NCBI GenBank assembly: GCA_016187415.1
Contig: JACPJT010000007.1
Location: 68,821-132,820 of the forward strand
Direction of reading: 5' to 3'
Length of the DNA stretch: 64,000 nt
Origin: Candidatus Aenigmatarchaeota archaeon
GTDB lineage: Archaea; Aenigmatarchaeota; Aenigmatarchaeia; CG10238-14; SCSR01
Shown: positions 1-64,000 of the stretch, piece after piece
Layout of the letters: every line of letters starts with the position of its first letter
How positions within the stretch are numbered: the stretch's first letter is position 1
Notes under the pieces: model-generated
What the model saw: only the letters and a program-made list of their open reading frames with translations
Databases searched by the model: none
What the model was told of the DNA's origin: nothing
Translations under genes and position numbers: made by a program

Positions 1-324
1 ACAGGATATTCCTGATGTTCAGCCATCCACTTGGACAATTCTGTATGGTATCCTTCGTCCCCGAAAGTTATAGGATTCGGCAATGTTGTTTTAAGATAAA
101 GTACAAATGCGAATAACAGAACGAGTGAGACAACTACAAGTGCCGTCCTGTTTCGTTTAATGACATTGTTTTCTTCCATCTTCGTTACCGTTCAAAACTA
201 ATAACCTATGTTGCAATATGTGCTATTAAATGTTTAAATTATTAGGGTTTATTTAACGAATTATCACACTTAGATAGAATAAAAAAGTTACGACATTAAT
301 AATATAAAAGCCAAAGATGGGTAT

Positions 325-2445
325 ATGCTAAAAATCAATTACAAATCGGCCGCTATATTCGCACTTATTTTTCTCGGCATTATCGTCATTGTCGGTCTGG
401 CTGTTTTTGTCAGGTCATCAAGTCTGAAATATCCGACAGTCTTGGATTATGATCCGTGGTGGTATTTCAGGCACGCCAAAGAAATAGTCGACAACAATTA
501 TAAAATGCCCGCATGGGACATACTAAGTTATTATCCTCCTGGAAGACCTAACCAGCCATATAACGGCTGGTCTTATACGATTGCATACCTTTACAGGCTC
601 GCCAGTAGCATATCACCGTCGATTACACTAGTCCAGATAGCTAAGATATCTCCTTTGATAATGGTCAGCCTGACAGTAATTGTCAGTTACCTGTTCGGTT
701 CGCTGATATTCAAGAATAAGATTGCCGGATTGTTGCTTGCATTGTTCTCAACATTAACACCGACTTTCATAAGCGTGAGCATGGGCGGGTATAGCGAATC
801 AAAATCTGTAGTTGTGTTTTACACATTTTTCTCGTTCCTTGCATATTTTCTACTGCTAAATAACGCCAACAAGAAACTGAAATCAATACCGTTTTACATA
901 TTGGCCGTTGCCGTAAACCTCATGTTCATTTTCAACTGGGGTGCCGGATGGCTGCCTTCCCTTGTTCTATTCACAGTCATACCTGCATTCTTCGTATACA
1001 AACTTTTCGAGGAAGTGATATTCCACTTTAGATTCAAATTTAATTGGAAATACGCATTCGAAGAAACAAAACCGGTTGCCATCCCGCTATTGATAACATT
1101 TTTAATCCTAAACATAATAGGATACTTTTTGGGATTCTCTAACATGCTAGCTTCGTTGATAGGCGGCTTGCAATTCACTGGAATAGGAGGCGAACCGCTC
1201 ATAGTTAATATATCTGTGGCAGAGTTACAGAAGATAAACATCTTTTCTCTGGAAGGGTTGATGACGATAGCAACTAGAGTCGGCCTACTTCCTACACTTC
1301 TGACATCTTTCGGGTTTCTCGCGTTTCTTATCTACAAGATTTACAAAAAACAGAAAATAAATCCCCTTGAAATATTTCTGATTGTTTGGGTGTTGGTAAG
1401 CTTCTATTTGATAGCAACTGGTATAAGGTTTGCTTTGCTGTTCTCAATCGCATCTTCACTGACTGCGGCGTATATGATAGCGAATATTTTCCAGTTTGTT
1501 AAAGGGAGAAACAATCTTCTGATTGCAAGCATCTCTGCAATCTTGTTCGTGTTCCTTATAGCCTTCGTTTCTGACGGGATAAAAACAGGATACGATTCCA
1601 GCTCGGGGCTTGCAATCAGCCAGAATTGGTATAATGCGCTGGACTGGCTCAAGGCGAACGCCAATAGTGATTCGTTGGTTGCCACATGGTGGGATCCCGG
1701 CCATATTATTGCCGGCTATACGGGTCTGAAAGTTCATGCAGACGGCGCTCACTGCGGTTATTGCATTCCATACAACCATAACGTGAGAATAGTGGACATG
1801 GGAAGATTAATGTCTACTGATAATGAAACAGAATCGATTCAGATACTTCAGAAATACACGCATCTGACGCCTGAACAATGCGCCGAAGTTAAACAAACGT
1901 ATCCAACAATGCCGGCAGACGCGTGCAAGGACGTGTCGGATGTTTATGTTTTGGCCACTAATGACCTGATCGGCAAATATTACTGGATGAGTTGTTTCGG
2001 AACTTTCGACATGAAACTATGGAATGCAACCGATGGAAAGAAATGGAGTTGTGACGGCAGGAATTTCATACAAATGCCGCTAACAAGCACCAGCCAAGGA
2101 TATCCAGTATACTCGCTGGGCGACAATACGATTTCACTGTTACAGAACGGCACGCAGGTACTGGCTATCTTGAACGCACCCAGCCAAGGTATACGCAATG
2201 CCCTGATAAGCAATGTGACATATTTCCAGAACGGAGTCGAATTCCATTCGTCACCTTATACAAACAATACATTGAGCGGTCTGATATGGGTTGATCCAAG
2301 CTTTAGGGGCATATTTTTCATGGATCCGCAAATCAGGGATTCAATATTCACAAAGATGTTTTTCTTCCAAGGGAAGGGATTGGACAAATACGAATTGGTA
2401 TACCAGAACTCTGAAGTTAAAATATTCAAGGCGCACTTTGGTTAA
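325..2445 (+). CDS. aglB: Oligosaccharyltransferase AglB (STT3 family), polytopic membrane protein
   Basis: 706 aa. About 13 N-terminal TM segments are followed by a soluble C-terminal domain carrying the WWDxG catalytic motif (ATWWDPGHIIAGY). This is the typical STT3/AglB architecture. Confidence 0.8.
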   Translation: MLKINYKSAAIFALIFLGIIVIVGLAVFVRSSSLKYPTVLDYDPWWYFRHAKEIVDNNYKMPAWDILSYYPPGRPNQPYNGWSYTIAYLYRLASSISPSITLVQIAKISPLIMVSLTVIVSYLFGSLIFKNKIAGLLLALFSTLTPTFISVSMGGYSESKSVVVFYTFFSFLAYFLLLNNANKKLKSIPFYILAVAVNLMFIFNWGAGWLPSLVLFTVIPAFFVYKLFEEVIFHFRFKFNWKYAFEETKPVAIPLLITFLILNIIGYFLGFSNMLASLIGGLQFTGIGGEPLIVNISVAELQKINIFSLEGLMTIATRVGLLPTLLTSFGFLAFLIYKIYKKQKINPLEIFLIVWVLVSFYLIATGIRFALLFSIASSLTAAYMIANIFQFVKGRNNLLIASISAILFVFLIAFVSDGIKTGYDSSSGLAISQNWYNALDWLKANANSDSLVATWWDPGHIIAGYTGLKVHADGAHCGYCIPYNHNVRIVDMGRLMSTDNETESIQILQKYTHLTPEQCAEVKQTYPTMPADACKDVSDVYVLATNDLIGKYYWMSCFGTFDMKLWNATDGKKWSCDGRNFIQMPLTSTSQGYPVYSLGDNTISLLQNGTQVLAILNAPSQGIRNALISNVTYFQNGVEFHSSPYTNNTLSGLIWVDPSFRGIFFMDPQIRDSIFTKMFFFQGKGLDKYELVYQNSEVKIFKAHFG

Positions 2446-2690
2446 TATGAAAATTCCATCATTCAAGCTCAAGGGAAACAACAGATTGGAAACGGTTGAG
2501 AACTATTCGATATTATTTGCCTTTATCGGCGCCTTGGTATTGTCAATCGGCATCGGTCTGAATGTATTCGGTACAAAAGGGGTAAGCGCCGTCTTGCCGA
2601 TGCTGGGGGCGCTTGTAACCTTTCTTTCCACAGTGGTTTTGATATTTGTCTGGCTTGTGAAAGAGTTTAAGGAAAATTAGGATTATCTAA

Positions 2691-3848
2691 TTAATTTTTA
2701 ACAAGCAGTTTCAATTCCTCTACTTTATCGGTCTTCTCCCAAGTAAAGTCATCATCTTCCCTTCCAAAATGGCCGTAGCAGGAAGTTTTGCGGTAAATCG
2801 GTCGCAACAATTTCAAATGCTGTATTATCATCCCCGGCCTTATGTCGAATGCTTTCTTCACTATTTCAGTCAAGGTGTCATCAGGCAATTTTCCCGTGCC
2901 GTAAGTATTGACCATTACTGATACAGGGTTCGCAACACCTATCGCATATGATATCTGCACTTCGCATTTGTCGGCAAGCGCCGCTGCGACTATATTCTTG
3001 GCTATGTATCGTGCCATGTAACCCCCGGAGCGGTCAACTTTACTGGGGTCTTTTCCTGAGAAGCAACCGCCGCCATGCGAACCTACTCCGCCGTATGTGT
3101 CAACAATTATTTTTCTTCCCGTCAGTCCGGTATCGGCTAAAGTTCCGCCAATAACAAATCTGCCCGTGCCGTTTACAATGAGTTTTGTTTTATCATCCAT
3201 CATGCTGGAAGGGATGACATGTTTTATTATGTGATCTGTTACATCTTTTCTGACTTGGTCTTCGGAAACATCTTCATCATGTTGAGCTGCTATTACAACA
3301 GTGTCGACTCGTTTGGGTCTCCCATTTTCATATTCGATAGTGACTTGCGACTTGCCATCCGGCCGTAGGTACGGCAGTATCTTCTGTTTTCGTACATCTG
3401 CGAATCTTTTCATCAGATTGTGTGCAAGCACTATCGGCAGCGGCATGAGTTCCGGCGTCTCGTTTGTGGCATAACCGAACATTATACCTTGGTCACCTGC
3501 ACCTTGTTCTTCAGAAGACCTATTGACACCCATTGCAATGTCGGGCGATTGTTCTGTAACCGAGACCATTATCCCGCATGTCTCATAATCAATTCCAACC
3601 TTGGCATTATCGAATCCTATCTCTTTCAGAGTTTTCCTGACAACAGTCGGGATATCGACATACGCATTTGTAGTTATCTGACCTGTTACAATTACATTAC
3701 CTTGCATTACCACCGTTTCACAATCGACTTTCGCCGCAGGATCCTTTTCTATTATTGCATCAAGAATAGAGTCGGATATCTGGTCCGAAACTTTATCGGG
3801 GTGACCTTCTGCGACCGATTCGGAAGTGAACAAATAATTCGATGACAT
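2691..3848 (-). CDS. metK: S-adenosylmethionine synthetase, bacterial/eukaryal MetK type
   Basis: 385 aa. N-terminus [20 protein letters not shown]. Motifs [19 protein letters not shown] and the MetK C-terminal domain are present. It is not the archaeal MAT type. Confidence 0.9.
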
Positions 3849-4175
3849 GTTAATTGTTAATTTTATTCAAAACTTAAATCCGTGACAATTTTTATGATGT
3901 ATGTTATCTCTGAGATATGATTATTTTTTTGGTTTTTGATTCTAGAATAAAATCATTTGTTTCATTAAATCCCGCCTTTTCAAAAAGTTCATTTGAGATA
4001 GGTATTGTATATCTATAATATTTTTTTCCCGAGTCACTTTTTCTGATCATCAACTTTATTATTTTAACCATTATTCGAGTATGTTAACCGAAAGCTATAT
4101 ATTTAAGTATGTTAACATATTATATAATAAAATGGATAATGGTATTCATTAATAATTAAAAGGGAAATAGATAAT

Positions 4176-5015
4176 ATGAAAATTGAAAATTTATTATCCA
4201 AACTTAAGGCGAATGGAAAGAGTGCTATTAATATATCGAAAATTACTGAGAAACACCTAGAAAATAACAAGATAACAAAGTATGAACCCGAAGATTTTAA
4301 ATTAGAAGTAACTACGGCCTGGAGTTTTCCTAGAAGAGGTAACTGGGCAACACATCGTGGAGATTATAGAGGAAATTGGGCACCAGAAATACCAAGAAAT
4401 CTAATTTTAAGATATTCTGGAAAAGGAGATGTCGTGTTAGATCCTTTTGTTGGTTCTGGCACAACTTTAATAGAATGTAAACTTTTGGATAGAAAAGGAT
4501 TTGGAATTGATATAAACCCCGAAGCAATAAAACTTGCTAAAAAAAGATTGGAATTCCCAAGACTTCATCCGGAAAAACAAGAACTGAAAATCGGTGATGC
4601 ACGTGACCTCAGTTTTCTAAAGCAAAATTCAATAGATTTAATTTGTGCACATCCACCATACGCAGATGCTATACAATACACACAAGGTATAGATGGAGAC
4701 TTATCCTTCATTAAAAATGTCGAAGAATTCGAAAGTGAAATGTGTAAAGTGGCAAAGGAATCTCTTAGAGTACTTAAGCCTGGAAAGTATTGTGCAGTTC
4801 TAATCGGTGATATTAGGAGACAGAAAAGGGTAATACCAGTTGGATTCAAAGTTATGCAATCATTCTTAGACGCGGGATTTATTCTGAAAGAGATTATAAT
4901 TAAGCAGCAGCACAATATGACAACGACTGGTCTATGGAGAAACCAGTCGGAAAAATATAATTTTCTTCTTCTGGCACATGAATACCTTTTTGTATTTGAG
5001 AAACCAGATAAATGA
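4176..5015 (+). CDS. DNA methyltransferase (N6-adenine/N4-cytosine amino-MTase)
   Basis: SAM-binding motif I DPFVGSGTT and catalytic motif IV CAHPPY are present. Motif I precedes motif IV. Confidence 0.75.
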   Translation: MKIENLLSKLKANGKSAINISKITEKHLENNKITKYEPEDFKLEVTTAWSFPRRGNWATHRGDYRGNWAPEIPRNLILRYSGKGDVVLDPFVGSGTTLIECKLLDRKGFGIDINPEAIKLAKKRLEFPRLHPEKQELKIGDARDLSFLKQNSIDLICAHPPYADAIQYTQGIDGDLSFIKNVEEFESEMCKVAKESLRVLKPGKYCAVLIGDIRRQKRVIPVGFKVMQSFLDAGFILKEIIIKQQHNMTTTGLWRNQSEKYNFLLLAHEYLFVFEKPDK

Positions 5016-5183
5016 TTAATCTGGTAGTTCCAAGAATTTCAATGGTATGTTTCTAAAAAAGTAATGGCACCCCACAGATTCTATATAATTGAGAACGTCT
5101 ACATAACTTTCATGTTTAAACCAGTCGTCAAGAACGTACACATATTCAACTTTTATATTAACTTTTGACAACAGCTTCTGGTA

Positions 5184-5534
5184 CTACCTTTTCTTAAAAT
5201 CACATGTCTGAAGCTTTTCATCAACTGAACCTTGAACTTTTTGGAATTTCATTTCTATTATGAAAAGTCTATTATTGTTAATTACAAAAATGGATTCGTC
5301 TGGAAGTAATTGCTTAGAAATTATGCCTTTCCAGTTTATATTCAAACCTTTCAAAAATTTGTTATAAAATTCATGTTTCTTGTATACATGCGCTACTAAT
5401 TTATTAGTGAGAAATAAATCATTTCCTTGGACTTTATAATTAGGTATTTTTTCGAAAATAGCTTTCAAGTCACTTCTACTTTCAAATTCTAGACCGGATT
5501 TAGTTTTAGAACCACCTTTCCCACCAAATATCAT
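5184..5534 (-). CDS. Putative PD-(D/E)xK nuclease (candidate restriction endonuclease partner of the MTase)
   Basis: 116 aa. PD..(D/E)xK-like signature DESIFV...IIEMKFQK. It is convergent with the MTase gene. Identity is weak without structure or search. Confidence 0.3.
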   Translation of the reverse strand: MIFGGKGGSKTKSGLEFESRSDLKAIFEKIPNYKVQGNDLFLTNKLVAHVYKKHEFYNKFLKGLNINWKGIISKQLLPDESIFVINNNRLFIIEMKFQKVQGSVDEKLQTCDFKKR

Positions 5535-5537
5535 AAA

Positions 5538-5777
5538 TTATATTATACTCTGCTTTCTTAACTCCTTTTCTACTTCTTCAGCAGACTTGCCACAAACTCT
5601 ACAACCTGATTGAATTAACCAAACTTCAGCACTTTTACTTACAGATCCACCCCCAGGCAAAGTCTTTGTTCTTTTGGTTTTAACACTCCATTGGCTTGGA
5701 AAATATAAACAGGATATCCTGCCTTTATCACAAAACGGGCAACTTAATTGTTCGTATCGACCAGCCATTATTAACAA
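5538..5777 (-). CDS. Zn-ribbon protein (CxxC...CxxC)
   Basis: 79 aa. Carries CPFCDKG...CRVCGK. It is in the same frame as the downstream 116-aa ORF and separated from it by a single TAA codon. Confidence 0.35.
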   Translation of the reverse strand: MLIMAGRYEQLSCPFCDKGRISCLYFPSQWSVKTKRTKTLPGGGSVSKSAEVWLIQSGCRVCGKSAEEVEKELRKQSII

Positions 5778-5864
5778 TTCATTCTAAAGGAATTTAATAC
5801 TTTTTCGACAGAAGCTACTTATTCAACAAAGCTGTATGTCAGCAAAGATACAAATATTCAACAC

Positions 5865-5874
5865 TTTTATATTA
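5865..5874 (+). promoter_or_regulatory. TATA-box-like element for histone gene (leaderless transcript likely)
   Basis: TTTTATATTA is centred about 24 nt upstream of the ATG at 5894. Confidence 0.4.
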
Positions 5875-5893
5875 CCCAACATTAATCTTAATT

Positions 5894-6100
5894 ATGGCAA
5901 AGAATCTACCTAACCTACCATTCGAGAGAATTTTGAAAAAGGTAGGCGCCAAAAGGGTTTCTCAGGATGCGTTGGAAGAATTCGCAACAGTAATGGAAGA
6001 AAAGTTGACGGTGCTTGCCAAGAGTGCCGTGGAGCTGTCGAAACATGCCGGCAGAAAAACCATCATAGGCGAGGATGTCAGGCTTTCAAAAAGCAAATGA
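5894..6100 (+). CDS. Archaeal histone (HMf family)
   Basis: 68 aa histone fold: LPNLPFERILKKVGAKRVSQDA...[10 protein letters not shown]. Confidence 0.85.
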   Translation: MAKNLPNLPFERILKKVGAKRVSQDALEEFATVMEEKLTVLAKSAVELSKHAGRKTIIGEDVRLSKSK

Positions 6101-7148
6101 TATGCATATTAAATTTAAAGCGCATAGAGATTTCATGGAGTTCGACTTTCTGGTTTCCGAAGTGGTGAGCAAATCCAACGTTAAAAAGGACGATATACTA
6201 AGTCTTGTTGACAAGAAATATACAGAAATGGAAAATCTGATAACAAAAGAAGGTGCATTATACTTGGTTGCCAAAGAAATGAACATCGAACTGCCGGAAA
6301 ACAAGACGCCGGGCACGCCCATCAGGAACATAGTGCCTGGCATGAGAAATGTCAACTTTATCGGCAGGGTCTTCAAGATATCCAAGACGACCGAATTCAA
6401 GAAGGCAAATGGAAACGCAGGACGAGTTGCGAATATCTTCATCGGAGATGGAACAGGAGTTACAAGAGTCCCTTTATGGGATGATCAGGTCAAAATGCTG
6501 GAAGAAAACATGATATCCATTGGCGACACGGTCCAGTTGAGCAATGGGCTGTCACGGGAGAATTCATTTGTGGGCGTTGAAGTTACTTTGGGAAAATTCG
6601 GCACGTTAACCCCGCTTGAGGATTACGCTGATTTGCCGTCGGCAGAAAGTTTATTGAAAGGGTCATTCAGCTTCTCGGTTGAGAAGACCAACATATCAGA
6701 TGTTGTGGCTGGCGGTAATTTTGAGATAAAAGGCGTCGTTTCACAACTGTTCAGAGGGAATTTCCTTTTCACAGTCTGTCCAATGTGCGGCAGTAAACTG
6801 GAAAATACAAAATGCACAGAACACGGTGAAGTAGCACCCAGTTATGCGATGGTAATTTCATTCATTGCAGATGACGGCACAGGGGATTTGAGATGCGTCC
6901 TATTCAGAAATACAGCGGAAAAGCTGTGCAACATGTCGGCAGAAGAATTGTCTAAAATGGATCCTGATAAAAGATATTCGATATTGAGCGACAGCATTCT
7001 CGGAAAGGAGTTTATATTCGCGGGTAAAGTCAAGAAGAACGACATGTATGATAGAATGGAAATGATGGTGAACGATTTTAAAGATATAAATCCTTTGGAA
7101 GAGAGTAAGAAATTAGTCAATGAGATAGAATTGATGGTAGGCGTCTAA
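6075..7148 (+). CDS. RPA-like single-stranded DNA-binding protein with OB folds and Zn ribbon
   Basis: OB-fold region ([12 protein letters not shown]...[12 protein letters not shown]). C4/C3H zinc ribbon [17 protein letters not shown]. The real start is probably M at 6102, because the annotated start overlaps the histone gene. Confidence 0.65.
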
Positions 7149-7149
7149 T

Positions 7150-8106
7150 TTGGCAAAAAAAGAAGTTTCCTTGGAGGACATACCGGGCGTTGGAGAGAAG
7201 ACGATTGAGAAGTTGAAGAGCATAGGTTATTCCGATCCGATGGTTATTGCAGTCTCGTCGCCGACAGAATTGGCGAACATCGCAGAAATCGGCGAACCGA
7301 CCGCGGCCAAGATAATAAATACAGTAAGAGAAAAGTTGGACATCGGTTATGTGACAGCTGACAAAATTCTGGAGAGAAGAACAGTTGTAGCGAAAATCAC
7401 AACAGGCAGTAAGGCTCTTGATACGCTTTTGGGAGGAGGCATAGAAACACAGGCCATAACAGAAGCTTACGGTCAATACGGATCAGGTAAAAGCCAGCTG
7501 GCGTTCCAGCTTGCCGTATCAGTGCAATTACCAAAAGACAAAGGAGGGCTTGATGGCGCATGCCTCTTTATCGATACCGAGAATACTTTCAGACCGGAGA
7601 GAATAGTTCAGATTGCAAAAGCAATGAAATTGGACCCAGAAAAAGTCCTGAGAAACATTTACGTTGCGCGCGCATTCAATACAGAGCACCAGATTTTGTT
7701 GGTGGAAAAGGCGCCGGAAATCATTGAAGAGAAAAAAATCAAACTTGTAATTGTAGATTCGCTCACATCACATTTCAGGTCTGATTTTATGGGAAGAGGG
7801 GAACTTGCCGGTAGACAGCAGAAATTGAACCGCCACTTACACCAGTTGTTACGCCTTGCTGATGCATACAACCTTTGCGTCTACATCACAAATCAGGTAA
7901 TGTCAGATCCTGCAATGCTTTTCGGAGACCCGACACGCCCTGTCGGCGGCAACATAGTAGGTCACATGAGCACTTATCGCCTTTACTTGAGAAGAGGAAG
8001 GGAAGGCACGAGAATTTGTAAAGTGATAGATGCGCCCAACATACAAGAGGGCGAAGCAGCATTCAGAATAACAGAAAATGGTTTAGCTGACATTCAGGAA
8101 AAGTAG
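7150..8106 (+). CDS. radA: DNA repair and recombination protein RadA
   Basis: N-terminal HhH ([15 protein letters not shown]). Walker [17 protein letters not shown]. RecA core. Confidence 0.9.
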
Positions 8107-8627
8107 CTTACCACCGACCCAAAAAACTGGGCAAACAGCACAGAATTAATCAAGCTGTTTCCTACAGCATACGGCAACTCTTTACCCACTACACCCCTAT
8201 CCATCATGAACGTGAGGAACAGATTTACAACATTCAGGCCTATTGTGAAAGTCAACCCAAGAGCCCCTATTACTCCTCTGCCGAGAATCCCACACAATAC
8301 ACCCAGCAAGACATATTCGGGTACCACCCATGTCAAGTAAGGACCAAGATAGTAACGGCCAAGTATGAAATGCGTAAGCAATACAGTTATGCCGTATAAT
8401 CCGCCAATCACCGGTCCGTAAAGGACACCAACAAGCATTGTCGACAGGGTAACCAATTCTATCCCGATGTATTTCAGCGGCTGGAAGAAACCCAGTATCA
8501 GTGCCAGCAAGATTGTAGCCGATGAAATTAAAAGGAATATAAAAACTTTCTGCAGGAACAGGACCATTATCGCCAGCAGAAATGCGCCAGCTATAATCGA
8601 ATAGATTTTCCAATCAAGCTTAAACAT
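8094..8627 (-). CDS. Small polytopic membrane protein (possible ECF-type transporter substrate component)
   Basis: 177 aa, about 6 TM, no catalytic motifs. Confidence 0.3.
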
Positions 8628-8658
8628 TATTTAAATATCTGAACACAGGTTTTAATTC

Positions 8659-9285
8659 ATGCAAGTTTTGTACCAAGGCGCAGAAAGCAAGATATATCTG
8701 GATACATTTGACGGCGAGCAGGCTATCGTAAAGGAAAGAATAAAGAAAAACTACAGGATAACAGAATTGGATGAAATGCTGAGAAAGCGGCGAACAAGGA
8801 AAGAAATAAAATTGTTGACGGATGTCAGGAAATTGAATATACAGACGCCGAAGATATTGCAGGTCGATGAGAGCAGATGCAAAATAATAATGGAATATGT
8901 GCAGGGTGACAGGCTCAAGGAATACATCAACACAAATTCTGTAGACAGGGTAAAGTCAGTGTGCATGCAACTCGGCAAAATAATAGGAAAATTGCACGCG
9001 AATGACATTGTTCACGGTGATTTGACAACATCCAATCTGATACTGAAAGACGGGAAGATTTATGTGATCGACTTGGGCATGGGGGAGTTCACTAAAAGAA
9101 TAGAAGACAAGGCGACAGACCTCAAGCTGTTAAAGCAGGCTATAAAATCGACCCATTTCAAAATCTTTGATCTGGCGTGGGGGAGCATCCTATCAGGCTA
9201 CAGTGAAGAGTATGACAATTCATCCAAGGTCTTGGAGCAGATGAAAGAGATCGAAAAACGGACCAGGTACACAAATCGAGAATAG
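8659..9285 (+). CDS. Kae1-associated Ser/Thr kinase Bud32
   Basis: 208 aa small atypical kinase: LYQGAESKIY, VHGDLTTSNLIL, DLG. Confidence 0.8.
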   Translation: MQVLYQGAESKIYLDTFDGEQAIVKERIKKNYRITELDEMLRKRRTRKEIKLLTDVRKLNIQTPKILQVDESRCKIIMEYVQGDRLKEYINTNSVDRVKSVCMQLGKIIGKLHANDIVHGDLTTSNLILKDGKIYVIDLGMGEFTKRIEDKATDLKLLKQAIKSTHFKIFDLAWGSILSGYSEEYDNSSKVLEQMKEIEKRTRYTNRE

Positions 9286-9353
9286 CCCGCCTGTAACCTT
9301 ATAAAGCTAAGAAATATAAAGTTTCTCTTAAAGAATTTAATAGTCGTGAAAGA

Positions 9354-9815
9354 ATGGCAAGGATATATTCAGGAAAAAAAGGCAAGGCATCTAGCCACAG
9401 GCCGCCATACAAGACTGTGCCTAAATGGCTCAAGTACAATAAGGAAGACATCGAGAAGATTATAGTGGACCTGTCCAAGCAAAAACACACATCTGCAATG
9501 ATCGGTACTATATTGCGGGACTCATACGGAATCCCAGATTCAACAGTAGTGACAGAAAAACCGATAAGCGAAATAATGAAGGAAAATAGCCTTTATCCTA
9601 CGTTGCCCGAAGATCTCATGTTTTTATTGAGAAAAGCAGTCAGCTTGAAAAAACACATGACTTCTTTCAAGAAAGACAAGCACTCCCAAAGAGGCCTTGA
9701 AAATCTCGAATCCAAGATACGCCGATTGGTCAAATATTATGTCAGAAAAGGCAAGCTGCCAAAAAGCTGGGCATATAATCCAGAACAGGCCAGATTGATT
9801 GTAGAAAAGTGGTGA
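9354..9815 (+). CDS. rps15: 30S ribosomal protein S15 (uS15, S13e-type)
   Basis: MARIYSGKKGKASSHRPP... is typical of archaeal S15P. Confidence 0.85.
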   Translation: MARIYSGKKGKASSHRPPYKTVPKWLKYNKEDIEKIIVDLSKQKHTSAMIGTILRDSYGIPDSTVVTEKPISEIMKENSLYPTLPEDLMFLLRKAVSLKKHMTSFKKDKHSQRGLENLESKIRRLVKYYVRKGKLPKSWAYNPEQARLIVEKW

Positions 9816-9819
9816 ATGG

Positions 9820-10386
9820 GTGCCGGTAAAACTAAAGGGTAAGCAATGGTTCTCCATCATATCTCCAAAATTATTTGGCGAGCAGGAAGTAGCAAAGACG
9901 ATTGCAAATTCACCAGACGGATTGGTCGGCAGAACGATAAATCTAAGTGCGGTAGAATTGACTGACGACATCAATAAATATTTTCTCACATTGAAATTGA
10001 AAATCACTTCCGTCAATGGCGATAAGGCATCTACGCAATTTTCCGGGTCTGAAATACTTCAGGATTATTTGTCCAGGATGGTTTTGCGCAGAATAAGGCG
10101 ATTGGATGCGGTACAGGATTTGACGACAAGCGATAACGTTAAGATACGGGTGAAAAGCTTGGTTATAGTTTCCAAGAAAACAAAGAGCAGTGTCGCACTG
10201 AAGATAAAGGAATTTGTAGAGCAGGCGATGAAGAAGCATGTTGAAAGCATCACACTTGACGAGTTCCTGCAAAGCATGCTCTCCAACGAGATAAAGAGCA
10301 AGGTAATGCGCGAAGGCCGGGTAATATATCCGATAAGAAATTTCGAGATAAGAAAGACGGAAATTTTATCCAACAAGGCTTCTTAA
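9820..10386 (+). CDS. rps3ae: 30S ribosomal protein S3Ae (eS1)
   Basis: Carries KGKQWFSIISPKLFGEQEVAKT.... Confidence 0.85.
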   Translation: MPVKLKGKQWFSIISPKLFGEQEVAKTIANSPDGLVGRTINLSAVELTDDINKYFLTLKLKITSVNGDKASTQFSGSEILQDYLSRMVLRRIRRLDAVQDLTTSDNVKIRVKSLVIVSKKTKSSVALKIKEFVEQAMKKHVESITLDEFLQSMLSNEIKSKVMREGRVIYPIRNFEIRKTEILSNKAS

Positions 10387-11520
10387 TATCGGTACGCCGA
10401 AGAGATTGAACAAAATAACCGCAAGCAGAATAATGCTCGTCATGTTAATTATCAAATTTCCCCTGTTTCCAAACAGTTTGTTGAAAATTTCTCCAAAAAA
10501 CAGTCCGCCATCGAAAGGTTTGACGGGCAAGAGATTGACGATGCCCACACCCAGACTGATCATGTACAGCCAGTTAAGGAATGTTAGGACTGTGAAGAAA
10601 ACATTCAAGAACGTTGACGACACATCGCCACCAACGCCGAGTATCTTATATTCGTAAGAGTTTCTCACACCTATTCCAAGGTATGTGTCATTTTTAATTC
10701 TAGGATTCTCTCCAAGCGTAAGGTTGTAACTGCCTTTATCCGTTGTAATTTCCATCTGCTGCCCCACTCTAGTGCCATTCAACGCATTAACAAATTCCAT
10801 CGTATTGTGAATCGTAATACCATTGATTTCATGTATAGTCCCTTCCAGGCCTACCTTGGATGCCGGAGAATTCGTATCTACAGAATCTATAACAGTTCCA
10901 GATGCCTTTGCAATTGAGCTGAAAGCAAACACGCTAGAAACCAAAAGTGCAATGGCAATTATAGCTACTATAAAGTTCGCAAGACTTCCCGCGGCGAATA
11001 TTCTCAGTTTTTTCATCAACGCCAGTTTTTTAATTCCTTTGTCATCGGGATCCACAAAAGCGCCGATCGGTAGGAAGAGCAATAACAGTATACCATAGTT
11101 CTTCAGGCGAACCTTCTCCAGTCTTATAAAAACCGCGTGCATTGTTTCATGCGTGGATGCTATGATGAATATCGCAATTATCCAATACCAGAAAGGAACA
11201 GACAAAACAGGTCCGGGTATCTGATAACCTCCGGCCGTAGGCAGCACCAGCCGTATATCGGCCTGCAGTTTCACAGTAAGAACAATAAGCAGAACAACTC
11301 CGGCTACCCCTGCCAATACCCCGATTACAACCCCAATATTTCCAAGAGTTTTTATAAATCTGGGGTGGCTTTTAACCAATCTATCAATCAGGTGCATTCC
11401 TTTTGTCCATCTTCGAATTATTATGCCATAATTGAAACTGAGGTTCTTTCTATCTTTCAGCAGAAAAACTCCCACAAAAAGTACAAATATTATCAGAGAC
11501 AGTATCTCAAAGTTTACCAT
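10366..11520 (-). CDS. Site-2 protease family (M50) membrane metalloprotease with PDZ domain
   Basis: HExxH (HETMHAVF) lies in a TM segment. A PDZ-like segment (GTVIDSVDTNSPASKVGLEGTIHEINGI) and a C-terminal TM core are present. Confidence 0.8.
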   Translation of the reverse strand: MVNFEILSLIIFVLFVGVFLLKDRKNLSFNYGIIIRRWTKGMHLIDRLVKSHPRFIKTLGNIGVVIGVLAGVAGVVLLIVLTVKLQADIRLVLPTAGGYQIPGPVLSVPFWYWIIAIFIIASTHETMHAVFIRLEKVRLKNYGILLLLFLPIGAFVDPDDKGIKKLALMKKLRIFAAGSLANFIVAIIAIALLVSSVFAFSSIAKASGTVIDSVDTNSPASKVGLEGTIHEINGITIHNTMEFVNALNGTRVGQQMEITTDKGSYNLTLGENPRIKNDTYLGIGVRNSYEYKILGVGGDVSSTFLNVFFTVLTFLNWLYMISLGVGIVNLLPVKPFDGGLFFGEIFNKLFGNRGNLIINMTSIILLAVILFNLFGVPILRSLVG

Positions 11521-11559
11521 AACATCATTATTCTGTTTCAGTCTTTTTTAACTTTAGAA

Positions 11560-11645
11560 TGCAGGGGGTGGGATTTGAACCCACGTATGCACTAAGCAAT
11601 CGACCCCTGAAGCCGATGGAATTGACCAGGCTATCCGACCCCTGC
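11560..11645 (-). tRNA. tRNA-Leu (anticodon CAG), class II with 15-nt variable arm
   Basis: Reverse complement folds with acceptor GCAGGGG/CCCCTGC, anticodon stem TCGGC/GTCGA, loop TTCAGGG, variable stem-loop, T-arm GTGGG-TTCAAAT-CCCAC, and discriminator A. There is no intron. Confidence 0.75.
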
Positions 11646-12482
11646 TTTAACATCCAAACAAATCTTGTAACTTCTTGTAGCAAAAGGCAATACCTTTATC
11701 TTGTTCTCAATTTCGATTTTTTTCTTATTATTCTTTGCAACAGATTTTACTATATTTTCAGCGTCCTTGAAAATGTCATCGCCTTTGCCCGTGAAATAGA
11801 AATGTATCATTCCACTGTCTTTCAAAAGTTGGAACGCACAGTCTAAAAAGTTATCGCCGCTGACAGCTATGGGCATTACAATCCTGTCAAATTTCATTTT
11901 CAGACTACTGGAAACTTCCTTCACGTCACCATTTATCAGAACAATTTTGTGCGACAGCCTGTTTATCCTGACATTTTCCTGCGCATACTTGTGAGCATCC
12001 GGATTGATTTCGATTGCATAGACCTTGTTTACCATAGGCTGTTTCTTGCAAATTGCTATGGCATACGGGCACACTCCGGAAAACATTACCAAAACATTTT
12101 CTCCAGGTTTCACCAGTGACGCAATTCTTTGCCTTTCGGTGGCTTCTCTCGGGGAAAAAAACACTTTGCTGGGATCCAACTTTAGCATATAGCCGTGCTC
12201 CTTATGGAGAACTTCCGTATTTTTTTCTCCGGCAATCAGTTCCAATTGTTCTAACCTATATGTCCCCTTCCTTCCAGACAGCTTGTTCAATACTGATTTG
12301 ACATGTTTGTTCACTTGCATCAAAGCTTCCGCAATTATTTTCTTTTTATTGTCAAGTTCCTTTGGGATTTCTATGACTATGGCAGCCTTCTCTTCGGAAC
12401 CGATTATGTCATAGCTTCTGGGCACTAACTCAAGCTCTTCAGCTGTCAGTTCTCCTTGGAGCATCTTTGCTATCGGTCTCAT
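11631..12482 (-). CDS. Class I SAM-dependent tRNA methyltransferase, Trm5/TYW2 family
   Basis: 283 aa. Met-10-like fold (VLVMFSGVCPYAIAICK). The stop codon lies inside the 5' acceptor region of the tRNA-Leu gene. Confidence 0.65.
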   Translation of the reverse strand: MRPIAKMLQGELTAEELELVPRSYDIIGSEEKAAIVIEIPKELDNKKKIIAEALMQVNKHVKSVLNKLSGRKGTYRLEQLELIAGEKNTEVLHKEHGYMLKLDPSKVFFSPREATERQRIASLVKPGENVLVMFSGVCPYAIAICKKQPMVNKVYAIEINPDAHKYAQENVRINRLSHKIVLINGDVKEVSSSLKMKFDRIVMPIAVSGDNFLDCAFQLLKDSGMIHFYFTGKGDDIFKDAENIVKSVAKNNKKKIEIENKIKVLPFATRSYKICLDVKAGVG

Positions 12483-12847
12483 GGAAAAATCATGTTAATT
12501 AAGCTTAAAACCAGTTCCCCTATGTATTTTGATACATTATTTAGAACACCGGCAGTATAGAAAATAGCAATGCCAAGAAACTGAAACTTGAACGGATCAC
12601 TTGGAAAGAACATCTTATTCACCGTGTAATATATCAGTGTCACCAGAATTATTATCATGGCGGCTCGCCACACCCATCCGCCAATGAACGCCACCAGAGA
12701 ATTTTTGGAGTATAGTGACATAATCAGCCCGACTATACAAACAGTAAAATAAAGCGCTAATTCTATACCGAAAATATAAAACGAAATGGCCACTCCTGCC
12801 AACCCCAGCAGGATGAAGATGAAATATTGCATAGTTCCGGTTTGCAT
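12479..12847 (-). CDS. Small membrane protein (4 TM)
   Basis: Hydrophobic 122-aa ORF whose start overlaps the end of the upstream gene. Confidence 0.35.
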   Translation of the reverse strand: MQTGTMQYFIFILLGLAGVAISFYIFGIELALYFTVCIVGLIMSLYSKNSLVAFIGGWVWRAAMIIILVTLIYYTVNKMFFPSDPFKFQFLGIAIFYTAGVLNNVSKYIGELVLSLINMIFP

Positions 12848-12876
12848 ATTTTATTATACACCTTCAAATTATTTCT

Positions 12877-13617
12877 ATGCTTGCATTAATAGGTTTGGGG
12901 TTGTTTGACGAGAACGACCTGACATTGCGCGGTATAGACGAAGCGAGAAATTCCGACAAAGTCTACATAGAACTTTACACCAGCAAATGGCACGGTAATA
13001 TCCGGAACTTGGAGAAGATTATCGGCAAAAATATAGTCGAGTTAAAGAGAAAGGACATGGAAGAAAATTCAGGCAAAATTCTTGACGAAGCAAGAAAACA
13101 AAGGATTTCAATTTTTGTCGAAGGCGATCCGCTGATGGCCACTACACATTCTTCATTGCTTGTTGATGCGAGAAAACATAAAATAGAAACCAAAGTGATT
13201 CACAATGCATCTATAGTTTCTGTTATAGGTGAAACGGGTCTGCACATGTACAAATTCGGGCCGGTAGTCACAATACCGTTTCCAGAAAAAACAAAAGGTC
13301 ACCTGCCAGAATCGACTTTCTCAATAATAAATGACAATAAAAAAAGGAACTTGCACACATTATGCTTGCTGGACGTCAAAGCCGAAGAAGGAGAATACAT
13401 GACTGTCAATGAGGGGTTGAAAATACTTCTTGCCGGTAAAGTTGTGGGACAGAACGATAAGATAGTAGTGTTCGCTAAAGCGGGTAGTGACAAACCGTTA
13501 TTGGTGCACAATTCAGTGAAAACTTTGCTAAAGCAAAATATAAGCGATATACCTGTAGTGATTATAATTCTGGGAAAGCTCCATTTTACAGAAAATGATT
13601 ATTTAAAATCTATATAG
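12877..13617 (+). CDS. dphB: Diphthine synthase
   Basis: Tetrapyrrole-methylase fold. N-terminus MLALIGLGLFDENDLTLRG. Confidence 0.85.
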   Translation: MLALIGLGLFDENDLTLRGIDEARNSDKVYIELYTSKWHGNIRNLEKIIGKNIVELKRKDMEENSGKILDEARKQRISIFVEGDPLMATTHSSLLVDARKHKIETKVIHNASIVSVIGETGLHMYKFGPVVTIPFPEKTKGHLPESTFSIINDNKKRNLHTLCLLDVKAEEGEYMTVNEGLKILLAGKVVGQNDKIVVFAKAGSDKPLLVHNSVKTLLKQNISDIPVVIIILGKLHFTENDYLKSI

Positions 13618-13639
13618 ACGATTTAATTATCAGCTTTAT

Positions 13640-14308
13640 TCAACGACGAGGAGTAGCTTGTCCTTGGGTGGTTCCTTCATCCCCTCTTCCATCACCTCGT
13701 GAGGCGAGGAAAATTAACAATGCTGTCCCGCCAATCAAAATTATCATTGTCAATGCACCAGAGTTTATTGGCCCGCCTGTACCAAAGAGCTGATTTGCAC
13801 TTATTTGAATTCCTGGAAATATTGATGTCCCCCCGCTCGCCAGGAACACACCCACTGCAAGAAGAGCTGAAATACCTAAAATCCAACCCGCATTTTCAGC
13901 TGAAATAAGTGGTTGACCCTCTGTTCCTATGATTCCCGCGTTCTTGAACATGACTACAAGTATTATGACCACCATGAAAGTCAAAATTATCGTCAATGTG
14001 CCTCCTATAAATCTTGTAAGGAATTCGCTGAACAGTATTCCAACAGGAGTCTGCACAAGGATGAAACCAGCAATGCCGGCGGCGACTAGAACATTCAGAG
14101 CCTTCTGTTCACCAAAAATCTTTGTCTTGTCCAACAATGCATAAAATATGCCGAAAGCTATTATGAACGGAAGATAAAATTGAAACACGCCGATATCTTT
14201 AAGCGAGTTTATTGCGTCTTGAAAACCCTGAGCAAAAACCACACCTGAAAGCATCAGAATGCTAGCTACAAATCCGAAAATGAAATTCGTTAATATCTTG
14301 TTTGTCAT
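13640..14308 (-). CDS. Membrane protein, paralog 3 of a tandem triplet (Gly/Arg-rich C-terminal tail)
   Basis: Shares architecture and conserved N-terminal motif with the 14316 and 14862 ORFs. Confidence 0.45.
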   Translation of the reverse strand: MTNKILTNFIFGFVASILMLSGVVFAQGFQDAINSLKDIGVFQFYLPFIIAFGIFYALLDKTKIFGEQKALNVLVAAGIAGFILVQTPVGILFSEFLTRFIGGTLTIILTFMVVIILVVMFKNAGIIGTEGQPLISAENAGWILGISALLAVGVFLASGGTSIFPGIQISANQLFGTGGPINSGALTMIILIGGTALLIFLASRGDGRGDEGTTQGQATPRR

Positions 14309-14315
14309 TTAATGC

Positions 14316-14861
14316 TCACTTTCCATTTTTCCCTGTCGCAAGCACAATCAGTGCTACAGTCCCGCCCAATAATATAATTACACCGACAGATATTAATATA
14401 TCCGACGGGATTTGTATCCCTCTCGGGAAGAAAATACCTCCCAGTCCGCTTGTAATCATGATTATTATACCGGCGATTAAGCCAATCGCAGCCAATCCAC
14501 CCGCAAGTGCAGGACCTTTCAGTTTTTCACTCAGGTTTTTAGGCAAATCGGGCTGAAATACCATGCCGACAAGCATCATCGCTATCATGCCGACTAAAAA
14601 CACGCTAAGCCCCTGCACAAAGAATGTAGCCAATGGGGTTTCTATATTAATGCCGAGAATGACAGGCGCCGCCCACACAAACAAGCTGAATACAAGTGAT
14701 ATGATGGCGTTTACAGTAACGTTCTTTTCTGGTTCGCCAAATAGTTGCGACTTTCTCAGTATGCCATAAGTTATCGCCGAAGTCAGCATGAACGGCAGAA
14801 GGAAGCTGAAAAATCCAAGCGCCTGCATTTTCAATATTGCAATTTCAAAAAATGTCGCCAT
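14316..14861 (-). CDS. Membrane protein, paralog 2 of the tandem triplet
   Basis: MATFFEIAILKMQALGFFSFLLPFMLTSAITYGILRKSQLFGE aligns with the N-terminus of paralog 1. Confidence 0.45.
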   Translation of the reverse strand: MATFFEIAILKMQALGFFSFLLPFMLTSAITYGILRKSQLFGEPEKNVTVNAIISLVFSLFVWAAPVILGINIETPLATFFVQGLSVFLVGMIAMMLVGMVFQPDLPKNLSEKLKGPALAGGLAAIGLIAGIIIMITSGLGGIFFPRGIQIPSDILISVGVIILLGGTVALIVLATGKNGK

Positions 14862-15410
14862 TTATTTAATCTCCTTTGCCGCCGACATTGTCACTATCAA
14901 AAGAACAATGAAAAAGACAACAAACATTATTGTTACCACCAAAAGGTCCCCTGGCGCCTTGCTCGTGCTCAGCAGTGATCTAATTGGGTTTATGAGAAAT
15001 TCGGCCAGACCAACCGCGGCTGCGAATCCTAGGACAACCCACACGAGCCAACTTGCAGGCCCTTCCTTGAAAATGTCAGTCAGTTTTTCGCCCAGAGTAG
15101 GATAGAACAATCCGGATATAAGGAAACCGAATACAAGTGCTAAGATTATTATGACACCCTGTGTCAGGAATGATGTCAATGGAACTGTAAGACTTGTGCC
15201 CAAAATTACAGGAGAGCCAAAGACGAACAAACCTACAGCTATCGAAATTATTGCATGAAGCGCGACAGAATCGCCCAACAGTTGCGTCTTCCTGAGAACC
15301 GCATAAAGCACGGTTGAAAGCAAAATAAATGGCAATAGAAAATTATAGAATCCTATGCCGAGCAGTCTTTCAACGACAATCTGAAAAATATTAGCCATCT
15401 TATCTTTCAC
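14862..15410 (-). CDS. Membrane protein, paralog 1 of the tandem triplet
   Basis: Carries GIGFYNFLLPFILLSTVLYAVLRKTQLLGD. Its stop abuts the start of paralog 2. Confidence 0.45.
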   Translation of the reverse strand: MKDKMANIFQIVVERLLGIGFYNFLLPFILLSTVLYAVLRKTQLLGDSVALHAIISIAVGLFVFGSPVILGTSLTVPLTSFLTQGVIIILALVFGFLISGLFYPTLGEKLTDIFKEGPASWLVWVVLGFAAAVGLAEFLINPIRSLLSTSKAPGDLLVVTIMFVVFFIVLLIVTMSAAKEIK

Positions 15411-15430
15411 TTATTTGTTAAAATAAAAAT

Positions 15431-16078
15431 TTAAGCTTCCCTCTTAAGCCTTTGAACCAAGTCGGTCAACCCTCTTACAGATTCTATCAATGCGGGAAGG
15501 GTTTCCTTGAACGCCTTTTCCAAGCCGCTTATCCTTGTCTCAATGTCGCCCATGCTTTCCTTGAACGTCTCCATCTTGCTCAATATCTGCGTCTGCTCGG
15601 CATTTCTCAAATTCATTATTTCGCTTATCCTGTCGCTGACTTCCTGTACCCTTCTTCCGATTTCCTGTGCCCTTGCGCCGAACTCCGTGACCTCCTGGTT
15701 TATTTCACCCATTCTCGCTTGGACGACATAATCAACATATTCTTCTGTGGGGTAGCTTTGGTAGTTCTGGTAGTATTCCTGCGGCAGCGATGTTTCAGGC
15801 AGCTGGGTAGACCTTTCATGTTCCTTTGGCGTGATATCTTCCAGCGTAGGCAAGCTCGGTTCGTTTTTTTGCGATTGCTTGGGTTGCTCTGTCGTGGCAG
15901 CAAATTTCAAAGCTTCCGTAAGAGCGCCGTCAATCTCTTCAGGCGCATACCCCTCCTTTCTGAGGACATCTATAACTTCAACTTCCGAGAAACCTCGCCC
16001 AGTCAATTCCCTTACCCTTTCAATCGGTATGGAGCCTTTGCCTTTCTGCATGGGGTTGTTAAAAAACGGTAAAGCCAT
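15431..16078 (-). CDS. Coiled-coil protein with N-terminal helical (UBA-like?) domain
   Basis: MALPFF... N-terminus. Acidic, Gln-rich linker. C-terminal heptad-rich region. Confidence 0.35.
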   Translation of the reverse strand: MALPFFNNPMQKGKGSIPIERVRELTGRGFSEVEVIDVLRKEGYAPEEIDGALTEALKFAATTEQPKQSQKNEPSLPTLEDITPKEHERSTQLPETSLPQEYYQNYQSYPTEEYVDYVVQARMGEINQEVTEFGARAQEIGRRVQEVSDRISEIMNLRNAEQTQILSKMETFKESMGDIETRISGLEKAFKETLPALIESVRGLTDLVQRLKREA

Positions 16079-16191
16079 TATTCCACTATAACTAGTTTCG
16101 TTTTAAGTAACATAAATTTAAGCTTTTTCTCGATATATCGACAACAATACATTCTCTGGCTATAAATCCACAAACAACTATTCACAATGAT

Positions 16192-17019
16192 ATGATAGTC
16201 AAGAACAGAGATAGAGGACAATATACGTTTGCCAACATCAACCTTTTGGGTAGGTGCAATGCCGACTGTTATTTCTGTTTGGGAAAGGATATTGAAGACG
16301 AATTAAGAGACAAAAATCAATTAAATGTCCATTTTAGTGAATGGAAAAATTTCAGAAACTTCCTCAATAGATGTATGGATGAAGGAGCATCAAAATTGTA
16401 TTTAACAGGGCAGACTGCAGACGGACTTCAATATAGATATTTGAGCGAATTAGTAGATGCTTTACAAGCAGATAATTTTTCCGTTGGTGTAAGAACAAAC
16501 GGCTATTTGGCATTAAGAAAGATGAAGACCATACAAAGAATGAGAGGCGAAATTGGTTATTCTATTCATACGCTGGATCCCCAAACAAACAAATTCATAA
16601 TGGGCAGGTCAGATATACCAAAATGGGATGAAATCATCCCCCAGAGCGGACACAATGTTAGAGTTTCTATAGTTTTGAACAGATATAACATCGGTCAATT
16701 TTATGATTTGTGTGGGTACATCGCTCAATTTCCTAATGTAAGGTATATTCAGGTAAGAAGAATATCAACTGATACTCGTGAAAGTCTATTGATGGAAGAC
16801 ATAAAATTATATGAGGAATTCTTTAGAGATTTCGAAAAAACGCATAGGCAGATAGGTGACTTTCATCGTGCACAACAATTCAAATTATTTGGTAAAGAAG
16901 TTGTTTTTTGGAGGACGGTTGAAACCTCAGTAAATTCTCTTAACTATTTTACGGATGGAACTTGTAGCGACGAATATTTTATAGTTGAAGGGTATCTAAA
17001 AAATAGAATACCAAACTAA
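16192..17019 (+). CDS. Radical SAM domain protein
   Basis: CxxxCxxC cluster motif CNADCYFC lies near the N-terminus. Confidence 0.7.
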   Translation: MIVKNRDRGQYTFANINLLGRCNADCYFCLGKDIEDELRDKNQLNVHFSEWKNFRNFLNRCMDEGASKLYLTGQTADGLQYRYLSELVDALQADNFSVGVRTNGYLALRKMKTIQRMRGEIGYSIHTLDPQTNKFIMGRSDIPKWDEIIPQSGHNVRVSIVLNRYNIGQFYDLCGYIAQFPNVRYIQVRRISTDTRESLLMEDIKLYEEFFRDFEKTHRQIGDFHRAQQFKLFGKEVVFWRTVETSVNSLNYFTDGTCSDEYFIVEGYLKNRIPN

Positions 17020-17068
17020 GTTCACATTTGCTATGTTCTATGGACTGTTTTGAAAAAGCTGGGAAAAC

Positions 17069-17488
17069 CTAAACCCTTTTAATTTTTGCTGTCTTGTCTT
17101 CTATCATTTTTTCTACTTCGTCCTTGGTTGCAAATTTCGCGGTGATCGGGTTTATCAAATCTATGAATGTCTCCATCTCTTTAAATTCCCGTTTGGTGGC
17201 GGTCTTTGACAGTTCCTTGCCCAGTCTCAATATCTCCCCTTCAATACTCACCAATTTTTCCGACAGCGATACTATCCTATCGCTTATTTTTTCCAGTGAA
17301 AGTTTCAAATCATTCAGCTGCGTTAAAGTATTGTCTTCCAAGGCATCTACAGAATTTTCCACACGATCTACACGCTGTTCAATAATCCTTATCCGCCTTG
17401 TATTTTCGTTTAGCCTTTTCACAAGTTCGGTTATCAGTTCTTCCACGTTTCCGCCGTGTCTTTCAAATGGTAGTGTAGGCAATGCCAT
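17069..17488 (-). CDS. Coiled-coil protein (paralogous N-terminus to the 15431 ORF)
   Basis: MALPTLPFERHGG... followed by long heptad repeats. Divergently transcribed from the secretion ATPase. Confidence 0.35.
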   Translation of the reverse strand: MALPTLPFERHGGNVEELITELVKRLNENTRRIRIIEQRVDRVENSVDALEDNTLTQLNDLKLSLEKISDRIVSLSEKLVSIEGEILRLGKELSKTATKREFKEMETFIDLINPITAKFATKDEVEKMIEDKTAKIKRV

Positions 17489-17532
17489 TATAAAAGATTT
17501 GTTTAATCATGCAGATATAATAATTAGATAGA

Positions 17533-19770
17533 ATGGCTGTAGAGTACGAGGTTGTCAACGGCGCTTTGAGGATAAATTGTATGAACTGGGCAATACCGCC
17601 TAGCATAGAGGATTCGGACGCGACGATGGCTGTTGTAATAGACAAATTGCTCGAAGCCCGCGATGCGACCAGAGTGGTTTTGATTGAGGCCAGGGAAAAT
17701 GAATACGACGAAGACCAGACAAGAATGTTGCGCGAAATTGCGGACGCATATAACAGGATCATAAACGTCGACAAGATTCTCAGTTTGAAAAATCTTGGTC
17801 CGCCGCAATGCGAGAAACTTTACTCAAAGAGGCTGTCGGACCTGCAGTTTCTAGTTTTCGAAGTTCTCAGGAAAGACCCGATCGGGGCGTATCTAAGAAT
17901 AGTCAAGATGCTGAATGCAAACAATGTGTTGGAGAAGACGGCGCCGTTGGAACAGCGGGTGTGCTTCACCGACTATATCGACAATGCACTGGTGCCTATC
18001 AAACAAATTCTTGAAGGATGCACACTGATTCAGAAGACAATGCCGATTCTGCAAAATTATCAGGTTGGGAGCAGGGACATTTACCGTGAGCTGTTTTCGC
18101 CCGCAGTAAAGCCGAATTTCATGCTGACGAGATTCATGTTAAGCATTCCCAAAGGCGCAAGATTAATAGAGAAATATTCGATTTCAGGCGCCGATGTCGA
18201 AATTTATAAATTGCAAAACAAGGTCAGATACTTCTATCACATAATACCGCGTGAATTCATTCTTAGCGACGAAAAGTATTCCATTCTGGATTCGGCAAGG
18301 AGATATCTTGCAGCGCACAGGCCGACAGAAGCGGAGTCGGTAGAACCAGAAAAATCAAGGGAACTTTTCAAAACATTGGGACGGGATCTCGTGCGGGATA
18401 TAGCGAAAAGCACGGGAGTCGATCTGACATCGGCAGAGATAGAAGAGCTTGCGACAATCTTGGCGAGGTATACTGCAGGTTACGGCGTGCTCGAATTGCT
18501 TTTGTCAGACGAGAAAATCCAGGACATTTTTGTAAATTCACCGATAGGCTTGACGCCGATTTTCATCAACCATTCGGATTTTGAAGAGTGTGAAACAAAT
18601 CTCATGCCTACAAGCGAAGACGCGGATTCATGGGCGACGCGATTCAGGCTTAATTCAGGGAGGCCGCTGGACGAGTCCAATCCGGTGCTTGATACAGAAT
18701 TGACGGTTCCCAATGGCAGGGCAAGGGTAGCTGCGATAACAAGATCACTGTCGCCGGAAGGGTTGGCATTCGCTTTCAGGCGGCACAGGGACAAGCCGTG
18801 GACCATGCCGCTATTCATCAAGAATAAAATGTTCGATCCATTATATTCCGGACTGATGAGTTTCATCATAGACGGTGGCAGGGCGCTTCTTGTTGCCGGC
18901 GGAAGAGGTTCAGGAAAAACATCTGTACTGGCATCTTTGATGTTGGAAATAATGCCGAGATTCAGGGTCATCAGCGTGGAAGATACTCTTGAGTTGCCAC
19001 TTACATCATTGCGGCAGTTGGGATACAATGTAGAAAGAATGAAATCGCGGTCCGTAATAACAAGAGTTGAGACCGAATTGCCAGCGGACGAGGCGTTGAG
19101 AACAGCTTTGAGATTGGGAGATTCAGTTCTGATTATCGGCGAGGTCCGTTCTGTCGAATCGCTGGCGTTGTTCGAGGCGATGAGAATCGGTGCCATGGCA
19201 AATGTAGTTGCTGGCACCATACATGGCGAATCCGCTTACGGTGTGTATGACAGGGTCGTGCATGATCTTGGCGTGCCGCCGACAAGCTTCAAGGCATTGG
19301 ACTTGATCACTGTGTGCAATCAGTTGAAATCCCCGGACGGGTTGCACAGATTCAGGCGCGTCACGGAATTGACGGAAGTGAGAAAGCACTGGAAGGACGA
19401 TCCTTCTGAGGAAGGCGGTTTTGTCAATCTCATGGAATATTCCGCGAAGGAGGACAGGCTCAAGCCGACGGACACTCTGGTTGACGGCGAGACGCATGTG
19501 CTGAACGAGATTTCAAATAGGGTCAGGGAATGGAAAGGGCAGTGGGATGCTGTCTGGGACAACATTTTATTACGGGCAAAGATAAAAGAGACTATGGTGG
19601 ATTTTGCGAGCAGGCTGAACAAGAGCAGTATTCTGGAAGCCGATCATATCGTTATTTCCAATGCGATGTTCCATCTTATATCGGAGCAGGTGAGGCAGGA
19701 GGTAGGATCCATGGACTCGAAGATGATTTATGACAAATGGTTGGACTGGTACAAGAAGAGGGTCGGATAG
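17533..19770 (+). CDS. Type II/IV secretion-system ATPase (GspE/FlaI/VirB11 superfamily) with about 300-aa N-terminal extension
   Basis: Walker A LLVAGGRGSGKTSVLAS. Walker B/Asp box (VLIIGEVRS). His box present. 745 aa. Confidence 0.8.
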   Translation: MAVEYEVVNGALRINCMNWAIPPSIEDSDATMAVVIDKLLEARDATRVVLIEARENEYDEDQTRMLREIADAYNRIINVDKILSLKNLGPPQCEKLYSKRLSDLQFLVFEVLRKDPIGAYLRIVKMLNANNVLEKTAPLEQRVCFTDYIDNALVPIKQILEGCTLIQKTMPILQNYQVGSRDIYRELFSPAVKPNFMLTRFMLSIPKGARLIEKYSISGADVEIYKLQNKVRYFYHIIPREFILSDEKYSILDSARRYLAAHRPTEAESVEPEKSRELFKTLGRDLVRDIAKSTGVDLTSAEIEELATILARYTAGYGVLELLLSDEKIQDIFVNSPIGLTPIFINHSDFEECETNLMPTSEDADSWATRFRLNSGRPLDESNPVLDTELTVPNGRARVAAITRSLSPEGLAFAFRRHRDKPWTMPLFIKNKMFDPLYSGLMSFIIDGGRALLVAGGRGSGKTSVLASLMLEIMPRFRVISVEDTLELPLTSLRQLGYNVERMKSRSVITRVETELPADEALRTALRLGDSVLIIGEVRSVESLALFEAMRIGAMANVVAGTIHGESAYGVYDRVVHDLGVPPTSFKALDLITVCNQLKSPDGLHRFRRVTELTEVRKHWKDDPSEEGGFVNLMEYSAKEDRLKPTDTLVDGETHVLNEISNRVREWKGQWDAVWDNILLRAKIKETMVDFASRLNKSSILEADHIVISNAMFHLISEQVRQEVGSMDSKMIYDKWLDWYKKRVG

Positions 19771-20064
19771 ATGAGAGCTGTGGCCGTTCCGTACATCATA
19801 GCCATCGTTCTCGGCATTATCGTCATCGCCATAGTCGGATATCTGCTGTTCATGTCTTCCAACAATAGCATTTGCGCGGGAAAAGATGCCGAATGCCGCG
19901 GAAGAATTCTGGAGTGGTGCACAACAAAAACCGAATCTGCTAAACAGAAAATAAACGAAATATGCAGCTCATGCATCAAGGGTTTTGATTTTAAGGCAAA
20001 CGTATGCATCTTTTGCAAAACTGTTATACCAGGCTGGAATGACCAGGCTAATTGCGGTAAATGA
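19771..20064 (+). CDS. Small Cys-rich pilin-like protein (class III signal peptide candidate MRA|VAVPYIIAIVLG...)
   Basis: Starts 1 nt after the ATPase stop. N-terminal hydrophobic helix follows a basic residue plus Ala. 9 Cys in the C-terminal 60 aa. Paralog of the 24161 and 25518 ORFs. Confidence 0.5.
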   Translation: MRAVAVPYIIAIVLGIIVIAIVGYLLFMSSNNSICAGKDAECRGRILEWCTTKTESAKQKINEICSSCIKGFDFKANVCIFCKTVIPGWNDQANCGK

Positions 20065-20100
20065 TTCAAGTTTAATTCTTCCCAAACCAAATTTTAAATA

Positions 20101-22062
20101 ATGCCTGTAATCTCGCGCGAGTATAAGGAATTTTTAAAAGAGGAGGAACTGTCCAGAAGCCTGTCATTTTACGAAAGGCTGTGTCTGATTGCAGAAAAAT
20201 TCGCAGTCTTCCCGATGACCAAAGGCGTTGAGAATTCGTACAACGAAGCCATAAGTTTCTCGCATCTCAATGTCAAGCCGAAAGGCGCGTATTCTCTGGC
20301 GTTCCTTAGTGTATTGGGTATCATCCTAGCCTTCGTGGGTTTCACGATTTTAATCAACTCATTTTCTTTTGCTTCTGTAGTCCTTTCGCTTTTGTTGGCC
20401 GGCATAGCATTTTATTTTGTCGTCAGCTACCCGACGCATCACGCCACAGTGTTCAGGATCAACGCATCGTCCGAAATGGTCTTGGCGACAATTTACATGA
20501 GCATAGCGATGCACATCTCCCCGAATCTGGAGAATGCCGTCAGGTTCGCCGCCAGAAACCTCAAAGGGTCGTTGGCGACAGACCTTAGGGTATTGTTATG
20601 GGAGGTCTACACAAGAAAATATGAAAAAATAGAAGACGCTCTGGATTACTTTATTAAAAAGTGGGAGCGGGACAGCAAGGAGTTCACAGAATCCATATAC
20701 CTGATTAAAAATTCGACTGCAGAATCCCAGGAGAAACGAGAAAGGTTTTTGGACGAAGCGGTAACCGTGATGTTGGACGGCACCAAGGAAAAAATGAGGG
20801 ATTATTCGCGCCAATTGAAAGAACCTGTCACAATCCTAAATGCCATGGGAATACTGCTGCCGATAATAGGCCTGGTTTTTTTTCCCATCATGACCATATT
20901 CCTGCCGGGGCTGATCAAGCCATTGTTCTTGATACTGGGATATAATGTCTTCCTTCCGTTGATTGTCTTCCTTTTCATGAACAGTTATTTGGAGAGCAGG
21001 CCATACAGCTTCCACCAGCCCGACCTGAGCATACACCCGGATTTCATTGTTACAAAGTTATATGAAAGACCATATACGATACCGTTGCTGCTTTCGCTCC
21101 CGTTGATAGGTTTAGGACTGGCTGGCATACTTGGCGAAACGGAAGTTTTCAGTTTTCCCGCTCTGATGTATTCCATGCTAGTTACTCTGGGGATATTGCT
21201 TGGAATAATTTCATATAGCTATCTTTCAGTCAAGCGAAAACTGAAGATAAGGGACGAGATTACGGCAATCGAGACCGAATTTTCAGAGGCGCTATTTCAG
21301 CTGGGAAATATGCTGTTACGCGGCATACCTTTTGAGACTGCATTGAAAAAAACCAAAAATGAAATCAAGAATCTAAAAATATCGCAATTCTTCAACAAAA
21401 TATCCTACAATATAGAAACTTTCGGCATGACATTTGAAAACGCAGTATTCGACAAGCAGTCCGGCGCAATAAATTATTACCCGTCCAACATAATAGCGTC
21501 GATAATGCATGTCGTGGTTGAGACTTCCAAAAAGGGCATGCAAAGCGCGTCAAAATCAATGATCATAGTCTCGAAATATCTCAAGGACATGCACGAGGTT
21601 GACGAGGAACTGAAGAGCCTTCTGGAGGAAGTGTCATCGACAATGAACATACAGGCGGTTCTGTTGGCTCCTCTAAGCGCGGGCGTTGTCGTCACCATAG
21701 CCACTGTCATGACACGTCTTCTGGTAACCTTGGGCAAGACATTCAGCCAGGTGTATTCCAACATCGGTATCCCGCTCGGTTCGCCGAACGAAGTAGGCAC
21801 CAGCGCGCTGTCGTCAATAGCGAACATAAGTTCTATCTTACCAATCCATTTCTTCCAGCTTGTTGTCGGCGTGTATTTGGTGGAGATAGTGACGATAATC
21901 GCAATCACGCTAAGCACCATCACAAACGGCGAAGAGACCCTGCTGAAAAGATTTTCAATAGCAAAGACACTTCTTTACAGCGGTGCGGTTTACTTCATAA
22001 CGCTTCTGTTCACTTACTACATGTTCACTTCGGTGATATCTTTGGACAAGTTATTAACATAA
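20101..22062 (+). CDS. Polytopic membrane protein, candidate pilus assembly platform (TadC/FlaJ/PilC-like)
   Basis: 653 aa. Cytoplasmic helical domains alternate with TM clusters. It sits directly after the ATPase and pilin genes. Domain identity is not verifiable by eye. Confidence 0.5.
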   Translation: MPVISREYKEFLKEEELSRSLSFYERLCLIAEKFAVFPMTKGVENSYNEAISFSHLNVKPKGAYSLAFLSVLGIILAFVGFTILINSFSFASVVLSLLLAGIAFYFVVSYPTHHATVFRINASSEMVLATIYMSIAMHISPNLENAVRFAARNLKGSLATDLRVLLWEVYTRKYEKIEDALDYFIKKWERDSKEFTESIYLIKNSTAESQEKRERFLDEAVTVMLDGTKEKMRDYSRQLKEPVTILNAMGILLPIIGLVFFPIMTIFLPGLIKPLFLILGYNVFLPLIVFLFMNSYLESRPYSFHQPDLSIHPDFIVTKLYERPYTIPLLLSLPLIGLGLAGILGETEVFSFPALMYSMLVTLGILLGIISYSYLSVKRKLKIRDEITAIETEFSEALFQLGNMLLRGIPFETALKKTKNEIKNLKISQFFNKISYNIETFGMTFENAVFDKQSGAINYYPSNIIASIMHVVVETSKKGMQSASKSMIIVSKYLKDMHEVDEELKSLLEEVSSTMNIQAVLLAPLSAGVVVTIATVMTRLLVTLGKTFSQVYSNIGIPLGSPNEVGTSALSSIANISSILPIHFFQLVVGVYLVEIVTIIAITLSTITNGEETLLKRFSIAKTLLYSGAVYFITLLFTYYMFTSVISLDKLLT

Positions 22063-22078
22063 AATCCGAAATAAAATT

Positions 22079-22191
22079 ATGCGTAAAGCCCAAATTGAAT
22101 CCAAGATGATATGGATTATTATCATGTTGGCTATAGCATTGCTGGTAATCCTGGCGGCGTACGGCTCGACACAATTATTCAAGGGCGGATA
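22079..22191 (+). CDS. Tiny pilin-like ORF (37 aa, MRKA|QIESKMIWIIIML...)
   Basis: Basic-Ala followed by a hydrophobic helix. Not in the ORF track because it is shorter than 60 aa. Confidence 0.2.
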
Positions 22192-22194
22192 AAA

Positions 22195-22377
22195 ATGGAC
22201 AAAGGGACTTTCAGTTTGGGGATGGGTATCATAGTGTCGCTAGTACTCGCGTTTATAGCACTGATTCTCATCTGGTACTTTCACGAAAAGATTTTTGCCG
22301 TCTTTAGCGGTTTATTGCTGGAAGGACTGAAAGGTTACATGTGCAGCCTTATTCATGTGCCGTTCATATGCGGATGA
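22195..22377 (+). CDS. Small pilin-like ORF (60 aa, MDKG|TFSLGMGIIVSLVLAFIALI...)
   Basis: Internal start of the 22111 ORF. KG followed by a hydrophobic helix. Confidence 0.3.
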   Translation: MDKGTFSLGMGIIVSLVLAFIALILIWYFHEKIFAVFSGLLLEGLKGYMCSLIHVPFICG

Positions 22378-22411
22378 AATCGTTTTATTATTATTCCACC
22401 AAGTAATATCA

Positions 22412-24109
22412 ATGTCTAAAGCAGCTGTTAACGTTGTGGTTGCAATTGTTTTGGGGGTTCTTGTCATAGCCATCGGCGGTAGTCTTTTGCTCCAAACGCC
22501 GTCTCTTTGGAACAACATTCTTGATTTTTTGAAGGGGAAAGTAGCAGATTTTTTCATTCCGTCAGAAGGAAAGGCGCTGCATATAAAAGTCCATAGAGTT
22601 TCGCAACCAACATTACCGGTGATAGGATCACTACTAACAACTCCGATTAAAACAAGTACAGTAGACGAGGTATGGGATTTCAGACTATTCGACAAAACGG
22701 CATCTAAAAAAGTACTTTCCGGTAACGGTCAATATTTCATGATAGACACGAACTCGGTTACTAATAATTGTCTTTTATATATCACAGACGTGAGGGATAC
22801 AATAGTAGGTTCGCGTGATAAAGGATTTATAATTTATGTTAAACCAGGCGCTTATATCGACTATACCAGTCAGTCATTGTCTAACACGATTCCAACAAAT
22901 TTTATAGATTCATCTAAAACTGGATGTTTGATTGGATGGGGGACAGACGCAAATTGCAATCTTTGTCACACAGTTAAAGATGTCACTTGCCCATTCCCGA
23001 GTTTTCTGACTTTAGATACCCAATGCGTTGAAAATGCTAAATGCGAAGGTAAAAAAAATTACATCATTTGCAACCCATCTGATTTATACACCGGGTTTGC
23101 AAACGGATGCATAGGTTCGAATGAAGGCATGACCCCCTTAACTAATGCTATGAACATAGCATTCAATTCTTATTTGCCATCAAATAGTTGGAAAGAAACA
23201 TGCCAGAACGGGGGATGCGGTCTTTTGTCAGGCGACAAAGCCAGTCCAACATTCCAAGTCAAATACGGCCTTGTATGTTCGGACGGCGGCACATGGAAAG
23301 TATGTAAAAATCCGAAAGATAGTACAGCTTTTGTCAACAACCAAAAAATCGATTGTCTTCCATCTGGAGACCATTTCGATTGGAATAGAGTTTCCATAAA
23401 TCAGGCGTTGGGTATATCGTCACCCGCACCGCTACAAAAACCAGCTCTAATTTCGCCACTAGACGCTTCTGTAGTAGAACCGAGTACTGCTATCGGACCG
23501 TCTTCGCTTAACTTAGAATGGATGCAAGTATCTGGTGCACTTTCATATAAGTGGTACGTGAATGAAAATCCGAATAGACAAGAAAATGGAGAAAAGGTCG
23601 GTAGTTGTATCAAGCCAAACTCGAATAGTTTGGAATTAGATTATGCGACTGGAGAGCAATTTATGGTAGTTAGATCAAGTGCCCTGGAGACGCCGTTATC
23701 AGGTTCAGCTAAGACGTGGTTTTGGTCTGTAGAAGCCTGTGAAACCGACTCGTGCAATACATGCAGTGGTTATGCGCAAGAAAGAAGTTTCAAGACATCA
23801 AGCCTGGTTGTAACACCAACCACAATTCCAGTAAATACACCGATAAAAATCTCTATGGAGGCTATTGGTGATAATGTTGATCAGATATCTAGATTAACTG
23901 TAAACTATGGTGGTAAGTGGAATGACTGTTATTGCGACGGTTCAGTTCCGGGAAAAGCGTGTACGCAGTCGAATCCAACACAGTGCAGTAATACATGGGA
24001 TACAACAGAAACCACCATAGGAGCACATACGTATTATGGTAAAGTCTTTTATAGCAACGGAAAAGATGTAGATACACTGCCCAGCCAGATCAGCGTAACC
24101 GTACAATAA
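22412..24109 (+). CDS. Large Cys-rich pilin-like/adhesin protein (class III signal candidate MSKA|AVNVVVAIVLGVLVIAIGG)
   Basis: Probable start is M at 22412 within ORF 22355..24109. About 565 aa with more than 25 Cys in an extracellular region rich in Asn/Ser/Thr. Confidence 0.5.
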   Translation: MSKAAVNVVVAIVLGVLVIAIGGSLLLQTPSLWNNILDFLKGKVADFFIPSEGKALHIKVHRVSQPTLPVIGSLLTTPIKTSTVDEVWDFRLFDKTASKKVLSGNGQYFMIDTNSVTNNCLLYITDVRDTIVGSRDKGFIIYVKPGAYIDYTSQSLSNTIPTNFIDSSKTGCLIGWGTDANCNLCHTVKDVTCPFPSFLTLDTQCVENAKCEGKKNYIICNPSDLYTGFANGCIGSNEGMTPLTNAMNIAFNSYLPSNSWKETCQNGGCGLLSGDKASPTFQVKYGLVCSDGGTWKVCKNPKDSTAFVNNQKIDCLPSGDHFDWNRVSINQALGISSPAPLQKPALISPLDASVVEPSTAIGPSSLNLEWMQVSGALSYKWYVNENPNRQENGEKVGSCIKPNSNSLELDYATGEQFMVVRSSALETPLSGSAKTWFWSVEACETDSCNTCSGYAQERSFKTSSLVVTPTTIPVNTPIKISMEAIGDNVDQISRLTVNYGGKWNDCYCDGSVPGKACTQSNPTQCSNTWDTTETTIGAHTYYGKVFYSNGKDVDTLPSQISVTVQ

Positions 24110-24160
24110 CGCAAAATGCTTAAATATAATCCAAAACAAATATTAAATCAAGTGAAATTA

Positions 24161-24442
24161 ATGAAGAAAGCCGTTGCAGTCCCTTATATCATAGCCATCG
24201 TTCTCGGTATTGTTGTTATAGGACTTATTGGTTATTGGTTGTTCTTTTCCGGAGGAATTTTGGGAACAAATGCGTCAGAAACAAGATGCAATTCAGATGT
24301 GTTGAACTTCTGTAATACTATGCTCTCAGGTCAGACGGCAACAAAGGACTGGAAACAAACCGATAGTTGTAAAGGTGTAGGAAAATACGCTAGCCTATCC
24401 GCTTCCGATTGCAGGGCGCTCGGAGTTAACATACCAGGTTAA
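24161..24442 (+). CDS. Small Cys-rich pilin-like protein (MKKA|VAVPYIIAIVLGIVVIGLIGYW)
   Basis: Internal start of ORF 24116..24442. The N-terminal 20 codons are nearly identical, even at nucleotide level, to ORF 19771. Confidence 0.5.
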   Translation: MKKAVAVPYIIAIVLGIVVIGLIGYWLFFSGGILGTNASETRCNSDVLNFCNTMLSGQTATKDWKQTDSCKGVGKYASLSASDCRALGVNIPG

Positions 24443-24483
24443 CATACCAAATTCATTTCTTTAAGAAACTAATAATCTTATAC

Positions 24484-24540
24484 ATGTCCAAAGCGGTAGC
24501 TGTCCAAGCTATCTTCCTGATAATTGTCATATTTAAATAA
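24484..24540 (+). pseudogene. Truncated relic of the small pilin-like family (MSKAVAVQAIFLIIVIFK*)
   Basis: 18-codon ORF. It is nearly identical at nucleotide level to the first 16 codons of ORF 25518. Confidence 0.4.
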
Positions 24541-24563
24541 CAACCGTCATAATTTTATTACAT

Positions 24564-25103
24564 ATGTTACAAAATTATAACAAGTGGTCTGTGCTAAAAA
24601 TATTTTTTGATGACCCGTACCCGAAGGGAGACGGATTTCAACTACGAGAAATCAGTAGAAAGGTGAGATTGTCTACACCTTCTGTCAAAAAATACCTCAG
24701 CGAGTTGGTAAAAGAAGAGCTTATTATAAAATCTAAGCACCGGATACACGATTACCCATTATACACCGCTAATAGGGACAGCGAGAAGTTCCTCTTCTTG
24801 AAAAAAATCGACAATTTAATGTCTTTGGAAGAATCTGGTCTGTTAGAATTTCTGGAAAGAGCGTGTACGCCTGATGCAATAATTCTTTTTGGTTCTGCGT
24901 CTAGGGGGGAAGATACAAAAGTCAGTGATATAGATTTGTTTTTGCTGTGCAACGAAACTAGTCTTGATCTATCAGAATACGAAAAAAAGCTAGATAGGAA
25001 AATAAATTTGCTTTTCGCAGAGAATTTCCATGGTCTTAGCAAAGAACTCCGAAATAATATAATGAACGGTATAATATTGAAGGGGTATTTGAAGGTGTTT
25101 TAA
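24564..25103 (+). CDS. Minimal nucleotidyltransferase (MNT, Pol-beta superfamily) with N-terminal wHTH, antitoxin-like
   Basis: GS-x9-DxD motif LFGSASRGEDTKVSDIDLFL. Confidence 0.7.
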   Translation: MLQNYNKWSVLKIFFDDPYPKGDGFQLREISRKVRLSTPSVKKYLSELVKEELIIKSKHRIHDYPLYTANRDSEKFLFLKKIDNLMSLEESGLLEFLERACTPDAIILFGSASRGEDTKVSDIDLFLLCNETSLDLSEYEKKLDRKINLLFAENFHGLSKELRNNIMNGIILKGYLKVF

Positions 25104-25516
25104 TGCATGATGGATTGATAAAAATAAGGCCAGATAAATATAGAGCCAAGTCCGTCCTTAAAATGAGTGAAACTACTCTGGAGATGATTAGAAGTATAGA
25201 CTCAAAGAAATTTCCCTCTATTATAATAAAAGAATATTATGAAGTCATAAGAAGTTTGATTACTGCTATTTTAATAGCAGACGGTTTTAAAACAGAAGGC
25301 GAAGGCGCGCATAAGAAGCTTATAGAGTATCTAAATTCGAACTACAAAGAATTTTCCCAATATGAGATTTCAACTATAGACAATCTTAGAATAATGAGAA
25401 ACAAGATAGCCTATGAAGGATTTTTTGTGAACGAGTCCTACCTAAAGAGAAAGAAAGAACTTATATCTACAATAATAGAGAAACTGGAAAAAATATTAAA
25501 GGAGAAACTTATTTAA
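25103..25516 (+). CDS. HEPN-domain protein (toxin partner of MNT)
   Basis: 137-aa helical protein. Its start overlaps the MNT stop (TAATG). Classic HEPN/MNT pair arrangement. Confidence 0.5.
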   Translation: MHDGLIKIRPDKYRAKSVLKMSETTLEMIRSIDSKKFPSIIIKEYYEVIRSLITAILIADGFKTEGEGAHKKLIEYLNSNYKEFSQYEISTIDNLRIMRNKIAYEGFFVNESYLKRKKELISTIIEKLEKILKEKLI

Positions 25517-25517
25517 C

Positions 25518-25784
25518 ATGTCCAAAGCCGTTGCAGTCCAAGCGATTTTCCTAATAGCAGTAATAGCAATTACTTTACTGTTCGTCTTGGCAATATTCTG
25601 GGGATGGATTGACACCACGAAACTCGGCACAAGCCAGGCAACATGTTCCGCCAAAAAGGTCAGCTATTGCAGCAGCATCTTGAACGACAGGCCGAAACCA
25701 TTCGTCTGGAACACTAAAGAGCCAATCAACTGCGACCAATTCGGAATAAAAAAACCGATTAATAAAGCAGATTGTCAGCAATAA
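25518..25784 (+). CDS. Small Cys-rich pilin-like protein (MSKA|VAVQAIFLIAVIAITLLFV)
   Basis: Paralog of the 19771 and 24161 ORFs. Confidence 0.5.
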   Translation: MSKAVAVQAIFLIAVIAITLLFVLAIFWGWIDTTKLGTSQATCSAKKVSYCSSILNDRPKPFVWNTKEPINCDQFGIKKPINKADCQQ

Positions 25785-25808
25785 TTTAACGGAAAACAAA
25801 ATAATATC

Positions 25809-26189
25809 ATGAAAGCAAGTGCTGTCACAGAGGCAATCACCCTTGTAGGCGTGGTAACCGTAAGCGTCATGATGTTTTCCCAGGTGCCGGGCATAATCAC
25901 TGATATGAAGATTGTATTGTCAAAAGAGTCGTCTCTTTCAAAAGTGAAGGAAATATCAAGCCTGATAAGCATAGCCAGCAGTTCTCCGTCCGATATGAAA
26001 ATAGTCTACGACCTGAAGGAAAAGTCAAGCGTGTCATCGAAGGACGGCATACTGACTCTGACAACGTCCAAAGGCACGATTTCGTACAAGACCCTGAGCG
26101 ACCTGAAGGATTTCACAAAAGTTGATGTCGACAAACTTACTATAATTAAAACCATACAAGACGGGAAAGTAACAGTCGAGGTTATTTAA
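25809..26189 (+). CDS. Pilin-like protein (MKA|SAVTEAITLVGVVTVSV)
   Basis: Class III-like N-terminus. Ser-rich beta-type C-terminal domain. Confidence 0.45.
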   Translation: MKASAVTEAITLVGVVTVSVMMFSQVPGIITDMKIVLSKESSLSKVKEISSLISIASSSPSDMKIVYDLKEKSSVSSKDGILTLTTSKGTISYKTLSDLKDFTKVDVDKLTIIKTIQDGKVTVEVI

Positions 26190-26695
26190 TGAAGGCGCAG
26201 GCTTACATAGAGCAACTATTTTCAATCATGATGGCAGGCGTTGTCGTGCTGACATTCTCTTTGATAATCCCGAGCCAGGCCACCAAGATAATGCCCGAGG
26301 TCGAACAGGAGGAGTTGGAAGGCAGGGCGATCAATTTGGCAAACATAATCATGTCACACCCCAGCTTGGTTTATTCCGATGGCGTGACTTACTACAGGGG
26401 AGATTTTGATGCAAATAAGCTGGACTCGAATCCTTCAATAGATTTATTTTATCCAGGCAGTTTTTCAAAAGTCACGATAAAGGATTCGGTTACCGGAAAG
26501 GAATGGTCATTCAAGTTAATCGATAAAAAAAGCGATTCGGCAACCGCCTTCTCAAATTGTTTTGAAAGAACACAAGACATCAGCCAGTGCAATCCAAACA
26601 TGTTTTCTACAATAATGTCCAAAGGATTTCCAATCAACATAATGTATTCGGACAAGGCTGATCGAGGCATCATTACAGTTGTTGTGGTGGAATGA
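26189..26695 (+). CDS. Pilin-like protein (MKAQ|AYIEQLFSIMMAGVVVL)
   Basis: ATGA overlap with the upstream gene. Confidence 0.45.
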   Translation: MKAQAYIEQLFSIMMAGVVVLTFSLIIPSQATKIMPEVEQEELEGRAINLANIIMSHPSLVYSDGVTYYRGDFDANKLDSNPSIDLFYPGSFSKVTIKDSVTGKEWSFKLIDKKSDSATAFSNCFERTQDISQCNPNMFSTIMSKGFPINIMYSDKADRGIITVVVVE

Positions 26696-27183
26696 AAGGA
26701 CAATTGACCGGCTCGCCGGTTTTCATGGGTCTGATAGTGGTAGTCTCATTGATAGTGATCATCGTCACGCCACCGTCTGTAATCAAGGTAACTATTGACA
26801 AGGAAACCGCATTCACATATAATCTGGAAAATGTCCACCACACAATACTTTCAATTCTGTCCAACAAGGAGATGTACGAAAAGATTGGCATAGACATCAC
26901 AATTGACACAGGAACAAACCTTGATGCGATTGAAGGATTGCTAAAGGACCAATTTACAAACGGATATTGCATGTCCATATTCCGGCCAAGCACGACATTC
27001 ACAACCTATGCGATTCTTACCGGCTACGAAAATATACCTACAGCAAGTTCTCTGGGAACGTTGAAGACACTCTTGGGGAATTGCGCGTCGCTTGATGCTG
27101 GCTCCAATACAATCTTGGTTTTGCCTTACAGGCCGCCAGACAAAAATAACCTAGTTGAAATTATTAGGGTTGGTAAAAAATGA
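26692..27183 (+). CDS. Pilin-like protein (MKGQ|LTGSPVFMGLIVVVSLIVIIV)
   Basis: ATGA overlap with the upstream gene. Confidence 0.45.
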   Translation: MKGQLTGSPVFMGLIVVVSLIVIIVTPPSVIKVTIDKETAFTYNLENVHHTILSILSNKEMYEKIGIDITIDTGTNLDAIEGLLKDQFTNGYCMSIFRPSTTFTTYAILTGYENIPTASSLGTLKTLLGNCASLDAGSNTILVLPYRPPDKNNLVEIIRVGKK

Positions 27184-28232
27184 AAGCGAATGTGGCACTA
27201 GTTGCGCTGGTTTCCATAGCAAGCGTTTTGACAATAGTCGGCGTCTTTTCTTTCAGCATAGCGTATCAAACAGACACGGTTGAAAGGAGCATAAAGGAAC
27301 GCGGGATGATAGAGGTAATAAACCAGGTTGAATTTATCAAAGCGGCATTGCACCATGCGGTAGACTATTCTGTATACCAGTCGGCATACGAACTTTCCAA
27401 ATACGGGGGATACGACAGTTGCACAGTACCAGATGCGGGAGGGTTCAAGACGGATTTGCCGTATTGGAGGATACGTGACGCATGCTCCACGGACCAGTTC
27501 AAGGACAAGCTATCGAAAAGAGTAAATGAATTGTACCAACTCTACCTCAGTGCGATAAACAAGAAACTGGTTGGAGGTAACTTCCAGATACCAGACTATT
27601 CACCGCCCCAGATAAATGTTTTGGAGAATTCGTTGGATATTCTTGCGCAGGCTAAAGATAAAATTAATTTTAAAAGTTCAGATACGGGGCTTTCTGATAA
27701 CGGGGATATAAAAGAAAGTGTGAGAATCGAATTGGGAAAATTATTGTCAACAGGCGATCAGCTGTTCGTCCAGAGGGACGCTGTAGGGGATAAAATAAAT
27801 GGTGCAGAAAGCTCTATGAGCGGCAGTTGCAGGAGCACATATCAGGACGTATGCGGTTCGGCATATGCGGTAGCGATACCACCCTCTCAAGAATGCGTTT
27901 CACAATTTGCGTCTAACGTAAAATCCAGCATCAAGACTTTGGAAACCGAGACACAGGATTTGAAATTAACATTCTCGGATGATGATATCAAGGCAAAATA
28001 CGCAACACCGATAAAAAAGGATCCTGCCATAGCCATAGGCACCTGCAGTTGTTCGGATGAAGGTTGCTCAACATTATACAGAATTACATTCACGTATCAT
28101 TACATAGCCAGTGCAGACATCAAGGCAAGCATATCGGGCGATAAGATATATCCCGTGTTTGACAATGTCGACCAGAAAGCTGGCCTTAGGAATCTGGAAT
28201 TAAATTTCCGCGTCTTTTCTGAAAACAAATAG
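27180..28232 (+). CDS. Larger pilin-like protein, 350 aa (MKA|NVALVALVSIASVLTIVGVF)
   Basis: ATGA overlap with the upstream gene. Several Cys in the extracellular part. Confidence 0.45.
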   Translation: MKANVALVALVSIASVLTIVGVFSFSIAYQTDTVERSIKERGMIEVINQVEFIKAALHHAVDYSVYQSAYELSKYGGYDSCTVPDAGGFKTDLPYWRIRDACSTDQFKDKLSKRVNELYQLYLSAINKKLVGGNFQIPDYSPPQINVLENSLDILAQAKDKINFKSSDTGLSDNGDIKESVRIELGKLLSTGDQLFVQRDAVGDKINGAESSMSGSCRSTYQDVCGSAYAVAIPPSQECVSQFASNVKSSIKTLETETQDLKLTFSDDDIKAKYATPIKKDPAIAIGTCSCSDEGCSTLYRITFTYHYIASADIKASISGDKIYPVFDNVDQKAGLRNLELNFRVFSENK

Positions 28233-28239
28233 TATTTTC

Positions 28240-30228
28240 TCAGCCGGCGTTATATTTGCAAATGCCATCGGCCCAAGTGCATTTCGATGATGATAATTTG
28301 TTGCAGTCATCCTGATTGAAGTTCTCGCATATAGGATATACTGCCAACGACTTTGTATCATCTATAGATCTGGTGGGGCAATAATACGGCAGAGACGAAT
28401 ATTGGTTATTTAACTCCCGTGCTTTTTGGTAATCTTCATTCGCAGATATCGTTAATTTCTTAACATCGGGTGATGTCGATTGAATTTGCGAGTACGTGTA
28501 ATCAATGTCAACTTTGACAGGCACTGTTTTTGATGGTCCGGTGACCTGGGAACTTGCAGAATCTTTAACATTTACATCGCAGGCAACGCTAACACTTCCC
28601 TTCCCAATTGATAATCCAACAGGCTTGGCGCAACTTGTTAAAGTAACACTTCCATCACTCAACAAGTTAATTTCTTTATCTTTCTCCAGCTTTGTCAAAT
28701 CTTTATCGTTAACAAAAACAGAAGTTGTAGTAACAATGCCATCGCCATCATTCCTAATATCTATGAACATTTTTTTGGCTATGCTTTTCCCGTCGAATGT
28801 ATGAATGCTTGGAACAAAATACGTTGTAACAGTGACGGGTCCTGCACTGCTTTTTATAGTCGGCGTTAATGCAGGTTTTGGTGCGGTTTTAGCTAAAAAG
28901 AATGCTCCACTGCCTTCCACACTGAAATCATAGGTCGACTTTAATTCTACCGTCGCCTTATCATTATCGGTGAAACAAAGGTTGTCCATAATGTTATAAT
29001 ATTGGTTCAATGTGCAATCACAGCTATTTTCGCCTGCATTATATCTATATTGTGCTACATCAACAGAACTTGCCACATCGGGCTTGATGGAATATTTGTA
29101 ATAGAATAAGTTCAGTGCATCCACACATGCTTGGCTACTCTTTGCTGCCTGATCGTTGTTGCATACTTTCTTAGCCTGGTCCTGATTTATGCCTTTAACA
29201 CTGACGCTTGACGGATAAAGTGGAACAAAACTCGGATCACCACCTACAACTTTTCGACAATCTATCTTATTTGTAAAGTCTATGGACACTGATCTTTCTT
29301 CTTCGGGTGAAATGTCGCCAATGCTAATTTTGCCGCTAGGCACACTACCGCACAATATCCTCTTGGTGCCGGTTCCGCTGTTTATGAAAATATTGCTGAT
29401 CGCGAAATTCTTCACAACCAATTTGGTGTCAATTTTATTCGGGTTTATGACAGAAACAGGCAGTACATAATCCAGTCTTGCGAACAATGTCGGCAACGAA
29501 TAGCTGTTGTCTCTGCTTCCAAATTTCAACTGAATTGCTTCAAATCCGCCCACCTTTTCAACTTTCGGCGTTAGTCCTGATGCCGATTGGATACATGCCG
29601 ATAATCCAGACGGCGATAAAACGTTTTTCATGTAGCAGGAGAATGTGTCTAATAATTCACCTATCTTACCAGTGGGGGATATTATGCGGCTCAACTCACC
29701 AGAATTAACCGTCCATCCAGTGGCAAATATCAGCATGAAAATTATTAATATCGTTCCGAAGCCAGTTGTGAAACTGCGTTTCGCAAGCAATAGGGCAATC
29801 CAGAAAGCCGTTGCTGCCGTAAACACATCTATTATGAAGCCGCTAAAGTTAGTCAGACTTGGTAATATGGTAGAAAGAATTAAGGATGCAACGCTTACAA
29901 GCCCGTCCCTGAATAAGGGCGATATCGAAAATATTATCAGTTCGAATATAATGGTGTATAAGATAGTTTTAATAATTTTCGCCGTATCGATTCCACCGCT
30001 AACCTTTGAAGACTTGTTAAGAAAGTCTAAAATTTTATTTTCTTCAGCCTTTTCAGGATTGGCGCTTTTCCCAGTATTTTGATTTTTCGACCATTTTTCA
30101 TATTCCCACTGGCCAAAAAGATCGTTAATTTTCTGCTTGTCAGCACCAGATTTCGCAAGCATGTCATTGGCGTCACCCCACCTTCCCGATAAGTACAGTT
30201 CTTTAGCTTTGTCTTCTATGTCCGCCAT
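28240..30228 (-). CDS. Membrane protein: cytoplasmic N-terminal region, 4 TM, then roughly 450-aa extracellular Cys-containing domain
   Basis: 662 aa. Convergent with the pilin operon. Confidence 0.4.
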   Translation of the reverse strand: MADIEDKAKELYLSGRWGDANDMLAKSGADKQKINDLFGQWEYEKWSKNQNTGKSANPEKAEENKILDFLNKSSKVSGGIDTAKIIKTILYTIIFELIIFSISPLFRDGLVSVASLILSTILPSLTNFSGFIIDVFTAATAFWIALLLAKRSFTTGFGTILIIFMLIFATGWTVNSGELSRIISPTGKIGELLDTFSCYMKNVLSPSGLSACIQSASGLTPKVEKVGGFEAIQLKFGSRDNSYSLPTLFARLDYVLPVSVINPNKIDTKLVVKNFAISNIFINSGTGTKRILCGSVPSGKISIGDISPEEERSVSIDFTNKIDCRKVVGGDPSFVPLYPSSVSVKGINQDQAKKVCNNDQAAKSSQACVDALNLFYYKYSIKPDVASSVDVAQYRYNAGENSCDCTLNQYYNIMDNLCFTDNDKATVELKSTYDFSVEGSGAFFLAKTAPKPALTPTIKSSAGPVTVTTYFVPSIHTFDGKSIAKKMFIDIRNDGDGIVTTTSVFVNDKDLTKLEKDKEINLLSDGSVTLTSCAKPVGLSIGKGSVSVACDVNVKDSASSQVTGPSKTVPVKVDIDYTYSQIQSTSPDVKKLTISANEDYQKARELNNQYSSLPYYCPTRSIDDTKSLAVYPICENFNQDDCNKLSSSKCTWADGICKYNAG

Positions 30229-30279
30229 TACACTCTAATTAAATCTGTATTCTTAGAAATAAATTAAGCCAGTCCATTA

Positions 30280-30759
30280 TCAGGTTCTTTTCAGTTCAAT
30301 GCTTCTTCTCAAGTGCTTGATATCGTCGTCCATTTTATCTATTTGTTTATGATAAGACGCGGATTCATGCGTTTTGCCGGTGCGGTCGGCCTTTTCAAGT
30401 TTTTCCAGTAGTTTCGCCCTTTTCTTTTCCAGGTCTTCCAGTTTCGCCCACTCGTCTCTCCAATCGCGCCCCTTTCTGATGCTGAACATAATGATACCTA
30501 TGACGAACAGCATGGAGAACGCCGCTATGACTGTTGTAGCACCAAAATACACAGCCAACTCAGACAGCCAGATGAAAATAGGGTTGTTTGCGATAAGCAC
30601 AGCCAGTGCCAGAGAGATAATTATGTTGATGTTGTTGCTGAATATCTTGATTAGCCTTAGCGAGCCGTAAAGCAGGAGGAAAACAAAAAGGAACGGTACG
30701 ACTAGTTTGTAAAGAACATCAGGGAACGGAAGCTGTATCAATTCTTCTAACGGCATCAA
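30280..30759 (-). CDS. Membrane protein with charged C-terminal coiled coil
   Basis: 3 TM followed by EWAKLEDLEKKRAKLLEKLEKADRT.... Confidence 0.35.
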   Translation of the reverse strand: MMPLEELIQLPFPDVLYKLVVPFLFVFLLLYGSLRLIKIFSNNINIIISLALAVLIANNPIFIWLSELAVYFGATTVIAAFSMLFVIGIIMFSIRKGRDWRDEWAKLEDLEKKRAKLLEKLEKADRTGKTHESASYHKQIDKMDDDIKHLRRSIELKRT

Positions 30760-30776
30760 AATAAGATTGTGATTTT

Positions 30777-31571
30777 ATGGTTAAGTATTTTGGTCCGGTC
30801 GGAAGATTTAAACATTCGCGACAAATAATTGTTATGGAAAAAGGTCAGGCATGGCTTCCGTGGATTATTTTCGGCGTTCCATTCGCTATATTCCTGTTTT
30901 TATTGGTATCGGGATTTGCGGCAAACCAGCCATACGAAATATCAAGTGCCCTTAGGCAAGGCGGTCAACTGCCCGAACCGCTTCAGCAACTTCTTACAGG
31001 GTTAAATGTGCCGCTGGAATGGCAGTACATACCCGCAATATTCTATCTTTTTGCGGTGCCATTTTTCTCGATAATGATAATAACATACGGATTTTTATCG
31101 CAACTCAACATATTTCAGTTTAACAATTTTATCAATTGGATACTCGCCTTCTTCATGACATTCTTGACATTGCCATTCAATCTTTTTGTCAGGATAGTTT
31201 ATGCGATGCTGGCTGCAATGGGCATGTACGGCGTATTCGCGTTCGGAGCACTTTTTGTTTTGGGTGTAGGATGGATTTTCTTACGGCAGTTGGGTCCAGA
31301 TAGATGGGGATATACCAATGCCGGTACTTATCAAGGTCTGAGATTGGAGGACAGATACAACAGAATGAGAACATGGCTCATTCATGCAAGAACGCAAAAT
31401 CATGCTCATGCAAATGTAGGCGAAATTACAACAGCATTAACAGAAGCTGATAATAATTGGGCAGGAAACCATCGTGAAGCAGCTGTCCACAGACTTAGTG
31501 CTGCCGTGGGTTTTGTTACAAATCCAGCACATGGATTTAATACAGTAGGATTAGGTCCAGCCCCGCGCTGA
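30777..31571 (+). CDS. Membrane protein, paralog A of a tandem family
   Basis: IPAIFYLFAVPFFSIMII...GVGWIFLRQLGPDRWGYTNAGTYQGLRLEDRYNRMRTWL aligns with ORF 31627. Confidence 0.4.
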   Translation: MVKYFGPVGRFKHSRQIIVMEKGQAWLPWIIFGVPFAIFLFLLVSGFAANQPYEISSALRQGGQLPEPLQQLLTGLNVPLEWQYIPAIFYLFAVPFFSIMIITYGFLSQLNIFQFNNFINWILAFFMTFLTLPFNLFVRIVYAMLAAMGMYGVFAFGALFVLGVGWIFLRQLGPDRWGYTNAGTYQGLRLEDRYNRMRTWLIHARTQNHAHANVGEITTALTEADNNWAGNHREAAVHRLSAAVGFVTNPAHGFNTVGLGPAPR

Positions 31572-31626
31572 TCGCGAAAATATTGAAATTTAAATAGATT
31601 AAAAATAATATGGATATGAGAGTAAT

Positions 31627-32319
31627 ATGGTAAACTGGGTTACATTCCTTGTCCTTTTCATTCCCATCGCGATTTTTACATTGATGGGTCTCCTAGGTTC
31701 TGTGGCAACTTATACAGTGCCAGATACAATGAGATCTGGAGAATTTTCGAATTTTTTAACATCTATCGGGATTCCGAGTGATTGGAACTATCTACCGGCT
31801 ATAATCTATTTGGGTGCCGTGCCATTTTTAGGCATATATCTGATAGTCGCGGCATTTATGCAAGAAATCCAAATTTTCAGAAACATAACATGGATCAACT
31901 GGATACTTCCGGCAATAATCGCAATTTCAACCATACCACTTGGGGTTTTCGTGCAGGCTGTGTATGTCATGTTTGCGACACTCGGGTCGTATAGTGTCGG
32001 CGCATTCGGAGTGCTTTACGTGTTGGGTGTCGGTTTTATTGTTTTGAATCGTGCACATGTATGGGGAACAGGTGCCCCAGGTTACCGTGGTATGAAATTG
32101 GAAAATGCCTACAATTATTATAAAAAGTGGCTTATCGATGTAAATGGGAATAATACAGGCAAGGCTTCTTTGAATATACCCGATGCATTAGCAGACGCCG
32201 ATAAAAAAATTCGTGCCGATAGCCTTGATAAGGCAGTAGAAATACTCGAAAAGAAGGCAATGGAGATCGACAATAAGAAAAATATTAACAAACAAAAACT
32301 CGAGCCACCTAGTTATTAG
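31627..32319 (+). CDS. Membrane protein, paralog B
   Basis: LPAIIYLGAVPFLGIYLI...GVGFIVLNRAHVWGTGAPGYRGMKLENAYNYYKKWL. Confidence 0.4.
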   Translation: MVNWVTFLVLFIPIAIFTLMGLLGSVATYTVPDTMRSGEFSNFLTSIGIPSDWNYLPAIIYLGAVPFLGIYLIVAAFMQEIQIFRNITWINWILPAIIAISTIPLGVFVQAVYVMFATLGSYSVGAFGVLYVLGVGFIVLNRAHVWGTGAPGYRGMKLENAYNYYKKWLIDVNGNNTGKASLNIPDALADADKKIRADSLDKAVEILEKKAMEIDNKKNINKQKLEPPSY

Positions 32320-32365
32320 TTGTATAATAGAAATTTGTTATTAATTCACAGATTAAATACTTATT

Positions 32366-32734
32366 ATGGATTTGTACGCAACAATAATCTCTGCAGTTAG
32401 CCAGGCATTGGGCATATCTGCAGAACTGCTAAAGTGGCCCAATGTAACCTATACATTGGTTCTGCCGTTTTTCCTATTTTCTTACGCCATATATCTCATT
32501 TTACAAGAAATGAAAATATTCTCGTCTTCGGGCTTTAATTTAGCACTGGGGTTTGTGATATCCTTTTCTTCCTTGATTATGATAACTTTCTTAAACTCAT
32601 TCTACGTTCCGTTTTCCCTCATTCTGATATCCACATTCAAAGTCCGTGGGACATGGGGCATTTTAATCGGCGCTGCACTAGCTTTTATCTATTTCGTTTT
32701 TGTCTACCCGTTTTTAGTCCACAACTTCCCATGA
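32366..32734 (+). CDS. Membrane protein, short paralog C
   Basis: Shares the LPFF..YAIYLILQEMKIFSS pattern with the N-terminal halves of paralogs A and B. Confidence 0.3.
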   Translation: MDLYATIISAVSQALGISAELLKWPNVTYTLVLPFFLFSYAIYLILQEMKIFSSSGFNLALGFVISFSSLIMITFLNSFYVPFSLILISTFKVRGTWGILIGAALAFIYFVFVYPFLVHNFP

Positions 32735-32774
32735 AACAGCACTAGCTTTTCTATTTCTTTACCAACAATAGATT

Positions 32775-33425
32775 ATGGGGTTCGAGGAAAGAAAGCGAAT
32801 GATTCTTAATCTGCAGTCATCGGGATACATAAAATCGCCCGCGGTTAAGAGAGCAATGTTAAAAGTGCTACGCGAGTTATTCGTACCTGAAGAATATCAT
32901 GGTCAAGCGTATGATGATACGCCGTTGCCCATTCCAGGCGGTCAAACAATAAGTGCGCCACATATGCATGCGATAACTTTGTCCGAGCTGAAATTGAAGC
33001 ATGGTGACAAAGTAATGGAAATAGGCGCAGGATCAGGCATACTTTTGGCGTATATCCGCGAAATGGTCGGAAACAAAGGAAAGGTAGTCGGGATAGAAAT
33101 CAATAAGGACGCATACAAATTCGGGAAAAGGAATCTGGACGAAGCTGGTTACAAAGACATTGTTTTAATTCGTGGAAATGGTTCGTTCGGATGTCAACAA
33201 TATGCGCCTTATGATAAAATCATCGTCAGCGCAGCGTCTCCTGACATACCCAAGCCACTGGTTGAACAGCTCAAGACGAACGGCATTATTCTGATCGTAG
33301 TAGGTTCTCCCGAAGGCGAACAGAATCTGATTAAGGTCAGGAAAATGACATCGGGAAAATTAATCAAAAAGGAAATCTTACCGGTAATATTCGTTCCGCT
33401 GAGGGGTAAACACGGCTGGAAATAA
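32775..33425 (+). CDS. pcm: Protein-L-isoaspartate O-methyltransferase
   Basis: GQTISAPHMHA, motif I EIGAGSGIL, and a C-terminal VPL motif are present. Confidence 0.85.
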   Translation: MGFEERKRMILNLQSSGYIKSPAVKRAMLKVLRELFVPEEYHGQAYDDTPLPIPGGQTISAPHMHAITLSELKLKHGDKVMEIGAGSGILLAYIREMVGNKGKVVGIEINKDAYKFGKRNLDEAGYKDIVLIRGNGSFGCQQYAPYDKIIVSAASPDIPKPLVEQLKTNGIILIVVGSPEGEQNLIKVRKMTSGKLIKKEILPVIFVPLRGKHGWK

Positions 33426-33452
33426 ATATAGATAGAATGCTATAATATCATT

Positions 33453-33794
33453 ATGGGGATTTGCCTTCCATTGTTTTCATTTTTAGCCAGCGTATACGTT
33501 AATGTACTGAAAGTGATGGTCCAGCTGTTTGCGGGTGGCGGAGGCACAGAAGCAATTTTAATTGCGTTCATTGGTTTTGCCGGTGTTATTTATGTATTCA
33601 CCAAATTCTTTGGTAAAATAGGACCGATGATATTAATCGGTGTCGGTGTTCTCGGCAGTCTAGTTACAGGTGGCGTGCTTTCTGTTCTTATTGTTATAGG
33701 TTTCATAGGATTGTTTGTCGGGCAGGCAACAAGCATCTTGCTGATGTCTCATGCGGCAGCCTTCGCACTTTCTGTAGCATGTTACGGAGTTTAA
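33453..33794 (+). CDS. Small membrane protein (113 aa)
   Basis: Hydrophobic, no motifs. Confidence 0.3.
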   Translation: MGICLPLFSFLASVYVNVLKVMVQLFAGGGGTEAILIAFIGFAGVIYVFTKFFGKIGPMILIGVGVLGSLVTGGVLSVLIVIGFIGLFVGQATSILLMSHAAAFALSVACYGV

Positions 33795-33899
33795 ATGGGG
33801 TCTAAGGGATTTGAACCCTTATCATTCGGTGTCTTCTTTCATCTGTTGTCAATTCTCCATGACAAAAAGTCTGGAGCCGAACGTTCTGACCAGGTTAAA
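33786..33899 (-). tRNA. tRNA-Trp (anticodon CCA) with a canonical 37/38 intron of about 40 nt
   Basis: Reverse complement gives acceptor GGGGTCT/AGACCCC + A73, anticodon stem TTCGG/CCGAA, loop CTCCAG|intron|A, and T-arm AGGGT-TCAAATC-CCTTA. The intron contains CATGGAG, complementary to the anticodon loop (BHB-forming). Confidence 0.65.
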
Positions 33900-33933
33900 C
33901 CAAGACCCCCTATTGTTAAAAATAAAAGTCAAT

Positions 33934-34557
33934 TTACTTAAGCTTAAAGAAAATTACAGCAACTATAAGACTGGGTATCATCACCGACAATAAATAAACC
34001 ATGCCCAATTCCAAGAAAAATCCATCTGGGTAAAGAGTTTTCAGAAAACTGTCTGATGGAAAACTGAAATTGTTTACAAAAGAGATTTTATGGAATAAAA
34101 GAAAGGCTGTCTGAAAATCCAAATAAGCAAATACTGCAATTAGTAATATTACTGAAAAAACAACAGCAGATGCAATTTTCGTCGATTTTATGATGAAATC
34201 TTTTCTGTCTGTTAGAAAGTAAGCGCTGAACATCAACATCGCCAAAGAAATACCGGCTATCGCATTGGAGTTATTTACAATATATCCGACGTCATTCATG
34301 TGGCTTGATTCATTTGCATTCAGAAATTCTAAATTCGAACCAGTCTTAAAAAATTCTATTATTCGATTATTGTAATTTTCCAAATCAGCAGGATTCATAT
34401 GGACATTACTATTTTTTTGCAAAACCAGCCACATACCATAACTAGACGATAAAATAGGAACACTCCACAAAACAAACGACAGGGATAATGATATAATAAA
34501 GACAGCTTTTAATAAAAAATCAAGATGCGAGGTTTCTCTCATAAATATGAAAGCCAC
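33934..34557 (-). CDS. Polytopic membrane protein (207 aa)
   Basis: 5-6 TM, no motifs. Confidence 0.35.
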   Translation of the reverse strand: MAFIFMRETSHLDFLLKAVFIISLSLSFVLWSVPILSSSYGMWLVLQKNSNVHMNPADLENYNNRIIEFFKTGSNLEFLNANESSHMNDVGYIVNNSNAIAGISLAMLMFSAYFLTDRKDFIIKSTKIASAVVFSVILLIAVFAYLDFQTAFLLFHKISFVNNFSFPSDSFLKTLYPDGFFLELGMVYLLSVMIPSLIVAVIFFKLK

Positions 34558-34637
34558 AGGTGGGAATTGAACCCACGACCTTCCGCTTGCCTGTGATGAC
34601 TACAGGGCGGGTGCTCTACCGTCTGAGCTACTGTGGC
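34552..34637 (-). tRNA. Intron-containing tRNA, possibly Thr (UGU); anticodon assignment uncertain
   Basis: Reverse complement gives acceptor GCCACAG/CTGTGGC + U73, D-arm GCTC..GAGC, and T-arm GTGGG-TTCAATT-CCCAC. It is about 13 nt longer than a standard tRNA between the D- and T-arms. A CCTGT/ACAGG hairpin, consistent with an intron, lies within the anticodon region. Confidence 0.5.
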
Positions 34638-34667
34638 ATAAAAATACTTTTACATCAAGCTTTAAAT

Positions 34668-35753
34668 CTAATCAAGAAATTCCTTATTCTTAATCTTATC
34701 GGGTATGTAATGGTCGGAAATGAATGTTATTCCCTTCGAAGCCAGCGCGGCCAGCTCAACTTTGCCGTTCAGTTCTTTCCACAACTTGAACTGTTTCTGC
34801 CATTCCTTATTGTCTTTGAACCAGTCATAGTTTTTCACCTGTTCCAATCTCTTGATGTCAACTTCTTCAAACTTGATTATATGTTTCTTCAAATCATACT
34901 TTACGACATCCTCTGCGGTGAGGCCAAGCATTCTGGCACCCGGTATGGCAAGTTCCTGCGAGATATGCGCCAAACTGATTGAACCGTATTTTATAACGGA
35001 GTAGATATATGCTCCCCACGGATCCCCGTCGACTAAAATGTATACAGGCAGCTTGTATTCCAGATGCAGCCTCTGCAATAATCTTCTGATGCCTCTAGTG
35101 GCCTGTCCTTGACTTGAAATAATTATACAATTTAATTTTTCCCATACTCGGTCTTCATGCAATCTTTCCCATTCTGCCGCCTTTTCCAGATAAATTATGA
35201 ATTTCGCATCGACTTTCTTGAAGACTATATCCTCTACATTGCTCGGTATCGACCATCCCCCAGAACCCAGCTTGCTCCAGTCTATCACATCGCCTTTGTC
35301 CTCTATCACAACCTTTCCAGCGATGGATCCCAGCTTGTTTGCGTTTACATGCAGCAACTCTCTTGATGCGCCTGTGATTAATTCAAGATCTTCTATCGCT
35401 TCGTTCGATTCTTCCTGCTCATCAACAAGATTTATGTTCGAATCCGGCAGAGTCCTTTTCATTCTGTAGAAGGCTTCTCTCAGGCTCAGATGTTTGTTCA
35501 TCTCATTCAATTCTTTTGCAAGCGCGGCAGCTTCAACGGTCTGAACGAATTTTCTGACATGACCGACATTAAAGAAATATCTTTTCGCCATTCCAGATCC
35601 CATCGTTATCATTTTCCGTGTCGGATCGTATTTCACATTCGACAGAGTCCTGATGGGCACGTCTAAAGAGGGATTCTCTCCCTTTTCAATATCGCCCGTT
35701 ACCTTACTTCCCAGTCGTTTCAGATTCTTTATCGTTTCCTGTTTCTTCTCCAT
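34668..35753 (-). CDS. top6A: DNA topoisomerase VI subunit A (Spo11-like)
   Basis: Toprim/5Y-CAP architecture. Carries KRYFFNVGHVRKF... and LHLEYKLPVYILVDGDPWG. Confidence 0.9.
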   Translation of the reverse strand: MEKKQETIKNLKRLGSKVTGDIEKGENPSLDVPIRTLSNVKYDPTRKMITMGSGMAKRYFFNVGHVRKFVQTVEAAALAKELNEMNKHLSLREAFYRMKRTLPDSNINLVDEQEESNEAIEDLELITGASRELLHVNANKLGSIAGKVVIEDKGDVIDWSKLGSGGWSIPSNVEDIVFKKVDAKFIIYLEKAAEWERLHEDRVWEKLNCIIISSQGQATRGIRRLLQRLHLEYKLPVYILVDGDPWGAYIYSVIKYGSISLAHISQELAIPGARMLGLTAEDVVKYDLKKHIIKFEEVDIKRLEQVKNYDWFKDNKEWQKQFKLWKELNGKVELAALASKGITFISDHYIPDKIKNKEFLD

Positions 35754-37299
35754 CTGTTTTCACTCCATTCCTTTTAACAATTTTTTCCAAGCCGGCAATT
35801 AACTTTTCCTTTTTGTCGTTGGTCAGTTTCTCCAGCGATTCGGCGAGTTCGGGTATGTACTTTTCAAACAATTCCCTTCTCATCTGGCCTTCTTTCATCT
35901 TGTGTTTTCTTCTTACATAAATCGCCAACTGCCTCCCGGCTTCCTGCAAAGCAAGCTTCATCTCTTTTATAATTTCTTCATAATTGGCTATGGCCTGTTT
36001 CCCTTCTGATGTGTAAGGCACCCAAACCGAGGCGAAGTGTATTAATATGGCGAGCTGCCCCTGCGGCAACTGGCCGGATGATTGCGAGAACGCGTATCTT
36101 CTCCAGTCTGTATCGATTACTGACTCGGTTGTAGCGCAGTCGCTGGCATGATACAACAACGGCATCTTGTTCGCAAATCTGAATAATTGTGCACCCCCTT
36201 CCTGTGGCAGCTCACCGCCGAACGCAAGCGCGCATTCTATTTCAAACGGGTTTCCCCTGTATACGCTCGGAGGTCTTGTCACAGCGACGACAAACTCGGC
36301 TTTCGTCTCCTTTCTCAATCCCTCTTCAAGCAACTTTTCGCCGAGCGGCGACAAACAATCCGTGGGAGGTCCTATCAACTTTACCATCTGCATCGCTTTG
36401 TGAAGTTCAACGGTTTCATCGTGCGTGATATCAACGGGTTTTTTATTCCCATCAAGTTTGGCGAGTTTCAAAATTTCCAAGGCCGAGTTTCTTCCGACTC
36501 TTGAAAAATCCGATGTGAGGAAACCCGTCAGGTTCCTGGAATTTGTGCCCGCAAGCATCCTTCTCAATAACCCGACTTCAACTCCATATGGATGGGGTTT
36601 TATTTCCCTAGGCAAAGGCGGCAATTCTTTCGCGCCTCTTTCAAATTCAATCTTTCCGGCTGGTCCGTCATAAATAATTTTCGCGTATGGGTTGCACATC
36701 GCAGTCTGCCTCAGGTATTCCATTACCGATTGTTTGCCTTCGATGTATCTGCCTTCAGTTTCGACTTCAATCTTGATTCCGTGCCATTTGTTCGGGTTTT
36801 TTTCCTGTTTGTGCGAAATTATTTTCGGCTCATTCTTATTGACGTCTATCATAAGTTCTATCTCGTGAATATCCTTGCCAATACTGGATGTTACCTTTGC
36901 AGGCTTGCCGGTTGTAAGTTGTGAATAAAGTATTGAACCTGAAGCGCCCAATCCCTGTGTACCACGGCTCATTTTTAACCTATGGAACTTGGAGCCGTAC
37001 AACAGTTTGCCAAATGCAAGCGACAACTTCTCCTCGACTATCCCGGGTCCGTTGTCTTCAACCCTGACCTTAAACCTGTCGGGCGCAACCTCCCTGACAA
37101 CAACCTTGACATCAGGCAGTATCCTTGCTTCCTCGCAAGCGTCCAGAGAATTATCGACGAACTCTTTAACGATTGTTATGAGAGCCTTTGTCGGGTTTTC
37201 ATATCCCAGCAGGTGCCTGTTTTTTTCAAAAAATTCGGCAACGCTTACGGCCCTCAATTGCTGGGCTAACTCTTCTGCAGTAATAATCCTTTCAGCCAC
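35704..37299 (-). CDS. top6B: DNA topoisomerase VI subunit B (GHKL ATPase)
   Basis: Bergerat-fold motifs EFVDNSLDA and DNGPGI. Overlaps top6A. Confidence 0.9.
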   Translation of the reverse strand: MAERIITAEELAQQLRAVSVAEFFEKNRHLLGYENPTKALITIVKEFVDNSLDACEEARILPDVKVVVREVAPDRFKVRVEDNGPGIVEEKLSLAFGKLLYGSKFHRLKMSRGTQGLGASGSILYSQLTTGKPAKVTSSIGKDIHEIELMIDVNKNEPKIISHKQEKNPNKWHGIKIEVETEGRYIEGKQSVMEYLRQTAMCNPYAKIIYDGPAGKIEFERGAKELPPLPREIKPHPYGVEVGLLRRMLAGTNSRNLTGFLTSDFSRVGRNSALEILKLAKLDGNKKPVDITHDETVELHKAMQMVKLIGPPTDCLSPLGEKLLEEGLRKETKAEFVVAVTRPPSVYRGNPFEIECALAFGGELPQEGGAQLFRFANKMPLLYHASDCATTESVIDTDWRRYAFSQSSGQLPQGQLAILIHFASVWVPYTSEGKQAIANYEEIIKEMKLALQEAGRQLAIYVRRKHKMKEGQMRRELFEKYIPELAESLEKLTNDKKEKLIAGLEKIVKRNGVKTDGEETGNDKESETTGK

Positions 37300-37794
37300 T
37301 TACACCACTTTGTTCTCTTTTAGAAATCTGTAAACACTATTGTGCTTGCTACCAAATAAAATCATTTCGACCGCGCCCCTCGCGATTTTAATGTTTTCCG
37401 GTTTTCCTATTATAGAAACAGTCTTGCCGTAGATTGCAATCTTAACCATGGACAATTTCTCTATCATTTTCTTTGTGACGCCGCCTTCGCCAATAACTCT
37501 TCCTATCAGTATACTCTGCCTTTTTTTAGATTTCCCGGCAAACTGGGATATATCAATGATGTCCAAAAAATAATCTTCATCAAGCAGGTCCAAAGTTTCT
37601 TCGAATAAAAACCCCCTACCAAAAGCTTTCAATATTTCTTTCACCCGAAGCACTTGGAACAAATCTCCGGTTATTTCTACATCTTCCTTGATATCCACAC
37701 CCACATCCAGGAATTCCTTAAGGCGTTCTTTCCACACATTCGACTTTCTCAGAATGGCCAGTCTTTCCTTTGGTATCGATAAATGTTCCATCAT
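37300..37794 (-). CDS. KH-domain RNA-binding protein
   Basis: KH GxxG-type loops (IGRVIGEGGVTKKMIE). Two KH-like modules. Confidence 0.55.
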   Translation of the reverse strand: MMEHLSIPKERLAILRKSNVWKERLKEFLDVGVDIKEDVEITGDLFQVLRVKEILKAFGRGFLFEETLDLLDEDYFLDIIDISQFAGKSKKRQSILIGRVIGEGGVTKKMIEKLSMVKIAIYGKTVSIIGKPENIKIARGAVEMILFGSKHNSVYRFLKENKVV

Positions 37795-38055
37795 ACACTC
37801 ACGCCTATTATTTACTTGGGAGCGATTTAAAGGTGTGCTATATTTTGCAGAATATAGTCAACAATCAAAACCAGAACACCGAATACCAGCGAGTTGGCTA
37901 TCAAATATGGCAACGAACCCATGAAAGATACGAGAATTCCGCCAATGATGTAAAACAGGAAGCTGGCTATGACACCGTCTAAGAACGCCCTCAACAAGCT
38001 TTTAAACATGTTCCATCTGAAGCTACTTGTGTTTCAGTCCTTAAAAATAACGCAT

Positions 38056-38376
38056 CTATTTTATGTAATTCTTTCTTCTAAGCCAGTTGGCTTGAGTTGA
38101 CGTATATCTGAAAACAATGTCCGCCCTTTCATTCGATTGCGCGCTCCACGGCTCCACCAAAACATAATCGCCGACTCTAATCCAGACTTTCTTTCTCAGC
38201 TTTCCCGGTATGCGGCAAATTCTTGTATTTCCATCATAGCACTTTACCCGCAGTTTGTCGCCGCCAAGCATCATTTCAACTACGCCCAAAATTTCTATTC
38301 CTCTGGGCATTCTGGTTCGGGATATTTCAATTTCTTCTTGAGTCAATTCAGGTTCTTTAGGCATGTTACCTCTCAA
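38056..38376 (-). CDS. eif1a: Translation initiation factor aIF-1A
   Basis: S1-like OB: GDKLRVKCYDGNTRICRIPGKLRKKVWIRVGDYVLVEPW. Confidence 0.85.
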   Translation of the reverse strand: MRGNMPKEPELTQEEIEISRTRMPRGIEILGVVEMMLGGDKLRVKCYDGNTRICRIPGKLRKKVWIRVGDYVLVEPWSAQSNERADIVFRYTSTQANWLRRKNYIK

Positions 38377-38455
38377 ATAGCTGTGTTCCCAAAACTATAA
38401 ATCTTTCATGCGATCGGGTCGGTTTAAATAAAGATGCATATTCATATTTTCACGT

Positions 38456-39142
38456 ATGTCACGCTTTGCAATAATACCTGCCTACAATGAAGAGAAAAAT
38501 ATAGGACAGGTATTGAAAGAAGTGAAAAAACTCGGCGTAACACCCATTGTTGTGGACGACGGTTCAACCGACGATACGTTTGGCATATCCAAGAAGAACG
38601 GTGCTATTACAATAAGGCATGAGAGGAACAAAGGCAAAGGCGAGTCGATAAAATCCGGCATAGATTATCTCCTCAAACATCATCCCGATTTCACATGCGT
38701 CGTGTTGATGGATGCGGACATGCAATACCATCCGAAAGAAGCCATGGCCATCTTCAACGCTTTGGAAAAGAACAAATCCGATTTTGTGATGGGACATAGG
38801 AATTGGGAAGAAGTCCCTCTAAGGCACCAGCTTGGAAATTTCGTATGGAGAAATGCATTCAATATACTTTTTGGCACCAGTTTGAAAGACACCAACTGCG
38901 GCCTCATAGGAATCAGCAGGAATGCTATAGAAAAAATCAAGGGGTATATTATCGGCGGTTACGTGGTGGACAATTCAATTCTGATCGGGGTTATAAAAAA
39001 CAAACTTAAAATCGATCAGGTGCCGGTAAAAGTTGTCTATCATAGAAAAAGCGGAGTCACACGCGGTATAACGATAGTGGCTGGCGTGTTGATATATATT
39101 GTGAAGGAAGGATTGAAATACAGGTTAGGTCGGAAAAGATGA
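38456..39142 (+). CDS. Family 2 glycosyltransferase (dolichyl-phosphate sugar transferase-like)
   Basis: VVDDGSTDDT and DAD motifs. Confidence 0.75.
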   Translation: MSRFAIIPAYNEEKNIGQVLKEVKKLGVTPIVVDDGSTDDTFGISKKNGAITIRHERNKGKGESIKSGIDYLLKHHPDFTCVVLMDADMQYHPKEAMAIFNALEKNKSDFVMGHRNWEEVPLRHQLGNFVWRNAFNILFGTSLKDTNCGLIGISRNAIEKIKGYIIGGYVVDNSILIGVIKNKLKIDQVPVKVVYHRKSGVTRGITIVAGVLIYIVKEGLKYRLGRKR

Positions 39143-39549
39143 CATGGAAGGGTTGTATAATAGAAGAGAGTCTAACCGACAGCAGTCTACTATTTGGAAT
39201 AAAAGTTATAAGAACCGTGATTGAAGAGAACGCAGAAGGTAAAGAAACGATAGTTTGGAATATACATACGGTAGAAGTCTATAACAAAGAAATCGATAAA
39301 GTTGCCGAAAAACTAGAGAGAAACTTAAAACTCGGGTGGTACGCACATTTTACTGATGGACACGATTTACTCATAATTTTTGCAAATAAATCATTTACCA
39401 TTGGATTAGAAAAAGTCGGCGAAGAGAAAGAAACCGGAATTACCAATTTTAAAGCAAACTCTAAAGGTAAAGGAGTTTGGAAGTCGGCTTTTGAATATGG
39501 CACAGAAATAGCGAAAGTCGATCCTAAATACATGCTTAAAGTTGAATAA
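39139..39549 (+). CDS. Hypothetical protein (136 aa)
   Basis: ATGA overlap with the GT2 gene. No motifs. Confidence 0.3.
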   Translation: MTWKGCIIEESLTDSSLLFGIKVIRTVIEENAEGKETIVWNIHTVEVYNKEIDKVAEKLERNLKLGWYAHFTDGHDLLIIFANKSFTIGLEKVGEEKETGITNFKANSKGKGVWKSAFEYGTEIAKVDPKYMLKVE

Positions 39550-39638
39550 AATTATAGCCGATTTTTTACAGATCTTTAATGTGGGAAATTACCCCCTACC
39601 AAAGTCTGATTATTCCAAAGATTTATATAAAATAAAGG

Positions 39639-40598
39639 TTGATTAGAATGATATGGGGGTATAACTCAGTCCGGGAGAAGAGGCTACCCGATAGTAACCG
39701 CCTGAAGCGCGGTGAGTTATCTGAAATAGCCCGCAATGTCGAGAGTTCAAATCTCTCTACCCCCACTACACCTCTGAATAATAACGATGTTCTCTTTAGT
39801 CGGGAAGATACCATTAGAGGTATTTGTGTGCCATCTGACTTGACACCTCTTTTAGCTGAAGATGTAGGAATTCAGGTTGGGGATGGATCCATGCCTTTAT
39901 GGCGGAATAAACATGGAACTCTGATACATAGAATCGGCGTCTTCGGTAATATCAAGGAAGATAAGGAGTATTTTAGAAATATCGTAATTCCAACCAAAAA
40001 CAAGCTGTTCAATCTGAAATTAAATTTATATTATCACAAAAGTGCCGGTACATGCTACATAAAATTCGAATCTAAAGCAGTCATGACATTTTATTTTACT
40101 TCGATTGGTTTACAATGGGGTAAAAAAGTCGAGACGTATATACCAGACATTATCTTCAATAGCACAAAAGAAATTAAATCAGCTTTTATGCGGGGTCTTG
40201 CAGATACGGACTTTTGTTTATCTTTCAAAAAGAATTTTAAAGGAAAGTACAGTGATCCTTATATACAGCTAGGATGCAGTAGCAATATACTTGTTCGTCA
40301 ATGTAGCAAAATTCTGAAGTCTTTAGGAATAACTTCGACGAAGATTTTGGACTCTAAGGAGTATGATAAGCGAACTGATAAATTTTACATTAAGAATTAT
40401 CTATTTATACATGGTAAGAAAAACCTGAAGAAATGGATGGAATCTATAGGTTTTCATAATCCCGTACATTTTACTAAATACGACATTTGGAAAAAGTTTG
40501 GATTTTGTCCTCCTCGAACCAAGTTGCAGCAAAGAATTGATACACTAGAAGGTAATGCAGATATCAGTAACCTTTGCAACAATTCTTCAACCTTTTAA
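39639..40598 (+). CDS. LAGLIDADG homing endonuclease (double-motif)
   Basis: Motifs GIQVGDGSM and FMRGLADTDFCLSF. The annotated N-terminus is read through the tRNA-like gene, so the true start is probably near 39830 (GTG/TTG). Confidence 0.55.
   Translation: MIRMIWGYNSVREKRLPDSNRLKRGELSEIARNVESSNLSTPTTPLNNNDVLFSREDTIRGICVPSDLTPLLAEDVGIQVGDGSMPLWRNKHGTLIHRIGVFGNIKEDKEYFRNIVIPTKNKLFNLKLNLYYHKSAGTCYIKFESKAVMTFYFTSIGLQWGKKVETYIPDIIFNSTKEIKSAFMRGLADTDFCLSFKKNFKGKYSDPYIQLGCSSNILVRQCSKILKSLGITSTKILDSKEYDKRTDKFYIKNYLFIHGKKNLKKWMESIGFHNPVHFTKYDIWKKFGFCPPRTKLQQRIDTLEGNADISNLCNNSSTF
39654..39768 (+). tRNA. tRNA-like gene, probable tRNA-Phe (GAA), with two extra insertions (candidate non-canonical introns)
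   Basis: Acceptor GGGGGTA/TACCCCC + A73. T-arm GAGAG-TTCAAAT-CTCTC. Perfect anticodon arm ACCGC-CTGAAGC-GCGGT. About 17 nt of extra sequence lies between the D-arm and anticodon arm, and about 22 nt between the anticodon arm and T-arm. Confidence 0.4.
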
Positions 40599-41193
40599 AA
40601 GTCACATAACCATACTTGTTAGTATGTCGGCTGAAAAGATTTGGGAAGGCGATATTGTAGAAGAGCGTGTAGTAATCTGGGATAAGGATAATGCAATTCT
40701 TTATGACGAAGCTGGCTATGGCAAACCTTTGCCAGAAGAAGAACCGAACAGACTGGAAATGGATTTGGTTGAAGCAGTCTATCTTGTGGAAAAAGGCAAG
40801 TTAAAGATTACTAGAAAGGAAGACGGCAAGAGCAAGAAACTATCCTTCGAAGACTTGATGAAAATAGGTAGCGAAAAGGTGCATGAATTCCACCCACAAT
40901 ACATCGTTTACCGTGATCTGCGCGAAAGGGGATATCTGGTTAAAACAGGTTACAAGTTCGGCTGTCATTTCCGCGTTTATGAAAGGGGAGTTAAACTGAA
41001 AAGGGGTCCCAAAGCTGCCCATGAGCATACTAAATTCGTAGTCCATGCCGTTGCAGAAGAATCCGCATTTTCCTTGCCGGAGATGTCTCGTGCAGTAAGG
41101 TTAGCACATAACATAAGAGCCACGATGGTGTGGGCTGTGGTAGATCGCGAGTCGGACGTAACCTTTTATACTATACAAAGAATAACTCCTTAG
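40555..41193 (+). CDS. endA: tRNA-splicing endonuclease EndA
   Basis: Catalytic C-terminal domain (YLVKTGYKFGCHFRVYE...HEHTKFVVHAV). Probable start is M at 40624. Confidence 0.75.
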   Translation: MQISVTFATILQPFKSHITILVSMSAEKIWEGDIVEERVVIWDKDNAILYDEAGYGKPLPEEEPNRLEMDLVEAVYLVEKGKLKITRKEDGKSKKLSFEDLMKIGSEKVHEFHPQYIVYRDLRERGYLVKTGYKFGCHFRVYERGVKLKRGPKAAHEHTKFVVHAVAEESAFSLPEMSRAVRLAHNIRATMVWAVVDRESDVTFYTIQRITP

Positions 41194-41204
41194 GATATGA
41201 TTGA

Positions 41205-41399
41205 ATGGGTCGAATAAAAACGTCACAAGTCAAGAATGCAGGAGTGGAAATTTTCGATAAATACAGGGATAAGTTCTCTGGTGATTTTTCTAAGAACAAG
41301 CAATTTCTTAGGGACAATTATACAGTAAGTTCAAAGAAGTTACTGAATGTCATTACGGGTTATATAACAAAACTCAAAAAACAGTCTGAACGCATCTGA
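41205..41399 (+). CDS. rps17e: 30S ribosomal protein S17e
   Basis: Carries MGRIKTSQVKNAGVEIFDKY.... Confidence 0.85.
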   Translation: MGRIKTSQVKNAGVEIFDKYRDKFSGDFSKNKQFLRDNYTVSSKKLLNVITGYITKLKKQSERI

Positions 41400-41434
41400 T
41401 TTTTATTGTTTATTCTCCAAATAACAAGTAGAGT

Positions 41435-42571
41435 ATGTCACAAAAAGGCGAGCAGAAAATCTGGGACGAATTCGTTTGGATAATTGCCGCAGGCGTCCTT
41501 TTTATCTTGATACTAACGATGGTATTCACATCCTCATCATCCTCCCCCATAATCGACCAGAAGGCTTTATCGCTAACTCTTGCCAGAGGAGATTCCTACA
41601 CATTCAATGTTAATATAAAAAGTAGCGATGGAGGAAAGATTTCTAATGTGTCAATAACTAGTGTTGGTGAATTAAGTAACTGGTTAAGTTTCGATAAGAC
41701 GAATTTCGATGTTGACAATTCTACTGCACTTAAAGTGAAAATCCAAGTGCCTACAACAGCATCTTTGAGAACTTATGCTGGAATTATCACAGTCAAAAGT
41801 GCCGGCGGGAGTTCATCGTTTTCATTATCAGTAAATGTCGCCAATGTTTCCTCAATACAGTTAACTTCAAGACCAATTTCATTAGGCGATGTGGAAGTGA
41901 GATATTCAAAGGGGTCCGAAACGCTGTTTTCCAAGGAGAACATTCAGGTCGTGAGCGGTACTTTTTCATATTCTTCTGAATCATTTTCTATTGCATTTCC
42001 CCCAGAAAAGGTTTCCATTACAAACACAGCGCACTTGGACCTTTATGTCGTAGATACAAACAAGATGGGAAATCTTGTAGTCGAAGTGAACGGTCAGGAA
42101 GTATACAATAAGAAAACCGATGTGGGCAAGGTAGTTGTTCCTTTGGACAAATCGCTCCTAAACACCACAAACGTTGTAACAATCAGAACAACTGGAACTT
42201 CGATATTCCAGTTCTGGACAAATGCTTTCTACAAGATTGAAAAGGCGGATTTCGTCATAGATTATAAGGACACTTCCCAAAGGGAGAGAACGTTCCAATT
42301 GAGCCAGAACGAAGTCTTAGGGTTCCGTTATTTCCAGCTTCAGTCCCTTGTAAAAGAATATTCATCACCGTTGCAGGAAATGTTTATAAAAATTAATAAT
42401 CAGGTTGTCTATACCGACAGGCCACCACTGGCTGCCATAAACCAAACATTGGGTAAAGACATATTTGGAAACAATATAGCAGTCGGTACGAACAACACCA
42501 TTTCGTTCTCATTTGAAAAGGATTCTTTCATAAAACTGGGGGATGTAATCCTGGTTGTCTATTCTAGCTAG
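41435..42571 (+). CDS. Membrane-anchored extracellular protein (N-terminal TM, Ser-rich linker, beta-rich domains)
   Basis: 378 aa. Signal anchor followed by SSSSSP. Confidence 0.35.
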   Translation: MSQKGEQKIWDEFVWIIAAGVLFILILTMVFTSSSSSPIIDQKALSLTLARGDSYTFNVNIKSSDGGKISNVSITSVGELSNWLSFDKTNFDVDNSTALKVKIQVPTTASLRTYAGIITVKSAGGSSSFSLSVNVANVSSIQLTSRPISLGDVEVRYSKGSETLFSKENIQVVSGTFSYSSESFSIAFPPEKVSITNTAHLDLYVVDTNKMGNLVVEVNGQEVYNKKTDVGKVVVPLDKSLLNTTNVVTIRTTGTSIFQFWTNAFYKIEKADFVIDYKDTSQRERTFQLSQNEVLGFRYFQLQSLVKEYSSPLQEMFIKINNQVVYTDRPPLAAINQTLGKDIFGNNIAVGTNNTISFSFEKDSFIKLGDVILVVYSS

Positions 42572-43343
42572 CCAATCCCAACAGGAAAAAGTCCCTAATT
42601 GCAGGCGCAAAGCCTATTATCGCTATAATAAGTTTGAGAAAATTGTTGAAGTTCTTGTCTTCTGAATAACGGTCGATCAAAAGCAAGACACCAACTACCA
42701 CGATGACTTTAATTATAATAAATGACACGGGGCTAAATGCCCCAATCAAAAGTCTGGGAACAACGTGCAATTCCTTGAACCCGAAAAATTGTATTGCTGT
42801 AAATGTGGCAGTTGCATCGAATATGTGCGACATTGCGACGAGTTTGTTTCCGAGCTTCCATTTTACAAGGTACAGTATTACAGCAAATGGTATCATCAAT
42901 CCCAAGGCAATTCCCATTCCCTTAAGCTGCTTTATTTGGCTCAAGACAAGAGTCATTGGAATTATAATCAGCAATATCCCGGCAAGCGTCAGCGTTTTGT
43001 AGTAGGGTATTTTGAATCTTTTCTCCACGAGTCTTGAAACCAGGAAAAGGGCGAATACAAGAGCAAACACTTCTATCCATATCAGGGGCGTGACTAGGAA
43101 ATACGAAACAACTATGCCGTATTCCTCCAATAATCTTACCATCGTTCCGAACACGACAAGTGTAACTATCGATACAACAAAGTTCCTGTCTATCTTGATT
43201 TTGGATTTTTCTATGAACTTGAACGACAGATATGCTGCTATGACAACAATGAACGCATAGGTCAGCGTGTTGACGAAATTATAGCCTTGGTTGAGGAATA
43301 TAGGCTGGATATAGTATTGGTATATGAAATCGGCAAAGCTCAT
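42564..43343 (-). CDS. Polytopic membrane protein (about 8 TM; DUF63-like?)
   Basis: 259 aa, hydrophobic. Confidence 0.3.
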   Translation of the reverse strand: MSFADFIYQYYIQPIFLNQGYNFVNTLTYAFIVVIAAYLSFKFIEKSKIKIDRNFVVSIVTLVVFGTMVRLLEEYGIVVSYFLVTPLIWIEVFALVFALFLVSRLVEKRFKIPYYKTLTLAGILLIIIPMTLVLSQIKQLKGMGIALGLMIPFAVILYLVKWKLGNKLVAMSHIFDATATFTAIQFFGFKELHVVPRLLIGAFSPVSFIIIKVIVVVGVLLLIDRYSEDKNFNNFLKLIIAIIGFAPAIRDFFLLGLAS

Positions 43344-43375
43344 AGAAATAATAGCTTTAGCAACGAATTTATATT

Positions 43376-44308
43376 ATGAGGAATCTTCTACTATTCTCCC
43401 TGCCGATTTTGATAGTGTTTATCTCTGGCTGCAGCCAGCAGGCGGGGCAAATACAGTACAAAAACGATGCAATAACAATCGAGAATTTCATAATCGATAA
43501 CCGGGCGCCTTACGCTGGCACTTATACGTCTATGGAATTCGATGTTCAGAACAATGCCGATGTTACCGTGAAGAAAGTGATTGTAAACTTTTTTGATTTG
43601 CCTGGATTTACTGTTGCCAACTTGGATTGTGGTCTGCCTACATATCGTGTCAACAAAGACAATGCATACATTTGTCAGTTCGATAAAATCGACCAATTGG
43701 ACAGCAGGCACATTGCAATAAAACTGAAATCAACACAAGTCAAGTCACCAACGCCCTTCACAGCCAGCATATTGGTCAACTATGACCACAACGGAAATAG
43801 GGAAGCTATAATACCAGTTATAGACTCTGCGATTAAAAGGGAGCCGTCATTCAAATTCTCGCAAAGCACGCCGAATTACGGCCCTGTAGTCTTCGATATA
43901 CAGCCCTTGATTGAAAGGGAAGTGAAAGTTGGCAATCAGGTTGTAAAGCAGTATTGGGGTGTAAATGGAAACGAGTTTGTAACAAAATTTGTAATGAATG
44001 AAATCGGCACAGTGAATGACAAGCCGCCATTGAATGTGCCCGGAAAAAATGTGATTTTTTCAACAGTAAATTTGGAGCCGACAAATTGCCCAAGCTTCGA
44101 TACGAACCCCGCAGACACACCATCAGTTCAGGGGAAATACACAGGCACATCCAAGTTCCCAGTCAATAAGACATTCAATACACTGGTCTGCACATTCAAG
44201 CCGACAAGCGCACAAACCGAATTTACAAGCATCTTAAGCGTAAAGTATAGCTACACTTACCAATTCATAAGGAGGGAAAATTTTGTCATACAGCCGCCAT
44301 TGTCGTGA
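43376..44308 (+). CDS. Secreted lipobox protein, tandem paralog 1 (signal ...IVFISGC|SQQ)
   Basis: Lipobox-like Cys follows an h-region. Two beta-rich modules. Confidence 0.45.
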   Translation: MRNLLLFSLPILIVFISGCSQQAGQIQYKNDAITIENFIIDNRAPYAGTYTSMEFDVQNNADVTVKKVIVNFFDLPGFTVANLDCGLPTYRVNKDNAYICQFDKIDQLDSRHIAIKLKSTQVKSPTPFTASILVNYDHNGNREAIIPVIDSAIKREPSFKFSQSTPNYGPVVFDIQPLIEREVKVGNQVVKQYWGVNGNEFVTKFVMNEIGTVNDKPPLNVPGKNVIFSTVNLEPTNCPSFDTNPADTPSVQGKYTGTSKFPVNKTFNTLVCTFKPTSAQTEFTSILSVKYSYTYQFIRRENFVIQPPLS

Positions 44309-45191
44309 AATCCTAATTTTCGGTTCATTAGCTGCAATAATCTTCCTCGCTGGTTGTGTACAGCAACAGACATATACCGCCAACGACGGTTTGACAATTC
44401 AAAAATTCGCACCACAGCTCAATAGAATAGGCGGCAATTCGGACCTGATAATAATCATGCTGATAGAAAACACAGGCGAAAGCAATGCAGAGAAAGTTAA
44501 TGGTGAATTGATAGGTTTAGATGATTGGAAAATTACCGAGGTCAGGACGAAAACAGTCCCAAACATACAAGGAGCCGATCCAGCCCACCAGCTTAAGGGG
44601 GGCCAGGACGTAATCGCATGGAAATTGACATCACCCAAAAATCCATTCGAACAAAAATATGACTTTACAGGAAGATTGTATTTTGAATATAAAACATCGG
44701 TATCCGTTCTGTATAAAGTGTTGAGTAGCAACTATTATCAGACATTGTCAGACGAACAAAAATCAAAAGAGAATCCAGGCATATCCAGCATATCGGTTTC
44801 GTCCGGTCCCATAAGCGTTTCTGTTAAAACACAAGAAACGTTTGCAAACGGCGGCAAGATACCTATCGAGTTTGATATAACTAATGTTGGAAGCGGGGAG
44901 GCATTTACATTGGTAAGTTTACCAGATAGATATAAACCTACTCGTGAAACTTCCGATCAAATAACCAACATACGAGTTTCTGGAGTTACAAATTGTGGTG
45001 ACGATGTTGTAAATCCATTTGGGGTTCTTACAACAGTTAGACTATCAAATGGAAAACAGGGTAAGATTGTCTGCTATGTTGACACAGCTGGTATAGAAAC
45101 AAGTAAGGTATTGCCTATAGATATGGTTTTGGATTACAGTTATGCGGTGGAAAAAACATCTTCCATAACAGTCTCCAGGAGCCTGGGATAG
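44283..45191 (+). CDS. Secreted lipobox protein, tandem paralog 2 (...IFLAGC|VQQ)
   Basis: Shares the LAGC.QQ motif and the NTGE..A...YYQTLS pattern with paralog 3. Confidence 0.45.
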   Translation: MSYSRHCREILIFGSLAAIIFLAGCVQQQTYTANDGLTIQKFAPQLNRIGGNSDLIIIMLIENTGESNAEKVNGELIGLDDWKITEVRTKTVPNIQGADPAHQLKGGQDVIAWKLTSPKNPFEQKYDFTGRLYFEYKTSVSVLYKVLSSNYYQTLSDEQKSKENPGISSISVSSGPISVSVKTQETFANGGKIPIEFDITNVGSGEAFTLVSLPDRYKPTRETSDQITNIRVSGVTNCGDDVVNPFGVLTTVRLSNGKQGKIVCYVDTAGIETSKVLPIDMVLDYSYAVEKTSSITVSRSLG

Positions 45192-45242
45192 CCCGCGCGA
45201 TAACCAATTTATATATTCTCTACCAATTAATTAAAGAGAAAA

Positions 45243-46553
45243 ATGAAACTTAGGAAAGAAATTATACTCCTTTCGGTAATTTCCATTGTATTTCTAGCAG
45301 GTTGCACAGGTTCTTCAACGGCTGGTGGCAGTGCAGGCGTCATAGTAAAGGAATTTTCTGCATCACCACAGTCCGTAGAAAGCGGTACACCGATTACATT
45401 GACATTAACACTTAAGAACACCGGTGAAAATGATGCTACAGGTCTCGCCGCGACATTGTCAGGATTACCAACTGATTTTAGCGCATCGGCGCAAGGATCG
45501 TCAACTGGCATTAATTTATTCGGTGCAAATCCACAATTAGGCACATCGGAAGGACAGGATCAAAATATAATATGGTTAATCACAACGAAAGCCAGAAGTA
45601 CGACAAACACTTATAATGTCGGTTCCAGAATCACATACACATATGCGTCACAGGCCGAAGCTACAATAAGAGTGGTAAATGTAAATTATTATAGGACACT
45701 TTCTTCCTCAAACCAACAGTCGTTGCAACGTGGTGTGATAGCTCAACAGTCACAGAAAGGTCCACTTTCGGTCACATTTACAAGTCCGGCTCCATTAATA
45801 TCTGGTAGTCCAACCATTCCAGTTCAGATAGAAGTACAAAATATAGGGGGTGGTAGGGCCTATACAGGTTCGGATTCTACATCTTTGACTGGCTTGGATA
45901 GAGTAACAGTTTCACTTACATCATCATCTTCAAGCCTAACAAACTGTAATACCCAGATAGTCCTTATAGGCGGTAAGGGCAGGTTGACATGTTATTTGTC
46001 AGTAACAACTAATGATGTTTCCCAATATCCGATAGGAATACAGTTATCTTACAACTATCTTTTGGATGTCTCGACCAGTTTTACATTGATAAAAGCATTT
46101 AGTCCTCCTAGTAGCACGAGTGGTGCATCCGCATCTACACCACCCACGACTACACAATCGTATTGCGATAGTCCACAGCCAGCGACAGTGACTTCAGGTA
46201 CATCAGTAGTGACCCGTCAATTGTCTGCCAATAAACCAACAGAATGTATAAATTTGGCAGTGCAACCGTCTGCTGTTACACCAAGTAAAATACGTATAAC
46301 TCTGGGTGGTATAGGTTGGGACCGGGGATTCCCACAAGATCAGAAATATACACTGAAAAGGGACACTTGTTCCGGTTCTGTTGTCTGTTCGATATCTGCG
46401 TCTCTTGATATAAACGGTAATTCTATTGGAGTAACCACGGATTGTACCGATGCACCTGTCGCAGCAAATTATTGCATTGTTGCAGAAACGGCAAGATGGT
46501 ACAACAGTGGTCAGGCAACATTCACGAGAACAATTGATGTGAGTCTTGTCTAG
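45243..46553 (+). CDS. Secreted lipobox protein, tandem paralog 3 (...VFLAGC|TGSS), Thr/Ser-rich C-terminal extension
   Basis: Carries LTLKNTGENDATG and YYRTLSS. The C-terminus is rich in S/T and Cys. Confidence 0.45.
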   Translation: MKLRKEIILLSVISIVFLAGCTGSSTAGGSAGVIVKEFSASPQSVESGTPITLTLTLKNTGENDATGLAATLSGLPTDFSASAQGSSTGINLFGANPQLGTSEGQDQNIIWLITTKARSTTNTYNVGSRITYTYASQAEATIRVVNVNYYRTLSSSNQQSLQRGVIAQQSQKGPLSVTFTSPAPLISGSPTIPVQIEVQNIGGGRAYTGSDSTSLTGLDRVTVSLTSSSSSLTNCNTQIVLIGGKGRLTCYLSVTTNDVSQYPIGIQLSYNYLLDVSTSFTLIKAFSPPSSTSGASASTPPTTTQSYCDSPQPATVTSGTSVVTRQLSANKPTECINLAVQPSAVTPSKIRITLGGIGWDRGFPQDQKYTLKRDTCSGSVVCSISASLDINGNSIGVTTDCTDAPVAANYCIVAETARWYNSGQATFTRTIDVSLV

Positions 46554-46590
46554 AAAATTTTTAAACCGCGAAATATGATACATTTGATAG

Positions 46591-46673
46591 TGGGTCTGCC
46601 CGGATTCGAACCGGGATTTCCTCCACGTGAAAGAGGTTTCAGTTTTCCAGTCCTGCCATTAGACTACAGACCC
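46591..46673 (-). tRNA. tRNA, possibly Val (CAC), with about 12-nt insertion between the D-arm and anticodon stem
   Basis: Reverse complement gives acceptor GGGTCTG/CAGACCC + A73, D-arm GTCT..GGAC, anticodon arm CCTCT-TTCACGT-GGAGG, and T-arm CCCGG-TTCGAAT-CCGGG. The extra TGGAAAACTGAA can pair with the anticodon loop. Confidence 0.45.
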
Positions 46674-46693
46674 GTGATATTCTACACTTGTGA

Positions 46694-47959
46694 TCAAAGC
46701 TTATTAAAATCTGCCAAACTCTTCTGGTCAACATAGCTATTCGACTTCCTGAAATCGTCATTCAGAATAGGCTTTCCATACACACCGTCATAGCCGGCTT
46801 CGAATCCTATTTTGCTCGACCTGATTTTTAAAATCGCATCAGCTATTTTCTCACTGGTGACTTTGACAAGTTCTTCCCTGCTAACATTCAACAGGACATT
46901 AAATTCGCTGCCGAACCTGTCTATAAGCCTGTTCTGCTCCTCGATAACTTTCTTCGAATAGAGCTGGTTCTGTCCAGTCACGAATGAGATTATTTCATAC
47001 AACGGCAACAGTGATTTGAAAGGTATGGCATTCTCCGGCACATAGCCTTCTTCCCTATCGGCCAATTGTTCCAGCCTCTGCAGCACGCCCACAGTAAGCT
47101 TCCTTTTGCACCTCGGGCATATGTTGTTCAATTTTATCGCATCTTTCGGGTGAAGGTTCACGTTACAGTCCCTGTGCCCGGTGAAATGGTATTTCCCATA
47201 ATTCGGGTCGACCTCGATTGTAAACAAGAACCTCTTGCCATCTTTCTTTTTTATTGTGTCGTTAATTTCACCGAATGCCAGTTTTTCGAATTCGAATGCA
47301 TTCGCTTCCCTTCCAAGCCTCCATGGGTTCGCAGAATGCGCATCGCTGTTGGAAAGCAGCATTATGTTGTCGAGCTTGGACCACATCCAGTTCATTGCAG
47401 GATTACTACTAAGTCCTGTTTCTAATGCGTATATATTTTTTACTTGGTCCTGATAGCATTCCTCCAGAGAGTTATAGCCGCCTATAGAACCGAAGACGGA
47501 TCTCCACGGCGTCCAAGCATGATTTGGGTATATCAGAATGTCCTTGCTTATTTCCATCAGAATCTCAACAACTTCTGCAGGTGATACTGTCAACATTGGT
47601 CTTCCATCAGATTTCAAGTCTCCAAACTTTCCTAACAGTTCATTTATCTGGTCCACTATTTCAAATGACGGTGCGTGAATATTGTGATGCACGTGCCTGG
47701 TCTTGCCGCCAAACTTGTCGATCGTGGCGATTTCGGATGTCAAAATGAAATTAATACCGTTGAATTCGAATATGCCGTCCTTTTCTGACATCAACTTTGA
47801 TTTCATTTCCTTGAGCCAGATAGGGTGCGTAAAGTCCGGCGCGGACAAAATATCAAGCCCTTTTATCTTGGCGCCTTCGGCCAGAGTTTCCAAGCTAAGG
47901 TTTTTGCTTGTGGCTCTGGAATACTTGGAGTGCAGATGAAAGTCGGCTATGTATTGCAT
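46694..47959 (-). CDS. PHP-domain protein with Zn finger, endonuclease Q-like
   Basis: N-terminal FHLHSKYSRA metal-binding PHP motif. HxH/Cys cluster (YHFTGHRDC...CPRCKRK). About 420 aa, similar in size to archaeal EndoQ. Confidence 0.4.
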   Translation of the reverse strand: MQYIADFHLHSKYSRATSKNLSLETLAEGAKIKGLDILSAPDFTHPIWLKEMKSKLMSEKDGIFEFNGINFILTSEIATIDKFGGKTRHVHHNIHAPSFEIVDQINELLGKFGDLKSDGRPMLTVSPAEVVEILMEISKDILIYPNHAWTPWRSVFGSIGGYNSLEECYQDQVKNIYALETGLSSNPAMNWMWSKLDNIMLLSNSDAHSANPWRLGREANAFEFEKLAFGEINDTIKKKDGKRFLFTIEVDPNYGKYHFTGHRDCNVNLHPKDAIKLNNICPRCKRKLTVGVLQRLEQLADREEGYVPENAIPFKSLLPLYEIISFVTGQNQLYSKKVIEEQNRLIDRFGSEFNVLLNVSREELVKVTSEKIADAILKIRSSKIGFEAGYDGVYGKPILNDDFRKSNSYVDQKSLADFNKL

Positions 47960-47965
47960 TGTATT

Positions 47966-48556
47966 TTATACGCCACTTAAAATTAATAATAAAATCGCCA
48001 ATAGCGCAAGGAATCCCCACACCCAAGGTTTCCACAGCAGCACTTTGCTCCCGTCCAAAGGCGGTATCGGTATAAGGTTGAAGAATCCCAGCCAAGCGTT
48101 GATTGCAGTCAGATAGTGAAATAACGAGCCGTTGAACAGGGAAAATACAATCGCCAAAAGCAGATTCACGGCAGGTCCAGAGACGGCTATAAGTCCCATT
48201 TCATTGGTCGCCACTTCCGGTCTTGGTCTTCTGAATCCCCACCTGCCGAATTTGTACGGATGGATTACAACCGCGCCGGGCGCGACCAGCCTTAACCCGA
48301 ATAGCATGAATATGAGACCGAACAATATTCCCTGCGGCCACATCTTGTAAAGTGCAACCATGCCAAACTTGTTGGCTACAAATTTATGCGCCAGTTCATG
48401 AAGCAAGAATGCTGTAATTACTACAATCACATAATATGGAATTAAGTTGACATCGACTCCGAAATTCGGAAATGGCCCCCTCCAAGCAAAAACTACAACC
48501 AATGCGATGATGGAAATTATTATATCCCGTATTTCCTCCTTTGTGAACGTTTCCAT
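47966..48556 (-). CDS. Small membrane metalloprotease (M50/site-2 protease-like)
   Basis: HExxH HELAHKF lies within a TM helix. 196 aa. Confidence 0.55.
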   Translation of the reverse strand: METFTKEEIRDIIISIIALVVVFAWRGPFPNFGVDVNLIPYYVIVVITAFLLHELAHKFVANKFGMVALYKMWPQGILFGLIFMLFGLRLVAPGAVVIHPYKFGRWGFRRPRPEVATNEMGLIAVSGPAVNLLLAIVFSLFNGSLFHYLTAINAWLGFFNLIPIPPLDGSKVLLWKPWVWGFLALLAILLLILSGV

Positions 48557-48589
48557 AATTTACATTAACATGCCGGATATTTTATCCTA

Positions 48590-50053
48590 TTGGTCTGCAA
48601 GTCACCAAGAGTTAAATCCCAGGATTCCGAAACTTGTATTATGAACCTTAAAAGAGAGCTGTCGTATTTTGATTTGACCAACATAGTCATAGGCTCGATA
48701 GTCGGCAGCGACATTTACATAGCGTCGGCGATTACAGCCGGATTGATCGGACCGTTTTCCATTATAGTGTGGCTGGCCGCCGGAATAATTGCAATATTGA
48801 TGGCGTTGGTCTTTGCATATTCCAGCTATTACGTTCCAAAGGTCGGCGGGTCGTTCGCGTTTGTTTCCAAGGCGTTCGATGATTTTTACGGGTTTCTTGC
48901 CGGATGGAGCATGTGGATAGCGGAAGTGCTTTCATTGCCCGTTTTTGCGATTACTTTCACGAACTACCTCCAGTATTTTATTCATCTGGATTTTCTACAA
49001 GAGGTTTTGGTAAAAGGGCTGTTCCTATTCGGCTTGACCTTTGTGAATATACTCGGTGTAAAGGCTTCCGGCAAGTTGAATGATGTCTTGACTTTGCTCA
49101 AACTTTCTCCTTTATTTTTGCTTATAATTGTCGGCCTGATGTATTTCGTCAACGAACCAAATACTTTCCTGTCTAATTATTCGCCATTTACGCCGCTCGG
49201 TATCGGTAATTTCGGCACTGCGCTGGTTCTGATATTCTGGGCATATGCCGGATTTGAATTGGGCACATTGCCAGCAAGCGAAGTTAAAGATCCGAAAAGG
49301 ACTATCCCAAAGGCAATCATAACAGGCATATTGTTTGTCACATTATTCTATCTGGCTACGAATTTCGTAGTATACGGCACAATAAACTGGACCCAATTGA
49401 CAAAAACTTCAGCGCCTCTTATACTTGTCGGCACGGCGCTCTTGGGATCATTGGGTGCGGTAATAATGAGTTCCGGTGCCATGCTTTCGGTTTCGGGCTC
49501 AGACGAATCTGGCATTCTCGGCACGGCCAGACTTTCCTATGCTATGTCGATAGACGGCCTGTTCCCAAAAATCTTTGCAAAAATACATCCAAAATATGGC
49601 ACCCCTTACATGTCGCTGATTATACAGGGAATGATAGCATTTGTCGTTTCGATATTCTCAGGGATTACCGGCTTGATTTCTTTCTCAGTATTCAACTTGG
49701 CGTTCTCTTTTCTGTTGACCTGTTTTTCCCTAATTATTCTGACAAAAAATAAAGAGAAGGGTCTTCCAGGACAGAATGTCATCCCATGGATAGGAATCGT
49801 TGTATGCCTCTATTTGATTTACTCGACTTCGACATTAGACAAGATAATGGGATCCGTTTTAATCTCGTTGGGCATACCCATATATATTTTCTTTTCGCCC
49901 AAGGCGGACATCAATCATCTCAAAAGACTGTTCATATCAGAGGAGTCCATTTTCAGCAGAAGATTGGAAAGAAAAGAGAAGTTTCTGGCAAATTTTGTAA
50001 TATGGATTAACGAGTTGTATAGAAAATTAAGATTGTTATTTGGAAGGCCCTAG
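48590..50053 (+). CDS. APC-family amino acid permease
   Basis: 12 TM. Carries GSDIYIASA and FAYSSYYVPKVGGSF. Probable start is M at 48641. Confidence 0.75.
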   Translation: MVCKSPRVKSQDSETCIMNLKRELSYFDLTNIVIGSIVGSDIYIASAITAGLIGPFSIIVWLAAGIIAILMALVFAYSSYYVPKVGGSFAFVSKAFDDFYGFLAGWSMWIAEVLSLPVFAITFTNYLQYFIHLDFLQEVLVKGLFLFGLTFVNILGVKASGKLNDVLTLLKLSPLFLLIIVGLMYFVNEPNTFLSNYSPFTPLGIGNFGTALVLIFWAYAGFELGTLPASEVKDPKRTIPKAIITGILFVTLFYLATNFVVYGTINWTQLTKTSAPLILVGTALLGSLGAVIMSSGAMLSVSGSDESGILGTARLSYAMSIDGLFPKIFAKIHPKYGTPYMSLIIQGMIAFVVSIFSGITGLISFSVFNLAFSFLLTCFSLIILTKNKEKGLPGQNVIPWIGIVVCLYLIYSTSTLDKIMGSVLISLGIPIYIFFSPKADINHLKRLFISEESIFSRRLERKEKFLANFVIWINELYRKLRLLFGRP

Positions 50054-50782
50054 GAAATAATTCAAGGCATCCTGTACATTTGAAACCTCCTTGACCTCGA
50101 TACCAATATCTTTTGATATATCCAATTTCTGCGGTTTGTATTCTGTTGTGCACAAAGTGACCGGCCCTATCTGTTCGCACTTCTTTTCAGGAACATAATT
50201 CACTTGACTTCCCTGCCCTACGGGAACTAGAAACAGTTTGGTTCCGACGTCTTTTGCCGCCTTCGCTTTCGCAAACACAGCGCCAATAGGGCCCACTGTT
50301 CCGTCGGGATTGATAGTTCCAGTTATCATCACATCATGCGATAGTGTTTTGTTCTCCAAGACAGCCACAGTTGCAACAGTAAGTGCGGCGCCCGCCGAAC
50401 CTCCCTCTATCAATGAGGCATCGGTTTCAATTGTGTATATCAGATCGATTTTCGATAAATCGGCGCCTGTGATGTTTTGTGCCACTCTTTCGGCAGTCCT
50501 GATGGAGTATTGCGTATCCACCCAGAAGAAAATATTGTCTATGTTAGTCAGTAACCTTCCTTCACCTGGTATAGCCTGCACTTTCAGCTTCGCGATAACG
50601 CCATTGCCTTGATTGTCGACAGCTGGAAGATTAATAGTCGCACTGTTTATAAGAATATTCCTTTGTTGTAAACTGTTGTTGGATTGCGATACCTGTGCGG
50701 GTCTGATAGCTGAGAACACAGACACAAGTATCAGGAATGATAAAATCACTATTCCAAACCCGATGACAAAATCTCTTTTCAT
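50036..50782 (-). CDS. Membrane-anchored Lon-like (S16) peptidase-domain protein
   Basis: Signal anchor. Ser-Lys dyad context GGSAGAALT...KAAKDVGTKLFLVP. Confidence 0.5.
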   Translation of the reverse strand: MKRDFVIGFGIVILSFLILVSVFSAIRPAQVSQSNNSLQQRNILINSATINLPAVDNQGNGVIAKLKVQAIPGEGRLLTNIDNIFFWVDTQYSIRTAERVAQNITGADLSKIDLIYTIETDASLIEGGSAGAALTVATVAVLENKTLSHDVMITGTINPDGTVGPIGAVFAKAKAAKDVGTKLFLVPVGQGSQVNYVPEKKCEQIGPVTLCTTEYKPQKLDISKDIGIEVKEVSNVQDALNYFLGPSK

Positions 50783-51095
50783 ATTTCACCTTCTATAAGT
50801 AAGATAGGAGCTCGCTCTGGTCGATATAATATCATAAGGTAGTTTTACCAATTACTCTTCTCCATCATGTTTTTCTCAAACATGGCATATATAACTTACT
50901 GATGCTTCCTTCCGGATCTGTCAGGTTTTATTATACACGCCACTCTGAGAGACACGACTTCTCAGTCGAGCAACTGGACTAACTTACAATACCATACCTT
51001 CCAGAGCTGTCGCCGCGCCGTGAACCGGATTTGCGCTTTAGGGAGCCGGTAGTTCCCCAGCCAAGCTCCTGTAAACAATAAAACAGTAATCTAAT

Positions 51096-52256
51096 TTAAA
51101 GCTTTGTTAAACTATTTTCTATCCTATCAAGAGCCTGTTCAATCTTTTCGTAAGCGGTGGCGTAGCTTAATCTCAAATAACCCTCGCCATATTTTCCGAA
51201 TTCTGTACCGGGTATAGTGACAACTTTGGCTTTTTTCAAAAGAAAATCTGCTAATTTTCCGGAAGACATTTTAAAACTTCTGATGTTTGGGAATGCATAA
51301 AATGCGCCTTTCGGATTTGTACAACTGATACCATGGATTTTGTTTAGCCTCTTTACAATCATTTTCCTTCTCCTATCATATTCTTTCAGCATCGTTTTTG
51401 TGTAAGATGATGAGTTTTTCAGAGCTTCTATTCCAGCCAATTGTGAAAATGTCGGCGCCGATAACGTTGTGCATACTTTAAACTCTTTCATCTCTTTGAT
51501 AATTCTTTCATCAGCAACCGCATACCCGACTCTAAAGCCGCACATCGCATAGGTCTTTGAAAAACTCTGGATAGTTATTACCTTTTCATCCATGCCATTA
51601 AAACTGCCAATGCTGATATGCTTGGATCCATCATAAGTTAATTTTTCATATGCTTCATCAGATATTATTGTAAGATTTTTATCAACGGCTATGTCGGCTA
51701 TTTCTTCCAAAACATTTTTGGATAAGACAGTCCCGGTCGGGTTCGATGGTGTATTAATCACCAAAACTTTTGTCTTTTTTGTAATCAATTTCCGTAAAAC
51801 ATCAGGATGAATTTCAAAACAGTCGCTCTCTTTTAATGGAAGTGGTTTCGATATACCGCCAATCAATTCAACTATCGGCCTGTATGCGACATATCCCGGA
51901 TCTGGTACAATGGCTTCTTCCCGCGGGTTTAGCATCGTCAATATCGAAAGCAGTATCGCTTCTTTGGAGCCGCATGTTATTATTATTCGATCAGAGTTTG
52001 AATTTATTCCATTGTCCCTTTTTAATTTTTTAACGAGCTCTTCCCTCAGTTCATGCCTTCCCTGAAGCGGGGAATAGTGCGTATACCCCTTTTCAAGAAA
52101 ATTTTCTGCAGACTTGACAACATTCGGCGGCGCCGGAAAATCTGGCTCGCCCGCCCCCAGCGAAATTATTTCTGGATGCTCCTCAATTATCCGCAAACTC
52201 TGTTCGATTTTTGTCTCTTCAATCACTTTTATTCGATCAGCGAACTTTATTTTCAT
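51096..52256 (-). CDS. Class I/II PLP-dependent aminotransferase (aspartate aminotransferase family)
   Basis: PLP-Lys motif SFSKTYAMCGFRVGY. Confidence 0.85.
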   Translation of the reverse strand: MKIKFADRIKVIEETKIEQSLRIIEEHPEIISLGAGEPDFPAPPNVVKSAENFLEKGYTHYSPLQGRHELREELVKKLKRDNGINSNSDRIIITCGSKEAILLSILTMLNPREEAIVPDPGYVAYRPIVELIGGISKPLPLKESDCFEIHPDVLRKLITKKTKVLVINTPSNPTGTVLSKNVLEEIADIAVDKNLTIISDEAYEKLTYDGSKHISIGSFNGMDEKVITIQSFSKTYAMCGFRVGYAVADERIIKEMKEFKVCTTLSAPTFSQLAGIEALKNSSSYTKTMLKEYDRRRKMIVKRLNKIHGISCTNPKGAFYAFPNIRSFKMSSGKLADFLLKKAKVVTIPGTEFGKYGEGYLRLSYATAYEKIEQALDRIENSLTKL

Positions 52257-52352
52257 TAAAAATGACTTGAATTTGCATAAAAATAAAATTTTCTCGAACC
52301 ATAAACGTTTATATACTTACTACGCACAAGAGATAGAATAGGTGAAAATCTC

Positions 52353-52442
52353 AATGGAAGACGACCTGAACGACTCAGAATTCGCTGACGACGAATTTTC
52401 TGACGATGACGCGTTTCTTGGCGAAGAATCAGACGATTTCTA
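52353..52442 (+). CDS. Tiny acidic ORF (29 aa, MEDDLNDSEFADDEFSDDDAFLGEESDDF)
   Basis: Compositional bias only; may not be a gene. Confidence 0.15.
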
Positions 52443-52490
52443 AAATTTCTTCTTTTTCTTTCTTCTTTTTCTATTCTACAGATGATATTT

Positions 52491-53900
52491 CTATTCACTA
52501 AGGTCGACCAACGGTTTGTTGCTCGTTGTATTCACACCGTCGTTCTTGATAACGATATTATGATCGCCAGGGCCGAATCTTGTTGAATTTGTGATGTCTA
52601 TTCTTTGATACGGAATAACGAATCTTATTTTCACCGGTCCGGATTTCAGTTTTACATTATCAAAGTAATTTGTTCCGGGTGAAGAGAGAACTATAGTTTC
52701 ATTGGCTGCGTTGGCTATATTCGGGATTTCTCCAGATGTTGTGATTTTTTTTATCGAGGTTTCGTATAAGAATGCAATTTCAGTGGCTGTCAGCGACCTA
52801 TTCCATATCATAACCTCGTCTATAGTGCCGTTGAAAAAACTTCCAGTACCATCGGTAGATCCGATTACGATGTTGGTTGCGTTAGTCATCATACTACCAG
52901 ATCTTGAGGAAGAACTGACCGATACACCATTTTTATATAGAGTTAATGTGGTTCCGTTATATGTGCATGCAAAATGGATCCATGTATCATTTTCGAAACT
53001 TGTACTTGTACGAGGCTCTCCAACGTTACTCGAATTAGTTATGAAGCACGAAAACCTTGGACTTTCACCGACAGGATTAAGCCTTAACAGATAATCACCA
53101 AGTTTGCTGATAACTCGCCCTTCTGCATTCATATCAGTTCCTTTAACCCACGCCATCATGGTTATTGTATTGGTTATATTGAGAGTACTTGGAGTTCCTA
53201 CGTCTGTGTAATCCCCAACGCCATCATAATTTGTTGCGTTGCCAAAATTCCCTGTTACCCAACTTGGGCATGCGTTATTTGTGAAACATGCAGCCACAGT
53301 CGCATTTTTTAATGTACCGTTGTTCCTATAACCAGAGTAATCGTATGCTGTTGCTATGGAAGTGTTTATATTTCCATCAAACGGTAAAAATAAAACCAAA
53401 TCTCGCGGCTCACCCGGTACAAGATAAATCTGGCCTTTAGGATCCGTCGAAGGTATTACATCAGCTGATAATTGGAAGTTGGAAATATTACCTTCAGCAT
53501 ACCGGTTGAAATATTCCAGAAACGTGGGACTGGTTTCTATTTTCACATCGCCAGAAAAACCATCTAGAATAGTTCTTGTTCGGGGCGTATAGTCCAGATA
53601 AACCCAATCGTTTCCAGGATCCGTTCTCAACACGCCCTCTGTAATCTTAAGATGTATTGTCCTTTTTGATCCCTGTGCTTCCGATGCGACTGCTTTGACT
53701 GCAGAATCTATCAATTGCATGTTTTGCGTAGCTTCGTTGACTATACCGGCGTCTTTTGCCCTGTCGAGCATGGGATTTATGACCACCAGTACAATCGCCA
53801 TCGCCGCAAAGCCGAACGCTATAACCAGCACCATTGATATGAGCGGTGACAATCCTTTCATGGATTTAAATTTGGATTCAGTCGAAATAAAGGCGTTCAT
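52491..53900 (-). CDS. Pilin-like LamG (concanavalin A-like lectin) domain protein
   Basis: Internal start MKG|LSPLISMVLVIAFGFAAMAIVLVV (at 53861). LamG signatures: YDYSGYRNNGTL, DGVGDYTD, W.HFACTYNGTTLTLYKNG, and FNGTIDEVMIWNRSLTATEI. Confidence 0.55.
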   Translation of the reverse strand: MNAFISTESKFKSMKGLSPLISMVLVIAFGFAAMAIVLVVINPMLDRAKDAGIVNEATQNMQLIDSAVKAVASEAQGSKRTIHLKITEGVLRTDPGNDWVYLDYTPRTRTILDGFSGDVKIETSPTFLEYFNRYAEGNISNFQLSADVIPSTDPKGQIYLVPGEPRDLVLFLPFDGNINTSIATAYDYSGYRNNGTLKNATVAACFTNNACPSWVTGNFGNATNYDGVGDYTDVGTPSTLNITNTITMMAWVKGTDMNAEGRVISKLGDYLLRLNPVGESPRFSCFITNSSNVGEPRTSTSFENDTWIHFACTYNGTTLTLYKNGVSVSSSSRSGSMMTNATNIVIGSTDGTGSFFNGTIDEVMIWNRSLTATEIAFLYETSIKKITTSGEIPNIANAANETIVLSSPGTNYFDNVKLKSGPVKIRFVIPYQRIDITNSTRFGPGDHNIVIKNDGVNTTSNKPLVDLSE

Positions 53901-54514
53901 GATATTTTCACATTTTGTTGAAATTTATTTACATGCACGGCGCGCAAGCTAATCAGTCTGATATCAAAGAATCCAGTGTACGTGTCTTTATTGTTTCTTG
54001 TCTGTACCGTAATATTTTCTTCGTAATTCTCGGTTGGCAAGGTCACAGTCAGGTTGTAAGTCTGGCCGTTTGTGAATGTAAAATTATTGATCCAGATGCC
54101 GCTATCATTCAATAGTGTGGAATTTGTCTGTACAACAGACGTGTTCAGTTTGATGGTAACGTTTAGGTTTGTCTTTTCCAGAAAGTTGAAAATTGTTATG
54201 TTCATTGTCTGGTTTGTCGAGTTTGCAAGCACACCAACATATAACGCACTGAAATCCAGTGAATGCCGGTTGCTCCCAGTTCTGGTGAAATTCAGAAAAT
54301 CTATGGAGTGATCCAGTATGGTCTGCGGATTTGTTATCGACGTTTGAATTATTTCCTTTATCTCATTGTTCGTGTTTGCAAATACAGAATCTTCCAGCGA
54401 CACATCCAAAATATCCCTTTCAGTGGAAATCTGGGATATTATTGAATAAGCTTTCAGTGCAACGAGTGCTCCTATGATGATGACTGCAGTCAGTAAAAGC
54501 ACCTGTGCCTTCAT
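53897..54514 (-). CDS. Pilin-like protein (MKA|QVLLLTAVIIIGALVAL)
   Basis: 4-nt overlap with neighbours on both sides. N-glycosylation sequon-rich. Confidence 0.45.
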   Translation of the reverse strand: MKAQVLLLTAVIIIGALVALKAYSIISQISTERDILDVSLEDSVFANTNNEIKEIIQTSITNPQTILDHSIDFLNFTRTGSNRHSLDFSALYVGVLANSTNQTMNITIFNFLEKTNLNVTIKLNTSVVQTNSTLLNDSGIWINNFTFTNGQTYNLTVTLPTENYEENITVQTRNNKDTYTGFFDIRLISLRAVHVNKFQQNVKIS

Positions 54515-54909
54515 TCAAATCCCCACACATGAACTCTGATTTCTTTCGGAGTATAGTTGCCGATGTCACCAACGATGTAGTAGCTGACGCCCACTATGTC
54601 TGCCGCCTGATCGGTGACCTCGGCAGTCAGATTGTTAAATGATTTATTGTAAATTGCAACATTCAACTGGAGAGTCACAGGCAGGAACCCAGCCAGATCA
54701 CTTTTAATTCCAGTTGCGTTGTTGTTCAATACTTGGTCCCTCAAAGACCCTTTGGCTCCCAACGTGTCCAATGCTTTGTACACATCCGTCTTAATATTTG
54801 CCCTGTCTATTTCCGTGTTTCTTTGCGGTGTCATGAAAAGCAAAAAGAAAAATGTGACTATCATTACGATTGCAACCGCTGCTTCAATTGTGTAATATGT
54901 GCCCTTCAT
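54511..54909 (-). CDS. Pilin-like protein (MKG|TYYTIEAAVAIVMIVTFFF)
   Basis: Class III-like N-terminus. 132 aa. Confidence 0.5.
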   Translation of the reverse strand: MKGTYYTIEAAVAIVMIVTFFFLLFMTPQRNTEIDRANIKTDVYKALDTLGAKGSLRDQVLNNNATGIKSDLAGFLPVTLQLNVAIYNKSFNNLTAEVTDQAADIVGVSYYIVGDIGNYTPKEIRVHVWGFE

Positions 54910-56174
54910 TTTTGTGTAACCTCGACCCTAAAATCAAAGTCATTGCCTAAAATCGCTTTTACCTCTTTGTAATCACGCGAAGTTAAATTCTGCAACTTTG
55001 CCGCTGATATAGCTGTCACATTCTCTGCCGGGAATGACGTTACTGTTAGAAGTGTGGCATTCGCGACTGAAGCAATTTCAGCTGTTGTCAAAGTTTTATT
55101 ATAGATTCTGACATCATCTATTGTTCCGTTGAAATATTCAGTTGGAGAGATTCTTGTTCCTATATTTGCCGTACCACTCCCTGTATTTATTGAAAACCCT
55201 CTTGTATCGAGCAATACACCATCCAAATATGTGGACGCACTAGTTCCATCAAATGTTACCAGGACATGATGCCACTTCCCATCGTTAACTGTGGCTGTTA
55301 CAGTGTATTGTGGTGATCCCCATGAAGAAACAAAAATCGCGGCGCCCGACACACCGACTGTAAATGCTTCACCAGTGGCGGTATTGCCATACGAAACTAT
55401 TTCACCCAATCCTGACATTGTTGTGTTCACCCAAGCCGCAACAGTTCTTGGCGTAGTCCCTATCGGTAAGTTTGTTGTACCACCCGTTATACTAACGTAG
55501 TCGTCTAAACCATCGAACTTTAAGCAGCTGCCAGACTTGCAATTAGTTCCGTTGAACCACCCCGATGAAGAATTGAAATCAAAATTGGTCAAAGTTCCGT
55601 TATTCTGATAGCCGGAAGAATCCTTAGCCACAGTGCCGCCCGCCTCATCAAATTTCCAATATCCCTCGCGTGTTATATTGTGGTTTGGCGCGCTTGTGTT
55701 AGTGTTGTTTATGGAATACACGTAAACTTTCTTATTTTCATTGGCAGAGATGTTTACAATGAAGCTTACTATGGACGTGTTCAGCCACTGCCCGCTGCAA
55801 AATTCTTGATAAGAAATTTTTGATGGCAATTCATTGAATTGCTGGTCATAAACCCTGACTGTATTGTTCCACGACATTAATTTGTTGCATAGGTCATCGA
55901 ATGCCACGCTTAGAGAAACAATCTCATTCACCCTGTTGGTCCCGTTAGTTTCCTGCAAGAGAAGAGGTATTCTGTATAAATCCGTGGTCACTCTTTCGTT
56001 GGTTGGGATGCCGCTGCTGCCGAAAAGTATGTCGAATAAACTTTTCGTTTTGTCCCTGAGTTCGATAATCGTCACGGATTCGGGTGTTCGTGTGAAATAA
56101 TTTATGGTGGACACCAGCACAAGTGCCACAAAAATTAAGAAGACGGATATTGCAACTATGAATGAAATGTCCAT
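54906..56174 (-). CDS. LamG (concanavalin A-like lectin) domain surface protein
   Basis: Carries GYWKFDEAGGTVAKDSSGYQNNGTL, CLKFDGLDDYV, WHHVLVTFDGTSASTYLDG, and FNGTIDDVRIYNKTLTTAEI. N-terminal signal anchor. Confidence 0.55.
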   Translation of the reverse strand: MDISFIVAISVFLIFVALVLVSTINYFTRTPESVTIIELRDKTKSLFDILFGSSGIPTNERVTTDLYRIPLLLQETNGTNRVNEIVSLSVAFDDLCNKLMSWNNTVRVYDQQFNELPSKISYQEFCSGQWLNTSIVSFIVNISANENKKVYVYSINNTNTSAPNHNITREGYWKFDEAGGTVAKDSSGYQNNGTLTNFDFNSSSGWFNGTNCKSGSCLKFDGLDDYVSITGGTTNLPIGTTPRTVAAWVNTTMSGLGEIVSYGNTATGEAFTVGVSGAAIFVSSWGSPQYTVTATVNDGKWHHVLVTFDGTSASTYLDGVLLDTRGFSINTGSGTANIGTRISPTEYFNGTIDDVRIYNKTLTTAEIASVANATLLTVTSFPAENVTAISAAKLQNLTSRDYKEVKAILGNDFDFRVEVTQK

Positions 56175-56182
56175 AAATATAC

Positions 56183-58039
56183 TTATTCTCTAATAATATT
56201 TCTGCTTAGCTTGGTCCTGACTATGATTGCAATTATGATGACAATTGCCGTAATAGCCGCCAACACGGTTATTAGTATAATATAGTCGTTTGTCAAGGTA
56301 AGTGAAATTACAGGGAGTGTAATACCGCTTGTTTGGGTTGTCTTTTCATTCTCTATGCCAGTTATGCCTGTCGACGGATTGCCGGTGCTTGAACTAGATC
56401 CGCTATTTACAGTAGCATTATTAGACGGGCTGCTGCTGGCCGATGAAGAAGCCCCGGCAAGATTGACTACACTGATGTTCTTGGATTCCACATCTATATT
56501 TCCCGCTTTGTCCTCAGCCGATATGCTAAGAGTGTATCTGCCATCATTCAGTTGTCTGGAATTGAAACTGGTCGAACATAAAAAGCTTGAGGGCGTCTGG
56601 GGAGTGCATGTCATATTTCCAGCGAAGGAACTGAGAATAAAGCCAACTCTGCTTTGATTCAGATTAACGTCGATTATACTAGCTGTTATTGTAAAATCTC
56701 CGCTGACATCCGAAACAGGTTCTGTAATTGTCACTTTCGGTTTTGTATTATCGATGACAGCTGTAATAGTTGAAAAGATGTCGGAGTTAAGATTGTTTAT
56801 AGCCCTAGCTCTTATTGTATAACCGCCGTCAGCGAAAGTGATTGTATCAAGCGGATATGAGCAACTGGTGAAATTTATATCGCATGTCATATTCTTAGTT
56901 ATATTATTTCCAGGACTTTCCACAGACAATCCTACATAGTTAACAACGCCTGTATTTGCAAGAGTTGACTGGACAAGTGCAGTGCCGCCTACAACAGCAT
57001 TATTTTTGGGTTGGGTGATGGAGATGAACGGTTGCGAGTTGATGGTCCTGATGGTGACATTTGCGGACTTGGAGTTCCCGGCGTTGTCCGTCACGGTAAA
57101 CACGATTGTATGATTTCCGTCCTGTAAACTGGATGTTGGTAGCACGGCGCTGCAAGTTGAATTCTGTCTAGTGCCGGTGCATCCCAGCGAACCCGACATG
57201 CTTTCTACGTTGTATAGGACTTTAGCAAGATTCACACCAGAATAATAATCACTGACATTTGATGTCAGTTGCGCATTGCCGCTTAGTACCGTGGGTGACG
57301 GAGAGATGATTTTGATATCAGGAATTTCATTGTCGACCATCACATTAATGTTGGTCGATGCATTATTGTTTACATTGTCAGAAGCGTTTACATACAATGT
57401 CAATGTTTGATTGTTTGAAAAAATTGTAGTGTCCAGATATTTTTGGAAGCTGTTCATGCTTACATTGTTGATGGTGTTCCATTGGGAATTATCCAAGGAA
57501 TATTTAACAGTATTATTATTCACGCCCGAAGCGGCATCGGTTACTGTTATGGAGATTGTTTGATTGCCGCTGACATAGCTGTTATTGACAGGGCTTGAGA
57601 ACGAGATTACAGGAGGGTTCCTGTCCAAGGTAAATATTAGCGGGCTGGTTGAATTGCCATCATAGCCCGTTACACCGTTTGTGTCATTCGCCTGGAAATA
57701 AAACAATTCAATCGTGTCGGATCCGGCAATAGCAAATGATATAGTCTTACTGCATTTCCATTCATTGGTGGTATTCGCACACGGCATGGTATAGTTGTCC
57801 CAGCTATCCCCTTGTTGATAAGCATTCTGCGATATTATATACAGCAAAACCGAGCCGGCATTCAGACTGTTCTCTGTGATGTTGATCGAAAGCGTCTTCG
57901 TGCCGCCGCCTATGTAAACATTATTGCTTGGTTGGGGATCATGAAGCAGGGGTGTAGCATTGACCATGTTTGAAAACAATATGCTCGAAAAAAGGAAGAC
58001 AATCACCAAACACGACAATTTCATATAAGTTATTTGCAA
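56183..58039 (-). CDS. Large surface protein with repeated Ig-like modules, Ser-rich stalk and C-terminal TM anchor
   Basis: Sec-type signal. Repeated V..D.(A/Y)SGVN modules. SSSASSSPS...TGNPSTG linker followed by a TM and a basic tail. Confidence 0.5.
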   Translation of the reverse strand: MQITYMKLSCLVIVFLFSSILFSNMVNATPLLHDPQPSNNVYIGGGTKTLSINITENSLNAGSVLLYIISQNAYQQGDSWDNYTMPCANTTNEWKCSKTISFAIAGSDTIELFYFQANDTNGVTGYDGNSTSPLIFTLDRNPPVISFSSPVNNSYVSGNQTISITVTDAASGVNNNTVKYSLDNSQWNTINNVSMNSFQKYLDTTIFSNNQTLTLYVNASDNVNNNASTNINVMVDNEIPDIKIISPSPTVLSGNAQLTSNVSDYYSGVNLAKVLYNVESMSGSLGCTGTRQNSTCSAVLPTSSLQDGNHTIVFTVTDNAGNSKSANVTIRTINSQPFISITQPKNNAVVGGTALVQSTLANTGVVNYVGLSVESPGNNITKNMTCDINFTSCSYPLDTITFADGGYTIRARAINNLNSDIFSTITAVIDNTKPKVTITEPVSDVSGDFTITASIIDVNLNQSRVGFILSSFAGNMTCTPQTPSSFLCSTSFNSRQLNDGRYTLSISAEDKAGNIDVESKNISVVNLAGASSSASSSPSNNATVNSGSSSSTGNPSTGITGIENEKTTQTSGITLPVISLTLTNDYIILITVLAAITAIVIIIAIIVRTKLSRNIIRE

Positions 58040-58050
58040 TTGTGAATAAA

Positions 58051-58947
58051 TTACTTCCAGACACAGATCCTGACTGTGGAAACCTTTAGCGTGCCGTCTG
58101 GATTCTGGATCAATCGCGGCTCCTCATAACATGCTATATTATTGGCCGTCGTTTCTGTGGTCTTCTGCGTGCCGACCGTCTGTTTTACTGTAAACGTGGT
58201 TGAGTTGGTCCATGTTACGCTGGTTGTGGGGTCTGTCACGTTGGCAATGACTTGGTAAGGACCTATAGAGGATGGTGCAGTAAAGTTGCACGTATAGCCG
58301 CCAGTTGAATTAGTCGCAGTTGAGCATACAAGAGTGGAATTGACATATATGTTGACATCCGACGGATCGGCAGAAGTGTCTACTGCAGTGCCGTCTGATC
58401 TTGTCGCCACTCCCTGCAGGCCAACGGACTCATTCCAGATTGGCTGGGTATTATTCAGAATCATAGTTATGGTGACGTTGAATGATTCTTGGACGCACAC
58501 TTGATTGGTGTAATATCCGCATGCTCCGATATGCGTATCGTTCTGTTGATAGAACGACAAGGCGCATGTCTCCCTTGATAAGCAAGACGCTCTTATGTTG
58601 GTTACAATGGGATTACTGGCCGTTTTTGCGCACACGACATCATCATAATAATATGATGACGCTGCATGGGAATTTGCCGTCTGATACATGGAAACAAGCC
58701 GGCCTTCACCGGCGTTGCACGAGTATGTCCTAACTGTAGCGGACGTTATTTCTGTGCAGCAGATTTTGGTGGTATATTCAGAATCGCAACTGCCGACATG
58801 CGAATTGTTCTGTTGGTACACGTTGAACACACAGGTTTCTCCCCCATTGCACGTCGTCCTGAATGTGCATGTCGGTATCGCCTCGGATCCGACTGCCATT
58901 GTCAGCGAGAAAAAGAAGAAAATCAGGAGCATAAAGTAAGCTTTCAT
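58051..58947 (-). CDS. Secreted Cys-rich protein with three internal Cys-motif repeats
   Basis: Signal peptide. Motif C...(F/M)YQ(Q/T)N.(S/T)H.G.C repeated three times. Confidence 0.4.
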   Translation of the reverse strand: MKAYFMLLIFFFFSLTMAVGSEAIPTCTFRTTCNGGETCVFNVYQQNNSHVGSCDSEYTTKICCTEITSATVRTYSCNAGEGRLVSMYQTANSHAASSYYYDDVVCAKTASNPIVTNIRASCLSRETCALSFYQQNDTHIGACGYYTNQVCVQESFNVTITMILNNTQPIWNESVGLQGVATRSDGTAVDTSADPSDVNIYVNSTLVCSTATNSTGGYTCNFTAPSSIGPYQVIANVTDPTTSVTWTNSTTFTVKQTVGTQKTTETTANNIACYEEPRLIQNPDGTLKVSTVRICVWK

Positions 58948-59007
58948 AAAATTTAATTACCGTCAGACGAAATAAGTTTATAAATCCGCAATCCAAACAA
59001 TTGTTAA

Positions 59008-59601
59008 ATGGTTATTAAAAAAACTATAGGCATTGCAGGAGTTTTTCTTATAGGCATCGTGCTCGGTATCGTGATAAGTTCATTGTCACCGCTCAACTTA
59101 ACTACGCTGGTCAATGGCGACGTTTCATCGAAAGTAAAAAGTCTTTACGAACTTGTCAATCCCGGAGTTAGTGTAAGCGTTGTCAAGATAGACGACGTAA
59201 ACGGGATGTATAAAGTCCTTTTCAAGGCCGTTGACGTATCGGGCGGCGTAACTTATCGGGAAACTTTCATCACAAAAGACGGCAAACTTCTTACAGAAAA
59301 TATGGTTCAGGTGGATCCTTCCATATCTCAGTTGAATAAGACCCATAATTTTGTGGATTGCCTCGCGACTAAAGATGTCAAGGTAGCAGGCATTGCCAAT
59401 GATACGGTCACATTGATGCAGTTTAACGCTCTTGGCGGCTCTTATGCGACAAAATTATATCTCAGTTGCGACGGCGGGCAGGTGCAGCAATGTGTCAACA
59501 GCGGCATAACTCAGGTGCCAGCGGTAATTTACAACAGTAAGATATATGCGGGTGTCCAGACAATCCAGTTCTTGGGTAACCTGACCGGGTGCACTTTCTA
59601 A
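59008..59601 (+). CDS. Membrane-anchored extracytoplasmic protein, possibly thioredoxin-fold (thiol-disulfide oxidoreductase-like)
   Basis: Signal anchor. Cys pairs (VDCLATKD; CDGGQVQQC). C-terminal QVPAVIY resembles the cis-Pro region of Trx/Grx folds. Weak. Confidence 0.25.
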   Translation: MVIKKTIGIAGVFLIGIVLGIVISSLSPLNLTTLVNGDVSSKVKSLYELVNPGVSVSVVKIDDVNGMYKVLFKAVDVSGGVTYRETFITKDGKLLTENMVQVDPSISQLNKTHNFVDCLATKDVKVAGIANDTVTLMQFNALGGSYATKLYLSCDGGQVQQCVNSGITQVPAVIYNSKIYAGVQTIQFLGNLTGCTF

Positions 59602-59738
59602 GTGAACTCACTGCACACCAATTCTCAAACGCGTGATCACAGCAATCATGCATATCAGAAGAAAATAGCATTTAAATTCAGCAAATGCGATATATTAAAT
59701 AACTGCTCTTTAAGGGTAGTTTGAATCGATATGCATAA

Positions 59739-59975
59739 ATGGTTAGCAAAGAGAGCCGTCTCATGAAAAACAACTTTAGAGAGAGAATATTGGAATTATT
59801 AAAATCCAGGCCGGACGGTCTGACGATTTTGGACATATCAATACAATTGCGCGCCAACCGCAACACGATCACAAAATACATCTATGAGCTTTCCGGCGCA
59901 GGCGTGATTAATCAGCGAAGAATAGGCGTTGCAAAGCTCTGCTCGCTTTCAAAATATGCTCGGAGGGATAAATGA
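59739..59975 (+). CDS. Small winged-helix transcriptional regulator
   Basis: 78-aa wHTH (ILELLKSRPDGLTILDISIQLRANRNTITKYIYELSGAGVI). Its stop overlaps the start of the giant ORF (ATGA). Confidence 0.55.
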   Translation: MVSKESRLMKNNFRERILELLKSRPDGLTILDISIQLRANRNTITKYIYELSGAGVINQRRIGVAKLCSLSKYARRDK

Positions 59976-62900
59976 TGAGGAAATTGTTTATAGTCTCATT
60001 TTCGATTGCATTCATGATATCTTTAAATGCCGTTGTAGCTGCGAATGTCCAGTCTCATCCGTTATCGCAATTATATCCTTTCGACGTCAACCTCAATGTC
60101 ACTGGCGTGAACATAACCAATGTATCCTATGTATTTTTCGGGAACAATTCTGTTGATACCTATCTTTACCGTTCTGGGACGAACACACTTCAGACCGCCA
60201 GCAATCTGGTGGTCACAGGCGGGTGGATCAATTCCACAAGCATCAACGCATCGTCGCTGTTGAATTCGCAGAATATAATTTCGGCAAGCTGGGTCAATGC
60301 GACTAACTTGAATGCCACTAATAACGCTACAATAGGAGGATATGTCGGCGTCGGGATCGCATTGCCGCAATCCAAGCTGCATGTCCAAGGCGCATCAACA
60401 ACGTTGCTGAATGTAAGCAATTCCACTACATCATATCTGCTGATCGACGATTCAAATCAGATTGTCAATTTCTTCGCGCCGATAACCCAGACGGAAGGCA
60501 AGGTGAACATAGGAGGACCTGGCAGCATAATTTCAGATACGCCCGGTTCAAACCAACTCTTGACTTTTGACAGTTTCTTCGGCTTCAGGCTTGGCGCAGA
60601 CCAGATAACTTTGAATCTTGAAGTCGAGAATGGAGGCTGGATATCCCCTCCAATCATGTCGTTTAACAGGCAAGGACAAGGAGTAGGCATCAACGTCTTC
60701 ACCCCAACTAGCGCCTATCTCGATGTCAACACTTCTGCAACAGCAAAACCTGCGCTAATAGTAAGAGGCAGCGCAGCATCCACTTCCAATATCACAGAAT
60801 GGAGGGACGGCGGCAACAACAAGCTGGTGAGCATAGACAATCAAGGATCGTTATTGGTTGGAAACGGCACAACAGGATTGTTCGCAAATGCGTCATCAGG
60901 CAAGGTCGGGATAGGGATACTGACGCCGACTACAAAATTGGATGTTGTCGGGCAGATAAACGCCACAAAAATTACTGTGAATGGTTCCGATGTTGTTTCA
61001 ATCGCAAATTCGACAGCAGGCAGCAACGGTCTTGTCGGGTACTGGACATTTGACGAGGGTGCTGGGAGCAACGTTTATGACGCTTCCGGTTATGACGATA
61101 CGGGCGTACTGGTGAACATGAACATTACAGGCAATGCAACAAGCGGTTGGAATGTCACCGGCTGCAAGTCTGGCGGATGCATGAATTTTGACGGAATTAA
61201 TGATTATATTAACGTCACGGATAATCCAGTTCTAAATATTTCGGGTTCGATTACGCTTTCAGCTTGGGTAAAAATTGGGGTCGGTTCAGGCGGCGGAATG
61301 ATACTGGCCAAGCAACAGGACTTGGCAGGCACAGCAGACGACAGCGGATATTTTCTATCTGGCGCTAGTTCACCAAGATTTTTAATCGACAACGCCGGCA
61401 CAACTAGCGATATATTCGGCACTACCGATTTGAGGGACAACAAGTGGCATTTGTTGACAGGGACTTACGATTATTCAACAGGCATCACAAGAGTCTATGT
61501 TGACGGAAAGCAGGAAAATTCAGGCACATTCTCCACCACGATAGGCTTGATAAACAAGAGTTTCATAATCGGCGACAGGGCGCAATTGGATTCGCATTTC
61601 AACGGAACCATCGACGAAGCCAAGATATACAACAGGGCGCTGTCTTCAGACGAAATAAGGGCGGAGTTTATTGCAGGCAGTGGCGGGCAGGTTATTTTGT
61701 CCGCGAAGAATCTGGTTGTTGGCAACTGGGTTAATACATCCAACATCAACGTCAGCTCTACCTTCAACGCGCCGAACATTGTCGCAGGCGGCGGCTGGAT
61801 AAACGGGACGAATTTTAATGCATCCAGTACTATTTACGGCACCAACTTGATATCATACGGCTGGGTGAACACGTCTGCATTGAATATTACAGGAACTAAT
61901 GCAGCTGTCACCCCGTTGACAGTGCAGGCAAAATCAGGCCAGACAGCAAACATAACAATGGTGCAAAACGCTTCAGGATTTCCGTTTATGTGGGTGAACT
62001 CGTCAGGCAGCCTGAATCTGCAGCAGCCATCAGACAGCATCCCGAGTTTTTCAGCATACGGTTATGATGGTCGTGTTGTCACACAGTTTTATTGGAACGC
62101 CGGAGGCGGCAATTTAATGTATTGGCAGGCACCTGGTTCGAATCTTCAAATAAGTGCGGGAGGTGCTATAAATATCTTACCCGTCGACACACTAACTATC
62201 ACGGGCTTGGATTCCACGCATGGCAATAATGTAAGGCTTGTCGTCAAGGGCACAACAGACCAGACAGGTAATCTGACGGAATGGCGAGATTCCGGCGCAA
62301 ATAAGTTGGCGTCTGTCAGTTCCAAGGGCGACCTCTTGATAGGAAACAATACAATTGGGTTATACGCCAATGCGACGACAGCCAACGTTGGCATCGGAAC
62401 CACATCCATCGGCAACTACAAGCTGAACGTCATCGGCGACATAAACGCCTCATGGGGCAACTTCACCAATCTCAATATCTCAAGCACATTCAACGCTCCC
62501 AACGTAGTGTCGGCAGGAGGATGGATAAATGCAAGCAATGTGAATGCGACAAATGCAGTCTATGCAACGAACGGCACATTCTACAGTTCTATAATACAAA
62601 AAGCTACATCATCCCCAGCAATCATAGGCTCCGTCAGCGATACAAGAATCAATTCTTCATACAGCGTATACGTCTCCGGCAAATACGCCTACGTCACTTC
62701 CTATAACAACAAAAGTCTAAGCGTCATTGACATCTCCGACCCAACATCACCGAATATAGCGGGCTCCATAAGCGACGGTCGCATAGGAAACGCACTGGCA
62801 GTTCAGGTCTCCGGCAAATACGCCTACGTCACAGACAACGGCTTTAATTTCACAGTGATTGATGTCTCCAACCCGTCCAATCCAACTTTCATCAGCTCTA

Positions 62901-64000
62901 TTAAAGACACAACCAATCTCGGCGTTGGTTATTCGATATACGTCTCCGGCAAATACGCCTACGTCCCAGCTACTATATCAAACAGATTCACAATCATTGA
63001 CATCTCCGACCCTTCCTCGCCAACCGTCGTGGGGTCGCTTAACGACAACAGGCTTTCGCACATTGAGCAAGCTTATATCGTCGGCAAATACGCCTACGTC
63101 ACTGGTTGGGGCAACAATAGTGTCAGCGTAGTGGATATGTCAAATCCAACATCGCCCGCCATCGTAGGCTCGGTGGAAAACAGCACTTATCTTACACAGG
63201 TGGATGGGATATACATCTCCGGCAAATACGCCTACGTCACCTCCTATAACGGAGGATCAAGTTATTTCACAATCATCAATGTTTCGAATCCAACTTCGCC
63301 CACCATTGTAAGCGCAGTCACGGACTCGACCAAGTTCAATTATCTTCCAAATGTCCAAGTCTCCGGCAAATACGCCTACGTCGTATCAAATTTGTATAAT
63401 GGGTTGACAGTGATTGATGTTTCCAACGCATCATCTCCAACCATTGTCGGCACAGTCAGCGACGGCACGAATTTATTAAGTTCCTTTAATATCTACGTCT
63501 CCGGCAAATACGCCTACGTCGTAGGCAATGGCAATGCTGCCCGTCTTACTGTAATTGATATCGGCGGCATTGATTCTTCATCCGCAAACATAGGAGACTT
63601 GTCAGCTTCGACAATAGACGTCACAGACAATTTGGATGTTGGAAACAATCTTTATGTCCGTAGCGGCATTAATGTGGGTCCTGGCGGGATTAGAACAGAC
63701 GGACCAGTAAGCCTAACCAACAATACTTTTGTTACAACCGAGTCTGGAAGAATTGGAGTAGGAACAAACACCACTGGCAACTATAAACTGAATGTGATAG
63801 GAGACATCAATGCGACTTGGCTCAACGCGACTAATCTCAATACGACAGGCACGTCATTCGTGAACAATCTGCAATCTTATAATTGGCTCAACGCCACCAA
63901 CCTGAACGCATCTGGCTGGACGAATACAACGAACTTGAATGTCTCCAGCAACGCTTATGTCAACCATTCGTTGTGCGTAGGAAATATATGCAATACAACA
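59972..64000 (+). CDS. Giant secreted surface protein (partial, continues beyond window): Sec signal, beta-rich Asn/Ser/Thr region, LamG domain, LVIVD-type beta-propeller repeats
   Basis: Hand translation from ATG 59972 is stop-free to 64000 (more than 1340 aa). LamG signatures: GYWTFDEGAGSNVYDASGYDDTG, MNFDGINDY, KWHLLTGTYDYSTGITRVYVDGK, and FNGTIDEAKIYNRALSSDEI. There are seven or more 45-48-aa repeats of YVSGKYAYV(T/V)...(F/L)(T/S)VIDVSNP(T/S)SP.IVGS. Confidence 0.6.
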   Translation, partial: MMRKLFIVSFSIAFMISLNAVVAANVQSHPLSQLYPFDVNLNVTGVNITNVSYVFFGNNSVDTYLYRSGTNTLQTASNLVVTGGWINSTSINASSLLNSQNIISASWVNATNLNATNNATIGGYVGVGIALPQSKLHVQGASTTLLNVSNSTTSYLLIDDSNQIVNFFAPITQTEGKVNIGGPGSIISDTPGSNQLLTFDSFFGFRLGADQITLNLEVENGGWISPPIMSFNRQGQGVGINVFTPTSAYLDVNTSATAKPALIVRGSAASTSNITEWRDGGNNKLVSIDNQGSLLVGNGTTGLFANASSGKVGIGILTPTTKLDVVGQINATKITVNGSDVVSIANSTAGSNGLVGYWTFDEGAGSNVYDASGYDDTGVLVNMNITGNATSGWNVTGCKSGGCMNFDGINDYINVTDNPVLNISGSITLSAWVKIGVGSGGGMILAKQQDLAGTADDSGYFLSGASSPRFLIDNAGTTSDIFGTTDLRDNKWHLLTGTYDYSTGITRVYVDGKQENSGTFSTTIGLINKSFIIGDRAQLDSHFNGTIDEAKIYNRALSSDEIRAEFIAGSGGQVILSAKNLVVGNWVNTSNINVSSTFNAPNIVAGGGWINGTNFNASSTIYGTNLISYGWVNTSALNITGTNAAVTPLTVQAKSGQTANITMVQNASGFPFMWVNSSGSLNLQQPSDSIPSFSAYGYDGRVVTQFYWNAGGGNLMYWQAPGSNLQISAGGAINILPVDTLTITGLDSTHGNNVRLVVKGTTDQTGNLTEWRDSGANKLASVSSKGDLLIGNNTIGLYANATTANVGIGTTSIGNYKLNVIGDINASWGNFTNLNISSTFNAPNVVSAGGWINASNVNATNAVYATNGTFYSSIIQKATSSPAIIGSVSDTRINSSYSVYVSGKYAYVTSYNNKSLSVIDISDPTSPNIAGSISDGRIGNALAVQVSGKYAYVTDNGFNFTVIDVSNPSNPTFISSIKDTTNLGVGYSIYVSGKYAYVPATISNRFTIIDISDPSSPTVVGSLNDNRLSHIEQAYIVGKYAYVTGWGNNSVSVVDMSNPTSPAIVGSVENSTYLTQVDGIYISGKYAYVTSYNGGSSYFTIINVSNPTSPTIVSAVTDSTKFNYLPNVQVSGKYAYVVSNLYNGLTVIDVSNASSPTIVGTVSDGTNLLSSFNIYVSGKYAYVVGNGNAARLTVIDIGGIDSSSANIGDLSASTIDVTDNLDVGNNLYVRSGINVGPGGIRTDGPVSLTNNTFVTTESGRIGVGTNTTGNYKLNVIGDINATWLNATNLNTTGTSFVNNLQSYNWLNATNLNASGWTNTTNLNVSSNAYVNHSLCVGNICNTT
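62678..63520. repeat. Seven in-frame copies of nucleotide-perfect 18-mer ggcaaatacgcctacgtc (spacing 135-144 nt) marking LVIVD repeat cores
   Basis: Copies at 62678, 62813, 62948, 63083, 63221, 63365 and 63503. Flanking codons diverge. Confidence 0.85.

Follow-up and report, generated by a model that had tools for sequence, protein, structure and literature searches.

The locus at 17069-28232 of the window, by which we mean the whole 64-kb stretch of DNA analysed, raises the question of what kind of surface machine it encodes and whether that machine has a counterpart among known systems. From the letters alone it had been taken for a non-archaellum type IV pilus-like locus. Our analysis agrees: this region and the minus-strand genes upstream of it (13640-17488) form a true type IV pilus-like assembly locus in a Candidatus Aenigmarchaeota MAG (DPANN). 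No filament has been observed in Aenigmarchaeota so far, and the function of the locus is inferred from context only. Quite probably, the locus specifies a T4P-like machine for assembling type IV filaments, of a kind kept across the "cluster 2" DPANN archaea. The upstream genes and the two central genes of the machine are as follows:

13640-14308, minus strand: membrane protein with 5-6 TM segments, 222 aa, first of three tandem paralogs
14316-14861, minus strand: 5-TM paralog, 181 aa
14862-15410, minus strand: 5-TM paralog, 182 aa
15431-16078, minus strand: coiled-coil protein cc215, 215 aa, no TM segment, weakly FlaC-like
17069-17488, minus strand: coiled-coil protein cc139, 139 aa, divergent from the ATPase gene
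17533-19770, plus strand: secretion/assembly ATPase of the FlaI/GspE2/CpaF group, 745 aa (Pfam, NCBIfam, PDB, Foldseek)
20101-22062, plus strand: divergent T2SSF/TadC/PilC-like platform protein, 653 aa, about 9 TM segments

The ATPase provides the first line of evidence. As the sequence-only reading had proposed, it is of the GspE/FlaI type: its Pfam T2SSE score was 59 bits against a cutoff of 24.9, so that the locus holds an ATPase of the PilB/GspE/FlaI family, as members of the superfamily of type IV filaments (TFF) do. The best sequence match in the PDB was afGspE (2oap, E=1e-29), followed by CpaF (5e-21) and FlaI (3e-15), and Foldseek matched 2oap, 4ii7 and 8rjf, all with probability 1.0. 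Overall, Archaeoglobus fulgidus GspE2 (2oap), FlaI (4ii7) and CpaF/TadA (8rjf, 9e24) matched the ATPase core best and share its Walker A/B, Asp-box and His-box motifs, the residues of which were invariant when the ATPase was compared with 25 relatives. Unlike these proteins, the ATPase carries an extra N-terminal domain and stands without FlaH, FlaJ and archaellin partners. The extension had been put at roughly 300 aa; we arrive at about 190 aa, because the alignment with afGspE begins at residue 207 (residues 207-642 with afGspE 26-440; residues 317-617 with FlaI 127-413). It is specific to this family: in nearly all of the 150 matches listed, out of 228 clusters at E<=1e-3, the domain is likewise N-terminal. 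Residues 1-190 were modelled with block pLDDT values mostly of 80-95 (range 68-95) and gave no structural match, while the core was modelled poorly (pLDDT <50 over most of residues 448-662).

The platform protein provides the second. The polytopic, platform-like character suggested earlier for the 653-aa protein was borne out by Foldseek, which gave probabilities of 0.99-1.0 to T2SSF/GspF/PilC/TadC-type domains, again as in the TFF superfamily. Pfam T2SSF matched 14 of 30 members of the platform family, in the N-terminal half of the SG9 ortholog and, weakly, in the C-terminal half of the window protein. At the sequence level, hhalign did not detect the expected internal duplication. The platform comes from one ORF, and its relatives are likewise 645-705 aa long. 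This separates the locus from archaeal TFF system 1, the methanogen Epd-type pilus, for which a 2026 census gives a two-gene platform as the mark. Two other assignments also failed. For the archaellum, the FlaI score was 121 bits against a cutoff of 550, and archaellin, FlaH, FlaCDE and FlaF/G were, as claimed before, nowhere matched in the window apart from a weak FlaC-like coiled coil. For the bacterial Tad/Flp pilus, the TadA score (TIGR03819) was 124 bits against 373, the platform is encoded by a single gene, Flp and secretin are missing, and the host is an archaeon.

How widely is this arrangement kept? At least 592 GTDB species, belonging to Aenigmat-, Nanohalo-, Woese- and Nanoarchaeota, carry a full-length relative of the ATPase (49-84% identity), which usually has as neighbours the platform gene, a pair of coiled-coil genes and 5-TM paralogs in tandem. 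Among 83 related loci, the platform was found in 67, cc215 in 54 and cc139 in 52. Relatives of the 222-aa protein were detected by tblastn in 31 loci, those of the 181-aa paralog in 37 (27-57% identity; in every case on the strand opposite to the ATPase gene and upstream of it) and those of the 182-aa paralog in 29. Pfam matched neither the 222-aa nor the 182-aa protein, and NCBIfam did not match the former. The cc215 protein weakly matched Pfam FlaC_arch (E=0.0016; 4.5e-6 for its SG9 ortholog) and DUF7310, and cc139 gave coiled-coil-type matches only. From Aenigmarchaeota to Nanohalo- and Woesearchaeota the genes keep one order: 5-TM paralogs, cc215, cc139, ATPase, platform. Coiled-coil, ATPase and platform genes are laid out in the same way in related loci L001-L003, L006 and L061, with cc139 directly upstream of the ATPase in the first four. 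This conserved upstream half had escaped the sequence-only reading, as had a toxin-antitoxin insertion described below.

The locus is the Aenigmarchaeota copy of one already reported DPANN-wide by Hamm et al. 2024 (Nat Commun, PMC11291902, Fig. 4), who described conserved CCP+CpaF+TadC loci in cluster-2 DPANN; a DPANN-wide coiled-coil/CpaF/TadC locus was foreshadowed by Makarova et al. 2019 (PMC6393860). In both cases a CpaF/FlaI-type ATPase lies beside a TadC-like platform, coiled-coil proteins adjoin (here cc139 and cc215 immediately upstream, the latter corresponding to their "CCP" genes), small unannotated ORFs follow downstream, and the distribution covers Aenigmarchaeota, Nanohalo-, Woese- and Nanoarchaeota. 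Intein-bearing ATPase variants also occur in some lineages, both in their loci and among homologs of the window ATPase. In Ca. Nanohaloarchaeum antarcticus, proteomics detected several proteins encoded by such loci; there an intein-bearing 1249-aa FlaI-type ATPase, NAR1_01710, adjoins the coiled-coil protein NAR1_01690, and after it come small ORFs without annotation and one of 628 aa (PMC11291902). Compared by layout and description, this mirrors the window locus. Hamm et al. annotate filament proteins (FlaF, PilA) in their Locus 1 only. Our locus adds nine class-III-type ORFs, Cys-conserved mini-pilins, 5-TM paralogs linked to it and an MNT/HEPN pair embedded in it. The earlier statement that the gene content does not match Ups, Aap or Epd was fair, but the novelty it implied was overstated.

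The ORFs around and downstream of the platform gene bear on what the machine assembles. Listed with their putative leader and the residues that follow it, they are:

19771-20064, plus strand: mini-pilin p97, 97 aa, 8 Cys; MRA, then VAVPYIIAIVLG
22195-22377, plus strand: small pilin-like p60; MDKG, then TFSLGMGIIV
22412-24109, plus strand: large Cys-rich pilin-like p565, 565 aa, 22 Cys, candidate adhesin; MSKA, then AVNVVVAIVLG
24161-24442, plus strand: mini-pilin p93, 4 Cys; MKKA, then VAVPYIIAIVLG
24564-25516, plus strand: MNT nucleotidyltransferase (179 aa) and HEPN-like ORF (137 aa)
25518-25784, plus strand: mini-pilin p88, 4 Cys; MSKA, then VAVQAIFLIAV
25809-26189, plus strand: pilin-like p126, opening an overlapping four-gene block; MKA, then SAVTEAITLVGV
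26189-26695, plus strand: pilin-like p168, 1-nt overlap with p126; MKA, then QAYIEQLFSIMM
26692-27183, plus strand: pilin-like p163, ATGA overlap; MKG, then QLTGSPVFMGLIVVV
27180-28232, plus strand: pilin-like p350, 8 Cys, ATGA overlap; MKA, then NVALVALVSIASV

A small pilin-like gene directly after the ATPase, a 565-aa Cys-rich pilin-like protein and translational coupling by ATGA had all been called correctly: p97 starts right after the ATPase stop codon with a class-III-like N-terminus, and 4-nt ATGA overlaps occur at 26692 and 27180, besides 1-nt TAATG overlaps at 26189 and 25103. The number of pilins had been set too high. Instead of at least ten more class-III-like N-termini after the platform there are eight (starts 22195, 22412, 24161, 25518, 25809, 26189, 26692 and 27180), giving nine with p97. 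The two ORFs at 24564-25516 were rejected as pilins. By Pfam (Polbeta/NTP_transf_2) and NCBIfam (MntA) they are a toxin-antitoxin pair embedded in the operon and no part of the machine; the pair is absent from L001 and L004 and present at the equivalent position in L006.

We assessed the class III signal by a rule-based check (a short, basic leader with G/A at -1 and, after it, a hydrophobic helix some 20 residues long). All nine N-termini conformed: [KR][GA] stands at residues 2-4, and a run of 26-35 uncharged residues comes after it. They are predicted cleavage substrates of the TFF type. Two are only moderately hydrophobic: p168 and p126 (KD 1.45, with Glu at +5). In a six-frame scan of the whole window, 7 of the strongest motif hits fell within 19771-28232, a clustering that exceeds chance; the Sec and lipoprotein signal peptides encoded elsewhere in the window differ in that their hydrophobic regions are short. 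Across 82 related loci, the motif was about 11-fold denser on the ATPase strand downstream of that gene than elsewhere (3.0 vs 0.28 per 10 kb). Of 46 related loci with a full downstream flank, 13 gave no hit. The mini-pilins, p97 included, form a paralogous family in which the N-terminal helix is conserved and three Cys are invariant.

Might these ORFs nevertheless be ordinary membrane or surface proteins with an N-terminal (type II) anchor, unprocessed and unpolymerised, with the machine serving another substrate? In favour of this, the curated pilin models (Pfam Pilin_N, Class_IIIsignal) recognised none of the nine N-termini, the window holds no peptidase, and the ORFs evolve very fast, being traceable only to the 3-8 closest loci. 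A simple membrane anchor, however, would not need the [KR]-[GA] pair directly before the hydrophobic stretch in every ORF, nor the "MKG" leader that dominates in related loci and recurs in Aenigmat-, Nanohalo- and Woesearchaeota. The tight operon coupling of the ORFs to ATPase and platform and the conserved mini-pilin helix also speak against it, and we consider such anchors very unlikely.

The missing peptidase had been noted before. No prepilin peptidase (peptidase A24) was found in the 64-kb window, and a motif check of 27 other multi-TM ORFs from the 83 related loci gave none either, so processing of the leaders by a peptidase is unproven. Archaeal PibD is commonly unlinked, as in Aap, Ups, Epd and haloarchaeal PilA systems (Makarova et al. 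2016, PMC4858521), which also share an ATPase, a platform and several class-III-signal pilins with our locus. The window pilins differ from theirs in being unmatched by the curated models and in having heads with conserved Cys. Only the present locus type has the FlaC-like coiled-coil genes and the 5-TM paralogs, and no AapX/AapE/AapF-type or UpsX-type partner was recognised in the locus. A competence-like filament by which a reduced-genome symbiont imports DNA or nucleotides from its host or environment is extremely unlikely in our estimate. Import of DNA by DPANN pili has been proposed as a suggestion in the literature (PMC9563170), and the single ATPase resembles the bifunctional CpaF; against this, there is no ComEC-, ComEA-, DprA-like or nuclease gene in or next to the locus and no DNA-binding-specific feature in its sequences.

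The larger pilin-like proteins show what the filament may present. Homologs of p60 (70-75 aa, MRKA and MKG leaders) and of p565 (622-827 aa, 24-36 Cys) occupy equivalent positions in L001 and L002; p565 itself gave only a weak Big_7 match. In L001 the p350 homolog is 51% identical and the positional homolog of p163 is a 720-aa protein with a GH5 cellulase domain. In relatives, heads of the GH5, LamG, C-type lectin or beta/gamma-crystallin type are found on large pilin-like ORFs. Such fusions would also suit a bindosome- or T2SS-like display or secretion system, in which small pilin-like proteins build a short pseudopilus or membrane-proximal scaffold and the larger class-III-signal proteins (lectins, glycosidases, Cys-rich) are anchored or exported for substrate scavenging, with no long adhesive pilus. 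The ATPase does match NCBIfam BasE (NF053672), at 57.8 bits, but this is far under the cutoff of 1000 and under its TadA and FlaI scores, and an assignment to the Sulfolobus bindosome assembly system (Bas) fails. Moreover, the locus lacks solute-binding-protein and ABC-transporter genes, the scan of 48 large pilin-like proteins showed enzyme or lectin heads in just a few, and a true pilus with tip-located adhesins and enzymes fits equally well. We thus regard such a system as unlikely.

Bacterial T2SS and T4P minor-pilin operons comprise GspH-I-J-K and FimU-PilVWX. By analogy, the p126-p168-p163-p350 block, a row of four pilin-like genes that grow in size and are translationally coupled, may be priming- or tip-complex-like; no sequence similarity was detected, however, and Glu5 is not kept in relatives.

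Returning to the type IV filament machine, we propose that a hexameric FlaI/GspE2/CpaF-type ATPase, its N-terminal domain probably a small alpha/beta unit plus a helical bundle, would dock on the single polytopic TadC/PilC-like platform, pull pilins from the membrane and polymerise them into a surface filament. The substrates would be the nine pilin-like proteins, their 3-4-residue leaders, M-x(0-2)-[KR]-[GA], being cleaved off by a prepilin peptidase of the PibD type whose gene would lie elsewhere in the genome. The roughly 90-aa mini-pilins p97, p93 and p88 are the likely bulk subunits, and the four-gene block and p565 the likely minor or tip pilins. The two FlaC-like coiled-coil proteins, presumably cytoplasmic, and the 5-TM paralogs would be conserved accessory parts. 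By carrying lineage-variable binding or enzymatic heads, the minor or tip pilins may mediate attachment to a host cell or surface, the adhesive function named earlier being a putative one. For the DPANN-wide family the new detail is confined to the pilin set, the rest of the locus type being already known: a fast-evolving set with Cys-conserved mini-pilins, a four-gene overlapping block and, in relatives, lectin and GH5 fusions.

The region at 17069-28232 had been described in the sequence-only reading as a non-archaellum type IV filament locus. The core of that reading is right, and the finding is real. The genes around the pilus locus are housekeeping genes (topoisomerase VI, RadA, RPA, SAM synthetase, tRNA-splicing endonuclease and M50 proteases). 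The features are listed below; pilin-like ORFs are named by their length in amino acids, and the platform is a T2SSF/TadC/PilC-like ORF.

Features of the window
17069-17488 (-): cc139, a coiled-coil gene and the first ORF of the range
17533-19770 (+): ATPase, 745 aa
19771-20064 (+): p97, a 97-aa ORF that starts at the base right after the ATPase stop codon
20101-22062 (+): platform, 653 aa, about 9 TM segments
start 22195 (+): p60, 60 aa
start 22412 (+): p565, 565 aa with 22 Cys
start 24161 (+): p93, 93 aa
24564-25516 (+): MNT nucleotidyltransferase and HEPN-like ORF, a type VII toxin-antitoxin-like pair with a 1-nt overlap
start 25518 (+): p88, 88 aa
start 25809 (+): p126, 126 aa
start 26189 (+): p168, 168 aa, overlapping the preceding ORF by 1 nt
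start 26692 (+): p163, 163 aa, with a 4-nt overlap with the preceding ORF
start 27180 (+): p350, 350 aa, with a 4-nt overlap with the preceding ORF
50804-51072: archaeal SRP RNA

The ATPase scored 59 bits against Pfam T2SSE. Among the NCBIfam models, TadA (124 bits) and FlaI (121 bits) were both far under their equivalog cutoffs, and BasE gave 58 bits. Membership of the archaellum, the bindosome and the bacterial Tad system was ruled out on the NCBIfam cutoffs; a bindosome-like display or secretion system is a possible explanation of the locus, and a less likely one. The closest solved structures are A. fulgidus GspE2 (2oap, E=1e-29), CpaF and FlaI, and Foldseek was concordant. Residues 26-440 of afGspE align to residues 207-642 of the ATPase, so the family-specific N-terminal extension measures about 190 aa, not the roughly 300 aa first proposed. 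According to a 2026 census, ATPase N-terminal domains differ between subsystems. In the AF2 model this domain is confident (block pLDDT mostly 80-95) and the core is poor; the predicted fold consists of a small alpha/beta unit (1-58) and a helical bundle (60-175). Foldseek with the model matched the core only and returned no structural relative of the N-terminal domain. A search of 1.84 billion representative proteins placed the domain in 228 clusters, and it was N-terminal in nearly all of the 150 matches listed. The residues of the Walker A, Asp-box, Walker B and His-box motifs are invariant across 25 relatives of the ATPase.

The platform alone falls below the Pfam T2SSF threshold (E=0.066, residues 398-525). 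Nevertheless, 14 of 30 members of its family match T2SSF (best E=8e-8), and the Nanohaloarchaeal ortholog does so within its N-terminal half, which upholds the earlier reading of the ORF at 20101 as platform-like. The family profile found nothing significant among PDB sequences (GspF, E=1.7), so that fold comparison had to take its place. An hhalign comparison of its N-terminal and C-terminal halves did not detect the expected internal duplication.

Within the pilus locus, nine ORFs begin with M-x(0-2)-[KR]-[GA], followed by 26-35 residues that are uncharged save for an optional Glu near +5. Eight lie after the platform and the ninth is p97, where at least ten after the platform had been counted before. 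Seven of the strongest matches in a six-frame scan of the whole window fall inside the pilus locus; the signals of secreted proteins elsewhere in the window are of the ordinary Sec or lipobox kind, and their hydrophobic regions are short. Glu5 was not used as a hallmark of pilins, since p126 and p168 have it and their homologs lack it. Across the related loci, N-termini of class III type are concentrated downstream of the ATPase on its own strand, where their density is about 11 times that found anywhere else (3.0 vs 0.28 per 10 kb, computed after dropping matches within platform genes), and the dominant leader is MKG, Nanohaloarchaeota included. Neither Pfam scans of multi-TM ORFs nor a six-frame scan for GxGDxK-type motifs found a prepilin peptidase in the window, and a motif scan found none among 27 other multi-TM ORFs in the 83 related loci. 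Over this scope, the window and its related loci, the peptidase is the main gap in the case. The pilin-like ORFs might instead be unprocessed membrane anchors, which is possible and, in our judgment, less likely than that they are pilins.

Three of these ORFs, p97, p93 and p88, form one paralogous family with 2-4 copies per locus, in which the N-terminal helix is conserved and three Cys are invariant. They are the best candidates for the bulk filament subunit. The genes of p565 and the four overlapping ORFs keep their positions in relatives and vary greatly in size; in the related locus L001, the counterpart of p163 (19924-22086) has 720 aa and a GH5 cellulase domain. In a set of 48 large pilin-like ORFs of related loci, LamG, C-type lectin and I36 / beta-gamma-crystallin domains occur in single cases, and the others have no Pfam match. 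Judged from sequence, this pattern of sizes and domains would fit a shared pilin stem bearing variable heads, adhesive or enzymatic.

In a second operon, at 52491-56174 (-), four pilin-like genes overlap by 4 nt and encode MKG or MKA leaders. Laminin_G_3 occurs in two of them, and one combines a pilin N-terminus of DUF7289 type with a weak match to TafC. Since no ATPase or platform gene adjoins it, the products of this operon may use the 17533/20101 machine in trans. Two large surface proteins are also predicted: a 618-aa protein with the Ig-like domains Big_13 and Big_7 (56183-58039 (-)), and one of more than 1342 aa with six LVIVD repeats and a LamG domain, which continues past the window end (59972-64000 (+)). 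At the other end, a 706-aa protein (325-2445 (+)) with 11 TM segments and a WWDPGH motif resembles AglB/STT3 oligosaccharyltransferases in appearance and has no Pfam match at E<=0.01. Two tRNAs found by Rfam and missed by ARAGORN (33796-33909, 114 nt, and 34552-34637, both (-)) probably contain introns; close to them are the gene for the tRNA-splicing endonuclease and a free-standing LAGLIDADG ORF (40555-41193 (+) and 39639-40598 (+)).

With one genome scanned per species, at least 592 GTDB species have a relative of the ATPase. The carriers belong to Aenigmatarchaeota, Nanohaloarchaeota (among them the complete genomes SG9 and M3_22), Woesearchaeota, Nanoarchaeota and Asbonarchaeum, and in the best 80 loci the match spans nearly the whole protein at 49-84% identity. 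With the window proteins as tblastn queries, 67 of 83 loci had a match to the platform, 52 and 54 to the coiled-coil proteins of 139 and 215 aa, 29-37 to the three tandem 5-TM paralogs, and 3-8, the closest relatives only, to the pilin-like genes. Gene order is identical in L001, L002, L003 and L006. On its upstream side the pilus locus is bordered by TYW2/Trm5 methyltransferase and TP_methylase genes in L001-L003 and L061, from Aenigmarchaeota to Nanohaloarchaea SG9, a synteny unusually deep across phyla.

Other genes interrupt or adjoin this arrangement. The MNT/HEPN-like pair separates p93 from p88 within the pilin operon; it has the same position in L006 (47-48% identity) and is absent from L001 and L004. 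A radical-SAM ORF (16192-17019 (+)) between the two conserved coiled-coil genes has counterparts in 0 of the 83 related loci, and L001 has a PIN/MazE pair in the comparable slot. This intergenic slot appears open to insertions. Convergent with the operon end is the gene of a 662-aa protein (28240-30228 (-)) that has 4 TM segments and whose extracellular domain is large. It is adjoined by another member (30280-30759 (-)) of the 5-TM paralog family that lies upstream of the ATPase.

The archaeal type IV pilus classification left out DPANN genomes except Nanoarchaea (Makarova et al. 2016, PMC4858521). Later work reported DPANN pilus islands with "dark matter" signal-peptide proteins, probably pilins (Makarova et al. 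2019, PMC6393860), and listed FlaG, FlaI and FlaJ homologs for most Aenigmarchaeota MAGs (Li et al. 2021). Hamm et al. (2024, PMC11291902) described two conserved loci of this kind (CpaF, TadC, coiled-coil proteins) across cluster-2 DPANN and named Aenigmarchaeota explicitly among the carriers; they annotated filament proteins in Locus 1 only, and proteomics backs expression in Ca. Nha. antarcticus. In their supplement, NAR1_01710 of Ca. Nanohaloarchaeum antarcticus is a FlaI-type ATPase of 1249 aa with an intein; small ORFs that lack annotation and a 628-aa ORF come after it. The window has the same layout, and some orthologs of its ATPase (P0066, P0075, P0088, P0105 and P0106), about 1265 aa long, likewise carry an intein, with a LAGLIDADG endonuclease. 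The window locus is a member of an already reported DPANN-wide type. The Locus 1 markers GroEL, GatE and Mpg are absent from the window and from SG9, so we infer that it is most likely the other locus of Hamm et al.

Because the locus type is already published, the value of our analysis is incremental. It contributes an inventory of the pilins with their leader motif, the family of mini-pilins with conserved Cys, the conserved module upstream and a revised anatomy of the ATPase. Five features could define a DPANN-specific subsystem: the ATPase's own N-terminal domain, FlaC-like cytoplasmic coiled-coil proteins, linked 5-TM paralogs, ultra-short MKG leaders and Cys-conserved mini-pilins. It is a speculative idea, and one we hold with considerable doubt, that the coiled-coil/ATPase/TadC system is a distinct, as yet unclassified subsystem within the archaeal type IV filament superfamily and builds the symbionts' host-contact filament, with fast-evolving minor pilins (lectin, GH5 or Cys-rich heads, for example) setting host or substrate specificity. 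As an explanation of the locus, a DNA-uptake filament is possible as well, and less likely than the core reading.

Concrete candidate filament subunits are now supplied for a locus whose pilins lacked annotation, and the leader M-x(0-2)-[KR]-[GA], mostly MKG, can be used for mining pilins in other DPANN genomes. The conserved unit now reaches upstream to two coiled-coil genes and the 5-TM paralog family. The locus bears on how DPANN archaea recognize their hosts and hold on to them. Outside the housekeeping genes, the ATPase and the platform rank among the genes most conserved in these reduced genomes (49-84% identity across phyla; some copies contain inteins), which makes the pair a prime candidate for the DPANN attachment machine.

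Follow-up and report, generated by a model that had tools for sequence, protein, structure and literature searches.

Gene content of the pilus-like operon

The window (the whole 64,000-nt stretch analysed) consists of chromosomal DNA from a Candidatus Aenigmarchaeota MAG, that of a tiny, symbiotic-type archaeon of the DPANN group. Three ORFs on the + strand encode small pilin-like proteins, called here type A (19771–20064, 97 aa), type B (24161–24442, 93 aa) and type C (25518–25784, 88 aa). The first-pass annotation had assigned 6–9 cysteines to these proteins; the actual counts are 8, 4 and 4, respectively. All three have been deposited as hypothetical (HYW23_03860, HYW23_03880 and HYW23_03895). 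The genes reside in a type IV pilus-like operon, transcribed in the same direction, which includes a TadA/FlaI-type ATPase, a polytopic presumed platform protein and six or more other pilin-like genes. At least nine ORFs of the operon feature a [KR][GAS] pair followed by a hydrophobic stretch.

The operon is opened by a secretion/pilus assembly ATPase of 745 aa (17533–19770), which matches T2SSE PF00437 (E = 3e-16, 59 bits, cutoff 24.9) and is 78–84% identical to ATPases of Aenigmatarchaeota MAGs. Among NCBIfam models, it scores with TadA-like (7.5e-36) and FlaI (5.6e-35) proteins, the equivalog cutoff being reached by neither. The ATG of the type A gene immediately follows the ATPase stop codon. 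The 653-aa polytopic membrane protein found next (20101–22062) matches T2SSF PF00482 weakly (E = 0.066), and is presumed to be a TadC/FlaJ-type platform from its position and from being conserved beside the ATPase in every related locus. Two short membrane ORFs follow, one of 37 aa (22079–22192; MRKA/QIESKMIWIIIML...) and one of 60 aa with 2 cysteines (22195–22377). ORFs of 42–76 aa similar to this pair come after the platform gene also in relatives (e.g. at 14775 in L006, 15052 in L004, 14287 in L008, 14280 in L014; L numbers denote related loci). A large modular protein of 565 aa and 22 cysteines (22412–24109; HYW23_03875, hypothetical) has an N-terminus, MSKA/AVNVVVAIVLGVLVIAIGG, like those of types A to C. 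Its sole Pfam match is a weak one to Big_7 (E = 0.043), and it is probably an adhesin-bearing pilin.

Four more pilin-like genes are found downstream of type C (25809–28232), encoding proteins of 126 aa (MKAS/AV...), 168 aa (MKAQ/AY...), 163 aa (MKGQ/L...) and 350 aa (MKAN...). The small ones contain few or zero cysteines, and a Pfam scan gave no match for any of the four. The 126-aa gene at 25809 has orthologues in L001, L002, L004 and L063. Scans covering all but ~20 of the ORFs in the window turned up no prepilin peptidase.

Signals, cysteines and spread of the three protein types

Types A, B and C all open with the motif M-x(0-2)-[KR]-A-VAV, in line with the shared N-terminal helix first noted. 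The signals are of the class III type, with K/R-A followed by ~25 hydrophobic residues (M-R-A/VAVPYIIAIVLG in type A). The features defining class III signals, namely a charge at position −2, G/A/S at −1 and a site ahead of the hydrophobic domain (PMC4371748), were observed in the three proteins as in the large majority of 234 homologues; a few rarer N-termini deviate. The commonest motifs are KG/IAVPY, KG/VAVPY and KA/VAVPY. The archaeal pilin models of Pfam and NCBIfam did not match the family, and the bacterial N_methyl motif was touched weakly by only 6 of 65 members (best E = 0.003).

The hydrophobic region is followed by a C-x7-C motif, at about residues 43 and 51, and by two later cysteines. 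Invariant residues are C42, C50, C65 and C82 in type A, C43, C51, C70 and C84 in type B (65 homologues), and C43, C51, C72, P80 and C86 in type C. The C-x7-C motif is present in 234/234 family members, and the cysteine count is even in 230 of them. These data fit two simple staples; a disulfide knot had originally been proposed.

N-termini identical at the nucleotide level had been reported for the type A and type B genes. The window does contain the 20-mer ATCATAGCCATCGTTCTCGG at two sites only, 19795 and 24188 (zero expected by chance), but the wording is too strong: across the 72 nt encoding the helix DNA identity is 72%, this is the single identical run, and all five codons 5' of it differ, at synonymous sites. 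Homogenisation between A and B within the genome involved at most a short patch. Similarity outside the helix is clear for types B and C, whose heads alone align in profile comparison over 60 columns (probability 94%, E = 1e-7). The type A head aligns with the head of B or C only across the 17 columns of the C-x7-C region (probability 33–42%), and the full-length identity of the type C and type A proteins is only 16%.

The three types keep each their own position in related DPANN loci. Type A orthologues occur at the matching place in L001–L006 and L063; BLAST of the head alone gives E values as low as 4e-16. At least 32 of 80 ATPase-anchored loci hold one or more C-x7-C pilin-like ORFs, a lower bound because many loci are incomplete; they include loci from Nanohaloarchaea- and Micrarchaeota-labelled MAGs. 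Database searches with the type C and type B proteins returned 30 and 74 matches, respectively, and in an exhaustive profile search of metagenomic clusters at 50% identity, 550 passed a threshold of E ≤ 1e-3 and 265 the stricter one of E ≤ 1e-10. Deposited members bearing a source name are every one hypothetical; most bear none. Types A, B and C are old: distinct orthologues of each are spread over Aenigmatarchaeota, and Nanohaloarchaea- and Micrarchaeota-labelled loci hold similar C-x7-C pilin-like ORFs. The recent duplication first suggested is not supported. Being short and devoid of database annotation, the ORFs might be taken for chance reading frames or annotation artefacts; the hundreds of homologues, the invariant cysteines and the conserved synteny refute this, and leave it a practically nil probability.

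AlphaFold models of type B (pLDDT 72.0; helices 7–55 and 81–86) and type C (pLDDT 82.6; helices 3–34, 40–55, 72–75 and 83–86) have an N-terminal helix of 32 to 49 residues and short C-terminal helices, giving a lollipop shape with a tiny all-helical head. A Foldseek search gave no structural match for the family.

The inserted cassette, its direct repeats and the reading of the locus

The type B and type C genes are separated by an 18-codon ORF (MSKAVAVQAIFLIIVIFK*, 24484–24540) and by an inserted two-gene cassette (24532–25516), both on the + strand. The cassette begins with a leader of ~32 nt, which includes a TTTAAATA box. The first gene (24564–25103) encodes a helix-turn-helix domain (HTH_24) and a minimal nucleotidyltransferase (Polbeta PF18765, 2.7e-8; NTP_transf_2 PF01909, 4.9e-8; NCBIfam MntA, 3e-7, under cutoff). 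The second (25103–25516) encodes a HEPN-like partner, with an RNxxxY rather than an RNxxxH motif, whose orthologues match HEPN only weakly (E = 0.008–0.03). Judged from these domains, the cassette appears to be toxin-antitoxin-like, of the MNT/HEPN type. It contains no recombinase. The type C ATG lies 1 nt past its last stop codon.

The short ORF had been described as a relic reproducing the start of the type C gene, and this was confirmed: a degenerate 39-mer matches these two places only (zero expected), 33 of 39 nt are identical to 25518–25556, and 6/6 differences are synonymous. The duplication and decay invoked to explain it did not hold. A direct repeat of ~48 nt brackets the ~1-kb cassette: codons 1–16 of the relic (24484–24531) form its left copy, and the opening 48 nt of type C its right copy. 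The relic occupies the type C start site of cassette-free relatives, the evidence in the window being its position: 41 nt separate it from the type B stop, versus 49 nt between this stop and the type C start in L002. Upstream of the L063 relic, the DNA is similar to the sequence preceding type C in L001 and L002. Cassette and repeats are found together also in L063, L006 and L081; the site is empty in L001, L002, L004 and L005. Among 50 non-redundant related cassettes elsewhere, 13 are flanked by direct repeats of 19–84 nt that exceed the 99th percentile for mismatched controls (~0.5 expected).

Types A, B and C are probably subunits of a type IV pilus-like filament, and the relic probably results from entry of the cassette into the start of the type C gene. 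The precursors would be inserted into the membrane and cleaved by a PibD-type prepilin peptidase after the K/R-Ala pair. The ~25-residue hydrophobic N-terminus would then supply the core helix of a filament, which the neighbouring ATPase and platform would assemble; we infer both this assembly and the identity of the major subunit. The exposed head, of ~50 residues and with no predicted beta-sheet, would be unusually small. Because the long helix bears the C-x7-C motif in its C-terminal half, both cysteines of the motif would be on one helical face, and two disulfides may staple them to the two cysteines of the short C-terminal segment. The three proteins may be viewed as ancient paralogues at fixed operon positions. 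As for the relic, a ~1-kb cassette of the MNT/HEPN type would have integrated within the opening ~48 nt of type C, leaving this stretch duplicated on both sides, and the native promoter would now read relic, cassette and pilin in this order.

The proteins had been called pilin-like paralogs from the start, a description supported by the class III-type signal, the ATPase/platform operon, the lollipop model and the co-positioned DPANN orthologues. They could still be prepilin-peptidase substrates, or simply surface proteins with an N-terminal anchor, that remain in the membrane as small cysteine-rich adhesins or pseudopilin-like stalks, the filament being made of a different product of the operon, for instance the headless 37-aa protein (22079) or the cysteine-free 126-aa protein (25809). 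Class III signals do occur on archaeal non-pilins, such as sugar-binding proteins (PMC4371748), and the operon offers many other pilin-like ORFs. This is unlikely, given the small size of the proteins, a conserved helix of canonical pilin length, the strict synteny with the ATPase, and the presence of several paralogues built on one N-terminal design, all features typical of pilin sets, with a precedent in Haloferax PilA1-6.

The origin of the relic may be viewed otherwise. The 33/39 nt common to relic and gene, in an operon rich in paralogous pilin genes, would suit a local or tandem copy of type C, of which the upstream one decayed to 18 codons next to unrelated cassette genes. It is very improbable: homology ends exactly at the conserved left end of the cassette (TTTAAATAAC...) in the window and L081 (in L063 it ends earlier, at ~25 nt), relatives carry cassette and relic together or neither, and related cassettes at unrelated targets show the same pattern of flanking repeats. 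Moreover, 11 of 12 relic-gene differences in the window and L081 fall at third codon positions (P ~5e-5), as not expected of neutral decay. Somewhat less doubtful, yet still on the unlikely side, is that the repeats were not made by insertion, but have been kept alike by gene conversion or selection since a single ancient event, the 18-codon ORF functioning as a uORF which couples translation or regulation of cassette and pilin. Identity of the cassette proteins (72% in L063, 47% in L006) parallels that of the ATPases (82% and 78%); cassette identity tracks genome relatedness, which also fits one old insertion and later losses. Every relic is closer to its own gene than to other relics (34/36 identical in L006), differences are exclusively synonymous in the window and 5/6 in L081, and the relic ORFs of the window and L081 share the ending ...VIFK*. 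Against this, a stop interrupts the L063 relic at codon 13 and four of its changes are non-synonymous, the cassette-free L001, L002, L004 and L005 interleave with cassette-bearing genomes at similar ATPase identity, and target-derived repeats flank related cassettes also at unrelated sites. Entry of the cassette into the type C gene remains the preferred explanation.

Comparison with known systems

The cassette resembles MNT/HEPN (MntA/HepT, type VII) modules, being a two-gene operon in which a minimal nucleotidyltransferase precedes a small helical protein, with Pfam nucleotidyltransferase domains above cutoff and weak HEPN matches of partner orthologues. It differs by the N-terminal winged-helix domain of the nucleotidyltransferase, and by a partner which does not reach Pfam thresholds and has RNxxxY in place of the Rx4-6H catalytic motif. 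We know of no target-derived flanking repeats (19–84 nt) as a feature of these modules, and a full-text literature search gave no report of them.

ComGC of Streptococcus, Geobacter PilA and Flp/Tad pilins are lollipops in fold, in which a minimal head tops a long N-terminal helix, as predicted for types A to C. In type IVa pilins a C-terminal disulfide (D-region) pins the protein tail. Some family members also have Glu or Gln at +5 (KG/MSATE, KG/MTATQ), a further likeness to bacterial pilins. In contrast to these, the family resides in an archaeal host and has two predicted disulfides anchored on the helix through C-x7-C; no homology to the bacterial small/helical pilins was detected.

Class III archaeal pilins (Haloferax volcanii PilA1-PilA6, Methanococcus EpdA-E, Sulfolobus AapA/B and UpsA/B) share with types A to C the charge at −2, G/A/S at −1, the hydrophobic domain, and the association with a PilB/FlaI-type ATPase and a PilC/TadC-type platform. 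They differ in that types A to C match no sequence model and have a ~50-residue, predicted all-helical head with four invariant cysteines. Archaeal pilins of solved structure bear heads of beta-sandwich fold and depend on glycosylation; N-glycosylation sequons in the family are only 0.08 per protein. Several paralogues with a nearly identical hydrophobic domain, as in types A to C, are known from PilA1-6 (PMC4371748). Type IV pilus loci of Thermoproteales (subclade 4E of Makarova, Koonin and Albers 2016) also encode pilins and accessory proteins with several conserved cysteines, for which stabilising disulfides have been proposed (PMC4858521; bioRxiv 10.64898/2026.04.22.720090). The latter belong to hyperthermophilic Thermoproteota, are larger and carry an additional C-terminal domain; no sequence relation to types A to C was detected.

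The claim that these proteins are not a described class stands in a narrow sense only. They have no relative in Pfam, NCBIfam or PDB, and the C-x7-C/four-cysteine signature, the A/B/C organisation and a family definition do not appear in the portions consulted of PMC6393860 and PMC9563170. Yet cysteine-bearing archaeal pilins (PMC4858521) and divergent DPANN pilins are already in the literature: according to the 2019 survey by Makarova, Wolf and Koonin (Fig. 2A), DPANN loci with FlaI and TadC encode "dark matter" signal-peptide proteins without detectable similarity to known pilins, inferred to be pilins (PMC6393860), and studies of Nanohaloarchaeota report that pilins could not be annotated there (PMC9563170). 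The situation is the same for types A to C, which are a new, unannotated pilin family in an already known kind of system.

Operon layout and pilin features

Types A, B and C are encoded by a single operon on the + strand. An archaeal SRP RNA and archaeal housekeeping genes (RadA, an RPA-like protein, SAM synthetase, a TYW2-type methyltransferase), the 78–84% identity of the ATPase encoded at 17533-19770 to ATPases of Candidatus Aenigmatarchaeota MAGs, and deposited entries identical letter for letter to the three proteins (HYW23_03860, HYW23_03880 and HYW23_03895, all "hypothetical", in a Candidatus Aenigmarchaeota MAG) identify the window as chromosomal DNA of a DPANN archaeon. The three ORFs described in the first-pass annotation are all present. 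Type A (19771-20064, 97 aa) has its ATG immediately after the ATPase stop codon, type B (24161-24442, 93 aa) is taken from its conserved start, a longer ORF opening at 24116, and type C (25518-25784) measures 88 aa. The common N-terminus is M-x(0-2)-[K/R]-A-V-A-V, followed by a hydrophobic stretch. Cysteines, earlier set at 6–9, are 8 in type A and 4 each in types B and C.

Genes are ordered, all on the + strand, as ATPase, type A, a 653-aa protein, two tiny membrane ORFs, a 565-aa protein, type B, the relic (an 18-codon ORF), a two-gene cassette, type C and four more ORFs, the last with MKAS, MKAQ, MKGQ or MKAN N-termini. The ATPase belongs to the T2SSE family (PF00437, E = 3e-16, 59 bits vs a cutoff of 24.9; NCBIfam TadA-like/FlaI-like models at ~1e-35), and the 653-aa polytopic protein encoded after type A matches T2SSF weakly (E = 0.066). 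The arrangement matches archaeal type IV pilus-like (TFF) loci. Of the two tiny ORFs, one (22079-22192, 37 aa, MRKA/QIESKMIWIIIMLAIALLVIL..., the slash marking the predicted processing site) has a class III-like start, is essentially headless and could be a headless, Flp-like subunit; the other (22195-22377, 60 aa, 2 Cys) follows directly. Similar mini-ORFs are found also 3' of the platform gene in relatives, as at 14287 in L008, 14280 in L014 and 15052 in L004. The 565-aa protein (22412-24109) features 22 cysteines and an N-terminus, MSKA/AVNVVVAIVLG, of the same kind as that of the small proteins; its family matches are limited to a weak Ig-like one, and it looks like a modular pilin with a large Cys-rich, possibly adhesive, domain.

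Archaeal prepilins carry G, A or S at position -1 and a charged residue at -2, the processing site being located ahead of the hydrophobic domain (PMC4371748). Ala occupies -1 in types A, B and C, and G or A does so in nearly all of 234 homologues collected; position -2 is R in the type A protein (p19771) and K in those of types B and C (p24161, p25518), K/R being predominant in the family. All three proteins have a hydrophobic domain of ~20 residues near the N-terminus, scored as at least 14 strongly hydrophobic and at most 1 charged among the next 22 residues. The commonest motifs in the family are KG/IAVPY, KG/VAVPY and KA/VAVPY; the window proteins feature R-A/V and K-A/V. The genes are linked to a clear PilB/FlaI-type ATPase and to a weakly matching PilC/TadC-type platform, and the synteny is kept in related loci. 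Curated archaeal pilin models (Pfam/NCBIfam) gave no pilin family at E <= 1 for types A, B and C, and 65 homologues matched none of the pilin models except for weak bacterial N_methyl matches in 6. Prepilin peptidases (peptidase A24; PibD/FlaK/EppA) were not found among the window ORFs scanned. Matches to DUF7541, CoV_E, CATSPERD, BufA2 and cytochrome c550 fell far below cutoffs and were discarded as hydrophobic-helix or Cys-pattern noise. Sequence features, gene context and conservation support the view, already taken in the first-pass annotation, that types A, B and C are probably pilins.

Other genes in the window deserve mention. A 662-aa Cys-rich protein with membrane segments, which has no Pfam match, is encoded at 28240-30228 (- strand), convergent at the pilus operon end. 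A second pilin-like gene cluster, with MKAQ and MKG starts, spans 52491-58947 (- strand); among its products, Laminin_G_3 (LamG) domains occur in two (E = 3e-28 and 8e-24) and Ig-like repeats in one, another measures 298 aa and has 16 Cys, and a weak DUF7289 match is also seen in one. These are probably adhesin-type pilins with no adjoining ATPase. Rfam models detect two tRNAs missed by ARAGORN, at 33796-33909 and 34552-34637 (- strand); the 114 nt length of the former suggests an intron-containing archaeal tRNA.

Conservation, cysteine signature and predicted structure

The family was surveyed in 80 loci, fetched by anchoring on ATPase homologues, in which ORFs opening with a class III-like N-terminus were sought. 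A pilin-like ORF with C-x7-C is present in at least 32 of these loci, many of the 80 being incomplete, and MAGs labelled as Nanohaloarchaea and Micrarchaeota are included. The closest relatives have an orthologue of each window protein in the matching operon position. When the head alone (the part outside the hydrophobic helix) was used in BLAST searches, E values ranged from 4e-16 to 1e-6 for type A and from 2e-29 to 1e-5 for type C; type B heads were matched at 1e-7 and 2e-6 (L006 and L025), and the other syntenic counterparts of type B were assigned by position and by the A5 alignment.

Each type features four invariant cysteines in the alignments, the first two always spaced as C-x7-C at about residues 42/43 and 50/51. 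Similarity among the types beyond the helix extends in profile-profile comparisons with the helix removed to the whole head for types B and C (probability 94%, E = 1e-7, 60 columns), but is confined for type A vs B or C to the C-x7-C segment (17 columns, probability 33–42%). Searches of a collection of 5.8 billion proteins gave 74 matches for type B and 30 for type C; none of these has a Pfam domain, and those with a source name, most being unnamed, are all "hypothetical". When 1.84 billion representatives were searched exhaustively with a profile, 550 clusters were identified at E <= 1e-3, 265 of them at E <= 1e-10, with members measuring 86–191 aa among the matches listed. The C-x7-C motif is present in 234/234 sequences collected, and the first cysteine falls at residue 42–44 in 169. 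Cysteines are even in number in 230 of the 234 (4 in 142, 6 in 49, 8 in 19), and the invariant ones likewise come in even numbers, as in disulfide-stabilised domains. Parity provides strong indirect evidence that the cysteines may form disulfide pairs. One locus, L059 (JBLGBK010000001.1), is labelled as the bacterium Colwellia polaris, and carries the archaeal ATPase (51% identity) and, at 21166, a four-Cys pilin-like ORF of the Nanohaloarchaea type; wrong binning or labelling of this MAG contig is the probable reason.

AlphaFold2 models of types B and C were built with the family alignments. The type C model (pLDDT 82.6) has helices at residues 3-34, 40-55, 72-75 and 83-86, the type B model (pLDDT 72) a continuous helix at 7-55 and a short one at 81-86. 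The predicted shape is the lollipop canonical for pilins, in which a helix of ~50 residues bears a tiny head devoid of predicted beta-strands. In the models, C-x7-C lies in the C-terminal half of the long helix, the remaining two cysteines in the short tail. Foldseek comparison with the PDB gave 0 matches for the type C model and noise only (E >= 2.5) for type B, and profile searches of PDB sequences gave transmembrane-helix noise only.

The two-gene cassette and its flanking repeats

The cassette located between the relic and type C is made by two genes on the + strand. The first (24564-25103) encodes a winged-helix protein with the minimal nucleotidyltransferase domain of MNT/HEPN modules (PF18765, 34.3 bits vs 26.9; PF01909, 33.7 bits vs 21); its match to NCBIfam MntA is weak. 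The second (25103-25516) encodes a helical partner of 137 aa, termed HEPN-like here, which has no Pfam, NCBIfam or PDB match; two of its orthologues match HEPN models at sub-threshold levels (E = 0.008-0.03). The conserved motif of the orthologues is RNxxxY, without the His of the RNxxxH (Rx4-6H) expected in HEPN proteins.

As originally noticed, the relic (24484-24540) reproduces the start of the type C gene, a degenerate 39-mer matching these two sites only. The fragment had been viewed as a product of duplication and decay. In the pilus loci L001, L002, L004 and L005, type B adjoins type C, and both cassette and relic are missing. L063, L006 and L081, the last a metagenome contig, carry the same cassette directly upstream of type C, and each has a relic of its own immediately 5' of the nucleotidyltransferase gene. 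DNA upstream of the L063 relic matches the native type C upstream region of cassette-free relatives; the corresponding placement of the window relic is deduced from its position after the type B stop. Relic-gene homology covers 16 codons in the window and in L081 and ends at the conserved cassette end TTTAAATAAC..., and both relic ORFs share the same terminus, VIFK and stop, at the cassette boundary. On the right side, 1–3 nt separate the last stop codon of the cassette from the pilin ATG. The empty and filled sites, the end of homology at the cassette boundary and the ATG lying next to the cassette stop argue that the relic is the left-hand member of a direct repeat of ~48 nt around a ~1-kb insertion, and does not stem from the decay of a gene copy. 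The duplication-and-decay reading thus gives way to one in which a toxin-antitoxin-like cassette was inserted and its target duplicated.

Eighty related cassettes were fetched from metagenomes, and 50 non-redundant loci had enough flanking DNA for analysis. Constant association with pilins was ruled out, as a type C pilin lies downstream of only one (L081) of the 80. In each of the 50 loci, two stretches of 160 nt were compared, one ahead of the nucleotidyltransferase gene and one around the point where the second gene ends, and repeats were accepted if their score exceeded the 99th percentile found with 2,450 mismatched upstream/downstream pairs; a "repeat" in L103 was left out as an artefact of a contig end. 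Flanking direct repeats mark 13 of the 50 loci, vs ~0.5 expected. They measure 19–84 nt and are different at each locus, as at 2865-2948 and 3919-4002 in L147, and at 942-1018 and 2017-2089 in L151. Other examples, likewise in unrelated genomic contexts, are L096, L090, L143, L128, L105, L131 and L127. The L151 repeat corresponds to the 3' end of an upstream gene plus intergenic DNA, and the list of ORFs ruled out that a cysteinyl-tRNA synthetase gene begins with it. A repeat need not, therefore, be a gene start, and target DNA of whatever nature makes up the repeats. The ~1-kb cassette itself encodes no recombinase. The long, target-derived repeats are the most unusual observation of the analysis; a limited full-text search of the literature found no description of flanking repeats as a feature of such cassettes.

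In the window (24484-24531 vs 25518-25565) the 6 relic/gene differences are all synonymous, and so are 5 of the 6 found in L081 (79-126 vs 1113-1160). Taken together, 11/12 changes fall at third codon positions (binomial P ~5e-5), a pattern that differs from that of neutral decay. The two repeat copies may derive from different functional alleles, brought together by recombination with a diverged donor; alternatively, the 18-codon ORF may itself be under selection, as a functional upstream ORF. The relics vary: the L063 copy shows ongoing decay, having acquired an early stop and non-synonymous changes, and the L006 copy is identical to its own gene at 34 of 36 positions. Identities of the cassette proteins (72% to L063, 47% to L006) track genome relatedness. 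Both a single old insertion, followed by losses and conversion, and repeated insertion of the cassette are therefore compatible with the data. L006 also features a 378-aa ORF just upstream of type B (17665-18801), TnpB/OrfB-like by eye for its zinc-finger C-terminus, and an internally repetitive 488-aa secreted protein (19245-20711) inserted between type B and the relic; this part of the operon is an insertion hot spot.

Significance and relation to known pilins

Physical contact with host cells is regarded as a necessity for DPANN archaea, and pili rank among the leading candidates to establish it. The signature described here (K/R-G/A, hydrophobic helix, C-x7-C at ~43/51 plus two later cysteines, 90–130 aa, beside an ATPase) is recognisable, covers at least 550 clusters at 50% identity, and could directly be made into a family model for annotation. 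Family members are concrete targets for proteomics, antibodies and cryo-ET of enrichment cultures, and the predicted beta-free, disulfide-stapled head, if confirmed, would be a minimal solution for a pilin head. The cassette is a tractable case for the movement of small toxin-antitoxin-like modules, because sister genomes offer both filled and empty sites and the repeats stand out clearly. A combined proposal can be put forward, tentatively and as doubtful in its entirety. According to it, the HTH-nucleotidyltransferase/HEPN-like pair would be a very small (~1-kb) mobile cassette which, without a recombinase of its own, would leave target duplications of 19–84 nt. Here it would have entered a pilin gene within the initial 48 nt, and the native pilin promoter would now drive relic, cassette and pilin in this order. 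The four-Cys C-x7-C proteins, on the same view, would represent the structural pilins so far missing from DPANN filaments, their head fold differing from that of any solved pilin. If true, this would be an undescribed route by which toxin-antitoxin-like modules spread and are wired into operons for DPANN surface structures.

The first-pass annotation regarded the proteins as an undescribed class. This holds for the family, its four-Cys C-x7-C signature, the three conserved paralogue types and the predicted beta-free head, which were not found described in the portions of the literature available; but divergent DPANN pilins were already known. Conserved cysteines have been noted in pilins of Thermoproteales systems (Makarova et al. 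2016, PMC4858521), and Makarova et al. 2019 (PMC6393860) report in DPANN pilus loci signal-peptide proteins without detectable relatives, taken as pilins and called "dark matter". The general idea of unannotated divergent pilins in DPANN loci is hence not new. No pilins could be annotated according to a Nanohaloarchaeota study (PMC9563170), and a 2026 preprint on archaeal TFF classification deals with DPANN in passing only (bioRxiv 10.64898/2026.04.22.720090).

The N-termini of the paralogues had been described as identical at the nucleotide level. Types A and B do share an identical run, the 20-mer ATCATAGCCATCGTTCTCGG, which is found solely at 19795 and 24188 (chance expectation, none); overall, identity is 72% over the 72 helix-coding nt. 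The window type A N-terminus is 72% identical to its own type B, vs <=67% to type A orthologues. Recent gene conversion was considered as the source of the 20-nt identity and set aside as weakly evidenced, the tract being short and the five codons 5' of it all differing at synonymous sites. Near-identical N-termini, read earlier as a sign of recent duplication, are a known theme in paralogous pilins and thus are not evidence for it in the window; in Haloferax volcanii PilA1-6 the hydrophobic domain is almost identical (PMC4371748).

What the first reader, a model, noticed from the sequence alone, without database searches (positions are those of the whole stretch)
39639..41193. LAGLIDADG homing endonuclease gene abutting a tRNA-like gene and lying upstream of the tRNA-splicing endonuclease
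The ORF carries both LAGLIDADG-type motifs (VGDGSM; GLADTDFCLSF). Its annotated reading frame starts upstream of and runs through the tRNA-Phe-like gene. A free-standing or intron-derived homing endonuclease next to a structurally aberrant tRNA suggests an ancient intron-homing event. The element may be a degenerate intron-encoded HE now adjacent to its former host, or still within an unrecognised long intron.
Basis: partly seen in the sequence, partly recalled or inferred. Interest (0 to 1): 0.6.

Follow-up and report, generated by a model that had tools for sequence, protein, structure and literature searches.

The report
Homing endonuclease gene fused behind tRNA-Phe
A selfish DNA-cutting enzyme gene sits directly behind an intron-bearing tRNA-Phe gene in a DPANN archaeon; its reading frame appears to run through the tRNA gene, and it belongs to a previously undescribed family that almost always lies beside tRNA genes.

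Summary
Window 39655-39765 is a tRNA-Phe(GAA) gene with two non-canonical bulge-helix-bulge introns: 39678-39692 and 39715-39736. Directly after its last base begins a two-domain LAGLIDADG endonuclease, I-DmoI-like, with both catalytic Asp residues kept. The splicing endonuclease EndA (40624-41193) follows. It is not intron-encoded, degenerate or part of a split tRNA.

- **Insertion site.** The closest relative, L101, has the same locus without this gene 3' of tRNA-Phe. It carries a different LAGLIDADG gene on the 5' side instead.
- **Family.** Relatives occur in at least 162 DPANN species. 74 of 100 loci have a tRNA gene within 160 nt, against 4.6% expected, and subclades are tied to particular tRNAs.
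- **Mobility.** Endonuclease alleles are distributed discordantly with flanking genes, which indicates horizontal exchange.
- **Reading frame.** In 12 orthologous loci the endonuclease frame stays open through the tRNA and its ten different introns. There are 0 stops in that frame against 47 in the other two, intron length changes keep the frame, and an ATG lies just upstream. Seven loci, including the window, have no ATG, GTG or TTG between the tRNA and the conserved N-terminus. The frame is probably translated through the unspliced tRNA gene.

Verdict: a mobile free-standing endonuclease of a known kind in an unusual arrangement. Cleavage activity and target are untested.

The parts
39622..39629 (+). 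TATA-like box TTTATATA, first T at -33 relative to tRNA base 1
   Evidence: Read from the sequence. A TTTAAA/TTTATA-type box sits at -31 to -37 in the orthologous loci where that upstream region is readable (L092's contig starts too close to show it). Promoter function is inferred, not tested.
39648..39650 (+). In-frame ATG 7 nt upstream of the tRNA; candidate true start of the endonuclease ORF
   Evidence: An ATG lies at exactly -7 in window, L092, L002, L094 and L100. It lies at -6 in L097, where intron lengths shift the frame by one. It lies at -58 or -55 in six other loci.
39655..39765 (+). tRNA-Phe(GAA) gene, 111 nt with two introns, 74 nt spliced
   Evidence: Rfam RF00005 at 42 bits. The BHB-rule solver gives a unique solution. 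The spliced sequence folds as a perfect tRNA-Phe cloverleaf in ARAGORN.
39678..39692 (+). Intron 1, 15 nt, in the 3' strand of the D-stem (about position 22/23); relaxed bulge-helix-loop type
   Evidence: Central helix CGGG/CCCG, with cuts 2 nt after each helix strand. The same intron type occurs in L002, L094 and L095. It is absent in L092, L100 and L097 and is replaced by a 21-nt D-loop intron in five loci.
39715..39736 (+). Intron 2, 22 nt, in the variable loop (about position 44/45); helix-bulge-helix type
   Evidence: Central helix GCGG/CCGC plus an inner 5-bp hairpin. In five sequences all 45 cells pair and two pairs show compensatory changes.
39766..40571 (+). Inserted segment carrying the endonuclease coding core (right boundary approximate)
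   Evidence: L101 is colinear with the window up to 39605 and again from 40587. The L101 sequence directly after its tRNA-Phe aligns to window about 40572-40630.
39648..40598 (+). LAGLIDADG endonuclease ORF as proposed here (316 aa, reading through the tRNA); NCBI annotates 39828-40598 (GTG, 256 aa)
   Evidence: Residues upstream of the GTG are conserved in distant homologues and fold confidently (pLDDT 94-98 for residues 1-20 of the model).
39864..39890 (+). LAGLIDADG motif 1 (VGIQVGDGS; catalytic Asp codon 39882-39884)
   Evidence: G-D-G is invariant in 22 and in 47 homologues.
40191..40214 (+). LAGLIDADG motif 2 (RGLADTDF; catalytic Asp codon 40209-40211)
   Evidence: G and the first D are invariant; T and the second D are at least 90% conserved. 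Pfam LAGLIDADG_3 covers this domain.
40592..40601 (+). CTTTTAAAAG: contains the endonuclease stop codon (40596-40598); probably the TATA box of EndA (-31 from its ATG)
   Evidence: The same sequence is present in L101, which has no endonuclease gene there. The stop codon is therefore borrowed from pre-existing spacer. The promoter role is inferred.
40624..41193 (+). tRNA-splicing endonuclease EndA, 189 aa (about 180-aa single-unit, alpha4-like size)
   Evidence: Pfam tRNA_int_endo_N (E 1.6e-16) and tRNA_int_endo (E 1.4e-27). 933 homologues were found, named tRNA-intron lyase by NCBI.

Best explanation
This is a free-standing, probably active and recently mobile, single-chain LAGLIDADG homing endonuclease gene. 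It is inserted exactly between the 3' end of a tRNA-Phe(GAA) gene and the promoter of EndA in a Candidatus Aenigmarchaeota genome.

It belongs to a DPANN-wide endonuclease family whose members sit tightly against tRNA genes, and occasionally rRNA genes. Each subclade keeps to one particular tRNA. By analogy with other free-standing homing endonucleases, the enzyme would cut alleles that lack it in or near that tRNA gene and be copied in by repair. Cleavage and target are inferred, not shown.

The inserted core has neither its own promoter nor, in this lineage, its own start or stop codon. It is most likely translated from an ATG 7 nt upstream of the tRNA, reading through the unspliced tRNA gene and both introns. 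Expression then rides on RNA that is also the tRNA precursor.

The tRNA itself is an ordinary, functional-looking tRNA-Phe with two non-canonical bulge-helix-bulge introns.
For: Endonuclease identity:
- Pfam hit, conserved catalytic Asp residues, pLDDT 96.3, and best fold matches to I-DmoI, I-Tsp061I and the endonuclease domains of inteins.

Free-standing insertion:
- L101 (EndA 88-89% identical) is colinear except for the tRNA/endonuclease block.
- L101 has nothing between tRNA-Phe and the EndA promoter, but carries a 28%-identical LAGLIDADG ORF on the 5' side of the tRNA.

Family habit:
- 162 species hits, all but a few labelled DPANN.
- 74 of 100 loci have a tRNA within 160 nt, against 4.6% for random placements.
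- Subclades are tied to Arg-TCG, Cys-GCA, Asn-GTT, Thr-TGT, Ile-GAT, Ser-GCT, Leu and Phe-GAA. Two members are in or next to 23S rRNA.

Mobility:
- L001 and L096 flanks are 92-93% identical but their endonucleases only 62%.
- The L096 endonuclease is 90% identical to those of L095 and L098, whose flanks are 75-88% identical to L096's.

Translation through the tRNA:
- All 12 orthologous loci studied at DNA level keep the frame open across the tRNA. Stops per locus are 0 in that frame and 1-7 in each other frame. The 13th full-length homologue, P0008, was examined only as a protein and also runs through the tRNA.
- Across distinct intron sequences the stop counts are 0, 15 and 32 in frames 0, +1 and +2.
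- Total intron length is 1 mod 3 in 11 of 12 loci despite ten different introns. The exception, L097, has its ATG shifted from -7 to -6.
- A 55-58-nt AT-rich leader in six loci has 0 stops in frame against 2-6 in each other frame, and an in-frame 3-nt indel.
- There is no ATG, GTG or TTG between the tRNA and the conserved, confidently folded N-terminus in the window and six relatives.
- L013 shows the same arrangement with a tRNA-Asn.
Against: - No expression, transcript-end, proteomic or cleavage data exist.
- The TATA-like box lies at -33 to -26 relative to the tRNA. This predicts a transcript start at or a few nt before tRNA base 1, downstream of the -7 ATG. A transcript including the ATG needs unusual spacing or read-through from the upstream same-strand genes.
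- The 12 loci share ancestry, so the statistics on frames and stops rest on about 6-10 independent intron events, not 12.
- Five of 12 relatives do have a GTG or TTG a few codons before the conserved N-terminus.
- Many family members sit convergently to their tRNA, so co-transcription cannot be the general reason for tRNA adjacency.
- The recognition site is unknown.
Confidence: 0.6

Rival explanations
1. Same free-standing endonuclease, but the frame through the tRNA is never translated. Translation would start after the tRNA, at the annotated GTG 39828 or at a non-canonical codon such as CTG 39774, on the 3' trailer of the tRNA transcript. The upstream open frame would then be a by-product.
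For: - NCBI annotates GTG 39828 (P0001, 256 aa).
- The promoter geometry favours a start at the tRNA 5' end.
- Five relatives have a GTG or TTG just before the conserved N-terminus.
- tRNA precursors are normally processed quickly (general knowledge).
Against: - GTG 39828 removes 11-16 conserved residues that fold with pLDDT above 94.
- Seven of 12 loci have no canonical start after the tRNA.
- This reading does not explain 0 stops against 47 in the introns, the multiple-of-3 behaviour of intron length changes, the compensating ATG shift in L097, or the stop-free AT-rich leader.
Confidence: 0.25
2. A domesticated LAGLIDADG protein with a host function linked to tRNA genes. It could be a DNA-binding regulator like bacterial WhiA, or an RNA-binding helper like mitochondrial maturases. 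It would be inherited vertically and no longer act as a mobile nuclease.
For: - The position is conserved in 13 Aenigmarchaeota loci.
- The fold also matches the bI3 maturase and WhiA, at lower rank.
- It lies near EndA in this clade.
Against: - Both catalytic Asp residues are conserved.
- Distribution is patchy: 162 species hits in a scan of 185,579 species genomes.
- The closest relative, L101, lacks it and has a different one on the other side of the tRNA.
- Endonuclease alleles are incongruent with their flanks.
- The neighbouring tRNA differs between subclades and lies in all four orientations.
- EndA linkage is absent outside this clade.
Confidence: 0.1
3. One reading: the ORF is encoded inside an unrecognised long intron, or between the halves of a split or permuted tRNA.
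For: - Archaeal rRNA introns do carry LAGLIDADG genes. One family member (L071) lies inside 23S rRNA.
- The host tRNA is intron-rich.
Against: - The tRNA is complete upstream of the ORF, with a 7-bp acceptor stem and a discriminator base.
- No tRNA-like sequence lies downstream in 38000-43000.
- L101 shows that the sequence after the ORF is ordinary tRNA-to-EndA spacer.
Confidence: 0.02

Closest known systems
I-DmoI and I-Tsp061I (archaeal rRNA-intron-encoded single-chain LAGLIDADG endonucleases) and the endonuclease domains of archaeal inteins (TliVMA, PI-PfuI)
   Same: Two-domain single-chain LAGLIDADG fold with one catalytic acidic residue per motif. These are the best structural matches. 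One family member (L071) also lies inside 23S rRNA.
   Different: Sequence identity is only 15-22%. This protein has about 60 extra C-terminal helical residues with an invariant Trp and the W-K-K-F-G-F-C-P-P motif. The gene is not inside an intron or intein but intergenic, abutting a tRNA gene.
Free-standing homing endonucleases of phages, e.g. T4 SegB in the tRNA gene cluster (my own knowledge; SegB also appears in PMC13096335, listed)
   Same: Intergenic endonuclease gene next to tRNA genes. It shows presence/absence polymorphism among relatives and signs of localised gene conversion.
   Different: SegB is a GIY-YIG enzyme in a phage. Here the enzyme is a LAGLIDADG protein in cellular DPANN genomes, single copy, tightly packed against one tRNA, and sharing its reading frame with it.
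Collaborative homing: F-CphI beside the intron-containing psbA gene of cyanophages (Zeng, Bonocora and Shub 2009; my own knowledge, not checked here)
   Same: A free-standing endonuclease gene lies next to an intron-containing gene. All 12 endonuclease-bearing loci have an intron at tRNA positions 44-54. L101, which has no endonuclease on that side, has none there.
   Different: There is no evidence here that the enzyme cuts at an intron insertion site. The introns are BHB, not group I. Across the family, many adjacent tRNAs have no intron.
Mitochondrial group I intron LAGLIDADG ORFs fused in frame to the upstream exon (yeast cob/cox1 introns; my own knowledge)
   Same: The endonuclease has no start of its own and is translated as an extension of upstream host-gene sequence.
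   Different: There the upstream sequence is a protein-coding exon. Here it would be a tRNA gene with its introns, which is not otherwise translated.
Multi-intron tRNA genes with non-canonical BHB introns (Thermoproteales and DPANN; PMC5829648)
   Same: Several short introns at non-canonical positions, relaxed BHB motifs, and a DPANN alpha4-type EndA.
   Different: Here a single orthologous tRNA-Phe shows ten different introns at eight or more positions among 12 relatives. Those introns also appear to be under open-reading-frame constraint.

Membership tests
LAGLIDADG homing endonuclease, single-chain two-domain type | Two LAGLIDADG motifs forming the helices at the domain interface | tested here: met
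   Motifs at 39864-39890 and 40191-40214. They are conserved in 47 homologues. Helices 23-35 and 130-144 of the model carry them.
LAGLIDADG homing endonuclease, single-chain two-domain type | Duplicated alpha-beta-beta-alpha-beta-beta-alpha fold | tested here: met
   pLDDT 96.3. Foldseek probability 1.00 to I-DmoI (TM 0.77 of target), I-Tsp061I and the TliVMA intein endonuclease. Pfam PF14528 above cut-off.
LAGLIDADG homing endonuclease, single-chain two-domain type | Catalytic acidic residue at the end of each motif | tested here: met
   The Asp of GDG is invariant. The second Asp of DTD is at least 90% conserved.
LAGLIDADG homing endonuclease, single-chain two-domain type | Site-specific double-strand DNA cleavage | not testable with these tools
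   Needs purified protein and substrate.
LAGLIDADG homing endonuclease, single-chain two-domain type | Mobility: patchy presence and phylogeny discordant with the host | tested here: met
   L101 lacks it at this site. Endonuclease and flank identities are discordant. Indirect evidence only.
Intron-encoded archaeal endonuclease (ORF inside a BHB or group I intron) | ORF lies between two exon parts of one RNA gene | tested here: not met
   The tRNA is complete upstream. The downstream sequence is spacer shared with L101. No downstream tRNA part was found.
Free-standing homing endonuclease | Intergenic ORF, with an empty site in a close relative | tested here: met
   L101 has tRNA-Phe followed directly by the EndA spacer.
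Free-standing homing endonuclease | Cuts the endonuclease-free allele close to its own insertion point | not testable with these tools
   The target is unknown. The tRNA gene is the obvious candidate, by inference only.
Archaeal tRNA with non-canonical BHB introns | Canonical cloverleaf after intron removal | tested here: met
   The 74-nt spliced sequence is called tRNA-Phe(GAA) over positions 1-74.
Archaeal tRNA with non-canonical BHB introns | 4-bp central helix with cuts two nucleotides into 3-nt bulges at both junctions | tested here: met
   A unique solution exists with 4 of 4 pairs for both introns. Intron 1 lacks the inner helix, which is the relaxed form. The helices of intron 2 covary.
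Archaeal tRNA with non-canonical BHB introns | Splicing by EndA in vivo | not testable with these tools
   EndA is encoded 25 nt downstream of the ORF, but no RNA data exist.
Archaeal tRNA-splicing endonuclease EndA | N-terminal and catalytic C-terminal EndA domains | tested here: met
   PF02778 and PF01974 are both above their cut-offs.

The most novel reading that the evidence does not exclude
The endonuclease and the tRNA introns may form a collaborative mobile unit. The enzyme would cut intron-free tRNA-Phe alleles in the variable-loop/T-arm region. An intron in that region would protect the carrier. Every one of the 12 endonuclease-bearing loci has one there, of six different kinds, and L101 has none. 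Repair would co-convert the endonuclease gene together with nearby introns.

This would give archaeal BHB tRNA introns a DNA-level route of spread to non-canonical positions. It would also represent a stage before intron-encoded endonucleases such as I-DmoI. In addition, the introns would be under protein-coding constraint, because the endonuclease is translated through the unspliced tRNA gene.
Probability: 0.15. Interest if true: 0.9.

Novelty: new variant of a known kind. Interest (0 to 1): 0.68.

Why it matters
- **Origin of tRNA introns.** How archaeal tRNA introns arise, move and settle at non-canonical positions is unresolved. Here a single tRNA-Phe gene carries ten different introns among 12 relatives. 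It sits next to a mobile endonuclease whose alleles recombine between lineages. This is a concrete, testable system linking homing-type gene conversion to tRNA intron turnover.
- **A tRNA gene read as protein.** If the ORF is translated through the tRNA, one stretch of DNA is constrained both as a tRNA (with introns) and as a protein-coding 5' region. I found no precedent for this in the papers searched.
- **Annotation.** Standard tRNA finders miss this tRNA. Gene callers either merge it into the ORF or truncate the ORF.
- **New enzymes.** The family is a set of compact single-chain LAGLIDADG enzymes with presumably tRNA-gene-linked targets. That could interest meganuclease engineers.

Tried and rejected
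- **tRNA finders.** ARAGORN on the window and Rfam at gathering threshold on the whole window both miss the tRNA-Phe. Only the permissive Rfam scan of a 5-kb stretch finds it.
- **PDB by sequence.** No match. The fold search was needed.
- **Metagenome scan with the single protein.** Only distant relatives were returned. Close relatives had to be fetched one by one.
- **Viral contigs.** They hold only generic 24-35% relatives. The family is not notably viral.
- **Are introns generally on the endonuclease-facing side of the tRNA?** There is no trend in my covariance-model alignment, and about a third of adjacent tRNAs have no insert at all. The immunity idea therefore rests on the Phe clade alone.
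- **Is tRNA-Phe unusually diverged between the window and L101, as a co-conversion signature?** No. It is 70% identical, and a control tRNA is 69%.
- **Is EndA adjacency a family feature?** No.
- **Conserved 30-nt element.** The element upstream of the -58 ATG in six relatives is absent from the window.
- **Shine-Dalgarno check.** I tried to read a 16S 3' end from L033 to test the SD-like motif (AGGT.GAT, GAGGT, GTGAT) 8-16 nt before the -7 ATG. The rRNA hit there was not usable, so the motif is noted by eye only.
- **Automated intron solver for L101.** It timed out. Those introns were parsed by hand and the spliced product was checked with ARAGORN.
Full report
**What is there**

The window comes from a Candidatus Aenigmarchaeota metagenome-assembled genome. 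The ORF's product matches NCBI protein HYW23_04010 at 100% identity.

The maximal ORF is 39639-40598. It carries two LAGLIDADG motifs: VGIQVGDGS at 39864-39890 and RGLADTDF at 40191-40214. The evidence that it is a LAGLIDADG endonuclease is as follows.

- Pfam LAGLIDADG_3 matches the second domain above its cut-off, E 2.9e-7.
- The G-D-G of motif 1 and the G..D.D of motif 2 are invariant or nearly so in alignments of 22 and 47 homologues.
- An AlphaFold model built on the 47-sequence alignment has mean pLDDT 96.3.
- Its best Foldseek matches are the endonuclease domain of the TliVMA intein, I-DmoI (TM 0.77 of the target), I-Tsp061I and PI-PfuI.
- Search of PDB by sequence alone found nothing.

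The protein is therefore a single-chain, two-domain LAGLIDADG enzyme of the archaeal type with both catalytic aspartates in place. It has about 60 extra C-terminal helical residues.

**The tRNA**

Rfam finds a tRNA at 39655-39765 (42 bits) with two insertions. ARAGORN misses it.

I applied the archaeal splice rule: a 4-bp central helix, with each cut two nucleotides into a 3-nt bulge. I also required that ARAGORN accept the 74-nt product. This gives one solution for the window.

| Intron | Window coordinates | Length | Helix | tRNA position |
|---|---|---|---|---|
| 1 | 39678-39692 | 15 nt | CGGG/CCCG | about 22/23 |
| 2 | 39715-39736 | 22 nt | GCGG/CCGC plus inner hairpin | about 44/45 |

The product is a perfect tRNA-Phe(GAA) cloverleaf. 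The helices of intron 2 are fully paired in five relatives, with two compensatory pairs. Multi-intron tRNAs and alpha4-type EndA with broadened specificity are already described for DPANN (PMC5829648). The tRNA is therefore unusual for software but not for this group of archaea. EndA, at 40624-41193, matches both Pfam domains.

**Where the gene sits**

Twelve relatives of the endonuclease (49-60% identical) come from syntenic loci: glycosyltransferase, a variable gene, tRNA-Phe, endonuclease, sometimes an M54 peptidase, EndA, then S17e.

The closest relative by EndA is L101 (88-89% identity). It is colinear with the window at 66-77% DNA identity. The exception is L101 4895-5962 against window 39606-40586.

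- **What L101 carries.** A different LAGLIDADG ORF lies there, 28% identical over 156 aa with Pfam E 2.7e-4. It precedes tRNA-Phe and runs into the tRNA's 5' end.
- **The L101 tRNA.** It has introns only in its 5' third, at 9/10 and in the D-loop. Nothing separates it from the EndA spacer.
- **Where the window insert lies.** The L101 spacer aligns to window about 40572-40630. The window's endonuclease core is therefore an insert between the discriminator base (39765) and about 40571.
- **The stop codon.** The endonuclease stop codon lies in CTTTTAAAAG, a pre-existing sequence that is probably the EndA TATA box.

Each genome thus serves as the empty site for the other's endonuclease. This excludes the intron-encoded and split-tRNA readings.

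**A tRNA-flanking family**

A scan of one genome per species found 162 relatives, almost all in DPANN lineages: Aenigmat-, Woese-, Pace-, Nano-, Iain- and Micrarchaeota.

I built a tRNA covariance model from 45 intron-free tRNAs. With it, 74 of 100 loci have a tRNA within 160 nt of the ORF ends, usually within 40 nt and often overlapping. The figure for random placements in the same loci is 4.6%.

- All four orientations occur.
- In a neighbour-joining tree, subclades keep to one tRNA and one geometry. Examples are Arg-TCG overlapped by the ORF's 3' end, Cys-GCA and Asn-GTT convergent, and Phe-GAA upstream.
- Two clustered members lie inside (L071) or just after (L035) 23S rRNA.
- I found no description of this family in the papers searched.

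**Mobility**

Within the Phe clade, endonuclease identity conflicts with the identity of flanking genes.

| Pair | Flank identity (M54 / GT2) | Endonuclease identity |
|---|---|---|
| L001 vs L096 | 92% / 93% | 62% |
| L096 vs L095 | 75% / 88% | 90% |
| L096 vs L098 | not compared | 90% |
| L001 vs L093 | 77% / 82% | 81% |

The tRNA introns are also mosaic. L099 combines the D-loop and 45/46 introns of L001 and L093 with the 59/60 intron and endonuclease type of L095. This is what localised gene conversion around a homing endonuclease would produce. It is indirect evidence.

**The reading frame through the tRNA**

This appears to be a selected feature, for several reasons.

- **The N-terminus lies upstream of the annotated start.** Distant homologues start with Met about eight residues before a conserved F-S-x-x-D segment. 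In the window that segment lies upstream of the annotated GTG 39828 and folds with pLDDT above 94.
- **No canonical start after the tRNA.** No ATG, GTG or TTG lies between the tRNA and that segment in the window, L001, L002, L093, L096, L097 or L098.
- **The frame is open in every close homologue.** All 13 full-length close homologues have the frame open through the tRNA.
- **Stops avoid the endonuclease frame.** In the 12 loci studied at DNA level, that frame has 0 stops inside the tRNA. The other frames have 36 and 50 in total. For stops overlapping distinct intron sequences the counts are 0, 15 and 32.
- **Intron lengths preserve the frame.** These tRNAs carry ten different introns:
  - D-loop, 21 nt
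  - 22/23, 15 nt
  - 26/27, 20 nt
  - 44/45, 22 nt
  - 45/46, 22 nt
  - 45/46, 31 nt
  - 46/47, 21 nt
  - 53/54, 22 nt
  - 53/54, 31 nt
  - 59/60, 21 nt

  Total insert length is 1 mod 3 in 11 of 12 loci. In the exception, L097, the upstream ATG sits at -6 instead of -7, which restores the frame.
- **A conserved upstream ATG.** The ATG is at exactly -7 in five loci. In six others it is at -58 or -55, preceded by its own TATA-like box. It is followed by an AT-rich leader with 0 stops in frame against 2-6 in each other frame, and an in-frame 3-nt length difference.
- **An independent case.** L013 repeats the arrangement with a three-intron tRNA-Asn.

Counting only independent events, there are about six frame-preserving length changes and about 21 stops in one representative of each intron type. 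Chance is then of the order of 1e-3 to 1e-4 for each line of evidence. This is my estimate, not a formal phylogenetic test.

The main counter-argument is promoter geometry. The TATA-like box at -33 to -26 from the tRNA predicts a start downstream of the -7 ATG. The translated RNA may therefore come from upstream read-through, since all neighbouring genes are on the same strand. An SD-like motif precedes the ATG, seen by eye only. Alternatively the promoter may have atypical spacing.

**Mechanism proposed**

*Shown:*
- the fold and catalytic residues;
- the exact insertion site;
- the family-wide habit of flanking tRNA genes;
- allele exchange between lineages;
- the constraint on the reading frame.

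*Inferred:*
- the enzyme cuts endonuclease-free alleles in or near the tRNA gene and is copied in by repair;
- it is expressed at a low level from RNA that is otherwise matured into tRNA-Phe;
- it is translated unspliced from the upstream ATG.

*Speculative:* the introns at positions 44-54, present in 12 of 12 carriers and absent in L101, may protect the carrier's own tRNA gene and travel with the endonuclease. Across the family I saw no general link between intron position and the endonuclease-facing side, and many adjacent tRNAs are intron-free. A control comparison showed no excess divergence of tRNA-Phe.

**Verdict**

The finding is real. It is a new variant of a known kind, a free-standing LAGLIDADG homing endonuclease, with two features worth following up. 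One is a DPANN-wide attachment to tRNA genes. The other is an ORF that appears to be read through an intron-containing tRNA gene.

Noticed in passing
L101 4924-5862 and about 5854-5951: The closest relative carries a different LAGLIDADG ORF (312 aa, 28% identical to the window's) on the 5' side of its tRNA-Phe. The ORF's last codons overlap the tRNA acceptor strand and stop inside a 19-nt intron at position 9/10. A second 13-nt intron lies in the D-loop, and the 3' half is uninterrupted.
   Followed up: partly
window 33796-33909 (-) and 34552-34637 (-): Rfam finds two further tRNA genes (55.6 and 57 bits) that ARAGORN missed. The first is 114 nt long, so it also carries an insertion or insertions. 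Intron-bearing tRNAs are therefore not confined to the endonuclease locus.
   Followed up: no
L001 3941-3970; also L093, L095, L096, L098, L099, about 40 nt upstream of the -58 ATG: A conserved sequence of about 30 nt, AAAGTTCACCGGCACAGAGGTCCCGAAAAG, sits upstream of the leader in six relatives although their upstream genes differ. It is absent from the window. Its nature is unknown.
   Followed up: partly
L071 1-376 and 3364-3590; L035 1-2915: Two clustered family members are associated with 23S rRNA. In L071 the ORF lies between rRNA model positions 2143 and 2378, inside an intervening sequence. In L035 it begins about 70 nt after the rRNA 3' end.
   Followed up: no
L013 2857-3825, tRNA 2903-3035: A 40%-identical endonuclease in another archaeon directly follows a 133-nt tRNA-Asn(GTT) with three insertions. 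The frame is again open through the tRNA, and in-frame ATGs lie inside the introns. An EndA gene lies about 1.9 kb downstream.
   Followed up: partly
L006, L020, L021, L025, L034 (proteins P0022, P0024, P0025, P0031): One clade, mostly Iainarchaeum-labelled (L006 is labelled Aenigmatarchaeota, L034 unclassified archaeon), has an N-terminal extension of about 150-200 residues with no Pfam match and no adjacent tRNA.
   Followed up: partly
window 39635-39643 and the equivalent positions in L092, L002, L094, L100, L097: A purine-rich motif resembling a Shine-Dalgarno sequence (AGGTTGAT, AGGTAGAT, GAGGT, GTGAT, GGAG) lies 8-16 nt upstream of the -7 ATG, between the TATA-like box and the tRNA. Different parts of the anti-SD complement are used in different loci. 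Seen by eye only.
   Followed up: no
window 50804-51072 (-): Archaeal SRP RNA, 106.6 bits against a gathering score of 96.5.
   Followed up: no
window 39139-39549 (+): A 136-aa ORF between the glycosyltransferase gene and the tRNA has no significant Pfam match. A 136-aa ORF with no Pfam match sits at the same position in L101, within the stretch that is colinear at DNA level. In the more distant relatives other genes occupy that slot.
   Followed up: no
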